A DNA stretch of 64,000 nucleotides from Candidatus Latescibacterota bacterium (GTDB lineage: Bacteria > Latescibacterota > UBA2968 > GCA-2709665): assembly GCA_965203805.1 (NCBI GenBank), contig OZ241917.1, forward strand, positions 2,784,001 through 2,848,000, written 5' to 3'. Position numbers and translations under genes: made by a program. Below are positions 1 through 64,000 of the stretch, piece after piece. Each line of letters begins with the position of its first letter. The stretch's first letter is position 1. The notes under the pieces were generated by a model. It had not been told where the DNA came from. It did no database searches and saw only the letters and a list, made by a program, of their open reading frames with translations.

Positions 1-73
1 AACGGATCTCTCGTGTAATGCGCGGCCTCCATACGACTCGCCGACGGGAAAGACGCCAGCGGCGGGGAATCCG

Positions 74-3000
74 TCAACCCCCGAGGCGATAGGAAACGGC
101 CAGCTTCACCCGCCGGCCCTTCGGATCGTGGGTAAAACCGTCGTAGGCCTGCTCGATGTTTACGAGCGGGGGCCTCTTGTCAAGCAGATTCATGCCGGAA
201 AGCGCGATATTTATCCCGTTGGGCATGTTCCACAGGAACGTCGCGTCCCATGTCAGATAAGACCCGATGGTACCGAATATGCTCTTGATCTTCGAATTAT
301 CCGAACCCATCGAACCGCGGTCCTCGTAGGATGAAATATAGTTCAGATAGCTCGCGATACTGTAGTCCTGCCAGTAATAGCTCGCCGATATCCGTCCCTT
401 GAACTTGGGAAGGGACGTCGCGATGGGATTGCCGAAGTTCAGGTAGCCGGCGGCATCCGCGCCTTCCTGGAGCGTCAGGCCGCCCAGCATCAGGGCCTTT
501 GTCTCGTACTCCAGCGTATAGGTGCCCTCCAGGCCTGCCGCAAACAGACCCGCTCCCTGCTGCACCCGCGTACCCAGATGCAGATCGATTCCCGACGTCT
601 TGAGGCCCGGCCAGTTCACGATATCGACCTGCACCCGCTCGAGTTCCGATGCCGCGCATGTGCCGGTGCCGATCCCGTCCGGACACACGATGAACTGCTT
701 AAGCGCGTCCTTGTTCGCCTCGTCCGCGTACAGGGCGGTTATGGCGCCGTGGGGCATCGAACCGATCACGTCGCTGAAATCATAGCTCCAGTAGTCGAGT
801 GTCGCCTCAAATCCCGTTTCCGTGACGAGGGCCAGGCCCGCGTTAAACGTAAACGCCCGTTCCGGTTTGAGGTCCTTGTTTCCAATACGATCCACCGTCT
901 GATACGCGCCCGTCTCGTTGATCCACTCGAGCGTGGAAAGCGGGCTCTCGTTGACATCGTCCAGCGATGGCGTGCGGAACGTCGTCTGCACCGAGCCGCG
1001 CAGGAACACGGACCGGTCCGGAGATTCGGTGAGTTGATAACGCCACCCGAACTTGGGATCGAAACTGCTCGCCACGTCGTGGAACTCGTAGTTGGCGGCA
1101 AGTTGCACGTCGAACCGCTCGCCAAGGCTCAGTGGCGTCTCGGCAAAGAAACGATGCACCGTCTGAGACTCATCGTAGGGCCGGTGCACGTTGGTAAACG
1201 CGTAGGGACCGAACCTGTCCTCCGCGGAGCAGTTCCTGTCGCCCACAACCGGACACGGATTGATCGTGACGTCGCCCTCGTCGTTGGGGTCCCCGCTGGC
1301 GTTGAACAGGCGGAACTGGTAACCGGCTGCGTAACTGGCCACATCCTTGATCCAGGTTCCGGTCAACGTTGCGTCGGCCACCAGCATGTCGGCGCTGCTT
1401 TGCATATCGACTTCCTGGTTCAGCCACTGCCGAAGTTCGGCGCTGTTGGCCAGCGCGGCCCGGTAATCGGGATTGGCGCGGGATGCAAATGCCGAACCGT
1501 GTTGATCCGCGTACTCGATGGCGTTGCCGAAGGGATTGTAATACTGGCAGTCGCCCTGACCCGCCGCCTTTCCATTGAGCGGGCCGAGCCGCATCCCGGC
1601 AAGGGACGTCCGGTCCGCCACCACGCCAACGCCGCAGCGCGGCCCGCCGAAGCCCCGGAAGCCGAGGAACAGCCGCTCAATGTACACACCCGGCAGATTG
1701 TAGTTGCCCTCGGTGCGGGAATAGGACACAGCCAGGTCAAATTGATTCTCCCGGTCGCCGAACGCCGTGAAGTCGCCGTTCAGAGAAGCCGCCATGCGCC
1801 ACGTGCGGGCGTCCCGGTCCAGTATGCGCCCGGGGCCCGAGTTTCCGAAGGGACGGCCGTTGAAATACCAGTTCTCGTCTCCCTGGCAAGCCTCGTAGTA
1901 GGGATGGTTCGGGTCGGCGCCGTAGTCGTCGCAGAACGCACCTCTGCCAGGGTGTTCGGGCGCAACCTCCATGATGCTCGTGTCCGTGAGGGGAAACGGC
2001 GGATACGAAGGCGTTGTGTACCATTCGGGAATTTTAGCCTGCGCCCAAAGCGCCTCCACGTGATATTCCGCCCCGTTGTCCAGCTCCCCGTTGATCTCGG
2101 CGAAAGCCCGGGTATGATTCATGTCCTCAATGAGATTCTCATATTGCTGATAACGGAAGCGGCAGGTCCAGGACTCCCGGAAGCCGCCGAATTCCTCGCA
2201 GCGCGGGGCGTGGATGGCCGCGGTCCATGGGGCAGGGGCGCCGATGGCGAACGTGCCGGGATTCCCCAGGCTCGACCACCCCAGTCGCTGCCCGCCGCCG
2301 TGCCACGGCTGCAACAGAAAGTCCCTTTCCCAGGACGGCAATGCCTGGCGTCCCCTCCACTCGGCGGAAACAACCGCGTGGGCCTCTCCGAGTTTCCCGC
2401 CCCAGATCGCGCCGGCATTGGTATCGCCGGCGCCCGGGAAGTACTCGTGCGCCGCCGAGACTTCGAAGCCTTCGAAATTTCCGCGAGTGAGGAAATTGGC
2501 CACGCCGCCCACCGCGTCCGACCCGTAAATGGCGGAAGCCCCTTCCTTCAGCACTTCGACCCGCTCAATGGCAATAGAGGGAATCACGTTGACGTCGACG
2601 AAGCGACCTCCGATCAGACGCGCGGGTACGTAGGTCTGGCGCCGGCTGTTGATGAGCACCAGCGTACGCGACGCCCCCAGGCCCCGCAGGTTGACGTTCG
2701 CGATGCTTTCGGTGAGCGTGGCGGCCTGGCCTGAATTGTACCAGCTGCTGCGTTCCCCGATCACGCCGTGGCTCGCGCCCAGATTTTTGAAGAAATCAAC
2801 GGCCTGGGGCGATCCCTGCTCCGCCATCTCCTCGCGCCCGACCGCCACAACCGCGTACGTCTGGTTGATGGGAGATTTCTTGAAGGCCGTGCCTGTCACC
2901 ACGAGTTCGTCCATAAAAAGCAGGGACAACTCCATACGCAACGCGACAGTAACGGTCGCGCCCTCGGTGACAGTGATCGCGCGGGGTTCGCCCTTGTAGC

Positions 3001-3250
3001 CGATGAGTTGCACGCTCAGTTCGTGGGCGCCGGCAGGTACGTCCCGGATGGTAAAGCGCCCTGCCGCGTCCGACACCTCGACCATGTTCAAGGCCGCTAT
3101 GGACACGTTCGCCCCCTCCAGCGGGTCCCCGCTTTCACCGTCGACCACGGTACCCGTAACCGTACCTGTCGACTGCGCCGCCACCCCCTGCGCGGAAAGG
3201 AGAATGGCTGCGCAAACCAGAATCGACAGAAACATCACTTTAACCTTCAT
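74..3250 (-). CDS. TonB-dependent outer-membrane receptor with N-terminal carboxypeptidase-regulatory-like domain
   Basis: 1058 aa; signal peptide; GTVTGTVVD..PLEGANV domain; TonB-box-like ELVVTGT; plug motifs NLRGLGASRTLVLIN and ERVEVLKEGASAIYGSDAVGGV; C-terminal barrel strand ending YRLGG. Confidence 0.95.
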   Translation of the reverse strand: MKVKVMFLSILVCAAILLSAQGVAAQSTGTVTGTVVDGESGDPLEGANVSIAALNMVEVSDAAGRFTIRDVPAGAHELSVQLIGYKGEPRAITVTEGATVTVALRMELSLLFMDELVVTGTAFKKSPINQTYAVVAVGREEMAEQGSPQAVDFFKNLGASHGVIGERSSWYNSGQAATLTESIANVNLRGLGASRTLVLINSRRQTYVPARLIGGRFVDVNVIPSIAIERVEVLKEGASAIYGSDAVGGVANFLTRGNFEGFEVSAAHEYFPGAGDTNAGAIWGGKLGEAHAVVSAEWRGRQALPSWERDFLLQPWHGGGQRLGWSSLGNPGTFAIGAPAPWTAAIHAPRCEEFGGFRESWTCRFRYQQYENLIEDMNHTRAFAEINGELDNGAEYHVEALWAQAKIPEWYTTPSYPPFPLTDTSIMEVAPEHPGRGAFCDDYGADPNHPYYEACQGDENWYFNGRPFGNSGPGRILDRDARTWRMAASLNGDFTAFGDRENQFDLAVSYSRTEGNYNLPGVYIERLFLGFRGFGGPRCGVGVVADRTSLAGMRLGPLNGKAAGQGDCQYYNPFGNAIEYADQHGSAFASRANPDYRAALANSAELRQWLNQEVDMQSSADMLVADATLTGTWIKDVASYAAGYQFRLFNASGDPNDEGDVTINPCPVVGDRNCSAEDRFGPYAFTNVHRPYDESQTVHRFFAETPLSLGERFDVQLAANYEFHDVASSFDPKFGWRYQLTESPDRSVFLRGSVQTTFRTPSLDDVNESPLSTLEWINETGAYQTVDRIGNKDLKPERAFTFNAGLALVTETGFEATLDYWSYDFSDVIGSMPHGAITALYADEANKDALKQFIVCPDGIGTGTCAASELERVQVDIVNWPGLKTSGIDLHLGTRVQQGAGLFAAGLEGTYTLEYETKALMLGGLTLQEGADAAGYLNFGNPIATSLPKFKGRISASYYWQDYSIASYLNYISSYEDRGSMGSDNSKIKSIFGTIGSYLTWDATFLWNMPNGINIALSGMNLLDKRPPLVNIEQAYDGFTHDPKGRRVKLAVSYRLGG

Positions 3251-3348
3251 AGCGCCTCCTCGCCTTATTCTATCAGGCTAACCGAAGAGCCGGTGCGCAT
3301 GCCCGGCCGCGGGTGCGGGTTCGATACCCGCACCGTGTGTGATTTGTT

Positions 3349-4923
3349 TCAGATCGTTTCCCGCGTTTCCCCGCGCAGCCCTCGCCAGACGCAGAACGCC
3401 ATTCCCAACAGGACGATGGTGAACGGGAGGCCGGTCGCCAGCGATGCGGCCTGCAGGGCCTCCAACCCTCCGCCAAGCAGGAGCGCGATCGCCACCAGAC
3501 CCTCGATCGTGCACCAGAATACACGCTGCGCCACCGGAGCGTCAACCCTGCCTCCGGCGGCAATCGTGTCGATGATCAGGGATCCGGAATCCGATGACGT
3601 TACGAAAAAGACAATCGTCAGTAGCATCGCGACACACGAAAGCAGTGCCGACGCGGGGAGTTTGTCGAGCATCTTGAACAGTGCGATCTCAAGCTTCCAT
3701 GCGTCAATATTGCCGGTAACCCCGGTGTAGCCCTCCACGATGTGCTGGTGGAACGCGGTGCCGCCGAAAGCGCCGAACCACAGCAGGCACAACAGTGTGG
3801 GCATCAGCAGCACGAAGACGACGAACTGGCGAACCGTGCGCCCCTTCGAAATACGGGCGATAAACGTCCCCACGAAAGGCGCCCAGGCGAACCACCATGC
3901 CCAGTAGAACGTGGTCCAGTCTCGAACGAATCCGGTATCCTCGCGCCCGATCCAGTTGCTGAGAGGACCGATCTTTGCCAGGTATCCGCCAAACCCCTGT
4001 GCGACGCTGCGGAGCGCGTATGCCGTGGGACCGAGCACGATCACGGCGAGCAACAGGACCAGCGCGAGGATTACGTTGAACTGGCTGAGGCGTTTGATGC
4101 CGACGTCGATACCCGTCAGCACCGAGGCCAGGGCAATGGCGGTGATCGCCGCGATGATCATAACCATCGTGGCGCTGCTCACGGGAATTCCGAATAGATA
4201 GTTGAAGCCGGACGCGACCTGCTGAACCCCGAGGCCGAGGGAGGTGGCAAGACCGAACAGTCCCGCGAAAATGGCAAACGTGTCGATGACGTGGCCTGGC
4301 CACCCCCAGACCCGGTCGCCAATAAGGGGATGGAACGCGGATCGGATCGTAAGCGGCAATCCGCGGTTGTACGCGAAGTACCCAAGCGCAAGTCCTACAA
4401 CGCCGTAGATCGCCCAGCCGTGCAGACCCCAGTGAAACGTGGTTGCCGCAATGCCGGAAACGGCGGCCGCTTCCGTTCCGGGGGCGATGTCCAGCGGCGG
4501 GTTCTTGAAGTAGTAGACCGGCTCCGCCACTCCGAAAAAGAGAAGACCGATGCCCACGCCGGCCGCAAAGAGCATGGCAAGCCAGGTCGCGTTGGAATAT
4601 TCCGGTTTCGCGTCCGCGCCGCCAAGGCGGACGCGTCCCAGCGGCGAAACGGCGATGTAGAGGCAGAAGAGCACCACGATATTGGCGGCGCTCATAAAGA
4701 ACCAGTCGAGATTCGTAGTCAGCCACAGCCGCGCATCTTTGAAGACCGCGGTCGCGGCTTCCTGAAAAACAAGCGTCCCCAGGACAAATACGACGATCGT
4801 AACACTGGAAATCACGAATACCGGCGTCAGATAGATTTCAAGTCCGAACAGCCTGTGGTGCTGCGCGTTGTCCTGTAGGTGTTCACCCTTTGCGAGCACG
4901 AAAGAACCCCCAACTCTGGACAC
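3349..4923 (-). CDS. BCCT family (betaine/carnitine/choline) transporter
   Basis: Motifs WLAMLFAAGVGIGLLFFGVAEP, FHWGLHGWAIY, WTTFYWAWWFAWAPFVGTFIARISKGRT, FFVTSSDSG; about 12 TM segments; start may be the GTG at 4899. Confidence 0.95.
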   Translation of the reverse strand: MSRVGGSFVLAKGEHLQDNAQHHRLFGLEIYLTPVFVISSVTIVVFVLGTLVFQEAATAVFKDARLWLTTNLDWFFMSAANIVVLFCLYIAVSPLGRVRLGGADAKPEYSNATWLAMLFAAGVGIGLLFFGVAEPVYYFKNPPLDIAPGTEAAAVSGIAATTFHWGLHGWAIYGVVGLALGYFAYNRGLPLTIRSAFHPLIGDRVWGWPGHVIDTFAIFAGLFGLATSLGLGVQQVASGFNYLFGIPVSSATMVMIIAAITAIALASVLTGIDVGIKRLSQFNVILALVLLLAVIVLGPTAYALRSVAQGFGGYLAKIGPLSNWIGREDTGFVRDWTTFYWAWWFAWAPFVGTFIARISKGRTVRQFVVFVLLMPTLLCLLWFGAFGGTAFHQHIVEGYTGVTGNIDAWKLEIALFKMLDKLPASALLSCVAMLLTIVFFVTSSDSGSLIIDTIAAGGRVDAPVAQRVFWCTIEGLVAIALLLGGGLEALQAASLATGLPFTIVLLGMAFCVWRGLRGETRETI

Positions 4924-5297
4924 CCGGGCCGTTTGGCAGCCGCGAAACTTCGGACTCTGCAGGCGGGAGGGGTTTCCCGATATTTCACTGGGTCCGTACT
5001 ACAATATCAGTATAAAACCGCAATCAGGCAACCCCGCAGTCAGTCGTTGCGTCCGCTCTCATTGGGGAATCCGTGACGCGTTACGACCTGATCAAGAAAA
5101 TCCTGAAGACTCCCGGGGTCAGGAACCCAGCCTGCCAGACGAATGGACGATGAGTGAAACGGATCCGATTAAATCTTGTCAATACAGCCACGTTTCTCTA
5201 TCTTTTGAATTGTCGACGAATCGGTGAGCCGATCCGACGGCACGACGGGACCGGGTTCGTGTTCAGATAGTCGGCGGCGGGCTGACGACACGTATAT

Positions 5298-5756
5298 TTG
5301 GAATTTTACGGGCCTGCCGAAACGACGCCGTACGAGACCCACCAAAGATGCAAATGCTGTCTCACACGACTCGCATCCATGCTCGAGAAACGACCGGCGC
5401 CCGACAACCCTCCATTCAGTTATCGGATCGATCGACGTGAGGCCGTATTTTTCAGACGCGTCAGCCAGGCCGAGTTCGAGAACATACGAAAGTCCAATCA
5501 GCTTGAACCAGAACCGGGCGGCACGGAATCCGGAAAGCACCTGACAACAACATCGGATCTCGCGGAGAAATGGGGAATCCAATGGGTGGAATCCGGGTGG
5601 GAGGACGCGATTGGTATTGTCCTAGAAGTGCGACTGCCCGCAGCCACCGCGAAAGAAATAGACTTCGTAGGCTCCAGAATCGATGGAATTGGCGCGTGCT
5701 ATTTTGCCCGATTCGACCAGTTGGTATGCGCGAAATTACGGGAGGCCAAAGTATGA
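5298..5756 (+). CDS. Putative ADP-ribosyltransferase-fold toxin domain protein (start uncertain; in-frame ATG at 5379)
   Basis: FRRVSQAEF...GKHLTTTSD...VLEVRLP pattern resembles Rhs C-terminal ART toxins; ATGA overlap with next gene; AT-richer region. Confidence 0.5.
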   Translation: MEFYGPAETTPYETHQRCKCCLTRLASMLEKRPAPDNPPFSYRIDRREAVFFRRVSQAEFENIRKSNQLEPEPGGTESGKHLTTTSDLAEKWGIQWVESGWEDAIGIVLEVRLPAATAKEIDFVGSRIDGIGACYFARFDQLVCAKLREAKV

Positions 5757-6112
5757 TCCGCAAGCTCGTGGCGGAAGTGCGTTTCTCTCAGGAGGCACGT
5801 GAGTTCTGGCCGGAGAAGGTCTTGACTGCCGTGGCCCATCTGGCCGACGACAACGAACAGGCGGGGCCATGGTCGATGCGCGCCGAACTATGGAGCCCAC
5901 CTGATCGAAGTGGAATTGCGCTTGCCTGGATATCTTTTCTTTCACCCGACGCTCCCTTTACTGCACTTCCCCTTAACACGCCGTTTGAGCTTACATTGGG
6001 ACATACAACAATTGCCAGATGTATTATTTCTGTTCACCCTAGTTGCGGTTTGCCTTATCGTGAGAATGACTTCGTAAACCATCCCAAAAGCCCGATACGA
6101 AACGCGGCTTAG
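5753..6112 (+). CDS. Hypothetical protein, putative immunity protein with EF-Tu domain III-like beta-barrel pattern
   Basis: 119 aa; ATG overlaps the upstream TGA; C-terminal ISFLSPDAP..LPLNTPFELTLGHTTIARCII resembles the EF-Tu C-terminal strands. Confidence 0.5.
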   Translation: MIRKLVAEVRFSQEAREFWPEKVLTAVAHLADDNEQAGPWSMRAELWSPPDRSGIALAWISFLSPDAPFTALPLNTPFELTLGHTTIARCIISVHPSCGLPYRENDFVNHPKSPIRNAA

Positions 6113-6113
6113 C

Positions 6114-6836
6114 ATGTATCTGACAGTCCACAGAGTCGTTTCGCCAAATTCGGAACGCGGAATAAATGGCGCGGTTTACAGACACGATACGGATCGACAA
6201 GATCCGATCTGGATCTCTCCGGACCTTGAAGACATTTCTTCAAATAACCTCGGAACTCAAATAAAGTGTCGTACCGATATCAAACCTGGCGAGAACGCCG
6301 TCGAATGCTTCCTGGATATTGCATTTCCCGATGATTTTTCCGAATGCGAAGTAACAGACGCTCTCAGCCGATTCCGCCAGACAATTCATTCGATCAGTAC
6401 AAAACGAACTTTCGATATGGTCGCGATAGAATTCGTTGTGAATCCCGTCAGTCGGGGAAAATTACGTGACAATTTCGACCAACTCTCAACGGCGGCCGTC
6501 GATCTGTTCAGGAACCGCAATCGTCAACATCCCCCAACAATTCCGCCGCTTGAGATTATTGAAACGGCAGATGATGAATACAGATGTTTTGAACTCAACC
6601 AGGAGAGCAAGCGACGACTTCGAGGTAAATTCGGTTCCAATGTAAGGACTGACCGGGTCAGAGTGCCTTTCCACGTCGACACTGAATTCAGAAAGCTATA
6701 CGGCGATGTCTACCCGTTTGTGCTTGAGTGGACTACCGCCAAGTCGAGATCGGATTTGGCCAAACTCGGTGGTATTAGAATTTCGCGAAATGGTAAACGC
6801 GTATGGGAGTGGATCCCACACGAAATTTCTACGTAG
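6114..6836 (+). CDS. Hypothetical protein (240 aa)
   Basis: Starts 1 nt after the previous stop; long ORF in AT-richer DNA, so unlikely spurious; no motif recognised. Confidence 0.7.
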   Translation: MYLTVHRVVSPNSERGINGAVYRHDTDRQDPIWISPDLEDISSNNLGTQIKCRTDIKPGENAVECFLDIAFPDDFSECEVTDALSRFRQTIHSISTKRTFDMVAIEFVVNPVSRGKLRDNFDQLSTAAVDLFRNRNRQHPPTIPPLEIIETADDEYRCFELNQESKRRLRGKFGSNVRTDRVRVPFHVDTEFRKLYGDVYPFVLEWTTAKSRSDLAKLGGIRISRNGKRVWEWIPHEIST

Positions 6837-7239
6837 CGCATTGGATCATCCGACTTGCCACTTTCCAGATCTGGCGATTCGCAATTGAAAATCCGCGACA
6901 GAATCGCTTTCGGCCAGGCATTTCAAACCTTCCGACTTCAAGCCGTTCGACATCCAGGTTGATATCAATGCCCCACGCCGGGTCAGATTCTTGCCCTCCG
7001 CACCTCGGGCACGATCTGCGCTGAAACCCTTTCGATTCTGCCCTCCTCCCCTGCGTTAGTACGTTAGCGCACCTGCCCATTCTCTCCTACCGGTAGTCAT
7101 AGAGATCCACAGACCGAAATCGCGCCAGATCGACGGTATTGTTGCAAGACGGGCTGAATGCCCGGCGACTGCCAGCATGGCTGACAGCCATAACGTCGAG
7201 CCTCGAATCTCAACGTTTGCGAGCCGCGATCCTTCAATA

Positions 7240-8556
7240 TCAGGCTTCGCGGGTTTCGCCGGCGCGTATCAACGCCTGTTTCATCGCGATCGGGCCGATC
7301 ATCTGATTGACCGCGATGACGGCGACGATCACGGTCACGAAGGCGTCGCCCCAGCCGGGAAAGCGCCGGCTGACCTCCAGGGCCAGGCCCAGGCTGACGC
7401 CGGCCTGTGTGAGGTAAGTCAGGCCCGCGAGACGGTTGAAGCGCGGCGGGTCGCCTCCGAGGCGGCCACCGGTGTACGCGCTCATGTAGATGGCGCCGGC
7501 TCTCACGCCCACGAGCAGAATCGCGATGGTCCACGTCTGCAACAGGGCCTCCAGGTTCAGGCCCGCTCCGGCCAGCGTGAAGAACAGCACGTACACGGGA
7601 AGGCTGACGGACTCGATCGCTTCTATGAAGCGGGAACCCTGCCGGGAGACGTTCTGTACGGTGAAGCCCGCGGTAACGCAGATCAGCAGAGGTTCCAGAT
7701 GAATGCTGAGGCCGTAAGCCGCTTTGAGGTACGCGGCGAAGCCGTGCGAGATGCTGGTCACCAGAAGGGCCGTGCCCAGCAGCAGGAGCGGAAGGTTCGC
7801 CCGGACCCGGTCGATATAGTATCCCAGCGCCAGCCCCACGACCAGACCCGCGCCGATACCCAGGAGGACTTCCACGCTCAGGGCGGCGATGAATCCCGGG
7901 TCCAGGGCGGCGGCGGGAGACATCACGACCTCGCAGAAGGAAACCGCGGCGCCGAACAGCACGATCACCAGGACGTCCAGCGCCACGGTGACGCCCAGCG
8001 CGGTTTCCGTGAACGGACCCATCGCCCGCGTCTCGTTGATAATCGCGATGGCGCTGGACGGCGACCGCGCCACGGCCAGAACGCCAAAAAGCATGCCGAC
8101 GGTGAGTACCTGAAAACTGGTGAAGGAGGCTGTGAAAGGAAGCAGCGGTGCGGCAAGGAACACGAAGACGCTGACGATGATGAAGACTACGGTGGTCTGG
8201 GAGAGAATCGAAAGAAAAATGACGCTCATCCGCTCCCTGAGTTCGGCAACCCGCAATTCACCTCCTGCCGCCAGTGCAATAAATGTCACCGCCAGTTCAT
8301 TCAGGAAGCCGAGTTGGCCGAGGGCTTCTCTCGTGAGGAAGCCCAACAGGTACGGCCCCGTGAGCATTCCCACGCAGAGGTATCCCGTGATCCGCGGCAG
8401 CCGCAGTATGGAGAGGAAATGGCCCGCCAGGTAGCCTGAGAGCAGGAGCAGACCCACTACCAGGGTGGTGTATGCGCCCGGCGCGACTCCCGGGGGAGTC
8501 GCGCCGGCCCACGCCATGAGCAGACTCAAGGCGATAAAGACGAGAATCAGCCTCAT
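7240..8556 (-). CDS. Cation:proton antiporter (CPA-type) subunit
   Basis: Polytopic; LPRITGYL..GML.GP, SPSSAIAII, VALDVLV, YVLFFTLAGA, QAGVSLGL. Confidence 0.9.
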   Translation of the reverse strand: MRLILVFIALSLLMAWAGATPPGVAPGAYTTLVVGLLLLSGYLAGHFLSILRLPRITGYLCVGMLTGPYLLGFLTREALGQLGFLNELAVTFIALAAGGELRVAELRERMSVIFLSILSQTTVVFIIVSVFVFLAAPLLPFTASFTSFQVLTVGMLFGVLAVARSPSSAIAIINETRAMGPFTETALGVTVALDVLVIVLFGAAVSFCEVVMSPAAALDPGFIAALSVEVLLGIGAGLVVGLALGYYIDRVRANLPLLLLGTALLVTSISHGFAAYLKAAYGLSIHLEPLLICVTAGFTVQNVSRQGSRFIEAIESVSLPVYVLFFTLAGAGLNLEALLQTWTIAILLVGVRAGAIYMSAYTGGRLGGDPPRFNRLAGLTYLTQAGVSLGLALEVSRRFPGWGDAFVTVIVAVIAVNQMIGPIAMKQALIRAGETREA

Positions 8557-9740
8557 GGGACTTTTCCCAGCAGGCGTCGCGTGGAGGCAGGAGCGATGAG
8601 TTCGCTCAGGATGATGCCCGGCAGCACGACGGAAATCACGGCGTCTGTCAACTCGGAGCGGTGGATCTGGTGCAGGTTGACCACGATGGCCACGGCCATT
8701 CCCCCGTGAGAAAGCAGGCCGAGGCCCAATTGGCTCAGCGCGCGTGACCCCGGCAGAAACAGGCGAACGGAGACGAACCCGCCAACGGTCTTGCCGAGTG
8801 TCCGGACGAGGACATAGACGGGCACGAGCGCCAGAATCCAGACCGACTCAATTCGCCATCCGGCGCCCACCAGGATCAGAAAAATGATGTAGATGGAGTG
8901 TTCTCCCCTCAGCAGTACGCTGCGAATACCCGCTCTGGCGCGACCTCTCGCCAGGTTTGCGACAATCGCGCCCGCAATAAGATTGACGAGCAGTGGAGAA
9001 AGGCTGAGATACAGCGCAAGGCCACCGGAAAACGTAATGGCGCCGATCACGACCAGCAGCATCTCGTCATCCCTGAGGCGATAGGTGGTGAGGGCGACGA
9101 CCAGCAGACCGACGGTAACGCCGAGTCCCGCGGAGACGCCGATCCAGAGAAGCGTGGACGCGTCCGCGTGCAGAACGGCCAGGCAGGAAATAAGGCCGAA
9201 GGCGGTGAGACCGACGACGTCGTCGATATTGGACACGTTCGTGAGAAGCCGCATCAGGGGCCGCGCGCGAGACGGGGTGTCTCGTGCGAAAAGCGTCAGA
9301 CCGCTGGAAGCCGTGCCGGATGCCGCGGCGGCCAGTGTGACGGCGGCGATGACCAGGAGGTCCGTTTCGTAAGAAAAAAAACGGCTGAACAGCAGGAAGA
9401 AGGGTACGGCGACAACAAAGATGGTGATCATGCTCTGGACAAGCGCGACGCCGAAGACCCTCGGGGGAATGTGACTCAGTCGTCGAAACTCCCACTGAAC
9501 GCCGAAGAGCATGCCGATCCACGAGAGACCCATGCCCAGGAACGGATAGAGACCGTCGAGGGTCTTCGTGTCGAGCAGATCGAGTACGGCCCCGCCGAGA
9601 AGAAAACCGACCAGGACGAATTCGATTCCGGTGAGAAAGAGATTCCGGACGCCGAGGGGCAGGCGGATATGGACGAAACTGAGGCGGGAGCCAACGAATG
9701 CGATGGCGACGATCAGAATGGCGGCGAAAACCAATTTCAT
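8553..9740 (-). CDS. Second cation:proton antiporter-like membrane subunit
   Basis: Polytopic; NIDD motif, LSPLLVNL, HGGMAVAI; 4-nt overlap with neighbours. Confidence 0.8.
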   Translation of the reverse strand: MKLVFAAILIVAIAFVGSRLSFVHIRLPLGVRNLFLTGIEFVLVGFLLGGAVLDLLDTKTLDGLYPFLGMGLSWIGMLFGVQWEFRRLSHIPPRVFGVALVQSMITIFVVAVPFFLLFSRFFSYETDLLVIAAVTLAAAASGTASSGLTLFARDTPSRARPLMRLLTNVSNIDDVVGLTAFGLISCLAVLHADASTLLWIGVSAGLGVTVGLLVVALTTYRLRDDEMLLVVIGAITFSGGLALYLSLSPLLVNLIAGAIVANLARGRARAGIRSVLLRGEHSIYIIFLILVGAGWRIESVWILALVPVYVLVRTLGKTVGGFVSVRLFLPGSRALSQLGLGLLSHGGMAVAIVVNLHQIHRSELTDAVISVVLPGIILSELIAPASTRRLLGKVP

Positions 9741-10072
9741 GGAGGCTCTTGACCTTCCGGACCAATGCAGAAATCGACGGGCAACAGAAAGAGTCTCCCG
9801 ACGCCGGGCTGCTTGAAGTCGACGCCTGTTTCTCTGAAAAGCCGAACGAGCGGCTCGAGCAAGGCGCGATCATCGAGGGGCGCCGCGATGGCGCTGGACC
9901 GACCGGGTCCGGCCGGCAGCAGACCCGCGAAAATGGGCACTTCCTCGGCGAGGATTCGCTCCATGGCGGTTCCGTCAAGAACCGTCGCGCCCGTGATTTC
10001 CATTTCCACGAGACCGGAGAGGACCTCGTCGAGGAGGTCCTCGCGATAGAGTGTGATAAAGAGCAGTTGCAT
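9737..10072 (-). CDS. PII-like (GlnB-fold) small regulatory protein
   Basis: 111 aa; LDEVLSGL..ITGATVLDG..M and C-terminal PGVGRLFLLPV pattern of PII-like proteins. Confidence 0.7.
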   Translation of the reverse strand: MQLLFITLYREDLLDEVLSGLVEMEITGATVLDGTAMERILAEEVPIFAGLLPAGPGRSSAIAAPLDDRALLEPLVRLFRETGVDFKQPGVGRLFLLPVDFCIGPEGQEPP

Positions 10073-10134
10073 GGCAATAGTCGACCCGCCAGGGGGTACA
10101 GCCGGACCTCAAGCGGGATCGGGAGTCCCGGACC

Positions 10135-10593
10135 TTAAAATGGCTCCTGTGCGCGGATGATTTCCATAATCTCTTCGGGCGACGCGGCCACGAGAACCTG
10201 CCTCCGGATCGCCTCGCGGTCGAAAATGCGGGCGGTACGGCTCAGAACGCTCATGTAGGCCGGCATCGACGCTTCGGAAGAAAGAATCAGGAAGATCAGG
10301 TGTACGGGTCGCCCGTCGAGGCTCCGGAAGTCGATGCCGTCCCTGGATATACCCAGACCCACGATGACGCCCTTTATGTCGTCCGACCGGGCGTGCGGTA
10401 TCGCTACGTCCTGGTCCACGCCGCTGGTTTTGATGGCCTCCTGTTCAAGGATCAGGCCAAGCAGGGCGTCGGGATCGGGCAGGTCCACCGATCGGCCGAT
10501 CATTTCGATCAACTCGCGGATGGCGCCGTTCCGATCGGGATTGGTCAGATTGAGTTCGATACGGTCGCTGGCCAATGCGTCGCAGAGTCTCAT
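10135..10593 (-). CDS. PTS EIIA (fructose/Ntr-type) domain protein
   Basis: VAIPHAR phospho-His motif, GIDFRSLDGRPVHLIFL; ATG at 10593. Confidence 0.9.
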   Translation of the reverse strand: MRLCDALASDRIELNLTNPDRNGAIRELIEMIGRSVDLPDPDALLGLILEQEAIKTSGVDQDVAIPHARSDDIKGVIVGLGISRDGIDFRSLDGRPVHLIFLILSSEASMPAYMSVLSRTARIFDREAIRRQVLVAASPEEIMEIIRAQEPF

Positions 10594-10609
10594 GGCGCTG
10601 ATTTCCGGT

Positions 10610-11845
10610 TTACTGGAGCTCCAGGGTGGTTGTGCGACGATGCGGATCGAAGGCGACGAAGGTGGCGCCGTTTTCCTCGTAGAAGGTCTGACTTGCGAAG
10701 GCGGTCCTGGTCTGTGCACGGGCGAGCGGCGCACCGTCCACCGCTACGGACCTGATCCCCGTCTCCCTGACGCACAACGTCAATTCCGGCACGCGGACGG
10801 GCAGGTCGAGCGTGACGGTGTTGCCTTCGAACGTGAGTTCGGCCATCTCCCGCATGATGGCGTAGGTTGTAATTTCGCTGCATTTGCGCCACCGGGTGCG
10901 TTCGCCGGCAGGGTCCCGCTCCTTCAGCCGGCGGACAACGGTCTTGAAGGCATTGAAGCCGCGGCGGTCGGCGTCGTGGAGTCCGTAAAAGCCCTGCCAG
11001 TGGCTGATGAGAACGGCCGGGTCGCCCGCATCGATAAGGGCCGGCAATCGTCCGCCCTGAAGGTCGGCGGTAATGTATCGGTCGGGGTTGACTTCTCCGT
11101 ATCCCGTCCAGGACCCGGTCCAGTCTCCCGTGCCGGCGATGATCTCGCCCATGGCCGTGCCCGCGTCGCGGTCGGGATACCACACGGGCGTCGCCACGGC
11201 GCCTTCCGACACGCGTTTGAACAGATAGGGCGTGGGATTGCCGGTGACGCGGCGGCACGCGGCTTCGGCGCATCTGGCGTAGAACTCGAGCGGATTGCCG
11301 AATCCGCCGGGCGACGTGACGCCGTCAGGCGTCAAGCCGACGTTGTGGAGAATCTCGCACGCAAGCGCGATGTAGTCCGTTACCAGTTCTTCCTTGTCGG
11401 TTGGCAGCCGGTCCCATCCCCACTGCTCCCAGAGGTTGGGGTCCACCGGCTTCAACGTCTCCAGGTCCACAACGAACGTGTGTGTCATCATCTCCGGGGT
11501 GATATCGTAATTGGGTACGATGAGCTCCCTGCACATATCCAGCCAGCTCTCCTGCTGTGCTCTGCTGAAAAGAGGCAGCCCATGGTCGATCCGCCCCAGC
11601 GCCGCCGGACAGGGTACGACGCTGAACTTCCCTTTGACGCCTTCTTCGAGGCAGTACTCCGCGAATTCCCGGGTGAAGGACTCCGGGTGAACGACCGGTA
11701 CGTCTTCCCAGCGGCGGCGCTGGCCGTCGATTGGGTTTCTGTCGCGCATGAAGAAGTAGTTGAGGTTCACCAGCAGGGTGGAGTCGTCGAAGATGATGGA
11801 GAGGGGCGCGCGGTCCAGCGCATGGCGGGTGATTTCGACGCGCAT
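10610..11845 (-). CDS. Hypothetical protein, possible polysaccharide-deacetylase-like fold
   Basis: 411 aa; IIFDD, GVKGKFSVVP, EMMTH, GVTSPGGFG motifs; codon usage matches backbone. Confidence 0.6.
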   Translation of the reverse strand: MRVEITRHALDRAPLSIIFDDSTLLVNLNYFFMRDRNPIDGQRRRWEDVPVVHPESFTREFAEYCLEEGVKGKFSVVPCPAALGRIDHGLPLFSRAQQESWLDMCRELIVPNYDITPEMMTHTFVVDLETLKPVDPNLWEQWGWDRLPTDKEELVTDYIALACEILHNVGLTPDGVTSPGGFGNPLEFYARCAEAACRRVTGNPTPYLFKRVSEGAVATPVWYPDRDAGTAMGEIIAGTGDWTGSWTGYGEVNPDRYITADLQGGRLPALIDAGDPAVLISHWQGFYGLHDADRRGFNAFKTVVRRLKERDPAGERTRWRKCSEITTYAIMREMAELTFEGNTVTLDLPVRVPELTLCVRETGIRSVAVDGAPLARAQTRTAFASQTFYEENGATFVAFDPHRRTTTLELQ

Positions 11846-11915
11846 CAGGGCCTCCGTCGGGGTTCCGGGTCGGCGAGATACGCCGTTCTCGGGCTATCGT
11901 GACCCGATTGAAATT

Positions 11916-13031
11916 TCAGTTCCGCAGCGCGGCTTCGAGGACCTGTTTGAGGCGGCGGGCGACGAGGACGTCCTCGCCGGATTCCATCATGTAAGGCATG
12001 ACTTCCACGCCGCTCCCGGTGTGGAAGAGTTCGATGCGCGGGTCGCCGTCCGAGAGTTGCCGCCTGGCCTCTTCCGGCAGGATTCGGACGGCTTCCGGAT
12101 TCCAGTTGACGGCAAGCACCGGGGCGACGTTGGACCGGCCGGGCTGATGGACTTCCGTCGTCAGGGTCGGGATATGCGCGACCTCATTCGCGATGGTTTC
12201 AAGGCGGCGCTCCCATTCCCGCCACTCCGCGACATGGTCTCGCCTGACCCATTGTTCCACCGCGGCGAGGAGTCCCATCACTTCCTCCTTGCCCGCTTTC
12301 ATCGGACGGGCGAGCGAATGGTGCGGGGCGCCGTTCATAAAGGCGGCGTGGAGGATGTCTTTTCGTCCCAGAACCAGACCGGACGCCTGGGGACCGCGAA
12401 GGCACTTCCCGCCGCTGTACGCGACCACGTCAACACCTTCCGACAGATAGGGGTTGGGCACGTCCGGACGTTCCGCGGCCGCGTCGACGAACGTCGGCAC
12501 GTCGTGCCTCCGCGCAATGGAGACCATCTCGGGCACGGAAATGGAGCCCCGGTCTGCCGCGTCGCCGAAAATGGCGATCATGGCGGTGGATTCGTCGATG
12601 GCCGCGTCCATCTGGCGAGGGGTTTCGACCTCTACGATGTGTACGCCGACCATCCGAATCGCGTGGTCATAGATATGACGGTGGGAGGGCTGCGTGATGA
12701 CCCGGTTTTTCATGCCGGAGGTATCGGGCAGGCGTTTCATGCGGTCAGGATCCATGCCCGCCACGCAGGCGGCGGTGACCTGGCACAGCGCGGCGGCGCA
12801 GCCGCTGGTAACCATGCCCCATTCGCATGACATCAATTCAGCGATCCGGGCGCCCACCTTTTCCATCAGTTCGTCCAGATGCACGTACGCTTTAGAGGCG
12901 TCCTGTACGGCCTGGCGGACTTCCGGCAGCATCAGGGAACCCGAGATGATGGTGTAGGTTCCCATACAATTGATCAGGGGACGAACCCCGAGCGACTCGT
13001 ACGAGACGCAGGGTTGAGGCGGCGTGGACAT
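11916..13031 (-). CDS. SelA-like PLP-dependent enzyme (DgaE / amino-sugar-acid ammonia-lyase-like)
   Basis: GVRPLINCMGTYT, VTSGCAAAL, VDAAAE, YSGGKCLRGPQASG (PLP lysine), RPMKAGKEE. Confidence 0.85.
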   Translation of the reverse strand: MSTPPQPCVSYESLGVRPLINCMGTYTIISGSLMLPEVRQAVQDASKAYVHLDELMEKVGARIAELMSCEWGMVTSGCAAALCQVTAACVAGMDPDRMKRLPDTSGMKNRVITQPSHRHIYDHAIRMVGVHIVEVETPRQMDAAIDESTAMIAIFGDAADRGSISVPEMVSIARRHDVPTFVDAAAERPDVPNPYLSEGVDVVAYSGGKCLRGPQASGLVLGRKDILHAAFMNGAPHHSLARPMKAGKEEVMGLLAAVEQWVRRDHVAEWREWERRLETIANEVAHIPTLTTEVHQPGRSNVAPVLAVNWNPEAVRILPEEARRQLSDGDPRIELFHTGSGVEVMPYMMESGEDVLVARRLKQVLEAALRN

Positions 13032-13344
13032 GGACGGAATCCCGCTGGAGAAAGATGAGGAAATCGAGGCTTGTTCGTTCCGGCTGGCGCGACCCCGGTC
13101 CCGTGGCGCCGCTACCATCACGTATCGGTTTACGCTGGCGAGAGTAGACAGGTCCGATGCCAACGGACGCCGGCAAGGATCGAAACGGTCGTTTTGGGCG
13201 CCGGTATCAAGAGTCTACAACATACCCGTTGGGATTGCAAGCCTGATATTTCCCTCGGTTTTCGGGGCCGCCGGGATGCCCTGACGATGGAACACCGCGA
13301 ATGGGTAGACGATGCCGGCGCCGAACGTTCGCGACCCGGTCGAA

Positions 13345-16300
13345 CTATTCCAGACGCAAAGTGGATCCGCCCGGCAGGAGGGTCCGGGGGTTGATGGTAA
13401 AGGACAGCATACCGGCTGTTTTCTTCGTCTCCAGAGGGGTCCGTGTGTCGTCTTCGTGTTCGATGAAGGCGCGGCGGTGCGGTGTCCGGAGGGAGAACCG
13501 GGCCGGGGTTGTGGTTTGTACGAGGAAGGCGTCAGACGAAATCTGTTCGATCCGGAAGCGCGAGGGGATTTGCCAGGCCGCGCCCGCATTGAAGGGAAAC
13601 TCGTCCACATCGATCCGGCTGGTGGCCGCGGAACGGATCCGATAACCCGTCCAGCAGCCCTGACCGGGATCCCGAACCCGGATGAAATGGTCCGTGAGGG
13701 CATCGGGATACGGTAGCGTTTCGCCGATCCTGAACCCGGCTTCGTCGCAATCCGAGATTTTCCCCTCGATCGAAGCTGCATCCAGGACAACGGCCAGGTC
13801 GGGGGAAGCAAAACGGGTAGCTTCCGCCAGAAAGAGCGACAGACCGGTCTCGTCGCACCGGGTGTAAACGGCGGCGCGGCCGGCAAAGGCGACGTTTCCA
13901 TAGGTGCGTTCGGTCTGATCCGTTGTCTGGATGACCGTGTCGACTCCTTTCCGGCGGCAGACGCGAATCGCCACCGGTCCGCCGGCGTCGTCGGTAAGAC
14001 TGAGAGGTTGAACCTCGCGGATATCGGGGTCGCTCCGGAAGTGGTCGATGACGGAGACAAACGTATTTCCGTTCCCGGATTCGGCTTTGCGAGCGAAGAG
14101 ATAGTCGTTCCGGGCGCCGATTTCCGAATGGTCCCGCTGGCCGGGGCCTTCGCCCACGATGACTTCGTCCACGGGCGACACCATCCGCGCGCGCATGGTC
14201 ATGCCGCTGTCGGTCCAGGACGCGGTCCACGGGCCTGCGGGTCTGCCGACGCGGAGTTTCTCGATGTCTCTTCCGATGATTCCGGGACGGTCCGCCAGCG
14301 GAATCGGACGATGATCCGCCGGCGGCGCGCTGATGCGGCCCTCTCCGTGGATGGCGTAGTCGTGGACCGCGCCGCCCTTGACTCGAAACACGTCGACGAG
14401 ATAGGCAGGTCCGGTCCCCCTGTGGACCATGGCGCAGAAGCGGCGGTACGTTTCGGCCTGTTCGTAGGCGCCGCAGTCGGCTTCGATCACCTTCGTCGCC
14501 GGCGATGCGGCCAGGAGCTGGAGATTGCCGGGAGGCCGCCGGCCCCGTAAAAGCTGCTCCTGCTCGTCGACGACCACCAGGTTGTGTTTGAGCGTGCTTC
14601 GGATACTTGCGTTCAGAGGATGGTCTCCAATGTATCCGAGATCGGAAAGGACTTCCACCCCCTCCACGTTCATGGCAATGTTGAGGGCGTCCGGGTGGTC
14701 GTGGCCTTCCGGCTGGTAGAAGCTCATCAGCAGGGTGGCCGTTCCGGTGAGGTCGGGCTGGAACATGCCGTCGTAGCCGGTGTTGAAAATCGCCAGAAGC
14801 CAGCCCGGGAAGAACCGGTCGCGTACCGGCGGCGGAGGGGCGGGCCGGAGTTCCGCGGGCCGGTTGAAGAGGGCGTACGCGTCCCCCGTGTCCATGCGCA
14901 CGAATGGCGCGAAATCGTCGCCCAGACGCACGAGACCCACGTTGTGAATCCACGCCGGATACGGCCAGTCTGTCGGCCCTTCCCGGGCGTCGGCCGTGTG
15001 CGGCAGGCGTCCGTCGGGCAAGGTCATCAATGTCCGTGCCCGGAGTACGGTGTGGTAGGGGCCGCCGGCAGCATAGAGATTGAGGTCGTCATAACGGTCC
15101 TTTCCTTTGTAGGACGGCGGATCCGAATACCCGTGGGCCGCCTCGGGCAGGTTTCGCACGTTGGCCACGGCGTAGAGATAATAGCTGGAGCCCTCGGCCG
15201 TGCTGCCGTCGAATTTGAAGAACCCGTTCAGATATGGCCCAAAGCCCTCAACGCCCCGATGCACGTAGTCCGGAACGCCCAGGAAACGCCCGAGAACGAC
15301 TTCGCCTTCGCGGCAACCCGCGACCTTGTTGTTGATGCCCTCCCAGTGCGTAAAGGTGAAGAGGCCCTCCACGAGCAGATCTTTGACGATGCGCTCGCGC
15401 TCCTGTTCCGTGAGGAAGAGGGCTCCCCGGCCATCCCTTTCGTCCCAGAGCAGGTCCAGGGCTTCGGCCAGCATCGAGATGTAATGGGCTTCGGACTGCA
15501 CGCCGCCGCCGGACAGGCGCCCGCAACCCCAGAACGTCTGAATGAGGCTGCCGCTCTTCATTGGCGAACGCGCGTTCTGGTCGGGACACGGGTTGACTTC
15601 GTACCGGGCGATATCCCTGTCCTGCGCCATGAGCTCGCATGCGTACAGGGGATCGCAGTCCATGTAGGTGTTCCAGTAGTCGCGGAACAGGTAGGTGGGG
15701 TACACGGCGGCAAAGCGTTTCAGGATGGCTGCCGACGCGCGGGCAAAGCGGTCCTCGCCTTCCATCCGATAAAGGATGGCCAGGTTGCGCGCCACCGCCG
15801 GCATGCGGTGGACCTTCTGCTGCCGGACGGCGCCGCTGTACGATGAGTGGATCCGGCGCCCCGCCCAGGTGAAGGCGTTCCGGCCGGACGTGAACTCCGG
15901 GTCGTCTTTCTCTTCAGGCCGGACGTAATACGTGAGGGTCTGGCCGGAGCGCGGCAGGTCGAGGCGCCCCTCTTCCGGAAACGCCTCGTCGGTCATGGTG
16001 GCGCCGCAATGGAAACAGACCAGTCTGTCCGGTTCGCGATCGTTCCATCGCATGTTGTAGGTGTTGTCCGCGCCGCAGACGGGGCAGAAGGTCCCGTAGA
16101 TTTGCGCGGGGCTTCGTTCCGGGACCATACCGGCAATCCACGCATCGGATCGGTCTGCATAGTGATCCCCCAGTTCGAGCATGCCTTCGTAGTGCGTCTT
16201 CGCCCAGTCGTGGCGGCGGATATTGGCGCGGGCAATACTGACGTTGTCGTCCCTTACGCTGAGGCAGGGGTGGTCGACGTCTCCGGCGCTTCGACTGTAC

Positions 16301-16365
16301 ATTGCCTTCCGTTCTTCAAGTCGACGTCTGCATTCTCTCTCTTCAGGACTGTTCCAGGCGGGCAT
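13345..16365 (-). CDS. Heparinase II/III-like polysaccharide lyase family protein
   Basis: Helical N-terminal half with DGSTAEGSSYY; GHDHPDALN, DLGY and HNLVVVDE motifs of heparinase II/III C-terminal domains; RBS GAGGAAGGAG before ATG 16365; no signal peptide. Confidence 0.8.
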   Translation of the reverse strand: MPAWNSPEERECRRRLEERKAMYSRSAGDVDHPCLSVRDDNVSIARANIRRHDWAKTHYEGMLELGDHYADRSDAWIAGMVPERSPAQIYGTFCPVCGADNTYNMRWNDREPDRLVCFHCGATMTDEAFPEEGRLDLPRSGQTLTYYVRPEEKDDPEFTSGRNAFTWAGRRIHSSYSGAVRQQKVHRMPAVARNLAILYRMEGEDRFARASAAILKRFAAVYPTYLFRDYWNTYMDCDPLYACELMAQDRDIARYEVNPCPDQNARSPMKSGSLIQTFWGCGRLSGGGVQSEAHYISMLAEALDLLWDERDGRGALFLTEQERERIVKDLLVEGLFTFTHWEGINNKVAGCREGEVVLGRFLGVPDYVHRGVEGFGPYLNGFFKFDGSTAEGSSYYLYAVANVRNLPEAAHGYSDPPSYKGKDRYDDLNLYAAGGPYHTVLRARTLMTLPDGRLPHTADAREGPTDWPYPAWIHNVGLVRLGDDFAPFVRMDTGDAYALFNRPAELRPAPPPPVRDRFFPGWLLAIFNTGYDGMFQPDLTGTATLLMSFYQPEGHDHPDALNIAMNVEGVEVLSDLGYIGDHPLNASIRSTLKHNLVVVDEQEQLLRGRRPPGNLQLLAASPATKVIEADCGAYEQAETYRRFCAMVHRGTGPAYLVDVFRVKGGAVHDYAIHGEGRISAPPADHRPIPLADRPGIIGRDIEKLRVGRPAGPWTASWTDSGMTMRARMVSPVDEVIVGEGPGQRDHSEIGARNDYLFARKAESGNGNTFVSVIDHFRSDPDIREVQPLSLTDDAGGPVAIRVCRRKGVDTVIQTTDQTERTYGNVAFAGRAAVYTRCDETGLSLFLAEATRFASPDLAVVLDAASIEGKISDCDEAGFRIGETLPYPDALTDHFIRVRDPGQGCWTGYRIRSAATSRIDVDEFPFNAGAAWQIPSRFRIEQISSDAFLVQTTTPARFSLRTPHRRAFIEHEDDTRTPLETKKTAGMLSFTINPRTLLPGGSTLRLE

Positions 16366-16712
16366 GCGGTCTCCTTCCTCAAGAGAACGACCGTACTCGA
16401 ACCACGACACGATCGAAACGGTTCGCCGGTCCGTCCGGAAACGCCTGACGAAACACCGTCGAAGCGCCGGCGGAGGTCGAAAAAACCAAGATGGAAAAGG
16501 ACTTCGCGCCTGTCAAGAGGAAAGGAGGATTCGTACGATTTCGGTATTTTTAACGGCGTCCGGCCGGCGACTCCATGCCAGCATCCAAAAATGACTTGTC
16601 ATATCATATTAAATATCAATAACTTGAGTAAATCGTTTCGCGCGTGACCCTCGACGGAACGAGTGTCCCCGCACGCCGGAAAAACTTGTACGGAAAAACC
16701 ATTTAAAAAGGG

Positions 16713-16741
16713 TTGACAATTGAACAAAAAAGAATTATTAT
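16713..16741 (+). promoter_or_regulatory. Sigma70-type promoter for cspA
   Basis: TTGACA (16713-16718), 17-bp spacer, TATTAT (16736-16741), with an A-rich UP-like region upstream. Confidence 0.8.
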
Positions 16742-16883
16742 GCATCAATTGGCAACATGAAGTAGAAGGATGAAGTTTCTGTCTCCTTTGCAGTCCTGAA
16801 GTGTGTCTGGCAAGGATCAGAAGTTCCGGTCCTTGCCGTTTTTGGTTTCATCGGTTTCTAACGCTGAAAGGTGGTGAAGCACA

Positions 16884-17093
16884 GTGCCAGAAGGTCGCGT
16901 AAAGTGGTTCAATGACGCCAAGGGTTACGGCTTTATCGAAAGGGATGAAGGCGAAGACGTCTTCGTGCATTTTTCGGCTATCCAGGGCGAGGGATTCAAG
17001 TCGTTGACGGAAGGCGAAGTCGTTTCCTTTGAAGTCGTGCAGGGGCCCAAGGGGTACCAGGCCGCGGACGTTGTGAAACTGGGGCAGGTATAA
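16884..17093 (+). CDS. cspA: Cold-shock protein
   Basis: [15 protein letters not shown] (RNP1), DVFVHFSAI (RNP2), GPKG. Confidence 0.97.
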
Positions 17094-17144
17094 CCGGTAG
17101 GCGCGGTCCGTTTTTTTCATCTGAGTCCTCAATCGATCCATTCG

Positions 17145-17179
17145 AAGGGCGCCGATTCCTGAATCGGCGCCCTTTTTTT
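17145..17179 (+). terminator. Rho-independent terminator
   Basis: AAGGGCGCCGATTC-ct-GAATCGGCGCCCTT hairpin followed by a T-tract. Confidence 0.85.
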
Positions 17180-17383
17180 GCGTACATAGGGCAGCCGGAA
17201 GGCTTTTTGGATTCCGGGACAGGACACGAGAGAGAGCTTGATATTATGCGCAACAATCCTTTAATTTTACAGCGGGTTCCGGGTGTCAGCGGCCACCACG
17301 GTCGACGCCGGAACGGGTTCGGAGTCGGCGGCGCCGGCACTCGATGGCAATTTCCAGCTCGTATGTGAAGAGATTCCTGCGTT

Positions 17384-18751
17384 ATGGATAACCACTATGA
17401 CGTCATCGTCATCGGGAGCGGGCCCGGCGGTGAAGGCGCGGCGATGAAGGCGACCAAGGAGGGAAAGCGGGTCGCCATGGTGGACGATCGGCCCTCGGTG
17501 GGAGGAACGTGCACGCACCAGACCACGATCCCCAGCAAGGCGCTTCGCCACGCGATCCAGCAACTGGTGGACACGGGCCGTTACCGCGATTCCCGGCTTC
17601 AGGACCTGCTGCGCACGGCGGAGGGCGTCATCCGGCAGCAGGTGGACTTGCGCAAGGGATTCTACGCCAGGAATTTCGTCGACGTGCTCCACGGACGCGC
17701 CGCGTTCGAAGACAGTCATCGAATTCAGGTTCGCCTTCAGAACGGGGGCGCAGGACATTACCGCGCGGACGGATTCGTCATTGCCACCGGCGCAAGGCCG
17801 TACCACCCGCCGGACGTGGACTTTTCACATCCGCGCATCCTGGACAGCGACTCGATCCTGGAGCTTAAGGACCATCCCAGGTCGGTGACGATATATGGCG
17901 CGGGCGTGATCGGCTGCGAGTATGCATCCATTTTCAGGGGCCTGCAGATCAAGGTGAATCTGATCAACAGCCTGGATCGGCTGCTGACGTTTCTGGACGA
18001 CGAAATCGTGGACGCGCTCAGCTATCACCTGCGCGAACAGGGTGTGCTGATCAGGCACAACGAGGAGTACGAGCAGGTGGCGGCGGACGACGACGGCGTG
18101 CGCCTGCACCTCAAATCCAATAAGGAAATCCTCAGCGACTGCCTGTTCTGGGCGCAGGGCCGAACGGGGAATTCGGACGGCATGGGTCTGGAGGAGATCG
18201 GTGTTCAGCGGGACATTCGGGGTTCGGTTGTCGTGAACGACTCGTACCAGACCGCCAGGAAACACATCTATGCGGTTGGCGACGTGGTGGGATACCCCAG
18301 TCTCGCCAGCGCGGCATACGACCAGGGGCGGTTCGCGGCCACCCACCTGATTTTCGGGAAATGCGAGGCCCATCTTGTCAAGGATATTCCGACCGGGATC
18401 TATACGCTTCCCGAAATCAGTTCCGTGGGACTTACTGAAAGGGAATTGACGGCGAACAAGATCCCTTACGAGGTCGGACATGCGTCGTTCAGGCATCTTG
18501 CGCGGGCCCAGATCACCGGACGGACCACCGGGATGTTGAAAATCCTGTTTCATCGGGAGACGCTGGCAATTCTGGGCATTCACTGTTTCGGGTCCGAGGC
18601 GTCGGAGATCGTCCACATCGGCCAGGCGATTATGGCGCAGCAAGGCGCGGGCAATACATTGATGTACTTCATCAACACCACGTTCAACTATCCGACAATG
18701 GCCGAAGCATACCGGGTGGCGGCGCTTAACGGGCTGAACAGGGTGCGATGA
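17384..18751 (+). CDS. sthA: Soluble pyridine nucleotide transhydrogenase
   Basis: GSGPGG FAD motif; [16 protein letters not shown] (single Cys); [12 protein letters not shown]; [21 protein letters not shown]-terminus. Confidence 0.95.
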
Positions 18752-19398
18752 ATGCTCTTGACGTCATCTACATGGACAACCACCTGCTGGTGGTCCGGAA
18801 ACCCGCGGGCATGCTCGTGCAGGGAGACCGTACCGGCGACGTGTCGCTTCTGGAATACGGCAAGGCGTACGTGAAGACGGCGTTCAACAAGCCGGGCGAC
18901 GCCTTTCTGGGGCTGGTGCATCGGCTGGACCGGCCGACGTCCGGCGTAATGGTCTTTGCCCGGACCTCCAAGGCGGCTGCCAGGCTGTCCGAACAGTTTC
19001 GTACCCAAAAAATAGGAAAGGTGTACTGGGCGCTGGTGGAGGGGAAGACGCCGGGCGCGGGCCGGATGGCCGACAGGCTGTTGCGCGCCGGACCGTCAAG
19101 CGCCGTGTCCGACAGGGGCCGGGAGGCGGCGCTCGGGTTCCGGCGATTGCGGTTCGAACGCGGGATTTCCTGGGTGGAGGTGCGGCCGGAAACGGGAAGG
19201 CACCACCAGATCCGGGTTCAGTTCGCGCACCGCGGGCATCCTGTTCTCGGCGATTTCCGGTACGGATCGAGGATCCGATTTCCGGCGAAAAGCCTGGCGC
19301 TCCACGCACGGTCGCTCACGCTGTCGCATCCGACCCGGCATGAGGAGATGACGTTCAACGCGGCGCCCGAGGCGTACTGGCCGTCGAGATTCCGGTAG
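18748..19398 (+). CDS. RluA family pseudouridine synthase
   Basis: [13 protein letters not shown] (catalytic Asp), [22 protein letters not shown]. Confidence 0.95.
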
Positions 19399-19582
19399 CG
19401 CAAACCCGCTGGACAATAGAAACAAAAGGCGCAGAGGGCACAAATCGTGTAAGGCAGTGTGGAAGCGCCCGCAATCCGGTCGCAGGCGCGGCGGCCAACA
19501 AGCAAGCGACAAGGTCACCCACGTTCAGGACGGAGACCGGGTTTGCACAGGCGTACAACAAACCGTTGAAAGGAGAGAGTTG

Positions 19583-19978
19583 GTGAACCAGAACGAACAG
19601 CAGCCATTGACCGAGATACAGGTTGATCGGACCAACCTGTACCGTGAGGAAAACTACACGGACCTGAAGGTGGCGTCGATTCGGAGACTGGTGCCGGTAA
19701 ATCAGGATGGATCGCCGGACGGGACCCGTCGTCAGAAGTTTATCGGACAGACCCATCTGATGTCTCAGGTCGGTCCGCTCCCGGTGCAATGCGACATCGA
19801 AGCCGCGGACCTGGAAGAAGCGCTCCGGAAGTTCCCGCAGGCCCTTGCGAGGGCCGTCGAGGAGATGATGGAGGATGCCAAGGAAAGGCGGCGACAGGAA
19901 TCCTCCCGGATCGTGGTGCCTGGCGCCGGCGGATTGCCGGGCGGGCAGCCGCCGGGCGGCTCCATAAATCTGACGTAA
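19583..19978 (+). CDS. Conserved hypothetical cytoplasmic protein
   Basis: GTG start after AGGAG; LYREENYTDLKVASIRRLVPV..DG; C-terminal SRIVVPG. Confidence 0.75.
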   Translation: MNQNEQQPLTEIQVDRTNLYREENYTDLKVASIRRLVPVNQDGSPDGTRRQKFIGQTHLMSQVGPLPVQCDIEAADLEEALRKFPQALARAVEEMMEDAKERRRQESSRIVVPGAGGLPGGQPPGGSINLT

Positions 19979-20055
19979 CGCGCCGGCTCGAGCGAATATT
20001 CTGTCCCGGAAGCCGCCGGGCAATGGCGGCGGATATCTCCTGTTTCCGGCTCTGA

Positions 20056-20087
20056 ACGGGGCGCATTGGAGTGCGCCCTGTTTTTTT
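20056..20087 (+). terminator. Rho-independent terminator
   Basis: ACGGGGCGCAT-tgga-GTGCGCCCTGT stem (two G-U pairs) followed by a T-tract; lies between convergent genes. Confidence 0.75.
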
Positions 20088-20958
20088 ACGCCAGCAGGGG
20101 TTTCATGGCCTCTTTGAGTTCGTCCAATTCAATTTCCGTGAGGGGCTTTACGGGTTTGCGGCACGGGCCCACGGGTCTGCCGGACAGATTGGTTGCGGCC
20201 TTTACGGAAGCGTTGTATACGTGGGTCCAGAAAAAACGGTTGGCGGGAAACATGCGACGCCAGAGGTCACGGGCTTCGGCGAGATTCCCCCCGGCGACCA
20301 GATTGTACAGATCTACGGCTTCTTTCGGCATGGCGTTGACCGCCCCCCAAACGCAGCCGGGGCACCCGGCAACCAGGCTGAAGAAGGCGATGGGGTCCCC
20401 GCCGTTGAAGACCCGTGCGCCAACGGCCAGCAGTTCCTGGATGCGCAGAATGTCGGCCATGCTGTCCTTGATGTATTGAATGTTCTGGATTTCCATAAGG
20501 CGTCTGAAGAAGGCAGCCGTGATGTCGATGCCGGTGTGGACGGGGATGTTGTAGACCATGATGGGCGTACTGACGGCTTCGGAGATTTCCGCGTAGTGGT
20601 CGTACACGCCTTCCATGTCGGGGCCTTCAAAGTAGGGAGGGAGTACCAGGAGGCAATCCGCGCCGGCGCCTTCCGCGTGTCTGGCGTATTCGATCGTCTC
20701 CGACGTACTGACGGCGGAGGCCATGGCAACGAAGTCGGCCCTGCCGTCGATGTGGTCGGAAGCCAGTTCGACAAGCCGCCTGCGTTCCTCCGGCCGCAAA
20801 CAGGCGAACTCCCCCGTGCCCCCGTTGACGAGGATGCTGTGGACGCCGGCTTCCAGCATGGCGTCGATATGATTTCTCAGCGCGGTTTCGTCGATCCGTT
20901 CGCCGTCGTCCGTAAAGGGCGTGCAGAGTGCCGCGCAGATGCCTTTGAGCTGTTTCAT
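20086..20958 (-). CDS. Dihydrodipicolinate synthase / N-acetylneuraminate lyase family aldolase
   Basis: ALCTPF, NGGTGEF, LPPYF, YNIP, IKDS (Schiff-base Lys); GGTGE rather than GTTGE suggests a catabolic paralog. Confidence 0.9.
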   Translation of the reverse strand: MKQLKGICAALCTPFTDDGERIDETALRNHIDAMLEAGVHSILVNGGTGEFACLRPEERRRLVELASDHIDGRADFVAMASAVSTSETIEYARHAEGAGADCLLVLPPYFEGPDMEGVYDHYAEISEAVSTPIMVYNIPVHTGIDITAAFFRRLMEIQNIQYIKDSMADILRIQELLAVGARVFNGGDPIAFFSLVAGCPGCVWGAVNAMPKEAVDLYNLVAGGNLAEARDLWRRMFPANRFFWTHVYNASVKAATNLSGRPVGPCRKPVKPLTEIELDELKEAMKPLLA

Positions 20959-21136
20959 TCCGGTCTCCTCACATCGATGAATCGGACGCCCGGGGCGTGG
21001 AAATCGCAGCCGCCGGCGAGGCGACTCCGGTGGCCGGCCCGAAGGGCATTTTGCGAAGTTAAGGTGAATTTCCGTTTTCTCCAAGAACGCTTTCGGGAGG
21101 GTGAATCTCCCAGAGCATCACGGGGTGAGAAGGGCC

Positions 21137-21165
21137 TTGACACTTCCCGGGGAAAGATCAATATT
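21137..21165 (+). promoter_or_regulatory. Possible sigma70 promoter
   Basis: TTGACA, 17-bp spacer, AATATT upstream of the gene at 21247. Confidence 0.45.
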
Positions 21166-21246
21166 GGCGGAAATCGGAAACGGTCCTAACGCCGGGCACA
21201 ACGCCACCTATGGGCTCGCATCTTCGGTTTATCGGAGGAGGTTGAC

Positions 21247-23046
21247 ATGTCGCAGGTCAGGGAAGTTGGCATTCCGGTTCGCGCGGTAAACCGGGCGCAG
21301 TTATTCGCAGGGCGAAACAGCGCAGGCGACCCGTGTCTGTATGCGACGATGTCGCAACAGGCGGCGAATCTTTTCGTCCTGCAGATCGATCCGGAAACCG
21401 GTCGGTTGCGTCAATTCTGGCCCGACGTTCCGGATTCGAACTATACCACAGCGGTATACCAGGCCCGAAACGGGCGGCTGTACATCGGGGCCGCGCACTC
21501 GGGGCAACTGTACTGCTTCGACCCCGAGCAGGACGATCTGGTGAATTTCGGCACGATCAATGGAACGGCGGCCATTTTTCCGTGCAGCATCGTCGAGGAT
21601 TCAAAGGGGCTGATCTGGATTTCCAGCTACGGCACGGCGGACCTGACGAGCTTCAATCCCGAAACCGGGGAGTTTACCCGGTACGGACGGCTGGACGAAG
21701 TGGATATGTACGCCTACTGCCACGTGAACACCGACGACACGGTCGCTTCGCTGATCATGCAGACCCGGCCGCACGTGGTGGTCCTGGACCCGAAGACCGG
21801 CGAAAAACGCACGGTCGGGCCGGTGGTTACGCGCGGCGAGGGGTCGCTGAACCTTCACCGCGGGGCTGATGCCAACCTCTATATTGAATCGAGCGAAGGG
21901 AACTATCGCCTCGAGGGCATGAACGCCGTACCGGTGGAAGCAACCGTACCGGCGGAATCCGTCACGCCGAAACTGCCCGACGGCAGCACCTTCCGCTTCG
22001 TGGACGCGGTTGAGCAGACGTGCCGGATTCTTGAAATTACGGATCCCGGGGGCGCGGCGAAGACCTTCAATATCGAATTCGAGGCGGCCGGAACCGATAT
22101 CTTCTGCCTGCACGGCGGGCCCGACGGATGCGTTTACGGATCCAGCGTCCTGCCGGAGCGGCTGTTCCGCTACGACCCGGGCGGGGACGACCTAGCGGAC
22201 CTGGGCATCTGTTCGACCGCTACCGGCGAGGCATATTCGATGGCGAATCTCGACGGGAAGGTATACATCTCCTCGTATCCCGGCGCGAGAATCTCCATTT
22301 ACGATCCGTCGCAGCCGTACCGTTTCGGCGAAACCCGGGGCAGCAATCCGTGGGACATCGGGCGGGTGGACGACATATCGTACCGGCCGCGTACGACGTT
22401 GGCGGGTCCCGGCGGAAAGGTCTGGCTGGCATCGATTCCGGACTACGGAATGTGGGGCGGACCGATCTCATACTACGACCCGCGGACGGAAGAAAAGAAG
22501 GCGTTCTATCGCATCGTGGGAGACGGAAGCTGCTATACGCTGGCGCATCTGGAGGCGGAGTCTCTGATCGCCGTCGGCACAACCATCAGTGCGGGAAGCG
22601 GGACCGAGCCCAGGGTGGACGAGGCCGTGCTTTTCCTCTTCGATTACAATAACGAAGAGAAAGTGTGGGAAGGCACGCCAGACCCGCCGGTACACGTCTT
22701 CAATGCGCTGGCAGCCGTACCGGACGGAAGGCTTTTCGGGACGTTCAGCGGCGATGAGCGGGGACCTGAGTTCTTTGTGTTCGACCCCGCGACGCGGGCG
22801 TTTACGGATCGCTTCGCCGCGCCGGAGGGCGGCCCGGTGGACAACGGGCTGCAGCTGGGGCCGGACGGGATGATCTACGGCCTCACCCACACCCTGATCT
22901 ACCGGCTTGATCCCGGTTCGCTGAAATTTGACGTGATCGTGGAATTGGATGAGAGATTGACCGGCCACGCGGCGGCCGGGCCCATCGTTGGCAGGGATCT
23001 CTATTTCTCTTCCGGGCACCGGCTGATGGCCGCGGAGATATTGTAA
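21247..23046 (+). CDS. Hypothetical beta-propeller protein
   Basis: Repeated blade-like motifs (GRLYIG..GQLYCFDP, GPDGCVYG..LFRYDP, GPDGMIYG); strong RBS GGAGG; no signal peptide. Confidence 0.75.
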   Translation: MSQVREVGIPVRAVNRAQLFAGRNSAGDPCLYATMSQQAANLFVLQIDPETGRLRQFWPDVPDSNYTTAVYQARNGRLYIGAAHSGQLYCFDPEQDDLVNFGTINGTAAIFPCSIVEDSKGLIWISSYGTADLTSFNPETGEFTRYGRLDEVDMYAYCHVNTDDTVASLIMQTRPHVVVLDPKTGEKRTVGPVVTRGEGSLNLHRGADANLYIESSEGNYRLEGMNAVPVEATVPAESVTPKLPDGSTFRFVDAVEQTCRILEITDPGGAAKTFNIEFEAAGTDIFCLHGGPDGCVYGSSVLPERLFRYDPGGDDLADLGICSTATGEAYSMANLDGKVYISSYPGARISIYDPSQPYRFGETRGSNPWDIGRVDDISYRPRTTLAGPGGKVWLASIPDYGMWGGPISYYDPRTEEKKAFYRIVGDGSCYTLAHLEAESLIAVGTTISAGSGTEPRVDEAVLFLFDYNNEEKVWEGTPDPPVHVFNALAAVPDGRLFGTFSGDERGPEFFVFDPATRAFTDRFAAPEGGPVDNGLQLGPDGMIYGLTHTLIYRLDPGSLKFDVIVELDERLTGHAAAGPIVGRDLYFSSGHRLMAAEIL

Positions 23047-23047
23047 A

Positions 23048-24715
23048 ATGGGCAACGTGTGGAAACCCGAGCCTGAAACGAGGGATGTGTTGCTGGATGC
23101 CGTCCCCGGGATTCTCGCGGACCAGCGCGAAGACGGACGGTTCGGCACTGCGCCCTGGATCTGCCGCGACCAGGAAGCGATCTTTCCCCTGGCCGCCGCC
23201 TGGAGCCTCGAGGATAGTCCCTATTATCGCGACGAAAGCGTGCTGGCGGCAATTGTGCGCGGCGGCGACGCGCTGATTGAAGCCCAGGACGACGCGGGGA
23301 TGTGGACCTTTCTGAAAAAAGACGACTCGGAATGGGGACAGATCTACATGCCCTGGACGTACAGCCGGTGGATTCGCGCGTATCAGCTGGTGCGCGAGGG
23401 AATGGAGGGCGGGGCGCGAGCACGGTGGGACGCCGCCCTGACTCTGGGATTCGAGGGGATCTCAAGAACGTGTCTCTCGCACGTTCACAACATTCCGACC
23501 CACCACGCGATGTCCCTCTATTGCGCCGGGATGGTGTTTGAGCGCCAGGATTGGAAGAGGCAGGCGCAGGAATTCATCCACGGGGTCGTGGCGGCGCAGT
23601 CCCCGTTCGGATGGTGGACCGAGAACGTGGGGCCGGTCGTATCCTACAACTACGTGTATTCGGACGCGATGGGCGTTTACTACAGGATGTCCGGGGACAC
23701 GGTGGTGCTCGAAGCGCTCGAACGGGCGGCCCGGTTCCACGCGAACTACACGTATCCGGACGGCAGCGCGGTGGAAACGGTGGATGAGCGAAACGTCTAC
23801 AGCAGCGGGGTACGGCTGGGCAATCCGGGATTCAGCCTCACGGCGGCAGGGAGAGGGTACCTTGCCCGCCAGCATCGACTCTTCCTGGCCGGCGGCGGAT
23901 CGTTCGACGTCGATTACGCCACGAACATGCTGCTCTACGCGGGTGAAGGGGAGATCGAGGAGACGGCGGCCGACCGGGAAACGCATACCTGGTCAATGGA
24001 CGGCGATGCGTTGATCGTCTCGAGCAGGCCCTGGTTCCTGAGTCTGTCGGCCTATTGCTGTCCGTTGAACGAGAACCGGTTCCGGCAGGACCGGCAGAAC
24101 TTCGCAAGCGTCTTTCACGAGGCAACCGGGTTGATCGTGGGCGGCGGGAATACGAAGTTACAGCCGCTGTGGAGTACTTTCACCGTGGGGGATACGTCGT
24201 TGATGCGGCACGCGCCGGGGGATTCAGATCCGGACTTCGGGCCGTTCGAGGGGCTGGCGCATATTCCGGACAAAGCGGAAATCCGCGCGGATGAAGCAGC
24301 GCCGGGCATCGATTTGCACTATGGAGGGGACGTTGGTAAAGTGACGTTCATTCCGCGGGGAGACACGCAATTGCTCCTGATTCTCAAGTCGTCCGATCAT
24401 TCCGGAAGCGGAATGGAAGCGCACGTGACGTTGATCCCGCGTCTGAAGGAGGCGCTGCGGTCGTCGACCGGCGAGCGCGCTGAATTGGAGACGGATGTTG
24501 TGGAATGGACGGGGGCGGACGGCGCCTGGTTCGAGCACGCGGGATGGCGGCTTTCGAACCCCGAGGGCGCACGGCTCGTATGGCCGGCGTTGCCGCACAA
24601 CGCGTACACAAAGGGAGGAGAGGCCGGCGTCGGGCAGGCGCGGTTGGTGCTCGCGCTGCCCTTCAGCGAAGACAGGAGCCGGTACGAACTGAGCATGGAC
24701 ATTCTTCAGGAGTGA
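23048..24715 (+). CDS. Hypothetical protein (helical N-half, beta-rich C-half; lyase/epimerase-like architecture)
   Basis: 555 aa; translationally coupled to upstream gene; HNIPTHH and GWWTENVGPVVSYN motifs. Confidence 0.65.
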   Translation: MGNVWKPEPETRDVLLDAVPGILADQREDGRFGTAPWICRDQEAIFPLAAAWSLEDSPYYRDESVLAAIVRGGDALIEAQDDAGMWTFLKKDDSEWGQIYMPWTYSRWIRAYQLVREGMEGGARARWDAALTLGFEGISRTCLSHVHNIPTHHAMSLYCAGMVFERQDWKRQAQEFIHGVVAAQSPFGWWTENVGPVVSYNYVYSDAMGVYYRMSGDTVVLEALERAARFHANYTYPDGSAVETVDERNVYSSGVRLGNPGFSLTAAGRGYLARQHRLFLAGGGSFDVDYATNMLLYAGEGEIEETAADRETHTWSMDGDALIVSSRPWFLSLSAYCCPLNENRFRQDRQNFASVFHEATGLIVGGGNTKLQPLWSTFTVGDTSLMRHAPGDSDPDFGPFEGLAHIPDKAEIRADEAAPGIDLHYGGDVGKVTFIPRGDTQLLLILKSSDHSGSGMEAHVTLIPRLKEALRSSTGERAELETDVVEWTGADGAWFEHAGWRLSNPEGARLVWPALPHNAYTKGGEAGVGQARLVLALPFSEDRSRYELSMDILQE

Positions 24716-24811
24716 GGATCGAGCATACGCATGGCGCCAACACCAGCCGACCCGGCATGAGGGATGCAGGCCGCAGTTTCGGCTGTATGCCGGATCCGAT
24801 TGGAGGGTACC

Positions 24812-25225
24812 GTGGGAGATAAAATCCGGAAGACCGACGAGGAATGGCGGCAGATGCTCACGCCGGAACAGTACCACGTAACGAGAAGAAGCGGAACGGA
24901 ACGGGCGTTTACGGGCCGGTATCACGACTTCAAGGGGACGGGGATCTACCTTTGTGTGTGCTGCGGAAACGAACTCTTCCGTTCGGACACCAAGTATGAT
25001 TCCTGTACGGGCTGGCCCAGCTTCTGGGCGCCGACGGATAACGCAAACGTGGAAACCGAAACAGATTCGTCCTACGGCATGGTGCGGACGGAGGTGAAGT
25101 GCAGCCGGTGCGACGCCCATCTCGGACATGTGTTCGACGACGGGCCCCAACCCACGGGACTGCGGTACTGCATGAATTCCGCGGCGCTGGACTTTTCGGA
25201 GAAAGATTCGGACGAAGGAGTTTGA
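24812..25225 (+). CDS. msrB: Peptide-methionine (R)-S-oxide reductase
   Basis: [12 protein letters not shown] and CSRC zinc ligands, [21 protein letters not shown]. Confidence 0.97.
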
Positions 25226-25310
25226 AGAATTTTCCGCAAAGCCCGGCCATGCATGGCCGTCACACCTTGAATGACAGTCCGAAGACGCCCCGATCACTGA
25301 GGAGACATCG

Positions 25311-25772
25311 ATGAGTTTGAATTTCGCCACAACTGAAATCGAGTCGCAGCCCATTGTTGGCATCCGCGCCACAACCTCGATGGAGGAGATCGCCCAGGTC
25401 ATCGGCGCCCTTTTCGGCGAGATCATGGAATACCTCACCCGGAACGGTCTTGCGCCGGCGGGGATGCCCTTTACCATTTACCACGAGATGGACCACGAAA
25501 CGTTGGAAATGGAATGCGGGATGCCGGTGGCTTCGACCGTAGAGGGCACCGGGCGCGTTCGGCCGGGCGAACTGCCCGCGGGAAAGGTCGCGACCGTTAC
25601 CCATATGGGGCCATACGAACAATTGGGGCAGACGTGGTCGGCTCTGAAGGAGTGGATGGACGAAGCGGGTCTGGAGGCGGCGGGCGCGCCGTGGGAGGTC
25701 TATATGACGGACCCGGGCGAGGAGCCCGACCCGTCGAAATGGCGCACCGACATCTTTTTCCCCGTGCATTGA
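25311..25772 (+). CDS. GyrI-like small-molecule-binding domain protein
   Basis: LPAGKVATVTHMGPYEQL, WEVYMTDP..WRTDIFFP. Confidence 0.9.
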   Translation: MSLNFATTEIESQPIVGIRATTSMEEIAQVIGALFGEIMEYLTRNGLAPAGMPFTIYHEMDHETLEMECGMPVASTVEGTGRVRPGELPAGKVATVTHMGPYEQLGQTWSALKEWMDEAGLEAAGAPWEVYMTDPGEEPDPSKWRTDIFFPVH

Positions 25773-25881
25773 GCGGAAGCGGGTAACACAAGTCCAGTGG
25801 AATCCGGATGGGCCGTTTGCGGACAGGCATCGGCCTTCGTTTACGTAATCGGGATATCAATGGCGGCTGAAGGAGCAGAGG

Positions 25882-26694
25882 ATGAAATATCGATTTGCCG
25901 AGATGATCTGGTATGAAATCAAGGAGGCCGCGGAGCAGGACCGGGTCGCGGTTCTGCCGGTGGCGACATACGAGGATCACGGCCCTCATCTTCCGGTGGA
26001 TACCGACGTTGTTCTCTGTACCGGAATCTGCGAACGGGCCGTGTCGCGGATCCCGTCCGAGGCCGTTCTGGCGCCGGCGGTCCCGCACGGGTACAGCCCG
26101 CACCATATGGATTTTCACGGGACGCTCACGATCACGTGGGATACCTTCATCCGATACGTCAAGGACGTCTGCTGCAGCCTCGCCCACCACGGCTTCAAGC
26201 GGATCCTGGTCGTGAACGGCCACGGAAGCAATACGTCCCCGCTGGATCTGGCGGCCCGGCTGTCGGTCATCGAATACGAGGGCAGAATCCTGTGCGGCTC
26301 GGTGAATCATTGGGGACTCCGGAAAGTGAAGGAAGTCGGTCGCGAGTTGAGGGAATCGGACTACGGCGGGACCTCTCACGGAGGAGAGTTCGAGACGTCC
26401 CTGTACCTCGCATTGAAGCCGGACCTGGTGGATATGAGCAAAGCGGTTGACGAGCGGTCGCCCCTCTCGAACAGTTTCCAGTCCGACCTGCTGGCAGGCG
26501 GCCATCCGGATGGGTCCAGCGCGAATTTTACGCCGTACTGGAGCACGAAAACGGCCAGCGGCGTGATGGGCGACGCGACAAAGGCCAGTCGCGAGAAGGG
26601 GGAGAAGTTCCTGGAGGCGGCCACTGAGGGCCTGATCGAACTGGTTCGGGAACTCCGGGCGACGGAGATCATGGACCGGCGCGACCAGCATTGA
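25882..26694 (+). CDS. Creatininase family amidohydrolase
   Basis: EDHGPHLPVDTD, NGHGSN, HGGEFETS, GVMGD. Confidence 0.95.
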   Translation: MKYRFAEMIWYEIKEAAEQDRVAVLPVATYEDHGPHLPVDTDVVLCTGICERAVSRIPSEAVLAPAVPHGYSPHHMDFHGTLTITWDTFIRYVKDVCCSLAHHGFKRILVVNGHGSNTSPLDLAARLSVIEYEGRILCGSVNHWGLRKVKEVGRELRESDYGGTSHGGEFETSLYLALKPDLVDMSKAVDERSPLSNSFQSDLLAGGHPDGSSANFTPYWSTKTASGVMGDATKASREKGEKFLEAATEGLIELVRELRATEIMDRRDQH

Positions 26695-26703
26695 GGGAAA
26701 CGC

Positions 26704-27705
26704 GTGAAGACGAATGTATTCACCAGCGGACGGAATGGGTACCACACGTACCGGATTCCGGCGCTGCTTGCTGCGCCCGGGGGATCGCTGCTGGCCTTTT
26801 GCGAAGGGCGGCGCAACGATCGGTCTGACCACGGAGATATCGACCTCCTGGTGAAGCGTTCGGAAGACAGGGGGCGTTCCTGGTCGGCACAGGCAGTCGT
26901 CTATTGTGAAGCGGGAGAAGTGACCATTGGCAATCCCTGTCCCGTGGCTGACGCGGAGACGGGCGCGATTTCGATGTTGTTCTGCAGAGACAATGTCGAT
27001 GTGCTGGTCACGCGTAGCACTGACGACGGGAGGACGTGGTCCGATCCCATCGACATCACGAAGGATGTGAAAGAGGAAGCGTGGGCCTGGTACGCGACCG
27101 GGCCGGGGGTGGGCATCCAGCTCAGGAGGGGCGCGCGGAAAGGGCGACTGCTGATTCCCTGCGACCACAGGAACCCGGAAGCGTACGACTGCGGTTCCCA
27201 TTCGGTTTACAGCGACGACGGCGGGGCGTCCTGGCGGCTCGGTGGTACGGTCCGGCCGGGGGCCAACGAGTGCCAGTTCGGCGAACTCGCGGACGGGACG
27301 GTCGTCCTGAACACCCGGATGCAGACGCACAGCGAAGGGTACCGCGGAACCGCGTTCAGCCGGGACGGCGGCGAGTCCTGGACCGGGTTCCAACATGACC
27401 GCAACCTGCCCTGTCCCAAATGCCAGGCCAGCATGGTCGAAGGCGAAGCCAAAAACAGCCTGCTGTTTTCGAATCCCGCTGCGCCGGGGCCCGCAAGACC
27501 GGATGGGGGAGCGCGAGTGAACATGACCATCCGATCGAGTAACGACGGCGGCAAAACCTGGTCCTCGGGTAAACTGTTGCACGAAGGCCCGGCGGCGTAT
27601 TCCTGCCTTGCGTTGCTTTCGGACGGCTCGGCCGGCTGCCTGTACGAAGCAGGATCGGTATCGCCGTACGAGCACATTGTTTTCGAGCGTTTCAGGTTGG
27701 AATGA
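26704..27705 (+). CDS. Sialidase (GH33-like, Asp-box beta-propeller)
   Basis: YRIP motif; five Asp-boxes (SEDRGRSW, STDDGRTW, SDDGGASW, SRDGGESW, SNDGGKTW); AAYS and LYE; no signal peptide. Confidence 0.92.
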   Translation: MKTNVFTSGRNGYHTYRIPALLAAPGGSLLAFCEGRRNDRSDHGDIDLLVKRSEDRGRSWSAQAVVYCEAGEVTIGNPCPVADAETGAISMLFCRDNVDVLVTRSTDDGRTWSDPIDITKDVKEEAWAWYATGPGVGIQLRRGARKGRLLIPCDHRNPEAYDCGSHSVYSDDGGASWRLGGTVRPGANECQFGELADGTVVLNTRMQTHSEGYRGTAFSRDGGESWTGFQHDRNLPCPKCQASMVEGEAKNSLLFSNPAAPGPARPDGGARVNMTIRSSNDGGKTWSSGKLLHEGPAAYSCLALLSDGSAGCLYEAGSVSPYEHIVFERFRLE

Positions 27706-27714
27706 GAAACCCCC

Positions 27715-29040
27715 ATGGATGAGCCAACGGCTGAAAGCAGGCCGACATCGGAGGAACGTTACCGTGCGGGGAGCCCGCGCTCCGGGGCGGCCTTCGAGCA
27801 GGCCAGGTCGGTGATGCCCGGCGGGGTGAAAGGCGCGTACTATTACGCGCCGTATCCGCTGACCGTCGAGCGCGGCGAGGGGTGTTTCGTTTACGACCTG
27901 GACGGCCGCAAGCTGGTGGACTTCAACAACCACCATACAGCGCAGATTCTGGGCCACGGTCATCCGGCGGTGGTGACCGCCGTGCAGGAACAGGTTTCCA
28001 GAGGCATCGCATTGAGCGCGCCCGCGGGAGTGGAGACGGCGCTGGCCGAAGCCATTTGCGGGCGCGTGAAGTCCGTGGACAAGATCCGGTTCTGCAATTC
28101 CGGCACCGAAGCGACCCTGCACGCCATTCGCCTGGCGCGGGGCGTCAGCGGCCGCACGAAGATTGCCAAGTTCGAGGGCGGGTACCACGGCAGCCACGAC
28201 GTGGTGGAGGTGAGCGTGGCGCCGCCGCTGGACCGGGCGGGTCCCGCGTCGGCGCCGCATTCGGTTTCCACGGCCGGAGGGGCGTCACCCCACGCGGCCG
28301 GTGAAGTGCTCGTCCTGCCGTATAACGACGAAAACGCCGTCGAGAGATTGCTCGCCCGCTATCGACGCGAACTGGCCTGCGTGATCTTCGACCCCCGGGC
28401 CGGGATTTTGTCTCAACGCGCGGAGTTTGCGCGGTTCGTCTGCGAGATGGCGCGCCGGAACAACGTGCTGGTGATATTCGACGAGATCGTGGGATTTCGG
28501 GTCGGTACCGGTGGTCTGCAGGACCTCTATGGCATCGCGCCGGACCTGACGACGTTCGGAAAGGTCATCGGCGGCGGATTTCCGGTAGGCGCCTTCGGAG
28601 GCCGAGCCGACCTGATGGACCGCTTCGATTCGTCCCAGGGGCCGACCGGTTTCTTTCAAAGCGGCACGTTCAGCGGGCATCCCGTTGCCATGGCCGCGGG
28701 ACTGGCGACCCTGAAGCAGCTGACGCCGGATGTGTTCTCGCATCTGAACCGGTTGGGAGAACGGCTCAGGCAGGGGTTGAGTCGCCTGTTTTCCGTGAGA
28801 AACGTGGATGCGGCTGCGGTCGGCGTCGGCTCGCTGTTCAGCATACACTTTTCGTGCGACGAAATGCTGAACTACCGCCACCTGGCCGGAACGGACAAGG
28901 CGGCGGCGCACAACCTGCTGCTCGGTCTGATCGAAGAGGGGTATTACCTGGGGAACGGCCTGGTGATGTGCGCCGTCTCCGCCCCGATGGACGAAGGCCA
29001 CGTGGACGGGTTGATCGAGGCCGTGGGCAGGGTCGTGTAA
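27715..29040 (+). CDS. Class III aminotransferase, glutamate-1-semialdehyde aminomutase-like
   Basis: NSGTEAT, GGYHG, FDEIVGFR, TFGKVIGGGFPVGAFGG, SGTFSG. Confidence 0.9.
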   Translation: MDEPTAESRPTSEERYRAGSPRSGAAFEQARSVMPGGVKGAYYYAPYPLTVERGEGCFVYDLDGRKLVDFNNHHTAQILGHGHPAVVTAVQEQVSRGIALSAPAGVETALAEAICGRVKSVDKIRFCNSGTEATLHAIRLARGVSGRTKIAKFEGGYHGSHDVVEVSVAPPLDRAGPASAPHSVSTAGGASPHAAGEVLVLPYNDENAVERLLARYRRELACVIFDPRAGILSQRAEFARFVCEMARRNNVLVIFDEIVGFRVGTGGLQDLYGIAPDLTTFGKVIGGGFPVGAFGGRADLMDRFDSSQGPTGFFQSGTFSGHPVAMAAGLATLKQLTPDVFSHLNRLGERLRQGLSRLFSVRNVDAAAVGVGSLFSIHFSCDEMLNYRHLAGTDKAAAHNLLLGLIEEGYYLGNGLVMCAVSAPMDEGHVDGLIEAVGRVV

Positions 29041-29085
29041 TTCCAGGGACGAATGCGCGAGAAATTGAAACCGGAGGAACGTCTC

Positions 29086-29853
29086 ATGCGATACATCGAC
29101 ACGCACGCCCATCTCGGGCCATGGTTCGACGACATTACGACGTTTACGGCCGAGGGATTCGTGGCGCTGCAGGAGCGCGCGGGCATCGAACGGACCGTGG
29201 TCACGTCCGGTTCCGCGCTGTTTACAGAGCTGACATACGGGAACGAATGGACCATAGAGCAGGCCGAGAAGCTGGAACATCTGCTCGTCTGGCTGGTTCT
29301 GAACCCGTTGAAGATGGTCGAGTCGCTGGAGTTGCTGGAGCGGTTCAAGGACCATGCCAAGGTCGCGGGCATCAAGATCCATCCGGTGCAGCACAAGTAT
29401 CCTGCCGACATCAAGCCTACCTTCCGGCTATTCGAAGAGTTGGAGCCGCTCGGCCTTCCCGTGCTTTCCCATGGTGAGAACGAGTCCTATGCGGCCCCTG
29501 CGCGGTTGCGGCGGCTGGCCGAAGCATTCCCGTCCCTGACATTGATAACGGCGCATTTCGGCGCCGGGCAGCCGGGCCAGACCTACGAAGCGATCGACGC
29601 GCTGCAGGATTGCAGAACGGGCAACCTCTACACGGACATGGGTACTGCCCGGGCGATTCGGACCGGCATCATCGGGCTGGTTGTGCGCGAGGTGGGCGCC
29701 GACAGGGTACTGTTCGGAACGGATTCGCCTCTGTACGAGCCGATGGCGTTTCCCACCCTGCTGGCCGCGGCGGATATTACGGAACAGGAAAGAGAGCAGA
29801 TCGCCTACAAGAATGCGGAACGGCTCGTGCTGGCGCCTAAGAAGTTGTTTTAA
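29086..29853 (+). CDS. Amidohydrolase family protein
   Basis: IDTHAH metal motif, GIKIHP, AHFG, LFGTDSP; RBS GGAGG. Confidence 0.92.
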   Translation: MRYIDTHAHLGPWFDDITTFTAEGFVALQERAGIERTVVTSGSALFTELTYGNEWTIEQAEKLEHLLVWLVLNPLKMVESLELLERFKDHAKVAGIKIHPVQHKYPADIKPTFRLFEELEPLGLPVLSHGENESYAAPARLRRLAEAFPSLTLITAHFGAGQPGQTYEAIDALQDCRTGNLYTDMGTARAIRTGIIGLVVREVGADRVLFGTDSPLYEPMAFPTLLAAADITEQEREQIAYKNAERLVLAPKKLF

Positions 29854-29873
29854 AATTACCGGTGAGTTCCCGA

Positions 29874-29996
29874 GCACGAGCGAAAAAGTGGCGGTCAAGG
29901 CGGGAAAATCCGCCTAAGAGAGGCGAGCAAGCGCAGCCTCGACCTTTCGATACGGGTGGGTTTGACCAACGCCGACCGGCGCTTTTGCAGCCGTGC
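29874..29996. repeat. Imperfect terminal inverted repeat element (MITE-like), about 120 bp
   Basis: Left arm gcacgagcgaaaaagtggcggtc; reverse complement of right arm gcacggctgcaaaagcgccggtc; intergenic. Confidence 0.35.
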
Positions 29997-30087
29997 GAAG
30001 ACCGCTGGGAATTTTAAGACAGCTTCTAAGGGACTGTCGTAGACGTTGTCGATGATATTGAGGCCATGGGTCCGGAGGAATGATTAG

Positions 30088-31440
30088 ATGAAACTGGACG
30101 GTCGCCGGCGGAGGCTGCTCGAGCGGACATTTCTGGATTATCAGCAGACGTCGGCCTTCATGGAGCATCCGTTCATCGTAAAAAAGGCGCACGGACTTCA
30201 CTATTGGGATATGGAGGGCAAACGTTATTTCGACGGGATCGGCGGCATCTTTGTAGCTTCGCTCGGACACGGCCATCCGCGGGTGCTGGAGGCGATGCGA
30301 AGGCAGGCGGAGACGCTCGGATTCTCGCCGCCCATGCACGGGCTTTCGGACGTCGCGCTGGATTTCGTCGAGAAGCTGAGCGAGGTAACGCCGGAGAATC
30401 TGAATTTCATCAAGTCCTACAGCGGCGGGTCAGAAGCGGTCGAATCCGCGCTGAAATTCACGCGGCAGTACTTCAAGCAGAGCGGGAACCCCGGCAAGTA
30501 CAAGTTCGTCAGCCGATACTTCGGGTATCACGGCGCGACGTTCGGCGCAATGGCGGCCAGCGGGACGGGAAAACGCAAGACGCCGTTCGAGCCCCAGCCG
30601 GGCGGCTTTCTGAAGGTGTTTCCGCCCACGTATTACCGCGACCGGTTTGCTTCGTGGGAGGAATGCAACCGGTTCTGCGCGAATATGTTCGAAGATGTGA
30701 TCGTCAATGAGGATCCGGACACGGTCGCGGGTGTCATCCTGGAACCGATCGGCAATACCGGGGGGATCATTACCCCGACCGAAGAGTACTTTCAGATCGT
30801 CCGTGACGTCTGCGATCGACACAACGTGGTGTTGATCTACGATGAAATCATCACGGGCTTCGGCAAAACCGGGTCGATGTTCGCAGCACAGACATTCGGG
30901 GTTACTCCCGATATCATCTGCGCGGGCAAGGGGGTCTCGAGCGGGGCGTACCCCGTTGGCGCGATGATGGCGCGGGAAGATATGGGAGACGTCTTTCTCG
31001 GGCCGGTGGAGGCGGACGTCAACTTCGCGCACGGGCATACGTTCGCGGCCAATCCCGTCGCCTGCGCCGTGGGTATGGCCGTGATCGACGAAATCGTGGA
31101 GCAGCAACTGGATCGAAAAGCCGGGGTTCTCGGCCGATATCTCGCATCGAAGCTGGAAGGGTTGAAGGACCTGGGCGTGGTTCGGGAGGTGCGCGGCCGG
31201 GGGCTGTTGCAGGGCGTGGAACTGGTGAGGGATACGAAGTCGATGGCGCCGTTCCCTGAACTGGGCGGGGCGTTGAAGCGGACCTCGCTGGAGAACGGGT
31301 TGCTGATTCGAATCGACCCCACCTGGTTTGCCGTGAGCCCGGCGCTGATCGTACAGCGGGAGGACATCGACGAACTGTACGACCTCGTACGCAAGAGCCT
31401 GGTCGACGCGCTGGAGCGGGTGGCGCAGGATAGTCGCTGA
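30088..31440 (+). CDS. Class III aminotransferase (omega-amino acid / BioA-like)
   Basis: SGGSEAVE, GYHGAT, LEPI, YDEIITGFGKTG, AGKGVSSG, HGHTFAANP. Confidence 0.93.
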   Translation: MKLDGRRRRLLERTFLDYQQTSAFMEHPFIVKKAHGLHYWDMEGKRYFDGIGGIFVASLGHGHPRVLEAMRRQAETLGFSPPMHGLSDVALDFVEKLSEVTPENLNFIKSYSGGSEAVESALKFTRQYFKQSGNPGKYKFVSRYFGYHGATFGAMAASGTGKRKTPFEPQPGGFLKVFPPTYYRDRFASWEECNRFCANMFEDVIVNEDPDTVAGVILEPIGNTGGIITPTEEYFQIVRDVCDRHNVVLIYDEIITGFGKTGSMFAAQTFGVTPDIICAGKGVSSGAYPVGAMMAREDMGDVFLGPVEADVNFAHGHTFAANPVACAVGMAVIDEIVEQQLDRKAGVLGRYLASKLEGLKDLGVVREVRGRGLLQGVELVRDTKSMAPFPELGGALKRTSLENGLLIRIDPTWFAVSPALIVQREDIDELYDLVRKSLVDALERVAQDSR

Positions 31441-31532
31441 TCGATGGGCATCCGATCATTGCCCGTTTTGAGGACCGTCAGCGCGAAGTTTACGCAAAAA
31501 CCGGAAGTAAGGACCTTCGAAGGGAGGCGTAG

Positions 31533-32198
31533 ATGACGACGATGAGAACGACGGCACTGTTGTGTTTCCTGCTGCTGGCAACGCCGGCGATGATTTCCGC
31601 GGGCGAAATGGAAAGGCGATCCCGCATTGAACTCAGGATGGGCCTGCGAAATCACGGAGGAACGACCGGAGCGGCGACAACGGTCGGTCCACTGGGTGTT
31701 GAAGCGACTGCCGGATCGGGTGACGTATTCTTCTCGCTGGGCTATTCGCGCTGGATGCGGGAAGACGTGGCCGGTTATGCCGCGCTCGGGCTCATGTCCG
31801 TCGATGCGAGTTCACGGGTTGGGCTTTCGGGGGTCTCGCAGCGGTCGGCCGCCATTCTTCCGGTGATCGTGGGCATGAGATATTACCCGACCAGGCCAAC
31901 AACCCGGACCCAGTTCAGGCCCTTTCTGACCGCGGGTGCAGGACCCGTCACCGGTTTTGAATCCGGGAGCGAAATCGGTTTGCAGGTGGTCCAGAAGACC
32001 GCCACAATGACGGCATTCGGGTGCCAGGCGGGCGCGGGGCTGGACGTTCGGATGGGAGGGTCCGTTGTGATGAATGGTACCCTCGGATACAACCTGATGA
32101 CGGACTTCTCAGAGGCTGTAGGCGGCCGGCGCAACTACAGCGGACTCGAATTCGGCCTGGGATTTGGCTGGCAATTCGGCGGGATCGCGGAAAACTGA
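31533..32198 (+). CDS. Outer-membrane beta-barrel protein (OmpW/OmpA-TM-like)
   Basis: Signal peptide; alternating aromatic/Gly strands, RPFLTAGAG, terminal FGLGFGWQF. Confidence 0.8.
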   Translation: MTTMRTTALLCFLLLATPAMISAGEMERRSRIELRMGLRNHGGTTGAATTVGPLGVEATAGSGDVFFSLGYSRWMREDVAGYAALGLMSVDASSRVGLSGVSQRSAAILPVIVGMRYYPTRPTTRTQFRPFLTAGAGPVTGFESGSEIGLQVVQKTATMTAFGCQAGAGLDVRMGGSVVMNGTLGYNLMTDFSEAVGGRRNYSGLEFGLGFGWQFGGIAEN

Positions 32199-32235
32199 GT
32201 TCATTGTTGGTGGCATTTGAATGAAAGAGGTCCTG

Positions 32236-33336
32236 ATGGCGAATTACCGCGTGGCAATCATCGGCACGGGCCGGGTGGGATACCAGTTCAGTTTCGGGGA
32301 CCTGCCGGACAACCACGCCGATGCGCTCCGGCAACATCCCGCCTGCGAACTGGTGGCGGGCGTGAACCGGGGCCGCGAAAAACTGGAGATCTTCGGGCGG
32401 CGATACGGGATCGAGGCGCTTTACCACGACTACCGGCGGATGCTGGACGAAACGAAGCCGGACATCTGCATTGTGGCCACCCATCCGGAACTGCATTGCG
32501 AGATGGTGGAGACATGCGCCGCGGCGTCCGCCACGAAGGCGATCATCTGCGAAAAGCCGATGGCCCTGTCGGTGGAAGAATGCGACCGGATGATCGAGGC
32601 CTGCGACAACGCGGGCATCCTGCTGCAGATCAACCACAACCGGCGATGGTCTCCCGAATGGAACCTGGGACTGCAGTTGCTGCGTGACGGCGCGATCGGA
32701 GAGCTGAACCACATCTACTGCTATATGGATGGCGGCAAGCCGGACCCGTCATGGCGAAGCGAGAACGAGGGTCCGTTTCTGCACGACTTTACCCATTACT
32801 TCGACCTGATGGATATGTACGCCGGCGAGGTGGCCTGGCTGTGCGGGACGGCCGAGCAGCGGATGCGTCCCTGGGCCGTGGAGGATTTCGGCGCCGCGAT
32901 CATGAAATTCAGGAACGGTACGACGGGTCTGGTCCACGGCGCCGAGTTGACTACCTATACGGACAACGCATTCGAGTTACGCGGGACCGAGGGCGTGATC
33001 CGTTTTCTCGGCGAACGAGTCCATCTGTACTGCGCGGTAGAGGACGACTACGAACCGGACAGCGGGTTTCAGTGGCATTCCCTGAAGCACACGCCCGTCG
33101 ACCATCCATCGCCCGCGTCGACCTACGTTCTGGCGCTGAACGAACTCGTCGATGCGCTGGAGGGCCGAGGGGAATTGCGGAGCGACGGACGGGTGGGGCT
33201 GCGATCATTGGAGATGGTTATGGCGATCTACCAGTCCCAGCTTACGGGCAATCGCCCCGTCCGGTTCCCGCTCGAGGCGCGCGGGTCGGGCGTGGCGGCC
33301 CTGCGGGATGCGGGACAGTTTGTAGATCGACAATGA
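32236..33336 (+). CDS. Gfo/Idh/MocA family oxidoreductase
   Basis: IIGTGRVG, ATHPELH, CEKPMA, HYFD. Confidence 0.93.
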   Translation: MANYRVAIIGTGRVGYQFSFGDLPDNHADALRQHPACELVAGVNRGREKLEIFGRRYGIEALYHDYRRMLDETKPDICIVATHPELHCEMVETCAAASATKAIICEKPMALSVEECDRMIEACDNAGILLQINHNRRWSPEWNLGLQLLRDGAIGELNHIYCYMDGGKPDPSWRSENEGPFLHDFTHYFDLMDMYAGEVAWLCGTAEQRMRPWAVEDFGAAIMKFRNGTTGLVHGAELTTYTDNAFELRGTEGVIRFLGERVHLYCAVEDDYEPDSGFQWHSLKHTPVDHPSPASTYVLALNELVDALEGRGELRSDGRVGLRSLEMVMAIYQSQLTGNRPVRFPLEARGSGVAALRDAGQFVDRQ

Positions 33337-33364
33337 GCGTTAGACGGCATTCGAAAGGATTGCG

Positions 33365-35200
33365 ATGGCGGAGTCCGAGGTGCGGGGATCGTGGATTGAG
33401 TACGATGTGATCGTCCGGCGGAACGTGATGGTGCCCATGCGGGACGGCGTTAAGCTGGCGACCGATCTGTATTTCCCGGCGAAGCACGGAGACATCGTTC
33501 AGGGCGCGTTTCCGGCGGTAATCGAGCGTACCCCATACGATAAGGAGTCGAAATTCAGCGAAGGGCGGTATCTCGCGCGGAGAGGGTACGTGGCCGTGCG
33601 GCAGGACGTCCGGGGACGTTTCGAATCGGAAGGCGTGTGGCATCCGTTCGCAAAGGAGGCGCCGGACGGGTACGATACCGTGGAATGGGTGGCCGCGCAG
33701 CCCTGGTGCGACGGGAACGTGGGTACCATGGGCGGGTCTTACTGTGGAAGCGACCAGAGCGCGCTGGCCACGCTGAATCCGCCCCACCTGAAGGCGATGG
33801 TTGTCGCGGTGGGTACGTCGAACTATCACACCAGTTCGATGCGGCAGAACGGCGCCCTGGAACTGCGGTTCATGATATACGCGTTCCGGATGGCGACAAC
33901 GAGCAAGGAGGCGCTCGCGGATGCGGCGCTGAAGGCCGCATTGGATGCGGATTTCGCAAGGGTCGGCGAATGGCTGACGCGGACGCCCTACAGGAAAGGG
34001 TCGTCCGCCCTGCGGTTTCTGCCCACCTATGAACAGTGGGTGCTGGATCTCCTGGGAGAAGGCGACTTCAACGACTATTGGAAGCAGCGGGGATACGCGA
34101 TCGACCACTACTACGACGAACACGCGGACGTGCCCACGATTTATCTGGGCGGGTGGTACGACTCCTACACCCGGGGAACCACGGCGAACTACGTGGCGCT
34201 TTCCAAACGGATGGAATCCCCGCAGCATCTGCTGATGGGTCCGTGGACCCACGGCGGATGGGGGAACTCCTTCGCGGGCGACGTGGATTTCGGGCAGGAT
34301 TCCGTCCTGGACGATTACGATGGCTACCGGCTGGGCTGGTTCGACAGGTGGCTGAAGGGGATCGAAAACGGCGTCGACCGCGAAAAGCCGGTACGGATAT
34401 TCGTGATGGGCGGCGGCGGCGGACGCAGAAACCGGGAGGGGCGACTATCCTATATGGGCGCCTGGCGCGACGTGGATGACTGGCCGCTGCCCGGGACGCG
34501 GTTCACGCCGTACTATCTGCAACCGGACGGCAAGATCGGAGAGGACATGCCGGAACCTTCCGAGCCGAGTCGTTACACGTTCGATCCCCGCGATCCGGTT
34601 CCCACGGTCGGCGGCAATCTGTCCGCCGGGGATCCAATTCTCGTTGCCGGTGCGTACGACCAGCGAGGCGATTCACGCTTTTACGGATGCAGGGACAGCC
34701 TGCCCTTGTCGGCCCGCGCCGACGTCCTGGTCTTCCAGACGCCAGAGTTAAAGGAACAGCTGGAAGCGACCGGGCCGTTGACCATGAAATTGTGGGCATC
34801 TTCCTCCGCGACGGATACGGACTTTACGGTCAAACTGATCGACGTGCATCCCCCTAACGAGGACTATCCCGACGGCTTCGCTCAGAATATAACGGACAGC
34901 ATCGTCAGGGGGCGTTATCGACGTTCGCGGGACAAACCCGAATTGATGGCGCCGGGCGAAATCTATGAACTGGAAATCGTCATGTATCCCACCTCAACCG
35001 TCTTCGGCGAGGGGCACCGGATCCGGCTTGACGTCTCCAGCAGTAATTTCCCCAGATTCGATATCAATCCGAATACGGGGGGCGCGTTGGGGCGGGATCG
35101 GCGGGTTGTTCCGGCGGAGAACGTGATTTATCACGACCCCGACCACCCCTCGCATATTGTCCTGCCCATTATCCCCGGGTGTCAACAGGCAGATGGGTGA
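33365..35200 (+). CDS. CocE/NonD family serine hydrolase
   Basis: MRDGVKLATD, RTPY, QDVRGRFESEG, GGSYCG nucleophile elbow, GGWYD, GPWTHG, SSSNFPRFD. Confidence 0.95.
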   Translation: MAESEVRGSWIEYDVIVRRNVMVPMRDGVKLATDLYFPAKHGDIVQGAFPAVIERTPYDKESKFSEGRYLARRGYVAVRQDVRGRFESEGVWHPFAKEAPDGYDTVEWVAAQPWCDGNVGTMGGSYCGSDQSALATLNPPHLKAMVVAVGTSNYHTSSMRQNGALELRFMIYAFRMATTSKEALADAALKAALDADFARVGEWLTRTPYRKGSSALRFLPTYEQWVLDLLGEGDFNDYWKQRGYAIDHYYDEHADVPTIYLGGWYDSYTRGTTANYVALSKRMESPQHLLMGPWTHGGWGNSFAGDVDFGQDSVLDDYDGYRLGWFDRWLKGIENGVDREKPVRIFVMGGGGGRRNREGRLSYMGAWRDVDDWPLPGTRFTPYYLQPDGKIGEDMPEPSEPSRYTFDPRDPVPTVGGNLSAGDPILVAGAYDQRGDSRFYGCRDSLPLSARADVLVFQTPELKEQLEATGPLTMKLWASSSATDTDFTVKLIDVHPPNEDYPDGFAQNITDSIVRGRYRRSRDKPELMAPGEIYELEIVMYPTSTVFGEGHRIRLDVSSSNFPRFDINPNTGGALGRDRRVVPAENVIYHDPDHPSHIVLPIIPGCQQADG

Positions 35201-36119
35201 CGATTCAGAGATCAGATACCGGGATCGAAGAACGGGACGGACGATAACAGAGCCGCAGTCGTACGCATTTTTTCAACGGGTATTCCAATCTTCGATCGTC
35301 CTTGGGCTTTTCCATCTGCTGCTGAATAATTCCGTATTTTGCCGGTTGTACGGATGGTTTCAGGCGCGCCACGGAAGTCGCCGGAAAATCTCCCGTTTCG
35401 TGCGGGACTACGGCATCGACGTGGAAGAGATCGAATATCCCCTGGATCGGTATCCGACCTTCAACGCGTTCTTCACCCGGCGGTTGAAACCCGAAGCCCG
35501 ACCGTTTGAACCGGAACCCGACGCGCTGTCCTGCCCCGCGGACGGGAAAGTCCTGGTCTATCAGCAACTCATCGACGGCGCCCGGATCCCTGTCAAGGGA
35601 GCCTCCGTTCCCCTGCAACGCCTGCTGGATTCCGAGGAGGATGCGCTTCCCTATCTGCACGGTTCGGCGCTGGTCGTGCGGCTTGCGCCCTACGACTATC
35701 ACCGGTTCCACTTTCCGGATTCGGGTACAGCCGCGCCGGCGCGCGTCACCCGCGGGCGGTATTATATCGTCAATCCGCTGGGCCTCGCGCGGGTGCCGGG
35801 CGTCTTCTGGCGGAACAAACGCGCGATTACGAGATTTGATTCGGACGGGTTCGGAAGGATCGCGTACCTGGAAATCGGCGGCTTTGCGGTGGGCAGCATC
35901 GTTGAGACGTACACACCGGGTCCGGTCGACCGGGGTCAGGAGAAGGGTTACTTTCAGTTCGGCGGGTCCACGCTTGTGCTGCTGTTCGAGCCGGGAAGGG
36001 TCGTCTTTGACGACGACCTGATGGAAGACTCCGGGCGCGGAATCGAAGTACACGTACAGGCGGGCGCGAGGATCGGCGGGCGATCTCAGGATCGAGAAAA
36101 CGGAACGCGTCAGCCCTGA
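35193..36119 (+). CDS. psd: Phosphatidylserine decarboxylase proenzyme
   Basis: FNAFFTRRLK, PADG, RLAPYDYHRFH, FGGST self-cleavage motif. Confidence 0.92.
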   Translation: MGDDSEIRYRDRRTGRTITEPQSYAFFQRVFQSSIVLGLFHLLLNNSVFCRLYGWFQARHGSRRKISRFVRDYGIDVEEIEYPLDRYPTFNAFFTRRLKPEARPFEPEPDALSCPADGKVLVYQQLIDGARIPVKGASVPLQRLLDSEEDALPYLHGSALVVRLAPYDYHRFHFPDSGTAAPARVTRGRYYIVNPLGLARVPGVFWRNKRAITRFDSDGFGRIAYLEIGGFAVGSIVETYTPGPVDRGQEKGYFQFGGSTLVLLFEPGRVVFDDDLMEDSGRGIEVHVQAGARIGGRSQDRENGTRQP

Positions 36120-36296
36120 GCCGCTCCCTGAGCTTGTCGAAGGGTCGGCGAATGGGTGGCGATTGGCCTATTACGGATTTGTGAAACGCGGGCATTTCGA
36201 CAAGCCGTTTCGACAGGCTCAACGCAAGCAATGACCACGTTTCATTGAGAAGGGATGAATCGGCCTGCCTGCAGCGCAGGGCACTGCGCAGGCAGG
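36118..36296. repeat. Cluster of REP-like palindromic repeats
   Basis: gagccgctccctgagcttgtcgaagggtcggcg (36118-36150); nested ttcgacaag/ttcgacaggctca (about 36196-36222); cctgcctgc..gcaggcagg palindrome (36264-36296); between convergent genes. Confidence 0.7.
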
Positions 36297-36363
36297 CGGG
36301 AGACTGGTGAGATAATTCTGGGACAGGACGCCAGATCGGGGCCATGTGCTTTTGCGCATGGCC

Positions 36364-38418
36364 TTATTCTTCTTCAGGCCCCAGACGGACGAATTCCCTC
36401 GGATTCGAGAGGTTCTGATACGTGGCATTGATCCACTGATGTGATCTGGCCGTCGTCGAGATTCGGACCTCATTGATTTCGCCCTGGAACGGCGCCCCGC
36501 CGCCCGCGAGCCGGCCGATGCTGGTCGGAGTCTGGCTGGACCGGACGGCGCCGGCTGCTTCGACCGAGTCCACGGGCGCGCCGTCAATATAGAGCGTCGT
36601 CCGTTCGCCGTCGTATACGCCCGACAGATGATGCCGGCCGGGGGTCAGCGTCCTGTTGGCGCGCACGCTCCGGGTGCCGTTTTCCGTATTGATGGTGAAG
36701 GTCGGACCCGGCAGCGAGGCGCAAAGCCCGCCGTTGTGCCCGCATTCGGCATATTTGAGCGCGAAAGAGGCCTCGTCCGCGGTATCGTAGCGCAACACCT
36801 TTCCATGGGGCGTGTATTCGCGGTCGTCGTTTTCATCCGGGTCTTCGCGCCACGGGGAGAAATACACGTAGCGTCCGTCGAACGCGCCGCCATTGAACCC
36901 GCCGGGATTCGGCGGATAGGTGAAGACGCCACCGTCGGCGGCATCCCACGCGGCCCTGTCGGTGAAATTCATGCAGGTGTTGTAGCGCAGGACGCGACAG
37001 TGGAATCCCCGCTGAGGCTCGTCGCCCTCGTAGAACGGAATGTAGTAGACGTACTGGCCGTCGAAGGCCGCGCCGTCGTAGCCTTTTGTGTGCAGGCCGG
37101 ACGTTCCGGCCGCGTTGTACGCCTCCCAGCTTTCCGGTTCCTTGAAGTCGCCGCGGGTATCGTATCTGACGGCGTTGCTGTGAGCGTAAGGGACGTAGTA
37201 GACATAGCGGCCGTCGAAAACGGCGCCCACGCACATTCCCATGCCGTGACTGCTGGCATCCAGCGCCTGCCATGCGGCCGGATCGTCGAACCCGCCGCGG
37301 GTATCGTGACGGAGCACGATGCCGCGGTCGTTGAGCGGCGAATAATAGACGTAACGTCCGTCGAAGGTGGCGCCGTCGTAGTTCTTCGACTCCAGTCCGT
37401 CGGTATTCCCGGCATCGTAAACCGCATAGCTCTCCGAATCCGTGAAACCGCCCCGCGTATCGAAACGGACGGCTTTTCCCGTTTCGCCGGAATCACCCTC
37501 ATATCCGGGCGACAGGTAGATATATCGACCGTCGTACGCGGCGCTCTGGCAGGCCATCGTCCTCCCGATGTCGTACGCCTTCCAGCTTCCGGGATCACGG
37601 AATGCCCCTTCCCGGTTATATCGCAGGATGCGGCTGTGCAGGTTCTCGCCATCGGTACGCGGGACAAAGTAGATGTGGTTCCCGGCGTGCACGACGCCGT
37701 AGTACCCCTTCGTGTTCAGGCCGTCCGTGCAGCCCGCGTCGTATCCTTCCCAGCTGGCGGGATCGTCGAACGCTCCCCAGGAGTCGTATCGCAGGACCTG
37801 GCCGTGACGGTCCTGCGATGCGTTGAGTTGCGGTGCGAAGTACACGTAGCGTCCGTCCGAGACGGCGCCGAAATAACCCCTGGTGTCCAGGCCGTCCGTG
37901 TTCCCGGCGTCGTAGGACTCGAACCGGTCCATTACCGGTCGCAGCGACCACCTGGACACCAGCACCTGAAAGGCGTCGGAATTCGACTGCTCGCTGTCGA
38001 TCCAGGCCTCCACGGTGAGGGCCCGGGCACCGTCGAGCGACTCGGTGCGCGCATCTGTGCTCTGGTGGCGGACCAGTTTGAAATGCGGGTCCCATACACT
38101 AGCCGGAGATGAAACCGGTCCTCCGCCATAACAAAGGTAGAGGCTTTGGGCCCCGGTAAAAGAAGGAATTCTGACCCGCGCCCCGAGAGCGCCGCTTTCG
38201 GGATCGTAGGACTCGATACGGTATGGCAGCGCATCGCCTCCGAGCGAGACAAAGTGGATGTCGCCGCCGTCGTCTCCACGAACACGCCCGCCGTTGTCGG
38301 CGGATTTGAGTCCATCGTCGCGCAGGACGACCAGAAGCGGGAAATCCTGAAGATTTCCGACGTCTCCGGCCGGGTTGATGGTGAGTTTTCTGCGGATGGG
38401 TTTGCCGGTCTCTTCCAT
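36364..38418 (-). CDS. DUF2341 + LamG-like protein with an inserted 7-repeat (FDGRYVY) beta-propeller
   Basis: N-terminal LQDFPLLV..GGDIHF..LPYRIE..LYLCYG; LamG strands LTVEAWI and HHLSGVYDG..LYIDG..FQGEINEVRIS; seven GAxFDGRYVYxxP-type repeats between them. Confidence 0.8.
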   Translation of the reverse strand: MEETGKPIRRKLTINPAGDVGNLQDFPLLVVLRDDGLKSADNGGRVRGDDGGDIHFVSLGGDALPYRIESYDPESGALGARVRIPSFTGAQSLYLCYGGGPVSSPASVWDPHFKLVRHQSTDARTESLDGARALTVEAWIDSEQSNSDAFQVLVSRWSLRPVMDRFESYDAGNTDGLDTRGYFGAVSDGRYVYFAPQLNASQDRHGQVLRYDSWGAFDDPASWEGYDAGCTDGLNTKGYYGVVHAGNHIYFVPRTDGENLHSRILRYNREGAFRDPGSWKAYDIGRTMACQSAAYDGRYIYLSPGYEGDSGETGKAVRFDTRGGFTDSESYAVYDAGNTDGLESKNYDGATFDGRYVYYSPLNDRGIVLRHDTRGGFDDPAAWQALDASSHGMGMCVGAVFDGRYVYYVPYAHSNAVRYDTRGDFKEPESWEAYNAAGTSGLHTKGYDGAAFDGQYVYYIPFYEGDEPQRGFHCRVLRYNTCMNFTDRAAWDAADGGVFTYPPNPGGFNGGAFDGRYVYFSPWREDPDENDDREYTPHGKVLRYDTADEASFALKYAECGHNGGLCASLPGPTFTINTENGTRSVRANRTLTPGRHHLSGVYDGERTTLYIDGAPVDSVEAAGAVRSSQTPTSIGRLAGGGAPFQGEINEVRISTTARSHQWINATYQNLSNPREFVRLGPEEE

Positions 38419-38577
38419 TGTATCCTCTCCTGGTCGACGCTGAATCTGTGTTTTGCTCATCGAACGACGGTCCCTAGTCTGCCGGCCAGATCCACAGCCT
38501 GAATTTGGAGACCTGCAAGCTCTCGCAATCGAATCCCCGCGCTATAAAAACAACACATCAGGCATAAAAGTTCGCAC

Positions 38578-38946
38578 TTATAGATTCAGCGTATGACGGA
38601 GAGCCGCATCAACTTTGGCCATTGGAAGCGATCCAATGACGCGGTCAATTGCCGATTCCACAATTGTGGCAAGATTGTCAGCCATAACTACAGAATCTGT
38701 GAGTAGACCCGATTGTTGTCCTTCGGGGGTGGAAAGTAGAATGGCAACACGGCTCGAGTGATTGGCGCGAAACATCCTGCTGGTAATCATCGCCACGACC
38801 ACTTGGGATAAACCAGTCTGAAGATTATCAGATTGAACGATTAATCCCGGACGTGGCTTGGCTGTAAGCAAGTTAGAATCCGGAAAGAGCACTAAGACGA
38901 CGTCACCGCGACTATAGGTTGGATTTGGCTGCGTCATAGTTGTCAT
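38578..38946 (-). CDS. Type II toxin, PemK/MazF family endoribonuclease
   Basis: RGDVVLVLFP, KPRPGLIVQ, AMITS, SGL..DSVVMADNLAT. Confidence 0.92.
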   Translation of the reverse strand: MTTMTQPNPTYSRGDVVLVLFPDSNLLTAKPRPGLIVQSDNLQTGLSQVVVAMITSRMFRANHSSRVAILLSTPEGQQSGLLTDSVVMADNLATIVESAIDRVIGSLPMAKVDAALRHTLNL

Positions 38947-39163
38947 AAATACTCATTTCCGGGCTTTCCCAGTCTTCGGCAAAGGCCGTCAGGCGTTCGC
39001 GCAAATCTGCCGCCTGCGCCTTGTCAATACCGCGTCCTCGTAAATCGATAGAATGTGTTGGCAGAAATGTGACAATGACGGGCGTATCTTCATGTATATC
39101 GCTGGGTAATTCCGGAAGTTCAATCTTACCGCCGCGATACACTCCTTCAATCGTCGTGAGCAT
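38912..39163 (-). CDS. Putative antitoxin cognate to the MazF-like toxin
   Basis: Small acidic protein; TIEGVYRGGKIEL N-terminus; C-terminal DWESPEMSIYD; overlaps the toxin start. Confidence 0.8.
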   Translation of the reverse strand: MLTTIEGVYRGGKIELPELPSDIHEDTPVIVTFLPTHSIDLRGRGIDKAQAADLRERLTAFAEDWESPEMSIYDNYDAAKSNL

Positions 39164-39299
39164 GGGGATCACTCCTTCTTAATCGATGGTCTGTCAACTG
39201 TTCATCCTTATTTCCCGGTGAACGGTTCTGGCCTGCGGCGAATTATTCACTGTTCCATGATTTTCGCACCAAGGTATTACGTTGGGAATCAACTTAGTA

Positions 39300-39923
39300 T
39301 CAAAACGCTTCGTTTGAAACCAACTTCTTGTAGAAATGCGCCTCCACAGTCTTCAGGCGTGACTGATAAATCGATTTTTCGGTTGGTCCGGTTGAATCAA
39401 ACACCCGAACAAAAAAGCGGCATTTTTTCGACTTAGACCTCTCAAACAAGTTGGATGTTGCCGAAAGAAAAGACGCTTCCGAGATGTCCTGATTCATCAC
39501 AATATTCTGCAATTTCAGTGCCCGCCGTTCCTCTCTCCGGTGAGGTAGGCCAGTCTCCCTAACGACCAGTCCCTTAGGGGTGAGATTTATGTCGAAAATG
39601 TACTCAATGGATTCATCGTCCCGAACCCAGCAGGACGGAACTTCGGTCCCTTTACCTGCTGATATGGGGCCCTCATGCTCCCGCGCTATCCGCAGAGCAT
39701 CCCTTACAGAATCGGGATCTGGCGAAAATCCGTGCTCTTGCGCGGCTTCCCGAAATTCTTCAAGCCGTTGCCTTGCCTCTTGGTTTTGCACAACCATCAA
39801 TTGGTTTTGCACAACCATCAATATGAGAAGAAACATCGCAAGAATAAAAATAGATGTGATCAGATCCGTAAAAGACGGCCATACATTGAGTGAGGTATCC
39901 CTACGAGTTCGTCTCTTATTCAT
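39300..39923 (-). CDS. ZorB/MotB-like single-TM protein with non-OmpA C-terminal domain
   Basis: Basic N-terminus, then VWPSFTDL (conserved channel Asp) and a TM helix; short coiled coil; C-terminal domain with PSCW and CRFF; directly downstream of a MotA-like gene. Confidence 0.75.
   Translation of the reverse strand: MNKRRTRRDTSLNVWPSFTDLITSIFILAMFLLILMVVQNQLMVVQNQEARQRLEEFREAAQEHGFSPDPDSVRDALRIAREHEGPISAGKGTEVPSCWVRDDESIEYIFDINLTPKGLVVRETGLPHRREERRALKLQNIVMNQDISEASFLSATSNLFERSKSKKCRFFVRVFDSTGPTEKSIYQSRLKTVEAHFYKKLVSNEAF
39781..39822. repeat. Exact 21-bp tandem duplication (LMVVQNQ x2)
   Basis: tggttttgcacaaccatcaat at 39781-39801 and 39802-39822. Confidence 0.95.
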
Positions 39924-39939
39924 TGCCAGATACCTACCA

Positions 39940-41769
39940 TCAGAAGAAACGCTTCAGTTTGTCCATAAAACTTAACTTTGGCGGACGGTCATCCCTGCGT
40001 TTAAGTGCATCAGCCATATCGCTAAGTGTGCCCTCCATAGCCTTTACAGACGCCACAATCTGTTTTTGCTCGCCGACGACTTTGGGAAGATTACTCAGCG
40101 TTTGAATGACACCTTTCAAATTTCCAACAAGTGTCTGATCCAGACGCTCAATGGCACTTTCCACGTCCGAAAGGCCCGTGCGTAGCGTGCCCACCTTTTC
40201 ATCCAAGTCGGTGTTGTCTCTATCGCTAAATTCCTGCTGAAGCTTCAGCAGAGCTTGTTCTGTGGCGTGAATGGCGTCCAGTTGCGCCTTGATGTTGTCA
40301 AAAACGGGTTTGTACGTTGGCTCATCGGGGTTGAGTTTTTGAATCAACTGATATGTTTCCTCCATTGTCAAGCCCAAGGTATTCATTCTTGCATAAAAGC
40401 CATCCATCATTTTATCGACTGCGGATTTCAACTCTTCCAACGGCTCACTGAGCCTGGTAAAATTAGAAATGTGTTTCACAAAATTCTCGCCCGACTTACG
40501 TATATCATCGGCTCCAGAGTTGAGCGCATCGCAAGCAGTGTTGAGGGTGTCCAAAAGCGGTTTGAGCGCGACTTTGAGATGGTCTGAATGATCTTTGAGT
40601 GTCTTTATGAGAAGGTCCGCTTGCTCTGCCATCAATGCCGAATGTCGATACGAGAAATCCTCAAGTGTGCTGCTCCATTTCTCACTCACTTGCTCGTTGG
40701 AGGCACTCGCTTTTTTTAGCGTATCACTGGCGTCGTTAAGCGTTTTCAAAAAAGGGACAAAGGATGTCGAGACCTTTTCAAAATGCGCTTCGAGTGCTCT
40801 TTCTATAGAGTCTGCCTGACTTGCCATCAATGCGGAATGTCGATGCGAGAAATCCTCAAGTGTGCTGCTCCATTTCTCACTCACTTGCTCGTTGGAGGCA
40901 CTCGCCTTGTTGAGCATGTCACTGGTGTTGTTGAGAGTTTGCAGAAAAGGCCCAAATGAAGCCGATACCTTCTCAAAATGTGCTTCAAGTGTGGTTTTGA
41001 GATAGTCTGTCTGATCCGTCATAAATTCCGAATGTCTATCTGCAAGACCTTTAAAAGCTTCTTGAACCGCCTCTTTCAGATCCACCTCAGGCAAAAACAA
41101 TCTGAATTTGGGGGCGATTTCTTCATTGCAATAGGTTTCTATCTCGGCAATCAATACAAGCCTTTTCTTGCTGAGAATTAGGAAACAGATAGTCAATACA
41201 ATCATGCAACCTAACCCAGCGATGCTGGTTATAAAGGCAAACTCCATCCCAGAGAACGACTTGACGATATTTTTTAGCATATCCGGCAGGCTTTGTGTTG
41301 CATTGTCTCCGGTATTTTGGATAATGCTTTCAATCGGTCGGATGACTTGGTAAAGCCCGATAAATGTCCCGAGAAGACCCAATACGATCAAACTCACGCT
41401 CGTTGTGCGAATCGCTTCGTCATTTCCGCAAAGATCTTCCTCTTCTCTCTGTACCATTTCATCAACGACTGGTGGTTTATTTTGCCGAAACCCCGCCCAG
41501 AGCAACTTCAGCCATTGTTGTGTTTTCGGATTCGAAGTAGAATCCGAGGGTGCATTTGCTGCTCTGCTGGCAATAAATCCTTGATGATTTTTTTCCCAAC
41601 TTTCCAAGTCTGCAAGTGCATTTCTCGATCTGGTTATCTTGCGCCACATTTTTGCTAAAAACCAAAGGCCCAAGCAAAAAAATATGCCCATAACGAGCAA
41701 CCAAATTACCAAAAAATTCGATGGATTCGACCCAAAAAATAAATCTGACATATTGGTAAATTTCCTCAT
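39940..41769 (-). CDS. ZorA/MotA-TolQ-ExbB-like channel protein with long helical cytoplasmic tail
   Basis: Three TM helices with LGLLGTFIGL and FSGMEFAFITSIAGL; about 400-aa helical tail containing 65-aa repeats. Confidence 0.85.
   Translation of the reverse strand: MRKFTNMSDLFFGSNPSNFLVIWLLVMGIFFCLGLWFLAKMWRKITRSRNALADLESWEKNHQGFIASRAANAPSDSTSNPKTQQWLKLLWAGFRQNKPPVVDEMVQREEEDLCGNDEAIRTTSVSLIVLGLLGTFIGLYQVIRPIESIIQNTGDNATQSLPDMLKNIVKSFSGMEFAFITSIAGLGCMIVLTICFLILSKKRLVLIAEIETYCNEEIAPKFRLFLPEVDLKEAVQEAFKGLADRHSEFMTDQTDYLKTTLEAHFEKVSASFGPFLQTLNNTSDMLNKASASNEQVSEKWSSTLEDFSHRHSALMASQADSIERALEAHFEKVSTSFVPFLKTLNDASDTLKKASASNEQVSEKWSSTLEDFSYRHSALMAEQADLLIKTLKDHSDHLKVALKPLLDTLNTACDALNSGADDIRKSGENFVKHISNFTRLSEPLEELKSAVDKMMDGFYARMNTLGLTMEETYQLIQKLNPDEPTYKPVFDNIKAQLDAIHATEQALLKLQQEFSDRDNTDLDEKVGTLRTGLSDVESAIERLDQTLVGNLKGVIQTLSNLPKVVGEQKQIVASVKAMEGTLSDMADALKRRDDRPPKLSFMDKLKRFF
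40651..40905. repeat. Intragenic direct repeat, 195-nt period
   Basis: 60 identical nt at 40651-40710 and 40846-40905 (ASASNEQVSEKWSSTLEDFS x2). Confidence 0.95.
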
Positions 41770-42644
41770 CCAGCAATGATCACTTTTGCTTTGAGATCTA
41801 TCTCATCGGTTTGTGAATTCTTAAGCCCATGCGCCAAGCACCTTACAATTCGGTCCCGGGGTTGTGTCCCGCTTGTATCCTGACTGGCAATTTGAAATCG
41901 GCGCCTGTCAAAAGAATCCCCTGGACGCGCTCCAATTATCTCTACTTCATCCCCTCCCAAATCCATCATCAGATCAAAAACACGCTGCGCGTCCTCCTGT
42001 CGATTCTGTGTTACTCGACTGTCGATTTCGGGTAAGAAGTATCGAATCATCTGTGCGGGACGGGTACGGCGTAGAAGGCTTTCTATTGAAGACGCATTGA
42101 AAACTTCCTCACCTATAAGAGCACCTTTGAGCCAAAGAACCGGATCATCTGAATCATCTTGCATTTCGCGCAACGTCAACAGATCCTGTATTTGTTTTAA
42201 TGGCTTCTCAACCTCCCGATCAACATATACAGCGAAAGATGCACGGTCATCCTGCGACATCGCGCTCTTTATTTCCTCTAAAGCCGACCGAAACTGCCTC
42301 AAATACGTTACACGGTCTTTCAATTCGCGCCAATTTTCTTCATCCAAATCATCTGAAAAGCTACCTACACTTTCTCTTATTCTTCTCTTCAACAATTTTA
42401 TCCATTCAATATCTTCTTTATTCTGACCATTTTCCAAATCTTTGATGTTTTCTACTTCTGTACGGAGATTTGAAACGTGGGTCGCATAAACCTGTACCCG
42501 GTCCGACACTATAGCCTTCACGTCTTCACTTGCTTCTGATCGGGATTTTAAAACCTGCTTTCTTAACCATATAACAGACAAGAGTGCTATTAGAGAAATA
42601 ATGAATGAAATGACATTCAACAATGAATCAAATTCCTTAAACAT
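41766..42644 (-). CDS. Membrane-anchored GrpE-like protein
   Basis: RBS GGAGGT before ATG 42644; N-terminal TM; coiled coil; C-terminal PGDSFD....IVRCLAHGL...KAKVII matches the GrpE beta-domain pattern; follows an Hsp70 gene. Confidence 0.65.
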   Translation of the reverse strand: MFKEFDSLLNVISFIISLIALLSVIWLRKQVLKSRSEASEDVKAIVSDRVQVYATHVSNLRTEVENIKDLENGQNKEDIEWIKLLKRRIRESVGSFSDDLDEENWRELKDRVTYLRQFRSALEEIKSAMSQDDRASFAVYVDREVEKPLKQIQDLLTLREMQDDSDDPVLWLKGALIGEEVFNASSIESLLRRTRPAQMIRYFLPEIDSRVTQNRQEDAQRVFDLMMDLGGDEVEIIGARPGDSFDRRRFQIASQDTSGTQPRDRIVRCLAHGLKNSQTDEIDLKAKVIIAG

Positions 42645-42664
42645 CAAGCTACCTCCAAGAAGCA

Positions 42665-45600
42665 TTATGTGTAGGAAAAGTTCATACACCTTCGATGTGC
42701 TTCCCATACGTATTCAAAATCACTGCCATCTTTTTCATTGCCAACCCGATAGTTATACAAAAGGTCCGCTTTCCCCGCTACATCACATTTCAGTTCCAGG
42801 CAGTAAGTCCAGAATTGTGCGTTTTGAAATACATCATCGTCTTTTGGCACAGTTAGATTGGCAACGACCCTATTTTCAGCCTGGGTTACTCTTGTGTTTA
42901 AGTCCCACCCAAAAAACTCAACAAGCGCGATTCGGCTACTTGCCCTTTCTATTTCTATGATGAGGCCTGGGTTTTCCGGAGTGATGGTCGTATCTGGCTC
43001 CAACGGCGTCCAGCGATCAAAAACGAGTACAAAATGGGTAAATGCACGCATGCAGATGGGATAATTTAATTTTCGTATCCCTTTTGGAGGCGAATAATAG
43101 AGATCGCTCAAACTCCTACCATACTCAACAGCACCCAAAGCCACGCTTTTTTTCAGTTTTTCTGGTTCGAAAATGATCTCTTTCGCCTGTACTCTTTCTT
43201 TCGCAACCGTTTTTACGAGCGGGAGACGAGAGGTGTTTCCTTCCAAGATCAGATAATCTAACTGAGTATCGGCGATCTGATTCTTGTTGAACAGATAGTG
43301 CTGCATCTGATTGAGCTTATCAAAGCCTTTTTTCAGCTCCTCGCGGACAGAATTATAGATGTCGTTAATAGCTAAAGGTGCCATATCTGGAAGTAAGTTG
43401 TCATTCAAAAAACGCAGCGTGCCTTCTATACTCAGAGTGGCATTCTCAGGACTTTTACTCTTGAGAGAAACGCGTGGCCAATTATCGGGGATATTGGAGG
43501 ATTCGATCAGATCTAAAATGCCGTTCTCTCCACCATGAAGATGTTCAGCATAATCTTCGGGTTCCAGAGCCTCTCTAAGAAAAGACGTTATTCTATTGTT
43601 CTCCTTTATTGTTTCTGCTAATCCATAGAGTTGGGAGAAATTCTCCTCTTCGATTTTTTCCAGTGGTCTCAGTGCCTTATCCAATGTATCGGGAAAAGGG
43701 AATTGGGTTCTGTAAACCTCAGGGACCATTTGAAAATACAGATATTGCGCGATTTTGAAAGACAGCAAGTCGCCACCCAGCGAAACATCTCCGTCAGAGG
43801 CGAGAATTTCAATGTCGGGTCGTCCATATTCTTGAGGGGTTAATCGTACAATTGAGATGTCCGTGGTCCCTCCTCCACAATCGAAGACGCCATAAACAAT
43901 ATCTCGACCAAGGTCCTGCTTGATAGCGATATCCAGTGCATAAGCAAGGGCGATGGCCTCCGGTTCACTAATCTCAAGAATAGGTTTGAGATTCATTCCC
44001 TGTGTCGCCCACGCAATGGCTTTTCTCATTGACTCCTTTTGGCGATTAAAAACTGCGGGATAAGTAAAAACGGCTTCTGAGGGCACATAACCCGTATTTT
44101 CTTGGAAACTCTCCAATAAGAAACGGATGTAAAGCCCTACCTTTTCAATCGCACCAACTTCAATATATCTATTGCCCTGGGTATAAATTCTTCCATTTAA
44201 GCTGAGGCTCCCTGTACCCAAATCATTATAAATAATCTGTTCGTGGGGCGTTCTCAAGGTGCGCTTAAAACCCCAAGAAATTGATGAGATATGTTCAGAA
44301 TGAAACCGCAGGTCTTTAAGTGTATGACCAAATTTGACAAGGGCTTCTTTTTCCTTCAAAACAGTCCGCCTTACGTCAGCCCCCGGCTCTTGTAAAACTT
44401 CCAAAAGATCATCGGGGTTTTTAATCGCCAAAAACTGAAACACAGTGGGTATTTCCGAGCCCATTTCCGAGACATCTTCGCCAAGGTCTATTTCCAGTAG
44501 TTCCTCTTTGTCTTGGGCGTCCTGATCTATATATGCGATACACGAGTTCGTGGTACCGAAATCTACTGCAATAGGAGAATCCAGAAGCTGAGGAGGTCGG
44601 ATTTGAACGGGAAGAGAGATGGATTGATGGAACGTTTCGCCTTCGCCAACGGTAGCTCCGTGAATGACCAGAGTTGCCTTATCAGTGGTGTTCTCCTCAA
44701 CTGTCGGAAGTGTGTCTTGATTGAGAATCAGGTCAATTGGAGAACTCGAATTATCTATAAGAATTGGCTCCTGATCTGTAATTTGAATTCTTGTATTGAG
44801 CCAAGGCTGATTTGATTCAACCCGAGTAATTCGAAGTGGTGGACCACTTAAGTGCTTTACCGTTACGGTAAAGCTCATCTTTTTGTTTCCTCCAGATACA
44901 AGTGCCTGCTCGTTGACAAATTGACGGCTGAACTTCCACTCAATCTTTGGCTTATTAACATAGCGCAACAACAACCTGAATGTTATCTCGCCCAAACTGT
45001 CAAAAGGGAAATTTAAAATAGCAGGGCAAGTCTCTTCAAAGTCCCGTCGCCGAGTGAGACTAAATCTAAATGGATGCTCAGGAGAAAGTTTATCGGGAAA
45101 TTCCTGGTCCGGCGGTAAGTCAAAATGACCTTTGCCTTCAGACAGGAAAGGCGCGGCCTGAAGCCTCAGCGGAGAATCGTGATGAACCGTAAGGGTGACC
45201 CGTCCGTCGTCAGGGTCTATTGCGCAGGGCTGATATTCGACTGTGTCGTGTTTAAACTCGTGCTCATCTGGTGAAACAAGCCAAATCTCCGGTGCTTTCT
45301 CGCATCGAACAAAAAAAACAACAGGTTTAATTGACGAAAGTGATGAAAGCAATTCTAATCGCCCGATATTGCGCTCATGTGCATTATGCGAACAACGGAG
45401 TTCTACACTTTCATCGGTATCAAGTCTATACGGTAGATCAATATCTCCGTGCCGTTGGGTGATTCCGAAGCCCTGAGCCTTTAATTCACGAATTTCTATG
45501 GGATTGACGCCTTCGTTTTTAACCTTTAGCGTGATGGGTATACCAGAAAAAATCGTCCAGGGAGCACCCCTAAGGTCTTCGTCCGGATCTGGAGTGACTG

Positions 45601-45715
45601 TTATTCTAACTAACTGATATGCACACCCCCCGCAGAAGATATCTTTGGGTGAAATTTGCCAGTGGCATCTGGGGCATACCGGTGTGTTGCCTATTGAGTT
45701 CATTTTGAAACGCAT
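42665..45715 (-). CDS. Atypical Hsp70/DnaK-family ATPase with N-terminal Zn-ribbon and Ig-like domains
   Basis: CPRC..CGGC; beta-rich region; VDFGTTNS, TYPAVF, SEPEAIALAY, FDCGGGTTDIS, LGGD, EGNTSRLP, SVALGA; no recognisable canonical substrate-binding domain. Confidence 0.88.
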   Translation of the reverse strand: MRFKMNSIGNTPVCPRCHWQISPKDIFCGGCAYQLVRITVTPDPDEDLRGAPWTIFSGIPITLKVKNEGVNPIEIRELKAQGFGITQRHGDIDLPYRLDTDESVELRCSHNAHERNIGRLELLSSLSSIKPVVFFVRCEKAPEIWLVSPDEHEFKHDTVEYQPCAIDPDDGRVTLTVHHDSPLRLQAAPFLSEGKGHFDLPPDQEFPDKLSPEHPFRFSLTRRRDFEETCPAILNFPFDSLGEITFRLLLRYVNKPKIEWKFSRQFVNEQALVSGGNKKMSFTVTVKHLSGPPLRITRVESNQPWLNTRIQITDQEPILIDNSSSPIDLILNQDTLPTVEENTTDKATLVIHGATVGEGETFHQSISLPVQIRPPQLLDSPIAVDFGTTNSCIAYIDQDAQDKEELLEIDLGEDVSEMGSEIPTVFQFLAIKNPDDLLEVLQEPGADVRRTVLKEKEALVKFGHTLKDLRFHSEHISSISWGFKRTLRTPHEQIIYNDLGTGSLSLNGRIYTQGNRYIEVGAIEKVGLYIRFLLESFQENTGYVPSEAVFTYPAVFNRQKESMRKAIAWATQGMNLKPILEISEPEAIALAYALDIAIKQDLGRDIVYGVFDCGGGTTDISIVRLTPQEYGRPDIEILASDGDVSLGGDLLSFKIAQYLYFQMVPEVYRTQFPFPDTLDKALRPLEKIEEENFSQLYGLAETIKENNRITSFLREALEPEDYAEHLHGGENGILDLIESSNIPDNWPRVSLKSKSPENATLSIEGTLRFLNDNLLPDMAPLAINDIYNSVREELKKGFDKLNQMQHYLFNKNQIADTQLDYLILEGNTSRLPLVKTVAKERVQAKEIIFEPEKLKKSVALGAVEYGRSLSDLYYSPPKGIRKLNYPICMRAFTHFVLVFDRWTPLEPDTTITPENPGLIIEIERASSRIALVEFFGWDLNTRVTQAENRVVANLTVPKDDDVFQNAQFWTYCLELKCDVAGKADLLYNYRVGNEKDGSDFEYVWEAHRRCMNFSYT

Positions 45716-45725
45716 CCCAAAAAAA

Positions 45726-48700
45726 TCACTTCATCACATAGATATCGTCTTTGCAGAACTTATCGCGATACGCCAATGGAGTAGCAAATGTATCGATTCC
45801 ATCCCTCATTTTTTCCAATTTTTCATTTAAGGCAGTTTCGTCCAAATTGAACTGCCTGAGCGTCTGATCGTAATCGCTCTGATATGACCTGTCCAGCAAA
45901 ATTCGAAAGGTATGATCTGCGGAGATATCCTCGTTCCCCACGCGAATCTGAGTACTTGGAAATACCTTGTTGAGCAGCCAGCTCTTTAATGCGAGCCGCT
46001 GAATAAAACACTCGTGGCGATTTTCTCTACGCCACTGCTCTTCCAATGTGCGGGTCGCAATATCTAGACGGTCTTTTGCGTCTGATTTGCTACCTATGAT
46101 TAACCGTGCGCGCTCGAGATTGTGACCGTATCTATCTAAATGCTCAATACCTCTTAGCTTAAACGGACGGCAGAACTCTCTCTGAATATTATCGTATTTG
46201 ATAATGCTCATAATTATCCCATTGATCAGGGAACTCTGTGCATTAATCAGTGATCGAACTTCCCCATCATTTTGGGGTGGCAGGATGTCGGCAAATTCCC
46301 AATAATCTTTGATCATGTGACGACGGTACACGTTGATAGGATCTGCTCCGGTATTTGCCCGGTAATCACGATCAAGATCAAAAATATTTCCAATAGATAA
46401 AATGGGAAATGCCATCCATTGGTTTACAAAAACAACGGCGTCATTTCTGTGTTCTGTTGCTTGATATGATTGTCCTTTGTGCGGAGCAACAAGATGGTTG
46501 ACTTGATTGACCCAGACATCGTCCTTAACGCCAATGCGATTATCGGAAATATCTGCCAGACCGGGCAATGCCAGACGTGTATCAGAAACACGAGGTTCAG
46601 CTCTCTGGCTTCGCTTGACAATTTCATCCCGCTCCTGGTCGGCGAAACGATTGCGTAACTCCTCAGTGGCGTGAATATCTGTTTTGAAATCCCCAAAAAG
46701 TTGAAATGTGTATTCATCAATAGTCCTGAGAACGGCATCCCAATTGCGAGGGGAATGACCTCGCCTGGCAGACCGGTTGAATATCTCTCTGGTGCCTGTG
46801 TTTATGGTGTCGATATCTTCACCCTGTGCCGTAGCAATATTGCCAAACAGGATTTTGGCTTCTTCAGAACGGAAATATTTCTCCAGCCCTCCTCGACATA
46901 GACGCGGCAAATCAGTTTCTGGCCATCTTCTTGCCTGTCGGAGATGGTCTTGAATTTCTTCAGGATAATTTAGATCAAGTGTGAGGTTCAGGTTTCTTTC
47001 TCCCGTTACGCGCTGAATATATGCCTGATGGATCTCCAAGAAACCTCTGGACATTTCCTGCAGGTTCTCGCGAAAACCTTGAACCTGTGCTTGCAGACCG
47101 CTCACTCTTACACTAACCTTACCATCATCTCCGGTAACCTCTGCACGACTCCCCAGCAAGCGGATGATTTGTCCCACCAAATCGACGAGAAATCGGGCAG
47201 CATCCTTGCGAAAACGCTTCCGCACCCAATCGGAGAGTTCCCGCTGAGTGGCGTCAACCTGATTTCGAAGGTCTCGATAGATCTTTTGGGCATCCTCGCG
47301 AAAAGCCCTGGCTTTTTCGTCTTCGTAGTGACGCAACGCTATCTTTTTTGTTCGCCAGGCCAGAGGGAGATCTCGCGCTTCTTTCAACCGCTGTTCAAAG
47401 AGACGAAAGTCTCCTGAAAACTCAATATTTATAGGGGATATTTGGGGGCCTTCCATTTGCTCGTTAGCCAGCCTATTCAAATCTCGAAGCACGGATGCCA
47501 ATGCCTCTTTGCTGTGTTCCAAGAAGCTTTCGACATAGTTGGGACCGCACTCTAAAGGATTGCAAAGCATCCCGATACAATAATCTTTTACTTTGTCTTC
47601 GAGTTCTGGAAGCAATCGATCTGCATTGTCGAGGATCTGTTTAATATCGTCCCCTTTAATAGTGCCTTCCTCTTTGAGCTTTTCAGATACCTTCTGTCGT
47701 ATTTCAAGTGTTAGGCCTTCAACTCTCGACCTGGCTTCTGCCACCTGTCGTTCAAGGATCGCAACATCCTGAGCCTCGGGTGCTTTATCGATGCTTTGCA
47801 ATAGATCGGTAAAAACCGGTTTCAGAGTCTCATTTATTGCATGATCCGCCAGCGTAAAGTCTGCACCGGGACGGTTTAAGGCACGGTTGATGAGTCTATC
47901 TGTGGTGAGCTCGATCTGTTCCAAATGGGGTCGTACATCGGCTGTAGAAAACCCAGGAGGAATTTTATTATCCGCCGCGATTATAAAATCCACCAGGTAC
48001 TGTGCGAATTTATTCGATGCAGCATTGGCAAGACGAGGTTGGTTGATCTCCATTTGAGAGAGACCAAATGAGGCATATCGGCATGGGAAGTACTGAACAT
48101 AGTTGTCGCTCTTATATCTCACCATTTGCTGCAAAAATTGCTCCATATTGGAGCGGGCACTGCGCTTGTCCATCGCGAAACGAGTCTGTTCGAAGTCGAG
48201 CAACAGAAACTCAGCGATCATCTGAAACACATCGGCAAAGTCTGCAATGCGGACCCCGGCAAGATTGCTATCATCAAGCAAATAGACAGTTGAGAATGGG
48301 GGTGCTGGAACGCTGTGTTCACTGCCATCCCACTCGAATTTGTGTCGAGTAAAATGGTCGTCGCCTGTACTCTGTGCATCAAAGTATGGCTGCATGTAGT
48401 GTTCGAGTTCTTTGAGGGCGGCAAAACCATTAGCCCGTGTAGTTTGGCGTGCTCCCCCCACAATCTCATCAAAGACAGAAGGTAGTACCAAATGGGCTGT
48501 GCAGACCGCATTTGGAAAAAGATATCGACACAAAAATCCCATGTCGATGAAAGAGCCTGAACCAGTTCCTCCTGCGACGGATGTGACGATTACGATTTCC
48601 AGATCGTTGGAATCGGCATCATAGTTGGGAAATCTCCGCACCATTTCTGTCCTTGCCTCTGCGCTTTGAACGCGGTTGACCTTTCTTTCTATTTCTTCTC

Positions 48701-49157
48701 GAAGTTTATCATAGTGATGAAAAAAGGCTAATCGGCCACAAGGTCGAATCTGCCCAGCTCCTTGTGTGATCGCTGTGGAGGGAAGGGAGTCAAGAGCTTC
48801 TGGAAACCACGACCAGATATGAGGATACATACCTTTGTTATTGCGATATCCTTCCAATTCTTGAGGCATAACTCTACCATCTACTTTTTCACGGGCAGAA
48901 AAGTCTATTCTCCGATCCAGAAGGTCTGTTTCATTCTCCATAATGTCAATATTTCGAATGTCGGTATCAAACCAGAGGTACTCCATCAGAGGCAAACCAA
49001 TCATCCTGTATTTTTCGTAAAACATTCGACGGAGACGCCGCAGAACTTCCTTACCCGTGCCTCCAAGACCAATCAGAACAGTTGGCCTGATGCTGATCCG
49101 ACCTTCTCCTCGCTGTGCTCCACCAAGGCGTTCTGCCGTAGCATTTGTTTCCATCAT
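45726..49157 (-). CDS. Tubulin/FtsZ-like GTPase (Tubulin_2 / FtsZl1 type) with long helical C-terminus
   Basis: IGLGGTG, FDTD, GAGQIR, SVAGGTGSG (tubulin signature), ANGFAALKEL; about 750-aa helical extension. Confidence 0.9.
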   Translation of the reverse strand: MMETNATAERLGGAQRGEGRISIRPTVLIGLGGTGKEVLRRLRRMFYEKYRMIGLPLMEYLWFDTDIRNIDIMENETDLLDRRIDFSAREKVDGRVMPQELEGYRNNKGMYPHIWSWFPEALDSLPSTAITQGAGQIRPCGRLAFFHHYDKLREEIERKVNRVQSAEARTEMVRRFPNYDADSNDLEIVIVTSVAGGTGSGSFIDMGFLCRYLFPNAVCTAHLVLPSVFDEIVGGARQTTRANGFAALKELEHYMQPYFDAQSTGDDHFTRHKFEWDGSEHSVPAPPFSTVYLLDDSNLAGVRIADFADVFQMIAEFLLLDFEQTRFAMDKRSARSNMEQFLQQMVRYKSDNYVQYFPCRYASFGLSQMEINQPRLANAASNKFAQYLVDFIIAADNKIPPGFSTADVRPHLEQIELTTDRLINRALNRPGADFTLADHAINETLKPVFTDLLQSIDKAPEAQDVAILERQVAEARSRVEGLTLEIRQKVSEKLKEEGTIKGDDIKQILDNADRLLPELEDKVKDYCIGMLCNPLECGPNYVESFLEHSKEALASVLRDLNRLANEQMEGPQISPINIEFSGDFRLFEQRLKEARDLPLAWRTKKIALRHYEDEKARAFREDAQKIYRDLRNQVDATQRELSDWVRKRFRKDAARFLVDLVGQIIRLLGSRAEVTGDDGKVSVRVSGLQAQVQGFRENLQEMSRGFLEIHQAYIQRVTGERNLNLTLDLNYPEEIQDHLRQARRWPETDLPRLCRGGLEKYFRSEEAKILFGNIATAQGEDIDTINTGTREIFNRSARRGHSPRNWDAVLRTIDEYTFQLFGDFKTDIHATEELRNRFADQERDEIVKRSQRAEPRVSDTRLALPGLADISDNRIGVKDDVWVNQVNHLVAPHKGQSYQATEHRNDAVVFVNQWMAFPILSIGNIFDLDRDYRANTGADPINVYRRHMIKDYWEFADILPPQNDGEVRSLINAQSSLINGIIMSIIKYDNIQREFCRPFKLRGIEHLDRYGHNLERARLIIGSKSDAKDRLDIATRTLEEQWRRENRHECFIQRLALKSWLLNKVFPSTQIRVGNEDISADHTFRILLDRSYQSDYDQTLRQFNLDETALNEKLEKMRDGIDTFATPLAYRDKFCKDDIYVMK

Positions 49158-49185
49158 GGTTCTACTCCCAAGGCAATTGGTTATC

Positions 49186-50214
49186 TCAATTTTTCTGAGT
49201 CTGAATGCGTGTCATAAAAAACGTGATTACAAAGGCGACAACACCAACAAAGACACACGACCAGAACAAGGCACTTTCATAAGTGGTCTGCCAACCCAGC
49301 AGATAATCCAAATATCCACTGAGATAAAAGATGATCGTCAACGCACTCCCCACAACTGTAATCACAGCCGAACGCGCAAAAGCATGCGCGGGATGTCGCT
49401 CCCGATTTTTTATTTGGACCGTAAAAATCACATATGTGGAGAATAAGTAAATTCCGATAATGATGATCGCCAGCAAAGCCCACATTAGAGAACCAGAAAA
49501 AATAGACGGTCTGGATGCCGACATATAAGCAGGAGGCTCCATACCTGGAACAACCTTGTCCTCATAATCCGATTTGCCCAATAAGGGTCTGGCTTCATCT
49601 ATTGCCACAGCGTAATTGAGATTCTGGGCACGTCTGGCGGTGTCCTGTTTGGTAAATGTTACAATGCCTACTACCTCTCCTTGTTCATTGAACAACGGCC
49701 CTCCGCTATTACCCGGTGAGACGGGTGCCGTGGTCTGGACAACCTTGTATCCATCCTGATTTCGTATCTGCGAAATGATGCCATCGGTGACAGAAAACTC
49801 CTCGCCTAAGGGATTTCCGATCACGACCACAGGGTCGCCGGGTTTTACTCCTGCCACTGTCCCAAGACGCGCCTGGTGAAGGGTCTGTCCACCCAGATCG
49901 GCCTTCACAAGCGCGAGATCTTTGTGCTCATCTTTTGCCACAATTGCCACGATAGGCATCCATTCGGCTCCCTGTACGCGCACCCATCCTTCTCGAATAC
50001 CCTTGATCACATGCCAGTTGGTCAGAAAATAGCCTTTTGCACCATCAATAGATACTCCCGACCCCTGACTCTTTGCGCCATCTGTTTCAATTACCACGAA
50101 GGCGACAGCAGGACCTTCTTCCTCAGCAATCCGCGAAGCAGTGTTATTGCTCGTCCCCCCACAACCCCACAGGACCAATAAAAAACCTATACGCGCAAGA
50201 TGTGATGTCATCAC
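49186..50214 (-). CDS. Trypsin-like (S1C, PDZ-less) serine protease; lipoprotein with C-terminal TM helices
   Basis: Lipobox LWGC; GSG, TNWHV, DLAL, GNSGGPL catalytic triad; three hydrophobic C-terminal segments. Confidence 0.9.
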   Translation of the reverse strand: MMTSHLARIGFLLVLWGCGGTSNNTASRIAEEEGPAVAFVVIETDGAKSQGSGVSIDGAKGYFLTNWHVIKGIREGWVRVQGAEWMPIVAIVAKDEHKDLALVKADLGGQTLHQARLGTVAGVKPGDPVVVIGNPLGEEFSVTDGIISQIRNQDGYKVVQTTAPVSPGNSGGPLFNEQGEVVGIVTFTKQDTARRAQNLNYAVAIDEARPLLGKSDYEDKVVPGMEPPAYMSASRPSIFSGSLMWALLAIIIIGIYLFSTYVIFTVQIKNRERHPAHAFARSAVITVVGSALTIIFYLSGYLDYLLGWQTTYESALFWSCVFVGVVAFVITFFMTRIQTQKN

Positions 50215-50226
50215 ATACTCTCCTAT

Positions 50227-51921
50227 TCAAAATCGTGCAGCCAAACGTTCAACCTTCATCGACATATCGCCCTTCTTTAATATCAGAGCTTTATAAGGCT
50301 CTAACAAAAGCTTGATATTTCTTGGCTGTTCTTCTACCTCCGACTCCAAGTCTTTCGACATATCATTACCCAAAGTATCTTCCACTATGACGTCCTCATC
50401 TGGACGGAAAGCGAACTGAAAAATAGCATCTCGCTTGATGTGTCCCAAACTGATTTCGTCGCCTGCGGCATTTGTTATTTTCAAATCAACCTGCTTGCTC
50501 GCGGGCCCCAATCGAAGCCGTTCCGTGTGTTCCTGAACTTGATTCAGGCTGTCTGTAACCCGATATTTCAACGGATAGTACATTATCCAAGCGATCATAG
50601 CAATCAAGATTATCAAGCCAACAAGGAGTGCGACCCAGGCGATCCAGGGACCTTTAAGGGGTGTGATTTGCAATTCGCCAGAAATCGTACCACCTATCGG
50701 CACGACAGTTGCAGGCTGTTGATGGAGGTACTGGATAATATCAGTAGGCGTATAGATGCGGTTCAACACACCCGGCTGGTCGGTGAAGTACCGCGCTTTG
50801 TAAGCCTCTGTCATGCGAAACGAATTAGGCGGAATTTCTATAGACACAGCGAAATAATAGTCCGCTGGCACAGGGCCAATACGGACGAGGCTCAAGTAGT
50901 CCCAGAAATTTCGATGGTCTGGATAAAAAGGGCCAAAGTGTACCAGGCAGGTATAGACAGAGGTATGTTGGGTCGCAGACATAAGTGTATCTACGAGTGC
51001 TGGGGGGCTTACCCGACCGTAGTGATACGATCTACGGCCTAACAAAATGCGATCCTGCACCTTGCGGGCGTATACCTGCGGAGGTTGGACTTTAAACTCC
51101 GATCCTGCAGGTTCAATGTTAATGTGGCTGAGTCGTGATTGTAGTGTAAAATTAAAACGCAGTCGGCTTTTTTCACTAATTTCCGCAACGATTGGTCTGA
51201 TCAACCCGGGAGCTAAAATAATGGTATCATCAATCGGCTTCATCACCATCGGCTCCATTCCCTCGTTCTGCAAAACTGTGACGAGATGCTCAAATTGGGA
51301 GCGGAATTGTGGCTGCGTAAGCAACAGATAAAGGACAAAACCTTTCATTCCCCGGTAGTAGAGCCGACGATCAGGACGGATCCGGATTTCGGAATTGGGG
51401 TTCATGCTTTGCAGTTCGCTATGTCCTTTATGTGGGACGGGATTAGACAGAAGCCCTTCAAACATCCGCTTAAGAGGGATAGCCCGCAAAACTTTGATCG
51501 TATCGCGGTTAAAACAAGCATAAAGTGCTCTGGCGTCGAGATCGCTGGCTGCCTGAACATTGTCCGTGAGCATCATCACAATCGGCGCCCTGTCATATCC
51601 CGTATTAAATGCCGCCTCAAGATTGGTATATCCACCCCAGGTCTTTGTCTTTTGGAAACTCTCGGCACCCTGCCAGGCTACTGTATCTGGCCGGCTTGAA
51701 ACAAAAAAAACTGTCTCTGAGGGAATGTCCTTCTGGTCGCACGCCTTTTTCAGGATATTGACCAGAATATTGAGTTCTTTACTGTTGTCGAAACCAGTCA
51801 TCGAACCAGAGCCGTCAATCTGTATGCTCACTCTTTGGGCATATACCGACGATGCTTGTGCGAACAATATGCCCAATATGATAATAAAATAGGCCACTGC
51901 CTTAGGCCTCTCTATCCCCAT
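50227..51921 (-). CDS. Membrane-anchored vWA-like domain protein
   Basis: Signal peptide; MIDAS DGSGS, YTNL, LTDN; TM segment WIAWVALL..IAWIMY; about 110-aa C-terminal tail. Confidence 0.75.
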   Translation of the reverse strand: MGIERPKAVAYFIIILGILFAQASSVYAQRVSIQIDGSGSMTGFDNSKELNILVNILKKACDQKDIPSETVFFVSSRPDTVAWQGAESFQKTKTWGGYTNLEAAFNTGYDRAPIVMMLTDNVQAASDLDARALYACFNRDTIKVLRAIPLKRMFEGLLSNPVPHKGHSELQSMNPNSEIRIRPDRRLYYRGMKGFVLYLLLTQPQFRSQFEHLVTVLQNEGMEPMVMKPIDDTIILAPGLIRPIVAEISEKSRLRFNFTLQSRLSHINIEPAGSEFKVQPPQVYARKVQDRILLGRRSYHYGRVSPPALVDTLMSATQHTSVYTCLVHFGPFYPDHRNFWDYLSLVRIGPVPADYYFAVSIEIPPNSFRMTEAYKARYFTDQPGVLNRIYTPTDIIQYLHQQPATVVPIGGTISGELQITPLKGPWIAWVALLVGLIILIAMIAWIMYYPLKYRVTDSLNQVQEHTERLRLGPASKQVDLKITNAAGDEISLGHIKRDAIFQFAFRPDEDVIVEDTLGNDMSKDLESEVEEQPRNIKLLLEPYKALILKKGDMSMKVERLAARF

Positions 51922-53149
51922 TGAGAGGATAACAGTACAGCATTGTGGAATTATCTTCTCTCATCAAGACATATACACTATGCCCAAAACCTGCTGGTGC
52001 GGTCACAGCAGTCAGACCAGTGTTGAACGACCAGAAGCGCGGACGAGAAATGCCATTGTTGCGGTCAAAATGGAATAGTGACACGAGGGGCAACCCATTA
52101 GGATCTTCATTATCTTGAAAACCTATGAGAACATTGCCAAAAGAGCTACACATGTCCGTCTGACTCATGAAGGCTGGATACGCTCTATCAACACTACTAT
52201 CCAGGGGATTCACTAAATTTACGCCTTCAGATGTGACCACAACGAACCAATTCTGATCGTCAATGTCTATGGAGTGAAGGGCTGTCGCACGGAGATCAGG
52301 TATGGTATCTGTAATGGGTTCGAGATTATCCTGAGTAAAAGAAATTATCCTGACATCACCATTCTCTTGTCTGGACGCTAAGCGAAGCAGGCCAGTGCAG
52401 TTTGATCCTACGCAATGGCTCTTGCCCCCTTCTTCAAATCCTTCATAAGGCTCCGAGACACCATCATCTGTCAACAAGGCCATGTTATACTCACCTACGA
52501 GCGCCACCATAAAATCTCCGCCTTGCAGTGGAACCAGCGTTTCAATATCAAATGGCGTGTCTATTTCTCGAGGTTTGTAAGCAGTTTCCTCTCCTTCTAC
52601 CCAAAAATTATTGATGGATGGTGTATCTCCTATTCTTATTCGACGATTTGCTTCGTCAAGTACGAGCAACCGATTTTTGAACAACCAAAATTTCTGTACA
52701 TTCTCGGCACATGGCCACCAATTCGTGCTCATAGCCATATAGTCGCTGCAGAGCGCAGACACCGGAAAAACATGGAGATTACCGTGAGTGTTCAGGACAT
52801 ATATCCAACACTGGTCAAAGCGAACTTCGGCGATTCCCTCGGTGATGTGTGAGAGAAAAAAAGGGGTGCTTTCGTGGAGAGGGTTGGGAAAAACGACCAT
52901 ATTTCCCGTAGCTTTCTCAACAACCAATGCAACGCCGAATATGTTCAAGAGCAAATCAGGTTTTCCTCTAAGCGGAACTATGTGTTCCTCGGGCGGGCGA
53001 CTTTCCGTGGGCGCTACGGGTGCTGCAACTAGAGTCGCTTTATCCGGGAGACTGCCACATTGAGAGCAGAAATTGGCGAGTGGCGGGTTGGTTTCTGCAC
53101 CACAGGCGTTACATTTCCACGTGTTTGTCGTCCAATTCCATTTGACCAT
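51902..53149 (-). CDS. Zinc-ribbon plus beta-rich (propeller-like) hypothetical protein
   Basis: CNAC..CSQC at the N-terminus, Pro-rich linker, beta-strand repeats; first gene of the operon. Confidence 0.7.
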   Translation of the reverse strand: MVKWNWTTNTWKCNACGAETNPPLANFCSQCGSLPDKATLVAAPVAPTESRPPEEHIVPLRGKPDLLLNIFGVALVVEKATGNMVVFPNPLHESTPFFLSHITEGIAEVRFDQCWIYVLNTHGNLHVFPVSALCSDYMAMSTNWWPCAENVQKFWLFKNRLLVLDEANRRIRIGDTPSINNFWVEGEETAYKPREIDTPFDIETLVPLQGGDFMVALVGEYNMALLTDDGVSEPYEGFEEGGKSHCVGSNCTGLLRLASRQENGDVRIISFTQDNLEPITDTIPDLRATALHSIDIDDQNWFVVVTSEGVNLVNPLDSSVDRAYPAFMSQTDMCSSFGNVLIGFQDNEDPNGLPLVSLFHFDRNNGISRPRFWSFNTGLTAVTAPAGFGHSVYVLMREDNSTMLYCYPLNGDREA

Positions 53150-53273
53150 CGAGTCGGCCCTCGCCCCCAGGTAAGCGGGTTCTTGGAACTTACAGTAAGT
53201 CTTCTACGCAAGATGCGTTCATGTTTCTTCATGCTCCCAGCTAACGAAAAGCGTTGAAATCCCCCACCACGGT

Positions 53274-53535
53274 CGCCGACCCTTCGACCCTTCGGCAGGC
53301 TCAGGGCAACGCATGCTCAGGGAGCGGCTCTGAATGCAGGCTCAATGAGATTCGTCTCCTGTATTCCTTAATTTGCGCGATCTATGGTGAATCGATTCAC
53401 TGCCATTACTCGTTTTGCCGCGCTTTTTGGTTTTCATCCTGTCGATCTTGCCTGCCTGTGCCGCCTGCCTGTGCGTGCTGTCGCCCGCACGCAGACAGGT
53501 GCCCGGCACGGCAGACAGGCCATCCATGTAAGTTT
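53274..53535. repeat. Nested REP-like palindromic repeats
   Basis: 53274-53330 is an inverted copy of the 36118-36150 repeat with a second unit inserted; 53451-53519 holds two nested cctgcctg..cagacagg palindromes. Confidence 0.75.
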
Positions 53536-53559
53536 CATTTTCCGAATTCAAAACGCCAT

Positions 53560-54651
53560 TCAAGGCTCAACCGTTACTTTGATGGACCGCTCACCGGCCG
53601 CGACGAGGTCGAAGCCATCCTGGAATCTCTCGAGCGGCAGGCGATGGGTCACGATGCGGTCCATCGGCAGGAGGCCCTTCCGGATCATATCGATCGCGAT
53701 GGGATAACATCCGGGCCCCAGGTGGGCGCCGTGGATGTTGAGTTCCTTGGTGTCGCCGATGATCGTCCAGTCCGTCGTTACGGGCTCCCGCATCACGCTG
53801 AATTCGACGAAAGTGCCGAGTTTGCAGATCATGTGCAGGCCCTGTTCCACGGCGGCCGGGTGCCCGGTCGCTTCGATGTAGACGTCGCATCCGTATCCAT
53901 CGGTGACGTGGCGCACTTCGCGGACGACGTCTGTTTTTCCCGGATTGAAGACCAGGTCCGCGCCGCAGGCTCTCGCCACGTCCAGGCGGTCGTCGTTAAG
54001 GTCCAGGGCGACGAGCAGCCGGGGGTTCTTGAGGCGGGCGGCGGCGACCATTCCCAGCCCCAGTGGTCCCGCGCCGGCGATGACCACGGTGTGGTCCAGT
54101 TCGACTTCGCCGCGTTGGACCGCGTGAACGGCGCAAGCCAGGGGCTCGATGTACACCGCGTGGTGGGCCGGAATCCCCGTGGGGACTCTATAATTGAGCG
54201 CGTCGGCGGGGAAACGCATGAATTCGGCCATCGCGCCGAAGGTGTTCTGCCGGAAGCCGTAAATGTCGTGACGCATGCACATCCAGTACTGGCCGCGCCG
54301 GCAATAGCGGCACGCGTGGCACGGGACGATCTGTTCGGAAATCGCCGTGTCGCCAATGGCCAGTCCGTATTTCTCTCCGGCGCCCGGACCGAGCATAACC
54401 ACCTCGCCGATGAATTCATGGCCCGGGACGACGGGGGCCTGGCAGTACCCCTTCCGGTGTTCGTCTCCCCAGAAGAGCGGTGCGCCGAGATAGCATTTGA
54501 GATCGCTGGCGCAGATCCCCGCGGACCTGACGCGGACAACGACCTCCTCCGGTCCCGGAAGCGGCACGGGGCGTTCTTCCAGCCGGTAGTCTTCGGGTCC
54601 ATGGCAGACAACCGCAGGCATGGTATCCGGAAGTCCGGTTTGCGTCGTCAA
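53560..54651 (-). CDS. eltD: Zn-dependent polyol dehydrogenase, erythritol/L-threitol dehydrogenase-like
   Basis: GICASDLKC..FWGD, PGHEF, SEQIVPC..C..C, GAGPLGLG, KELNIHGAHLGP; closely matches the EltD pattern as I recall it. Confidence 0.8.
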   Translation of the reverse strand: MTTQTGLPDTMPAVVCHGPEDYRLEERPVPLPGPEEVVVRVRSAGICASDLKCYLGAPLFWGDEHRKGYCQAPVVPGHEFIGEVVMLGPGAGEKYGLAIGDTAISEQIVPCHACRYCRRGQYWMCMRHDIYGFRQNTFGAMAEFMRFPADALNYRVPTGIPAHHAVYIEPLACAVHAVQRGEVELDHTVVIAGAGPLGLGMVAAARLKNPRLLVALDLNDDRLDVARACGADLVFNPGKTDVVREVRHVTDGYGCDVYIEATGHPAAVEQGLHMICKLGTFVEFSVMREPVTTDWTIIGDTKELNIHGAHLGPGCYPIAIDMIRKGLLPMDRIVTHRLPLERFQDGFDLVAAGERSIKVTVEP

Positions 54652-54947
54652 CGGCGAACTCCTCCGAAGCCCGGCCAGGCTTTGAATTTCCTGCCTGCGG
54701 AGAACACGGACCCGTCCCCGACGGGCAGACGTCCGCGGGTTTCTTTACAATACCAGACAGTCGAATCCGTGCTTCGACAACAATCGTGCGTCTGCCGGAG
54801 ACACCAAGATAGGACGAAACAACACAGATGGCAACCGAATCGAATGGATTGGTCGCCAGGGTTTTTCCTTGTGTCCGCCTTATCCGCTTATTTACATTGT
54901 GGAGCAAATTTCCGTGCGCTTGAAGACCTGATTCAGAGGAGAGATTG

Positions 54948-57900
54948 ATGGACCGTCGTGATGCGATGTGGCTGCTGGTATTCGTGGTTCTGGGCGTGGG
55001 CGGGCTGGCGGTTTTTCTGAATTTCTATAACGAAGCGATTCCGTCCGCGTCGCTGGACTTCAAATTGAGCCGCGACGAAGTACACCAGAAGGCACAGGGT
55101 TATCTGGAGAGTCTGGGATACGATCTTGCCGACTACGAGAGCGCCCAGATATTTTCAAGCAGCCAGATGCAGCAGATCTTCCTGGAACAAACGCTCGGCC
55201 TGGAGGAGACCAACCGGCTGGCGCGGGAATGGCTGTCGGTCTGGTCCTGGAGCGTGCGGTGGTTCAGGCCGCTGCAGAAGGAGGAACTTCGGGTGGGGCT
55301 TGATCCGGGCGGGCGGATCGTCGGATTCTCGCACCGAATCCTGGAATCGGATGAAGGCGCCGGCATTGCGCAGGACGACGCCCTGGCAATAGCATCCGAT
55401 TTCCTGCGGAATACGCAGGGGTACGACTTGGGCGCCTACGAACTGATCGACCGTTCCAGCACGGAACGCAAGGCCCGGGTGGATCACCGGTTCGCCTTCC
55501 GGAAAAAGGACTTCACCGTAGGAGACGACGGACACTACCGGCTGGACGTCGTGGTTCACGGCGACCGTGTCGGTCGGTTCAGCGAGTACCTGAAAGTGCC
55601 GGATAGTTTCTCCCGGAGTTACCGCGAGGTGCGTTCAAGGGCGAATCTGTTGACTCAGGTTTTTTTGCCGTTCTGGCTCGCGCTCGGCGTCGCCATGCTG
55701 GTGATTCTGGTCAAGAACTATCGCCGAAAGCGGTTGCGCTGGCAAGCCGGCCTGGTCGTGGGAACACTCGTCGCCATCGCCTGGCTTGCGGCAAACGTCA
55801 ATGCCCTGCCTCTCGCGCTGTATAATTTCGATACAACGGTCACCTACGGCGCCTTTCTGGTGACACTGCTCTTCAGTGCCGTCCTGATCGCGGCGGTTTA
55901 CGGCGGGATCGTCTGTCTGGCCGGGACCGCGGGCGGCGTTCTCGAAAGAGACGTGTTGTCTGTGGGACGCGTGAGCCCGCTGGGGCGCCTGTCGCTTAGG
56001 GGGATATTTTCGGCAGGATTTCTGCGATCCACGGTTGTGGGTTACGGCGCCGCCGGGGCCGTGCTGGGTTACGTCGCTGTGTTTTACCTGCTTGGCGGGC
56101 GGTATTTCGACGTCTGGGTGCCAGCGGACGTCAGTGAGTACAACAATGCATTCAGCACGGCTATTCCCTGGATTTACCCGTTGCTGGTGGGATTGTCAGC
56201 CGCAGCGGTCGAGGAGTTTTTCTTCCGTCTGCTGGCGATTCCGCTGCTGATCAGATGGTTGAAACGGCCCTGGCTGGCGGTGTTGCTGCCGGCGGTGGTG
56301 TGGGCGTTTCTGCATTCCAATTATCCGCACGAGCCCATCTACGTACGCGGAATCGAGATTACCGTCATCGGGATCGTCTTTGGAATGCTGTTCTTGCGTT
56401 TCGGGATCTGGGCGCCCATTATCGCCCACTACGCGATCAATGCGTTCATCGTGGCATTGCCCATGGTGAAATCTTCGAGTCTGTACTTCCAGGTATCAGG
56501 GGTGCTCGTCATCGGGATTCTGCTGGTTCCGGCCATCCCTGCTGCGTTCGCTGTCCTGACAGGGAGCTCACGAACCGAGGAAGTTGAAGACGTAGCAGAT
56601 GAGGAGGCGCCTGATGAACCGGTCGAATTCGAGGAACCGGCGCCCGAGCCCGAACGGGCGTCCGTGACTCAAAGAGACCCCGAAGCGTATTTGCCGGATC
56701 GCCAGAGGTGGATTGTCACCGGGGTGTGTATCGTCGCAGGGATCGCGTTGATGATCGGTTTCCACGTGGACCGGTTCGGTTCTCGTACATTAAAGCTCGA
56801 AGTGACCCGGAGCCAGGCGACAGGGGTCGCGGAGGCGTTCTGTACGGAGCTTGGCCTGGATGTCTCGGAATACCGCAGGTCGGTGCAGTTTCGCAGCGGG
56901 GTCGGGGCCTCGCATAATACACATCTGATCCGAAACGCGGGGGTCGCGCGGGCGGACACCCTGATGGCAGAGAACACAACACCATGGTATTGGCACGTTC
57001 GCTGGTTCAAGCCGATGGAGAAAGAGGAGATCCAGGTCCGCGTGGACGCATCGGGGCGCGTTGCAGGAATAAACCATATCATTCCGGAGACACGGGCGGG
57101 GCCGGAATTGGAGACCGAAGCTGCGCGAGCGAAGGCGGAGGCGTTTGTTGTGGAGAAGTTCGAGCGGCCCGTGACGGATTCAACGCAATACAAGCTGCTG
57201 GAGGCCCGTTCTGAGAAGGAAAAGGAACGGATGGACCACCATTTCGTCTGGGAGCGGATCGACCGGAAAATCGAGGACGGCGAGTTCCGCGTCAATGCGC
57301 GGGTCCAGGGCGACGAGGTGGGATTCTTCAGTACCCGATACAAGGCGCCGGAGGCATTCCTTCGATCTCTCCGGGAACGCGGCGCCGGACGGGCGTTGGC
57401 TTCAATTGTGCCCGTCCTGCTGGTACTGGCGACGCTCATATTGGCAGGTGTTTATTTCTTCCGGTACTACCGCGCAAGTGAGATTCGCTGGAAGCTGCCG
57501 ATAGGCATCGGCATTGCGGTTGTGTTTTTGACCCTGTTGAACTGGATCAATTCCCTGCCGACCTTCTTCCACGGTTACGACACGAGCCAGGCGATGATGA
57601 CCTATCTGGGTATCCAGGGCGTCGGCCTGCTGATCGGGACACCGATGATGGGGCTCGCGACAGCGGCCCTGTTTGCGTTGATGACGGCGATGATGGGGTC
57701 GCTCTACCCGGAGGAGATGGGAGCCGGCAGGTGGCTGGGGCTCCTGCGGATGCGGGATGGCAGTGTGCGCTTCTGGTCGGGCACGCTGGTTCTGGCGGCG
57801 GCGTTTCTGCTACTCTGGAAGGGTACGGAGAGTATCGCAATGTACGTGAAATATAACGGCTTGACGGAGTATCTGGAGGCGGGCGGATTCAACCTGCCGC

Positions 57901-58358
57901 GAATCAATACCTATCTTCCCTTTCTTGACGCCGCATGTGACGCGGCCCTGGACCTGATCGAACCATTCGCCGTGCTGGCGATCCTGCTGGTCTGGAAGGC
58001 CGGGGTGAAACGAGCATGGTTGATTGTGGCGGGATTCGCGATCGCCATATTGTCCTCCGACGCGATCGAACCCGCCGAGAGCTTCTATCACTTTTCCGTC
58101 CTGGCCGGCCTGGCGCTCGTCAAACTGGGCGTGCTGGTTTTCCTTATTGCCTGGCTGGTCCGGTTCAATCTGATGGCCTATCTCGTCGCCGTCTGGTCCG
58201 CCACGCTCATCCCCGGCCCTGGAATCGGGTTCATTCAACGGACAACGGACACCGTCTACCAGTGGAATGGCATCGCGATGGTCGTGCTCGGCCTGGCGCC
58301 GCTGCTCTTCCTGATGGCTGCGTATCTGCGCGAGCGACGGGAACGCATCGCACGATGA
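54948..58358 (+). CDS. CPBP (CAAX/Abi) intramembrane metalloprotease within an internally duplicated large membrane protein
   Basis: EEFFFR, WAFLH, AHYAIN motifs; two homologous extracytoplasmic modules (W.VRWF.P..KEE..V..D..GR..G..H). Confidence 0.85.
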   Translation: MDRRDAMWLLVFVVLGVGGLAVFLNFYNEAIPSASLDFKLSRDEVHQKAQGYLESLGYDLADYESAQIFSSSQMQQIFLEQTLGLEETNRLAREWLSVWSWSVRWFRPLQKEELRVGLDPGGRIVGFSHRILESDEGAGIAQDDALAIASDFLRNTQGYDLGAYELIDRSSTERKARVDHRFAFRKKDFTVGDDGHYRLDVVVHGDRVGRFSEYLKVPDSFSRSYREVRSRANLLTQVFLPFWLALGVAMLVILVKNYRRKRLRWQAGLVVGTLVAIAWLAANVNALPLALYNFDTTVTYGAFLVTLLFSAVLIAAVYGGIVCLAGTAGGVLERDVLSVGRVSPLGRLSLRGIFSAGFLRSTVVGYGAAGAVLGYVAVFYLLGGRYFDVWVPADVSEYNNAFSTAIPWIYPLLVGLSAAAVEEFFFRLLAIPLLIRWLKRPWLAVLLPAVVWAFLHSNYPHEPIYVRGIEITVIGIVFGMLFLRFGIWAPIIAHYAINAFIVALPMVKSSSLYFQVSGVLVIGILLVPAIPAAFAVLTGSSRTEEVEDVADEEAPDEPVEFEEPAPEPERASVTQRDPEAYLPDRQRWIVTGVCIVAGIALMIGFHVDRFGSRTLKLEVTRSQATGVAEAFCTELGLDVSEYRRSVQFRSGVGASHNTHLIRNAGVARADTLMAENTTPWYWHVRWFKPMEKEEIQVRVDASGRVAGINHIIPETRAGPELETEAARAKAEAFVVEKFERPVTDSTQYKLLEARSEKEKERMDHHFVWERIDRKIEDGEFRVNARVQGDEVGFFSTRYKAPEAFLRSLRERGAGRALASIVPVLLVLATLILAGVYFFRYYRASEIRWKLPIGIGIAVVFLTLLNWINSLPTFFHGYDTSQAMMTYLGIQGVGLLIGTPMMGLATAALFALMTAMMGSLYPEEMGAGRWLGLLRMRDGSVRFWSGTLVLAAAFLLLWKGTESIAMYVKYNGLTEYLEAGGFNLPRINTYLPFLDAACDAALDLIEPFAVLAILLVWKAGVKRAWLIVAGFAIAILSSDAIEPAESFYHFSVLAGLALVKLGVLVFLIAWLVRFNLMAYLVAVWSATLIPGPGIGFIQRTTDTVYQWNGIAMVVLGLAPLLFLMAAYLRERRERIAR

Positions 58359-59012
58359 TCACTCGGATTCCAGAACACCGGGATCCATTTCATGCCAGAA
58401 CACGTCACCGGATTCGATGACATTCCGAATGCGGTGGTCTCGATATAAGCCGGCTACTGCCGCGTGGGCGCGTCGCTGAGTAAACCTCGTCAGGAATCCG
58501 GCGTTGCGAATGGCCCTGGTGGTGTCCCTGCCGTTGACCGTGAATGAAATCTCCACGGCGACGTAGCAGGTTGCTTCTGCGCGGTCTATGGCTTCCATAA
58601 CCAGATCCGCCCTTCGGAAACTCCTCAGTTCGTCTGTGGCAATATCCGATGTGTCGGCGGCGTCGACAAGGTCCCAGAGTTCTTCCTGAGAGAGTGTCTT
58701 CAATCGCCGCAAACCCATCTCCCTGGCAATGAGAGCGGCATCTTCGAGGGCGGCATTTCTGGCGAGGATGCCTTTGATCTGCCCCACGTCCGCCTCAAGT
58801 CTGTTGAACCGCTTGTCAATTTGCGCTTCGAGGGTATCGAATCGTCTGTTCGCGACTTCGGTGAATCTGTTCAATTCGGCGACGAACTGCGTGAACCGTT
58901 CGGGCAGTTCAATCAGTTCACGCGAGAGTAGCCGTGCGCGCATGGCGTCGGCCCATTCGGGCTTTTCGTCCAGCAATTGTATCAGGTCTTCTATGGTATT
59001 AATGGTATTCAT
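58359..59012 (-). CDS. Hypothetical protein, coiled coil plus possible PD-(D/E)XK-like C-terminal domain
   Basis: DLIQLLDEKPEW..LLSRELIELP; coiled coil; ADLV...VEIS..D..RA. Confidence 0.65.
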   Translation of the reverse strand: MNTINTIEDLIQLLDEKPEWADAMRARLLSRELIELPERFTQFVAELNRFTEVANRRFDTLEAQIDKRFNRLEADVGQIKGILARNAALEDAALIAREMGLRRLKTLSQEELWDLVDAADTSDIATDELRSFRRADLVMEAIDRAEATCYVAVEISFTVNGRDTTRAIRNAGFLTRFTQRRAHAAVAGLYRDHRIRNVIESGDVFWHEMDPGVLESE

Positions 59013-59644
59013 ACAATTTACCGGCTAATAGAGAGTTGCTGAATTAACCTGAATTATCAATGAAAACCGGTGGATTTGCTATATAATCGGTTGATTCTCA
59101 AAGGCACTGGCGGAGAATATAACGAAAACCTTGCAGCGTCCGGAATCCGGTTGGCCGGCTAACGTTGGGGTTCCACGACGGACGGATTTTTCATTCGCGT
59201 GTTTTGTAGTTTCCAACCTTGATTCGTCATTATTCGGGGACGTTAATTCGAATATGTGAAAGTGAATAAGGGTGATTTAACTGCTGATTTCTATGATCCT
59301 TCAGGTCACCGGACGTGAACGGAAAAAATGTCCTTCCGGACGACCTTTTCGGCCCAATTCGAAAGGTGTTGTCGCGACGCCGCGTTGCTGATTTTGTCGC
59401 ATTAAGGCTAATAGGGAATATGGAGCATTCTTCCACCTATTTGGCTTAATCCTGTCCCTCCATGTAAGTTCCGTCTTAGTGAATTAATGGGGATACGTGA
59501 ATGACCTTTCGAATGAGATGCGCCGTGTCAATTTCGAATATATCCTTCTTGGCTGCTCAAGTCAAATCGTCACGCCTTTCGCCTATTACTTTCTATGTCT
59601 CAAGTGGCCTTTCAAAAAAGCCCACTGCCAGATAGAACCGTTCG

Positions 59645-60685
59645 TCATTCTGGCGAACGCCGGAACGCGCTACCCTGAATCTCCAGAATTTCCCGCCAGC
59701 ATTCCTCCGAAACCGGGATACCCAGCTTCATATTCTCCTCCCGTGTCCTGAACATGCGCTCGCCTGGATAGGTCGCCGGTTCGTTGCCTTCGAGGGGCTC
59801 GGCGGCGTGAAAGTCGGCGAGCGTCTGGTCCACGAGTTCCCGCATCCGGTCTCCCGCGAACGCATCGGCATGGATGGCAATGAACACCTGGGACACACCG
59901 TATTCGGATTCCTCCTGGGCGATCTGGAAAGTCGAACGGCCGCCTGAAAGCAGTGATGCGACCAGGTCCAGCGACATCGCGAGTCCGATGCCCTTCCAGT
60001 GGCCGATGGGGAGCGGACGCCGTGCGGCCTGGATGGCGCCGGCGTCGAACGAGAGTTCTCCTTTGTCGTCGTAGCCGCCTGGGACCGGAAGGCGCCGGTT
60101 TGCGATGCGGTAACCGCCAAGCTTCCCGTGAGAGTATTGGCTCATCGCCATGTCGAGAAGAAAATGCCGGCCTTCCGGGCGGGGTATGGAAAAAACCAGG
60201 GGATTGTTTCCCACCTTGCGGTCAGCGGAACCGAACGGCGGGATCAGCTGGGTGGTATTCGTCCAGCAGATGCCGATGCACCCCGCGTCCGCCGCCCGCA
60301 ATCCATACGTACCCGCCCGCATCCAGTGGTTGGTGTTTCTGAGGGCCACACAGCCCATTCCCTGGTCTTTCGCGACTTCAACAGCGCGGTCCATGCTCGC
60401 GCAGGCGTTGAGGATACCGGGTCCCAGTTTTCCGTCCCACTGCTCCAGCACCCCGAACGCGGCCGCTTTTTCGGGCTCGGCGTGCAGATCCATGCCTTCG
60501 CCTGAACGGGCGTGCCTGACAAACGGCAGGAACCGGTTGACCCCGTGGGAATAGACGCCGTCGCGCGTGGTTTCGGTAAAAATCCCCGCCAGGCGATCGG
60601 CGCGTTCGTTCGTGAAGCCTGTTTTGAGCAGGGCGCGGTTCAGTTCCGCCGCCATGGTGTCGAAGTGGATGCGGCGCATTTCCAT
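59645..60685 (-). CDS. dlgD: 2,3-diketo-L-gulonate reductase (Ldh_2 family)
   Basis: DGVYSHGVNRF, EQWDG, NTNHWMRAGTYG, CWTNT, GNNP, DMAMSQYS, GHWKG. Confidence 0.9.
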   Translation of the reverse strand: MEMRRIHFDTMAAELNRALLKTGFTNERADRLAGIFTETTRDGVYSHGVNRFLPFVRHARSGEGMDLHAEPEKAAAFGVLEQWDGKLGPGILNACASMDRAVEVAKDQGMGCVALRNTNHWMRAGTYGLRAADAGCIGICWTNTTQLIPPFGSADRKVGNNPLVFSIPRPEGRHFLLDMAMSQYSHGKLGGYRIANRRLPVPGGYDDKGELSFDAGAIQAARRPLPIGHWKGIGLAMSLDLVASLLSGGRSTFQIAQEESEYGVSQVFIAIHADAFAGDRMRELVDQTLADFHAAEPLEGNEPATYPGERMFRTREENMKLGIPVSEECWREILEIQGSAFRRSPE

Positions 60686-60692
60686 CGTTTCT

Positions 60693-61100
60693 CTAATCCC
60701 TCTCGGTGTACCCCAGGACAACCAGCAGACATGGACCTCCCGAGATCACGCCGATGCCCGCTCGTTCAGCCTTGGCGACGGCAGCCTCGCTCTCGGCGCC
60801 GGGTTGCAGCCAGATGTATTCAACGCCGGCGTCTGCGGCGTCCGAAACGATCTCCTCCGTAACTTCCGGCGGTGTGATCACGGATATACGCGCCACGGGT
60901 TCTGGAAGCGCGGCGAGATCGGGATACGCTCTCCGGCCTTCGATTTCCGCGGAGCCCGGATTGACCGGATACGCCTTCAGGTTGTGCTGGAGATAGCATC
61001 TCAGGACCTTGTTGCCGTACTTGGCGCGGTCCTTCGACGCGCCGACGACGGCATAGGGTCCGGCCTCCAGGAATGCATCGATCTTTTCGTCGAGTGTCAC
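60693..61100 (-). CDS. CoA-binding protein (YccU-like)
   Basis: AVVGAS..KYG, YPVNP, WLQPGAES, GPCL. Confidence 0.9.
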   Translation of the reverse strand: MTLDEKIDAFLEAGPYAVVGASKDRAKYGNKVLRCYLQHNLKAYPVNPGSAEIEGRRAYPDLAALPEPVARISVITPPEVTEEIVSDAADAGVEYIWLQPGAESEAAVAKAERAGIGVISGGPCLLVVLGYTERD

Positions 61101-61135
61101 GCTTGTTCCTCCGGGTGGCGCGGACTTATGGAAGA

Positions 61136-61588
61136 TTACAGATCTTCATATCTTGGCAGACTGGGCAGGAACCGGTAGCTGCGTTCCTTGCGGTCAAGTG
61201 TGTAACAGTAGTGCGTGATTCCATTGGTCACAATCAGGTAGTCGGTTCCCACGGAGGTGTTGTAGCGGGCGATCTGATCGAACGCTTCCTGTTTGATCTT
61301 CACGTCGGGCGCCTTGCATTCGGCCATGAGAACGGGTTCTCCACTCCTGTTATAGACGATAACGTCGGCGCGATGCTGGACGCCCTTATGCGAAAAGCCC
61401 GACTCGACGGCGGTACGGCCCGCCGGAAATCCCCTGTCTTGAACGAGGTGCTGTACCAGGTTCTGGCGGACCCATTCTTCGGGCGTGAGGCGCACATGTT
61501 TTCGTCGAAGCGGATCGAAAATCGTACTTCTCTCGCCGCTGGCGCGAATGTCAAATTCGTACTGACGTGGAAAGTTGAGAGGTTGCAT
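61136..61588 (-). CDS. Stand-alone type I restriction enzyme HsdR N-terminal domain protein
   Basis: IFDPLRRK..LTPEEWVRQ, RADVIVY, ECKAP, QIARYN, VTNG. Confidence 0.88.
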   Translation of the reverse strand: MQPLNFPRQYEFDIRASGERSTIFDPLRRKHVRLTPEEWVRQNLVQHLVQDRGFPAGRTAVESGFSHKGVQHRADVIVYNRSGEPVLMAECKAPDVKIKQEAFDQIARYNTSVGTDYLIVTNGITHYCYTLDRKERSYRFLPSLPRYEDL

Positions 61589-61664
61589 AGGTATCGGTTG
61601 CGAGGCGTACAGCCCCGGCGGTGGAAGCCTTTCGCACTGCCGCCCGGAACGCCGCTGTCCGCCG

Positions 61665-62825
61665 TCAGCGGGCATGCCAGAGTTCGGGGCGTTCGACGTG
61701 GCGGCGGATGGTGTCCAGGAACCGGGCGGCCGGACCTCCGTCCACGACGCGGTGGTCGAAGGTGAGGCTGAGGGCGACCATGTCGCGAGGCACGATGCGT
61801 CCCTGGTATACGGCCGGTTTCGCGACAATGCGGCCCACCCCCAGAATGGCGCATTGCGGCAGATTGATGATCGGCGTAAACGCGTCGATTCCGTACGCGC
61901 CCAAGTTCGTAACCGTAAACGTACCGCCCTGCAGTTGTTCCGGGCCCAGGTCCCCCTGCCTTGCCTTCTGAACAAGGTCCGAGGTTTCGCGGGCGAGATC
62001 GGGCAGGTCTCTGGCGCGGGCGTGCGTGATGACGGGAACGAGAAGGCCGGCGTGGGTATCCACGGCAATGCCGATGTGTATCTCCTCGTGCCTGCGGACG
62101 GACCCGTCCTGCCAGGAGGCGTTCAGGTCGGGATGGTCGGCGAGCGCGAGGGCGGTCACTCTTACGAAGAGATCGTTGTACGTCAGCAAGGGGATGTCGA
62201 GTTCCGCGCGCAAAGCAACAAAGTCCGTCGCATCGGCTTCGGTGGCAAGCGTCACGGGCGCCGTTCCAGTGTGACTCTCGGTCAGCCGCCGCGCGATGGT
62301 CCGTCGCACGGTTCCTTCGGTTCCTTTTCCGGACTGCACCGGGACCGCGGCCCGGACGTCGCGCTCAACGATACGGCCGTTTCGACCGCTTCCCTGGATC
62401 GTACTCCAGTCGACATCCAGTTCCTCTGCCAGGCGGAGCGCCCTCGGGCTGATCGCGGACCGTCTGTTTCTGCCTCGCGGTCGATCTTTGCGAGTCCGCG
62501 AGCCGGCGGGATCTCGCGGCCCGGCTTCTATTTCCTGTCCGACCGCCGGCGTCGCGTGCGCCTCCTCGGGCGGCGCTTCGCCTGGACCGAGCAGGTAGCC
62601 CAGTATGGCGCCGATCGGCAACGTGTCTCCGGGTTGCGGCGCGTCGGGCGGAATATACAGGGTTCCGCTGTCGAAGGACTCGATTTCGTTTATCGCTTTG
62701 TCGCTCTCAACGGTGAAGATGATGTCTCCCGACTCGATCCGATCCCCGTTCTGCTTGAGCCACTCGACCAGGGTGCCTTCCTCCATGGTCCATCCCAGGC
62801 GCGGCATGACGATTTCTATGGGCAT
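61665..62825 (-). CDS. Dihydrolipoamide acyltransferase E2
   Basis: Lipoyl ESDKA, E3-binding GSGRNGRI, TNLG, catalytic DHRVVDG. Confidence 0.95.
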   Translation of the reverse strand: MPIEIVMPRLGWTMEEGTLVEWLKQNGDRIESGDIIFTVESDKAINEIESFDSGTLYIPPDAPQPGDTLPIGAILGYLLGPGEAPPEEAHATPAVGQEIEAGPRDPAGSRTRKDRPRGRNRRSAISPRALRLAEELDVDWSTIQGSGRNGRIVERDVRAAVPVQSGKGTEGTVRRTIARRLTESHTGTAPVTLATEADATDFVALRAELDIPLLTYNDLFVRVTALALADHPDLNASWQDGSVRRHEEIHIGIAVDTHAGLLVPVITHARARDLPDLARETSDLVQKARQGDLGPEQLQGGTFTVTNLGAYGIDAFTPIINLPQCAILGVGRIVAKPAVYQGRIVPRDMVALSLTFDHRVVDGGPAARFLDTIRRHVERPELWHAR

Positions 62826-62853
62826 GGAGATTTTCCTTCAGAAGCGTCCGCGA

Positions 62854-63831
62854 CTATTCTTCCATCAGGTCGCGGATGGCCTGCGAAACCGTCTCCGGTT
62901 GGGGCAGGCAGGCAGCCTCCAGAGGGGCGCTGTACGGGGTGGGGACATGGGCGCCGTTGAGGCGGCTTACCGGTGCGTCCAGGTCGTCGAACGCCATGCT
63001 CTGAACCTGTGCGGCGATTTCGGCGCCGATGCCGCATGGGCCGAAGGCTTCGTCCACGATGAGCAGACGCCCCGTCTTGTGTACGGATTCCTGAATGGTA
63101 TCCATATCCAGCGGCGCCACGGTGCGCGGGTCGATCAATTCAACCGAGATGCCCTCGGCGGCGAGCCGGTCGCAGAGTCTCCAGGTTATCGGAACCATAT
63201 TGGCGAGTGCGACAACGGTGATGTCATCGCCCTCGCGGCGGACCTCGGCGCGTCCGAAGGGGATGGCGTACGGCGTTTCGGGCACCGGGCCTCGATGGTT
63301 GAGGATGGATTTGTGTTCGAGGAAGAGTACGGGATCATCGCCTTCCAGGGCAGTCTTGAAAAGGCCCTTGGCGTCGTACGGCGTGGCAGGCAGGGCCACG
63401 CGGAAACCCGGCAGGTGTGCGAAAACGGGATAGTAGTTTCCCGAGTGGTGGGTGGCGGCGGCGCCTCCGATACCCACGCAACCCCGCAGGACAACGGGCA
63501 TGGACAGGCGGCCGCTGCTCATGTACTGCATCTTGGCAACCTGGTTGACCATCTCGCCGAAGCCGTCCAGGATGAAGTCAATGAACATGAAGTCCACCAC
63601 GGGCCGCGCGCCGGCCATGGCTGCGCCCGTGCAGAGTCCGATAAAGCCCCGCTCGCAAATCGGGGTATCGCACACCCGCATGGGACCGTAGCGTTCGTAA
63701 AGTCCGGTGGTGGTGTTGAAGTTGCCGCCGCGTTCGCCCACGCCTTCGCCCACAACGAAGATGGTCGGGTCCGCCGCCATGGCATCGGACAGGGCTTCGC
63801 GCGCGGCTTCCGTGAACGTGATCTCACGCAT
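62854..63831 (-). CDS. 2-oxoacid/acetoin dehydrogenase E1 beta subunit
   Basis: GEGV, DTPICE, FMFIDF, HHS, PYDAKGL, FLEHK, IDPRT. Confidence 0.95.
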   Translation of the reverse strand: MREITFTEAAREALSDAMAADPTIFVVGEGVGERGGNFNTTTGLYERYGPMRVCDTPICERGFIGLCTGAAMAGARPVVDFMFIDFILDGFGEMVNQVAKMQYMSSGRLSMPVVLRGCVGIGGAAATHHSGNYYPVFAHLPGFRVALPATPYDAKGLFKTALEGDDPVLFLEHKSILNHRGPVPETPYAIPFGRAEVRREGDDITVVALANMVPITWRLCDRLAAEGISVELIDPRTVAPLDMDTIQESVHKTGRLLIVDEAFGPCGIGAEIAAQVQSMAFDDLDAPVSRLNGAHVPTPYSAPLEAACLPQPETVSQAIRDLMEE

Positions 63832-64000
63832 GGTCCGCTCCCGTTCCACCGAAGACGTGGTCCGTTACCGTGGCGGGGTCCGGCCACGGGCTCTTCCCGG
63901 CGAACTCGACGCCCTCTTCAACCGCGGACCGGACCTCGCTTTCGATCCCTTCGAGCGCCTCCCGGTCGGCGATACCTCCCTCAATCAGTTTTCCTGCCAG
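63824..64000 (-). CDS. 2-oxoacid/acetoin dehydrogenase E1 alpha subunit, C-terminal fragment (cut by window edge)
   Basis: Manual translation: LAGKLIEGGIADREALEGIESEVRSAVEEGVEFAGKSPWPDPATVTDHVF; stop overlaps the E1 beta start. Confidence 0.85.
   Translation of the reverse strand: MAGKLIEGGIADREALEGIESEVRSAVEEGVEFAGKSPWPDPATVTDHVFGGTGADHA

Follow-up and report, generated by a model that had tools for sequence, protein, structure and literature searches.

A mobile tubulin-like/vWA operon of Latescibacterota that carries a ZorAB-like motor and an Hsp70/GrpE-like pair: a candidate machine of defence or membrane remodelling

The window considered here, a stretch of 64,000 nucleotides from the contig OZ241917.1 of a Candidatus Latescibacterota bacterium, contains a compact run of eight genes which the initial annotation took for a candidate new system with a ZorAB-like ion motor, a chaperone pair, a tubulin-like GTPase, a vWA protein and a protease in one operon. 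The locus raises the question of whether these genes form a real unit, whether such a unit has already been described, and what it may do. The coordinates of the open reading frames agree with the co-oriented arrangement and bear out the gene order: within 39300-53149 all eight genes lie on the minus strand and overlap or are 10-28 nt apart (ORF list). The junctions are a 20-nt overlap (g1/g2), gaps of 12 nt (g2/g3), 28 nt (g3/g4) and 10 nt (g4/g5), a 43-nt overlap when the longest ORF is taken (g5/g6), a 4-nt overlap (g6/g7) and a 16-nt gap (g7/g8); the real start of g6 may be a later methionine. The AT-richer character of the island was confirmed by the 1-kb profile, where GC is 0.42-0.49 in each window from 39 to 53 kb versus 0.55-0.63 in the left flank and 0.58-0.62 in the right one (about 60% overall). 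The features are as follows.

39265-53560 (approximate ends), 14.3 kb: horizontally acquired insertion, from congener comparison
g1, 51902-53149, minus strand, 415 aa: cytoplasmic, with a Zn ribbon at the N-terminus and a probable beta-propeller
g2, 50227-51921, minus strand, 564 aa: hydrophobic helix/signal at the N-terminus, vWA domain with MIDAS motif on the extracytoplasmic side, beta-sandwich domains, a TM helix at 424-447 and a beta domain in the cytoplasm
g3, 49186-50214, minus strand, 342 aa: serine protease of the trypsin-like type, lipobox-like at its N-terminus and with three TM helices at the C-terminal end
g4, 45726-49157, minus strand, 1143 aa: tubulin-like GTPase (Tubulin_2/FtsZl1) with a mostly helical C-terminal extension of ~750 residues
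g5, 42665-45715, minus strand, 1016 aa: Hsp70-like ATPase made up of a Zn ribbon at the N-terminus, a beta-rich stretch of ~350 residues with no assignment, the Hsp70 nucleotide-binding domain (NBD) and a short C-terminal domain
g6, 41766-42707, minus strand, 313 aa: membrane-anchored coiled-coil protein, TM 28-46, with a remote GrpE-like C-terminal domain at about 178-313
g7, 39940-41769, minus strand, 609 aa: ZorA-like channel subunit of the MotA/ExbB family with three TM helices and a coiled-coil tail of ~395 residues
g8, 39300-39923, minus strand, 207 aa: chimeric ZorB/MotB-like protein, residues 1-47 being a ZorB-type TM helix with Asp20 and residues ~49-207 coming from an unrelated Latescibacterial membrane-protein family (~150 residues)
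39780-39821, minus strand: exact 21-nt tandem duplication, encoding LMVVQNQ twice at the join of the two parts of g8

The cassette was inserted cleanly between adjacent native genes. In the congener G055 the DNA matching window positions 36335-39264 and 53560-56100 lies only 240 bp apart, and all 14 congeners possess the flanks, while the cassette is present in none of them (0/14). Among 168 Latescibacterota genomes it was found in 16, the window genome and 15 others, with the same gene order and with a GC content 8-15 points under that of the flanks in every carrier. In genus g25 the cassette occupies a single conserved chromosomal site, and a 754-aa neighbour accompanies it in 8/9 of the fetched loci of the f4 family (seven from g25, one from g21). 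The flanks in the host encode a lectin-like protein, a CAAX protease-like protein and a PemK toxin belonging to the native flank, and no defence genes.

Between the window and a genome from another family dS was 0.34-0.69 for g1-g7 and 1.67 for the chimeric g8. The dN/dS ratio was 0.14-0.51 over four pairs, with 0.17-0.42 for g1-g7 in the comparison with L101 and fairly high values of 0.3-0.5 for g1, g4, g5 and g6. Because the cassette is absent from the congeners, keeps its order in 16/168 genomes, has conserved motifs and is under purifying selection (dN/dS of 0.14-0.51), it is a real, mobile and selected operon. The whole-cassette conservation in 15 further genomes places the eight-gene arrangement beyond chance and rules out a chance mosaic; the initial annotation had considered that the motor might never lie beside the Hsp70 and tubulin genes elsewhere, and their same-order co-occurrence was found in these 15 Latescibacterota genomes and in the metagenomic loci L170-L173.

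None of the eight reading frames is interrupted, and their motifs are intact (translations and ortholog alignments). In g1 the residues C13, C28 and C31 are invariant among 14 orthologs, the Pfam Zn-ribbon matches are weak (DZR 0.011), no TM segment was predicted, and the comparison with metagenomic cluster C4, whose representative matches both DZR and the PQQ_2 beta-propeller, gave 96.8% in hhalign. The single sequence of g2 had no Pfam match; its 37-sequence profile, in contrast, matches vWA structures (8s05_A, 3.3e-6; integrin alpha-X I domain, 8.1e-6), and DGSGSM, T99 and TDNVQ are kept in 14/14 orthologs. The AF2 model of g2 (pLDDT 87.8) gave in Foldseek weak matches to Ig-like/integrin ectodomains and nothing else. 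The g3 product is assigned to Trypsin_2 (Pfam, 1.5e-29), with the His and Asp motifs, the Ser motif GNSGGP and the Cys in a lipobox-like context kept in 14/14 orthologs and TM segments at 246-334. It has no PDZ domain, and its matches to DegP/HtrA-type NCBIfam models are far under their cut-offs.

The tubulin-like g4 matches PF13809 at residues 27-389 (Pfam, 1.7e-66) and keeps GLGGTGK and [AG]GGTGSG in 14/14 orthologs; its full-length relatives in other phyla share 25-31% identity, and no solved structure related by sequence was found. The g5 product is recognized as HSP70 by Pfam (3.2e-14), its profile matches the DnaK NBD only (1.1e-17), and no substrate-binding domain was detected, while DFG[TS]TNS, DCGGGTTD and SEPEA[IV]A are kept in 14/14 orthologs and the four Zn-ribbon cysteines are invariant across 27 sequences. 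The GrpE-like nature of g6 is more remote. The protein does not match the Pfam GrpE model PF01025, its HMM does not find the host genome's own GrpE at E<=1e-3, and its AF2 model is poor (pLDDT 54.7). However, hhalign against 21 GrpE domains gave 83% (E 8.9e-6) compared with <=5% for nine controls, the g6 HMM matches proteins carrying PF01025, and in L184 and L162 the gene that follows the Hsp70-like gene, at the position of g6, itself carries PF01025 (32.3 and 24.0 bits).

The channel subunit g7 has TM segments at 20-38, 119-137 and 180-198, and its tail, which contains an internal tandem repeat, varies in length among orthologs (529-633 aa in total protein). It matches PADLOC ZorA models down to 1.9e-13 and NCBIfam ZorA_1 at 6e-11, although with 41 bits against a 190-bit cut-off, and these matches lie mostly in the coiled coil, where SMC, Rad50 and apolipoprotein models match too. 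The Pfam MotA_ExbB model reached 22.7 bits (cut-off 22.9), and the best solved-stator match of the N-terminal profile was 8vvn_C (E 0.025). The g8 product matches ZorB1 in PADLOC (2.7e-5) at residues 3-60 only and scores 14.9 bits against the 400-bit cut-off of the NCBIfam ZorB model; its profile matches chain 8qyd_F, presumably ZorB, across the TM helix and ectodomain (2.1e-5). The g8 orthologs have an OmpA-like domain, and the ortholog from L002 matches ZorB1 at 7.5e-16; this domain is absent from g8 and was not found anywhere in the window by tblastn. Homologs of the C-terminal part of g8 are 250-320 aa long and contain a TM helix of their own. Thus all eight domain assignments of the initial annotation are supported, with the restriction that g8 is MotB/ZorB-like at residues 1-47 only and its peptidoglycan-binding domain has been replaced. 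Judging by its sequence, the MotB-like protein of the window does not possess the peptidoglycan-binding domain needed by the envelope sensing proposed for it, and the exchange of the ZorB ectodomain in this host may give the machine another input than in the orthologs.

The loss of the OmpA-like domain could mean that the cassette of this host is a decaying or silent passenger, disabled by the ectodomain exchange and having no present function. Decay does occur elsewhere: ZorB is cut to 56 aa in L103, an ORF is inserted in the tubulin gene of L109, and L113 contains IS-like ORFs. Nevertheless this explanation is highly improbable in view of the eight open frames with intact motifs, the dN/dS of g1-g7 against L101, and the retention of the chimeric g8 with unbroken frames at 88-92% identity in the relatives P0161 and P0163. 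The heptad duplication is absent in P0161 and present in a diverged form in P0163, so the domain swap is old and tolerated. The contig of P0163 equals in length the one on which a 93%-identical g5 was found.

The core, composed of the vWA-TM protein, the Tubulin_2 protein, the NBD-only Hsp70 and in many cases a GrpE-domain protein, recurs widely in metagenomes. Among the best 80 metagenomic Tubulin_2 loci, a large Hsp70-like gene adjoins the tubulin gene in 23/52 loci with at least 1.5 kb downstream, a vWA-TM gene is present in 36/56 loci with at least 2.5 kb upstream, and MotA or MotB genes occur in 5/80. In L170, L172 and L173 the operon ends with MotA_ExbB and OmpA genes, and in L171 the contig ends inside the MotA gene, so that among the loci examined the motor is limited to uncultured bacteria of Latescibacterota and this one other lineage. 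Since g2, g4 and g5 are far commoner without it, the motor looks like an add-on and not a defining part. Plasmid-borne tubulin-like/vWA genes of Nostoc and Azospirillum adjoin caspase/CHAT peptidases. The neighbours sampled at the metagenomic loci, of which 133 of 286 candidates were scanned, were mostly unannotated or housekeeping, including two Trypsin_2, two Peptidase_C14 and two FGE-sulfatase, and no relatives were found on viral contigs.

The resemblance to Zorya has to be considered in this context. The Zorya anti-phage system and its ZorAB motor are reportedly the subject of a Nature Communications paper of 2025 (PMC11890865). In Hu et al. 2024 (PMC11946911) the ZorAB motor gives a precedent of tail-mediated signalling, and, as far as Zorya is described there, the cassette shares an A subunit of the MotA family whose coiled-coil tail in the cytoplasm is very long, a B subunit of the MotB family that has an Asp in its TM helix and is joined in the orthologs to an OmpA-like peptidoglycan-binding domain, and adjacent A- and B-subunit genes closing a mobile operon. 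However, the partners are cytoskeletal or chaperone-like, whereas those of Zorya are DNA-binding or nuclease proteins, and the B subunit of the window is without the peptidoglycan-binding domain that activation of the Zorya type requires. The earlier remark that no Zorya effector is recognisable stands, as PADLOC found no system and no ZorC, ZorD, ZorE, ZorF or ZorG, with matches limited to ZorA/ZorB-like models. A true Zorya of a new subtype, with ZorA/ZorB orthologs and g1-g6 replacing ZorC/D, ZorE or ZorF/G as tail-recruited effectors, would agree with the ZorA models being the only MotA-like models that match g7 in PADLOC and NCBIfam, with the long variable tail, and with the ZorB matches of g8 and its ortholog; yet it is unlikely, given scores far below the curated cut-offs, ZorA matches placed mostly in coiled coil, and g2, g4 and g5 being so widespread without the motor.

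Another adjoining pair is formed by g1 and g2, as in the Sulfolobus ArnA/ArnB module, to which we take 5a8i ('ARNA') and 5a8j ('VWA2') to belong, where a Zn-ribbon protein gene adjoins a vWA gene. The g2 profile matches 5a8j_A at E 0.0088 as well as 8s05_A, while the g1 Zn ribbon gave non-significant values with 5a8i_A and 8s05_C (E 0.19 and 0.12), and g1 differs from ArnA in containing a propeller and lacking an FHA domain. A contact of this kind is unlikely because g2 is predicted to hold its vWA domain outside the membrane and g1 is inside, and the resemblance may serve as a lead only.

Operons of FtsZl1/Tubulin_2 with vWA and sometimes OmpA proteins were described in 2010 by Makarova and Koonin (PMC2875224), who proposed membrane remodelling for them. 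From what is set out in that paper, they resemble the cassette in a Tubulin_2 protein extended by a long C-terminal part, whose neighbour is a vWA protein, membrane-bound or secreted, with intact MIDAS, in an OmpA-family peptidoglycan-binding protein (as in the cassette orthologs) and in patchy distribution with HGT; the kinases and P-loop GTPases listed there are absent in the cassette, and its main text has 0 occurrences each of hsp70, dnak, mota, tolq, exbb and protease. In Kaur, Burroughs, Iyer and Aravind 2020 (PMC7159879) tubulin/vWA and HSP70/GrpE modules are themes of conflict systems built around DO-GTPase/GAP1-N2. The accessible text of that work includes a tubulin extended by a helical C-terminal part, a TM protein whose vWA domain is extracellular, HSP70 'sans its peptide-binding domain' and GrpE, besides Zn ribbons, trypsin-like peptidases, beta-rich domains and membrane proximity, and predicts a conflict role via regulated multimeric assembly. 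There, the three themes are described as non-overlapping around a P-loop DO-GTPase and GAP1, whereas the cassette unites tubulin/vWA and HSP70/GrpE-like genes in one operon, and a conserved P-loop is absent from all eight proteins. The cassette also has a MotA/MotB-type motor, while MotA and MotB have 0 occurrences in that text, and it belongs to Latescibacterota and unassigned metagenomic lineages, in contrast to mainly Actinobacteria and Firmicutes. In the literature no description was found of tubulin/vWA and HSP70/GrpE with a ZorAB-like motor and without DO-GTPase. The claim of novelty is thereby narrowed: both themes are already published as computational predictions (PMC2875224, PMC7159879, so far as their text covers them), and the combination with a ZorAB-like motor, together with the absence of the DO-GTPase/GAP1 core, appears to be undescribed.

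The same parts may be read as a housekeeping-type, non-immune machine for membrane remodelling, vesicle formation or envelope maintenance, in which the tubulin-like polymer would shape the inner membrane and a Tol/Mot-like stator would power or position it. MotA/TolQ-type stators have non-immune functions, every part of the cassette is membrane-associated or cytoskeletal, and no nuclease, toxin-type or other classical effector is recognisable in Pfam and PADLOC scans. The fixed site in genus g25 with its 754-aa neighbour, and the hypothesis of Makarova and Koonin for FtsZl1 operons as given in PMC2875224, point in the same direction. Still, this explanation is possible but rather doubtful: the cassette is HGT-acquired and scarce in the phylum and absent from the congeners, decay recurs, dN/dS of g1, g4, g5 and g6 is fairly high, and relatives lie beside caspase/CHAT genes on plasmids, so that a dispensable, mobile, fast-evolving unit suits a conflict role better.

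The preferred reading, for which we would give about even chances, is a functional, mobile accessory Tubulin_2 (FtsZl1)-vWA operon encoding a signalling and assembly machine that spans the inner membrane. Counted against it are the weak ZorA/ZorB scores, the PF01025 miss on g6, the non-defence flanks, the lack of viral-contig relatives and of a recognisable effector, the window ZorB without peptidoglycan-binding domain, and the mostly unannotated or housekeeping metagenomic neighbours. Its conflict flavour is inferred from the patchy distribution, HGT, gene decay, caspase/CHAT neighbours and the classification given in the available text of PMC7159879.

According to the predicted topology, the vWA and protease domains, together with the peptidoglycan-binding domain of the ortholog ZorB, are outside the membrane, the Zn-ribbon/propeller protein g1, the tubulin-like g4 and the Hsp70-like g5 are inside, and the GrpE-like g6 and the tail of g7 are anchored at the inner membrane face. 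In such a machine an envelope disturbance, most plausibly caused by a phage or other foreign element, would be sensed through the ectodomains of the vWA, protease and ZorB-like proteins; the ZorAB-like proton channel, possibly a 5:2 assembly of MotA- and MotB-like subunits, would be unplugged, and the long coiled-coil tail would relay the signal inward, as in Zorya. In place of a nuclease, the output would be the tubulin-like protein assembling at the membrane in a GTP-dependent manner, while the NBD-only Hsp70 and the membrane-tethered GrpE-like exchange factor may set the assembly threshold or reverse the assembly. The outcome might be invader containment, growth arrest or local membrane remodelling, and the most likely role of the cassette is either defence or membrane remodelling.

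The cassette is composed of eight minus-strand open reading frames, listed here from g1 to g8:

g1, 51902–53149 (−), 415 aa: Zn-ribbon/propeller protein
g2, 50227–51921 (−), 564 aa: vWA protein with a transmembrane (TM) helix
g3 (−), 342 aa: protease
g4 (−), 1143 aa: Tubulin_2 protein
g5 (−), 1016 aa: Hsp70-like protein
g6 (−), 313 aa: GrpE-like protein
g7, 39940–41769 (−), 609 aa: ZorA-like protein
g8, 39300–39923 (−), 207 aa: ZorB-like chimera

Together they occupy positions 39300–53149, with overlaps of 20, 43, and 4 nt and gaps of 12, 28, 10, and 16 nt at their junctions, and the GC content per 1-kb window is 0.42–0.49 across 39–53 kb against 0.55–0.63 outside. The initial annotation, which had described eight co-oriented, tightly packed genes in DNA of lower GC, was accurate in this respect. 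The sites returned by a promoter/terminator scan were no more numerous than in shuffles.

The eight genes form a membrane-spanning unit that is mobile, was acquired horizontally, and is under selection. The Hsp70-like gene g5 is present in 16 of the 168 genomes of the phylum (6/52 among the high-quality ones) and in none of 14 congeneric species, and both cassette flanks are found in 14/14 of these congeners; in one of them, G055, the flanks are only 240 bp apart, which defines an insertion of 14.3 kb with bounds at approximately 39265–53560. The cassette GC is 8–15 points under that of the flanks in every cassette-bearing genome, and dS between the window and a genome from another family is 0.34–0.69 for g1–g7 and 1.67 for the chimeric g8. 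Gene order is kept in 15 of 15 other loci (one of them cut by a contig end), dN/dS is 0.14–0.51 for all genes in four pairs, and the catalytic motifs are intact in 14/14 sequences; therefore the cassette is not the chance mosaic of genes that the initial annotation had set against its own proposal.

Several elements are located at the borders of the insertion. Repeats of 58–150 bp at 53175–53520 and 36200–36338 exist in many copies, at most 98% identical, in the window's genome and in congeners, and one repeat cluster lies exactly on the right-hand insertion junction, where it may play a role in integration. On the other side a PemK/MazF-like toxin gene (38578–38946, minus strand; PF02452, 2e-14) is situated in lower-GC DNA, preceded upstream by an 86-aa open reading frame without Pfam match (38912–39172, minus strand), possibly an antitoxin. 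This toxin-antitoxin-like pair (38578–39172) was considered as a part of the island and rejected, because congeners G055, G046, G052, and G045 match the same stretch, which is native flank.

The tubulin-like protein of the cassette is g4, which matches Tubulin_2 (PF13809) at 1.7e-66 and scores 225 bits where the cut-off is 27; its glycine-rich GTP loops GLGGTGK and [AG]GGTGSG are conserved in 14/14 sequences. It thus supplies one hallmark of FtsZl1/Tubulin_2-vWA operons, a PF13809 protein with a GTP-binding signature. Tubulin_2 proteins of similar length with 25–31% identity are found in other phyla, while the Tubulin_2 profile matched no tubulin or FtsZ in the PDB, where it has no solved relative by sequence. 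The second hallmark, a vWA protein with an intact MIDAS in the same operon, is supplied by g2. As a single sequence g2 has no Pfam match, and the profiles of g1, g2 (14 sequences), and g6 gave nothing significant against PDB sequences; a g2 profile built from 37 sequences matches vWA domains of known structure, 8s05_A at 3.3e-6 and the integrin alpha-X I domain at 8.1e-6, and the MIDAS residues (DxSxS, T, and D motifs) are conserved in 14/14. In the AF2 model of g2 (pLDDT 87.8) an N-terminal helix is followed by an alpha/beta domain and beta-sandwiches, a TM helix spans residues 424–447, and a beta domain lies on the cytoplasmic side; with this model Foldseek returned only weak multi-domain matches (query-normalised TM ≤0.15).

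The neighboring g1 carries an N-terminal Zn ribbon, whose Pfam matches are weak and whose cysteines are invariant, and it aligns with a metagenomic family (hhalign 96.8%) whose representative matches DZR and a PQQ-type beta-propeller. The best structural relatives of the g2 vWA domain by sequence are 8s05_A and 5a8j_A (“VWA2”), and the best, nonsignificant, matches of the g1 ribbon are the partner chains 8s05_C and 5a8i_A (“ARNA”) of the same entries. These matches hint at an ArnA/ArnB-like pairing of g1 and g2, against which counts the predicted topology with the vWA domain outside and g1 inside. The third protein, g3, is a protease of the Trypsin_2 family (1.5e-29). The motifs of its His-Asp-Ser triad are conserved in 14/14, a Cys in it is lipobox-like, and its C-terminus is made up of three TM helices; the one or two C-terminal PDZ domains that are a hallmark of HtrA/DegP were not matched in it by Pfam, and its DegP/HtrA equivalog scores are 65–117 bits against cut-offs of 416–800.

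The chaperone-like pair follows the tubulin-like gene. In g5 a Zn ribbon is joined to an Hsp70 nucleotide-binding domain (NBD; HSP70 score 52.5 bits, cut-off 20.6; DnaK NBD 1.1e-17), the phosphate-1, phosphate-2, and connect motifs of which, characteristic of Hsp70 NBDs, are conserved in 14/14. No substrate-binding domain or lid is detectable in g5, since DnaK matches the NBD only (query 538–654), and in a metagenomic relative the DnaK match likewise covers the NBD only (profile positions 3–353 of 599); the DnaK equivalog score is 66 bits against cut-offs of 648–822. The N-terminal region of this Hsp70-like family has diverged so far that no useful profile can be built from it; its sole invariant residues are the four cysteines of the Zn ribbon.

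The g6 protein is TM-anchored, and its similarity to GrpE, as judged from profile comparison, is remote only. It has no match to PF01025 at E ≤0.1, and GrpE-model searches of the whole cassette-bearing genomes found the canonical GrpE as the sole match, while the g6 C-terminus aligned with 21 GrpE domains at hhalign 83% (E 8.9e-6) against ≤5% for nine controls. The proteins picked by the g6 HMM were confirmed as GrpE by Pfam, the window genome's own GrpE not being reached at E ≤1e-3, and in two Tubulin_2 operons, L184 and L162, the gene after the Hsp70-like gene carries PF01025 (32.3 and 24.0 bits, respectively). By tblastn g6 is not seen in nine loci of a more distant type, which possess in the g6 position an open reading frame of 310–337 aa having a C-terminal motif in common with g6. 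The AF2 model of g6 is poor (pLDDT 54.7, C-terminus <50), and prediction of a complex of the g5 NBD (370–870) with two g6 copies (120–313) gave a score of 0.00 (mark 0.32), which counts neither way.

The last two genes encode the motor-like pair. The g7 protein, composed of three TM helices and a coiled coil of ~395 aa, matches the PADLOC ZorA models at 1.9e-13 to 1e-8, scores 41.3 bits with NCBIfam ZorA_1 against a cut-off of 190 (ZorA_2/3/4 are also under their cut-offs), and reaches 22.7 bits with MotA_ExbB against 22.9. The full-length g7 profile found only coiled coils in the PDB, and the A-subunit profile was marginal against solved stators (E 0.025). Orthologs of g7 are 529–633 aa long, and therefore the tail length varies within the family; in the window's g7 the tail contains, at approximately residues 270–390, a near-exact internal tandem repeat of ~70 residues (ASASNEQVSEKWSSTLEDFS... 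twice). A second ZorA/MotA-like open reading frame of ~590 aa, to which the match is weak (20% identity and E 1.9e-4 by tblastn; HMM E 6e-5), is located in the window's own genome outside the window (G000:C1:5322127-5323899, plus strand).

Thirteen orthologs of g8 are of the ZorB type and carry an OmpA-like domain (ZorB1 7.5e-16; OmpA domains 1.5e-8; chain 8qyd_F 2.1e-5). In the window's g8 the ZorB-like part is restricted to residues 1–47, including Asp20, after which there is an exact 21-nt tandem duplication, and the remaining 150 residues belong to a family of Latescibacterial membrane proteins of 250–320 aa. A frameshift masking the OmpA domain was rejected, as tblastn finds none in any frame, and no OmpA-like domain is present in g8 or elsewhere within the window. 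The same chimera exists in two related database proteins (88–92% identity), and because of this the exchange of the ectodomain is taken to be old and tolerated. The family that donated the g8 C-terminus is also represented in locus L224 (G083:C1:3906500-3926400; 5716–13747, minus strand), where the gene of a 261-aa TM protein, P0177, follows that of a 469-aa coiled-coil protein which ZorA models match in the tail part only; this pair lies near an AAA+/PD-(D/E)XK protein and is possibly another membrane-coupled system.

Zorya was described as a 5:2 motor in which ZorB binds peptidoglycan and the tail signals (PMC11946911). Of the ZorB hallmark, a TM helix with Asp and a dimeric peptidoglycan-binding domain, the window's g8 has the former part only. 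At E ≤0.1 PADLOC matched none of the eight cassette proteins to the Zorya effectors ZorC/ZorD, ZorE, or ZorF/ZorG, which upholds the earlier statement that no such effector is recognisable. Membership in Zorya proper is not supported; at most the cassette works like the Zorya motor, and in the window's genome even the ZorB ectodomain differs.

Elsewhere the cassette is found in altered states. In L109 (genome G146; 5682–6692, cassette orientation) an open reading frame of 336 aa on the opposite strand interrupts the tubulin-like gene. In L113, a contig of metagenomic Latescibacteria, the motor genes are replaced by an opposite-strand open reading frame of 324 aa that is present three times (16780–22356). 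These reading frames are probably insertion sequences, and both loci are examples of cassette decay. In L103 (genome G084; 14791–14960) ZorB is cut to 56 aa by a stop soon after the TM helix, near the point where the window's g8 changes family.

The wider family was studied in the best 80 of 410 metagenomic Tubulin_2 loci, a set that was ranked by similarity and not drawn at random. When the proteins of these 80 were clustered, 44 loci had a member of the vWA-TM family and 32 a member of the large Hsp70-like family; among the same best 80 of 410, the vWA-TM gene occurs in 36/56 loci with at least 2.5 kb upstream, and the Hsp70-like gene adjoins the tubulin gene in 23/52 loci with at least 1.5 kb downstream. 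MotA_ExbB and OmpA genes end the operon in L170–L173 only (in L171 the contig end falls inside the MotA gene), and one more locus of these 80 has an OmpA protein. A tubulin-domain tree (FastTree, midpoint root) did not discriminate between an ancestral motor and two separate gains of its genes. Exhaustive search with g5 found 99 representatives at E ≤1e-10, of which 27 reach E ≤1e-30; many of them are 830–1100 aa long. A scan of the viral_contigs set found no relative. Tubulin-like genes are also present on seven plasmids of cultured bacteria, including L225 (Nostoc punctiforme pNPUN01 131592-150728) and L226 (Azospirillum sp. TSA2s p2), where annotated tubulin-like and vWA genes adjoin genes of CHAT, caspase-family, S8 peptidase, TPR, and OmpA-family proteins; these hosts are tractable organisms for tests of a Tubulin_2 system.

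Two published groups of systems are related to the cassette. FtsZl1 operons with vWA and OmpA-family proteins, kinases, and GTPases were proposed to act in membrane remodelling (Makarova and Koonin 2010, PMC2875224), and the main text of that paper does not mention Hsp70, DnaK, MotA, TolQ, ExbB, or a protease. This proposal corresponds to the main rival explanation of the cassette, a non-immune membrane-remodelling machine. The other group is the DO-GTPase/GAP1-N2 conflict systems, for which three “non-overlapping” themes were described, among them tubulin with extracellular vWA and HSP70 with GrpE, the HSP70 being without a peptide-binding domain; MotA and MotB are not mentioned in the body of that article (Kaur et al. 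2020, PMC7159879). As far as that text describes these systems, the cassette differs from them by merging two themes, lacking the GTPase core, and adding a ZorAB-like stator. Their hallmark, one or two TRAFAC-class DO-GTPases, is absent: none of the eight proteins has a conserved Walker A motif, the two chance matches to it lacking conservation, and on the operon strand of the best 80 of 410 metagenomic loci there is no P-loop cluster. As regards the GAP1 protein of those systems (GAP1-N2, -M, and -C domains), every cassette protein has some other assignment with the exception of parts of g1, g4, and g5. In four loci from Defluviitaleaceae/Clostridiales MAGs (L058, L060, L066, and L081) three Hsp70-like genes are clustered with a 535–621-aa protein, the C-terminus of which was confirmed as a PF01025 GrpE domain in L058, L066, and L081; there is no tubulin gene within these four loci, and they probably correspond to the theme of HSP70 with GrpE described in 2020. 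No published description of a motor combined with tubulin, Hsp70, and vWA was found among the papers listed in literature searches, although the supplementary tables of PMC2875224 and PMC7159879 may list such neighbours; for Tubulin_2 proteins the cited part of an FtsZ/tubulin evolution paper of 2023 refers to the 2010 genomic-context analysis only.

Conflict or defence on the one hand and non-immune membrane remodelling on the other are the two main candidate roles of the cassette, the former being about evenly balanced in probability. As a possible mechanism, the ectodomains would sense the state of the envelope, the stator would then be activated, the signal would be passed by the tail, and at the last step the assembly of the tubulin-like protein, gated by the Hsp70/GrpE-like pair, would follow. 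The bolder proposal that a ZorAB-type ion-driven stator here acts on a GTP-driven tubulin-like polymer and not on a nuclease, with a private Hsp70/GrpE pair as the gate, and so represents a machine of a new class, for membrane remodelling or for immunity triggered at the envelope, is tentative and considered rather unlikely. If this stator-polymer proposal is true, one pathway would unite a rotary motor with a cytoskeletal filament and a chaperone cycle, and the widespread vWA-Tubulin_2-Hsp70-GrpE operons would be motor-less relatives of the same machine.

In summary, the cassette joins three hitherto separate fields: signalling by stator-type ion motors as in Zorya, the cytoskeletal GTPases of bacteria, and Hsp70 cycles of a specialised kind. 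Tubulin_2/FtsZl1 is a large, still uncharacterised branch of the tubulin superfamily. For this branch the cassette supplies a gene context that is compact, conserved, and transferable, and each component of its eight genes has clear catalytic sites that can be mutated. If the motor controls filament assembly, the known repertoire of 5:2 motors would be wider, and the function of Tubulin_2 would become directly testable in a heterologous host.
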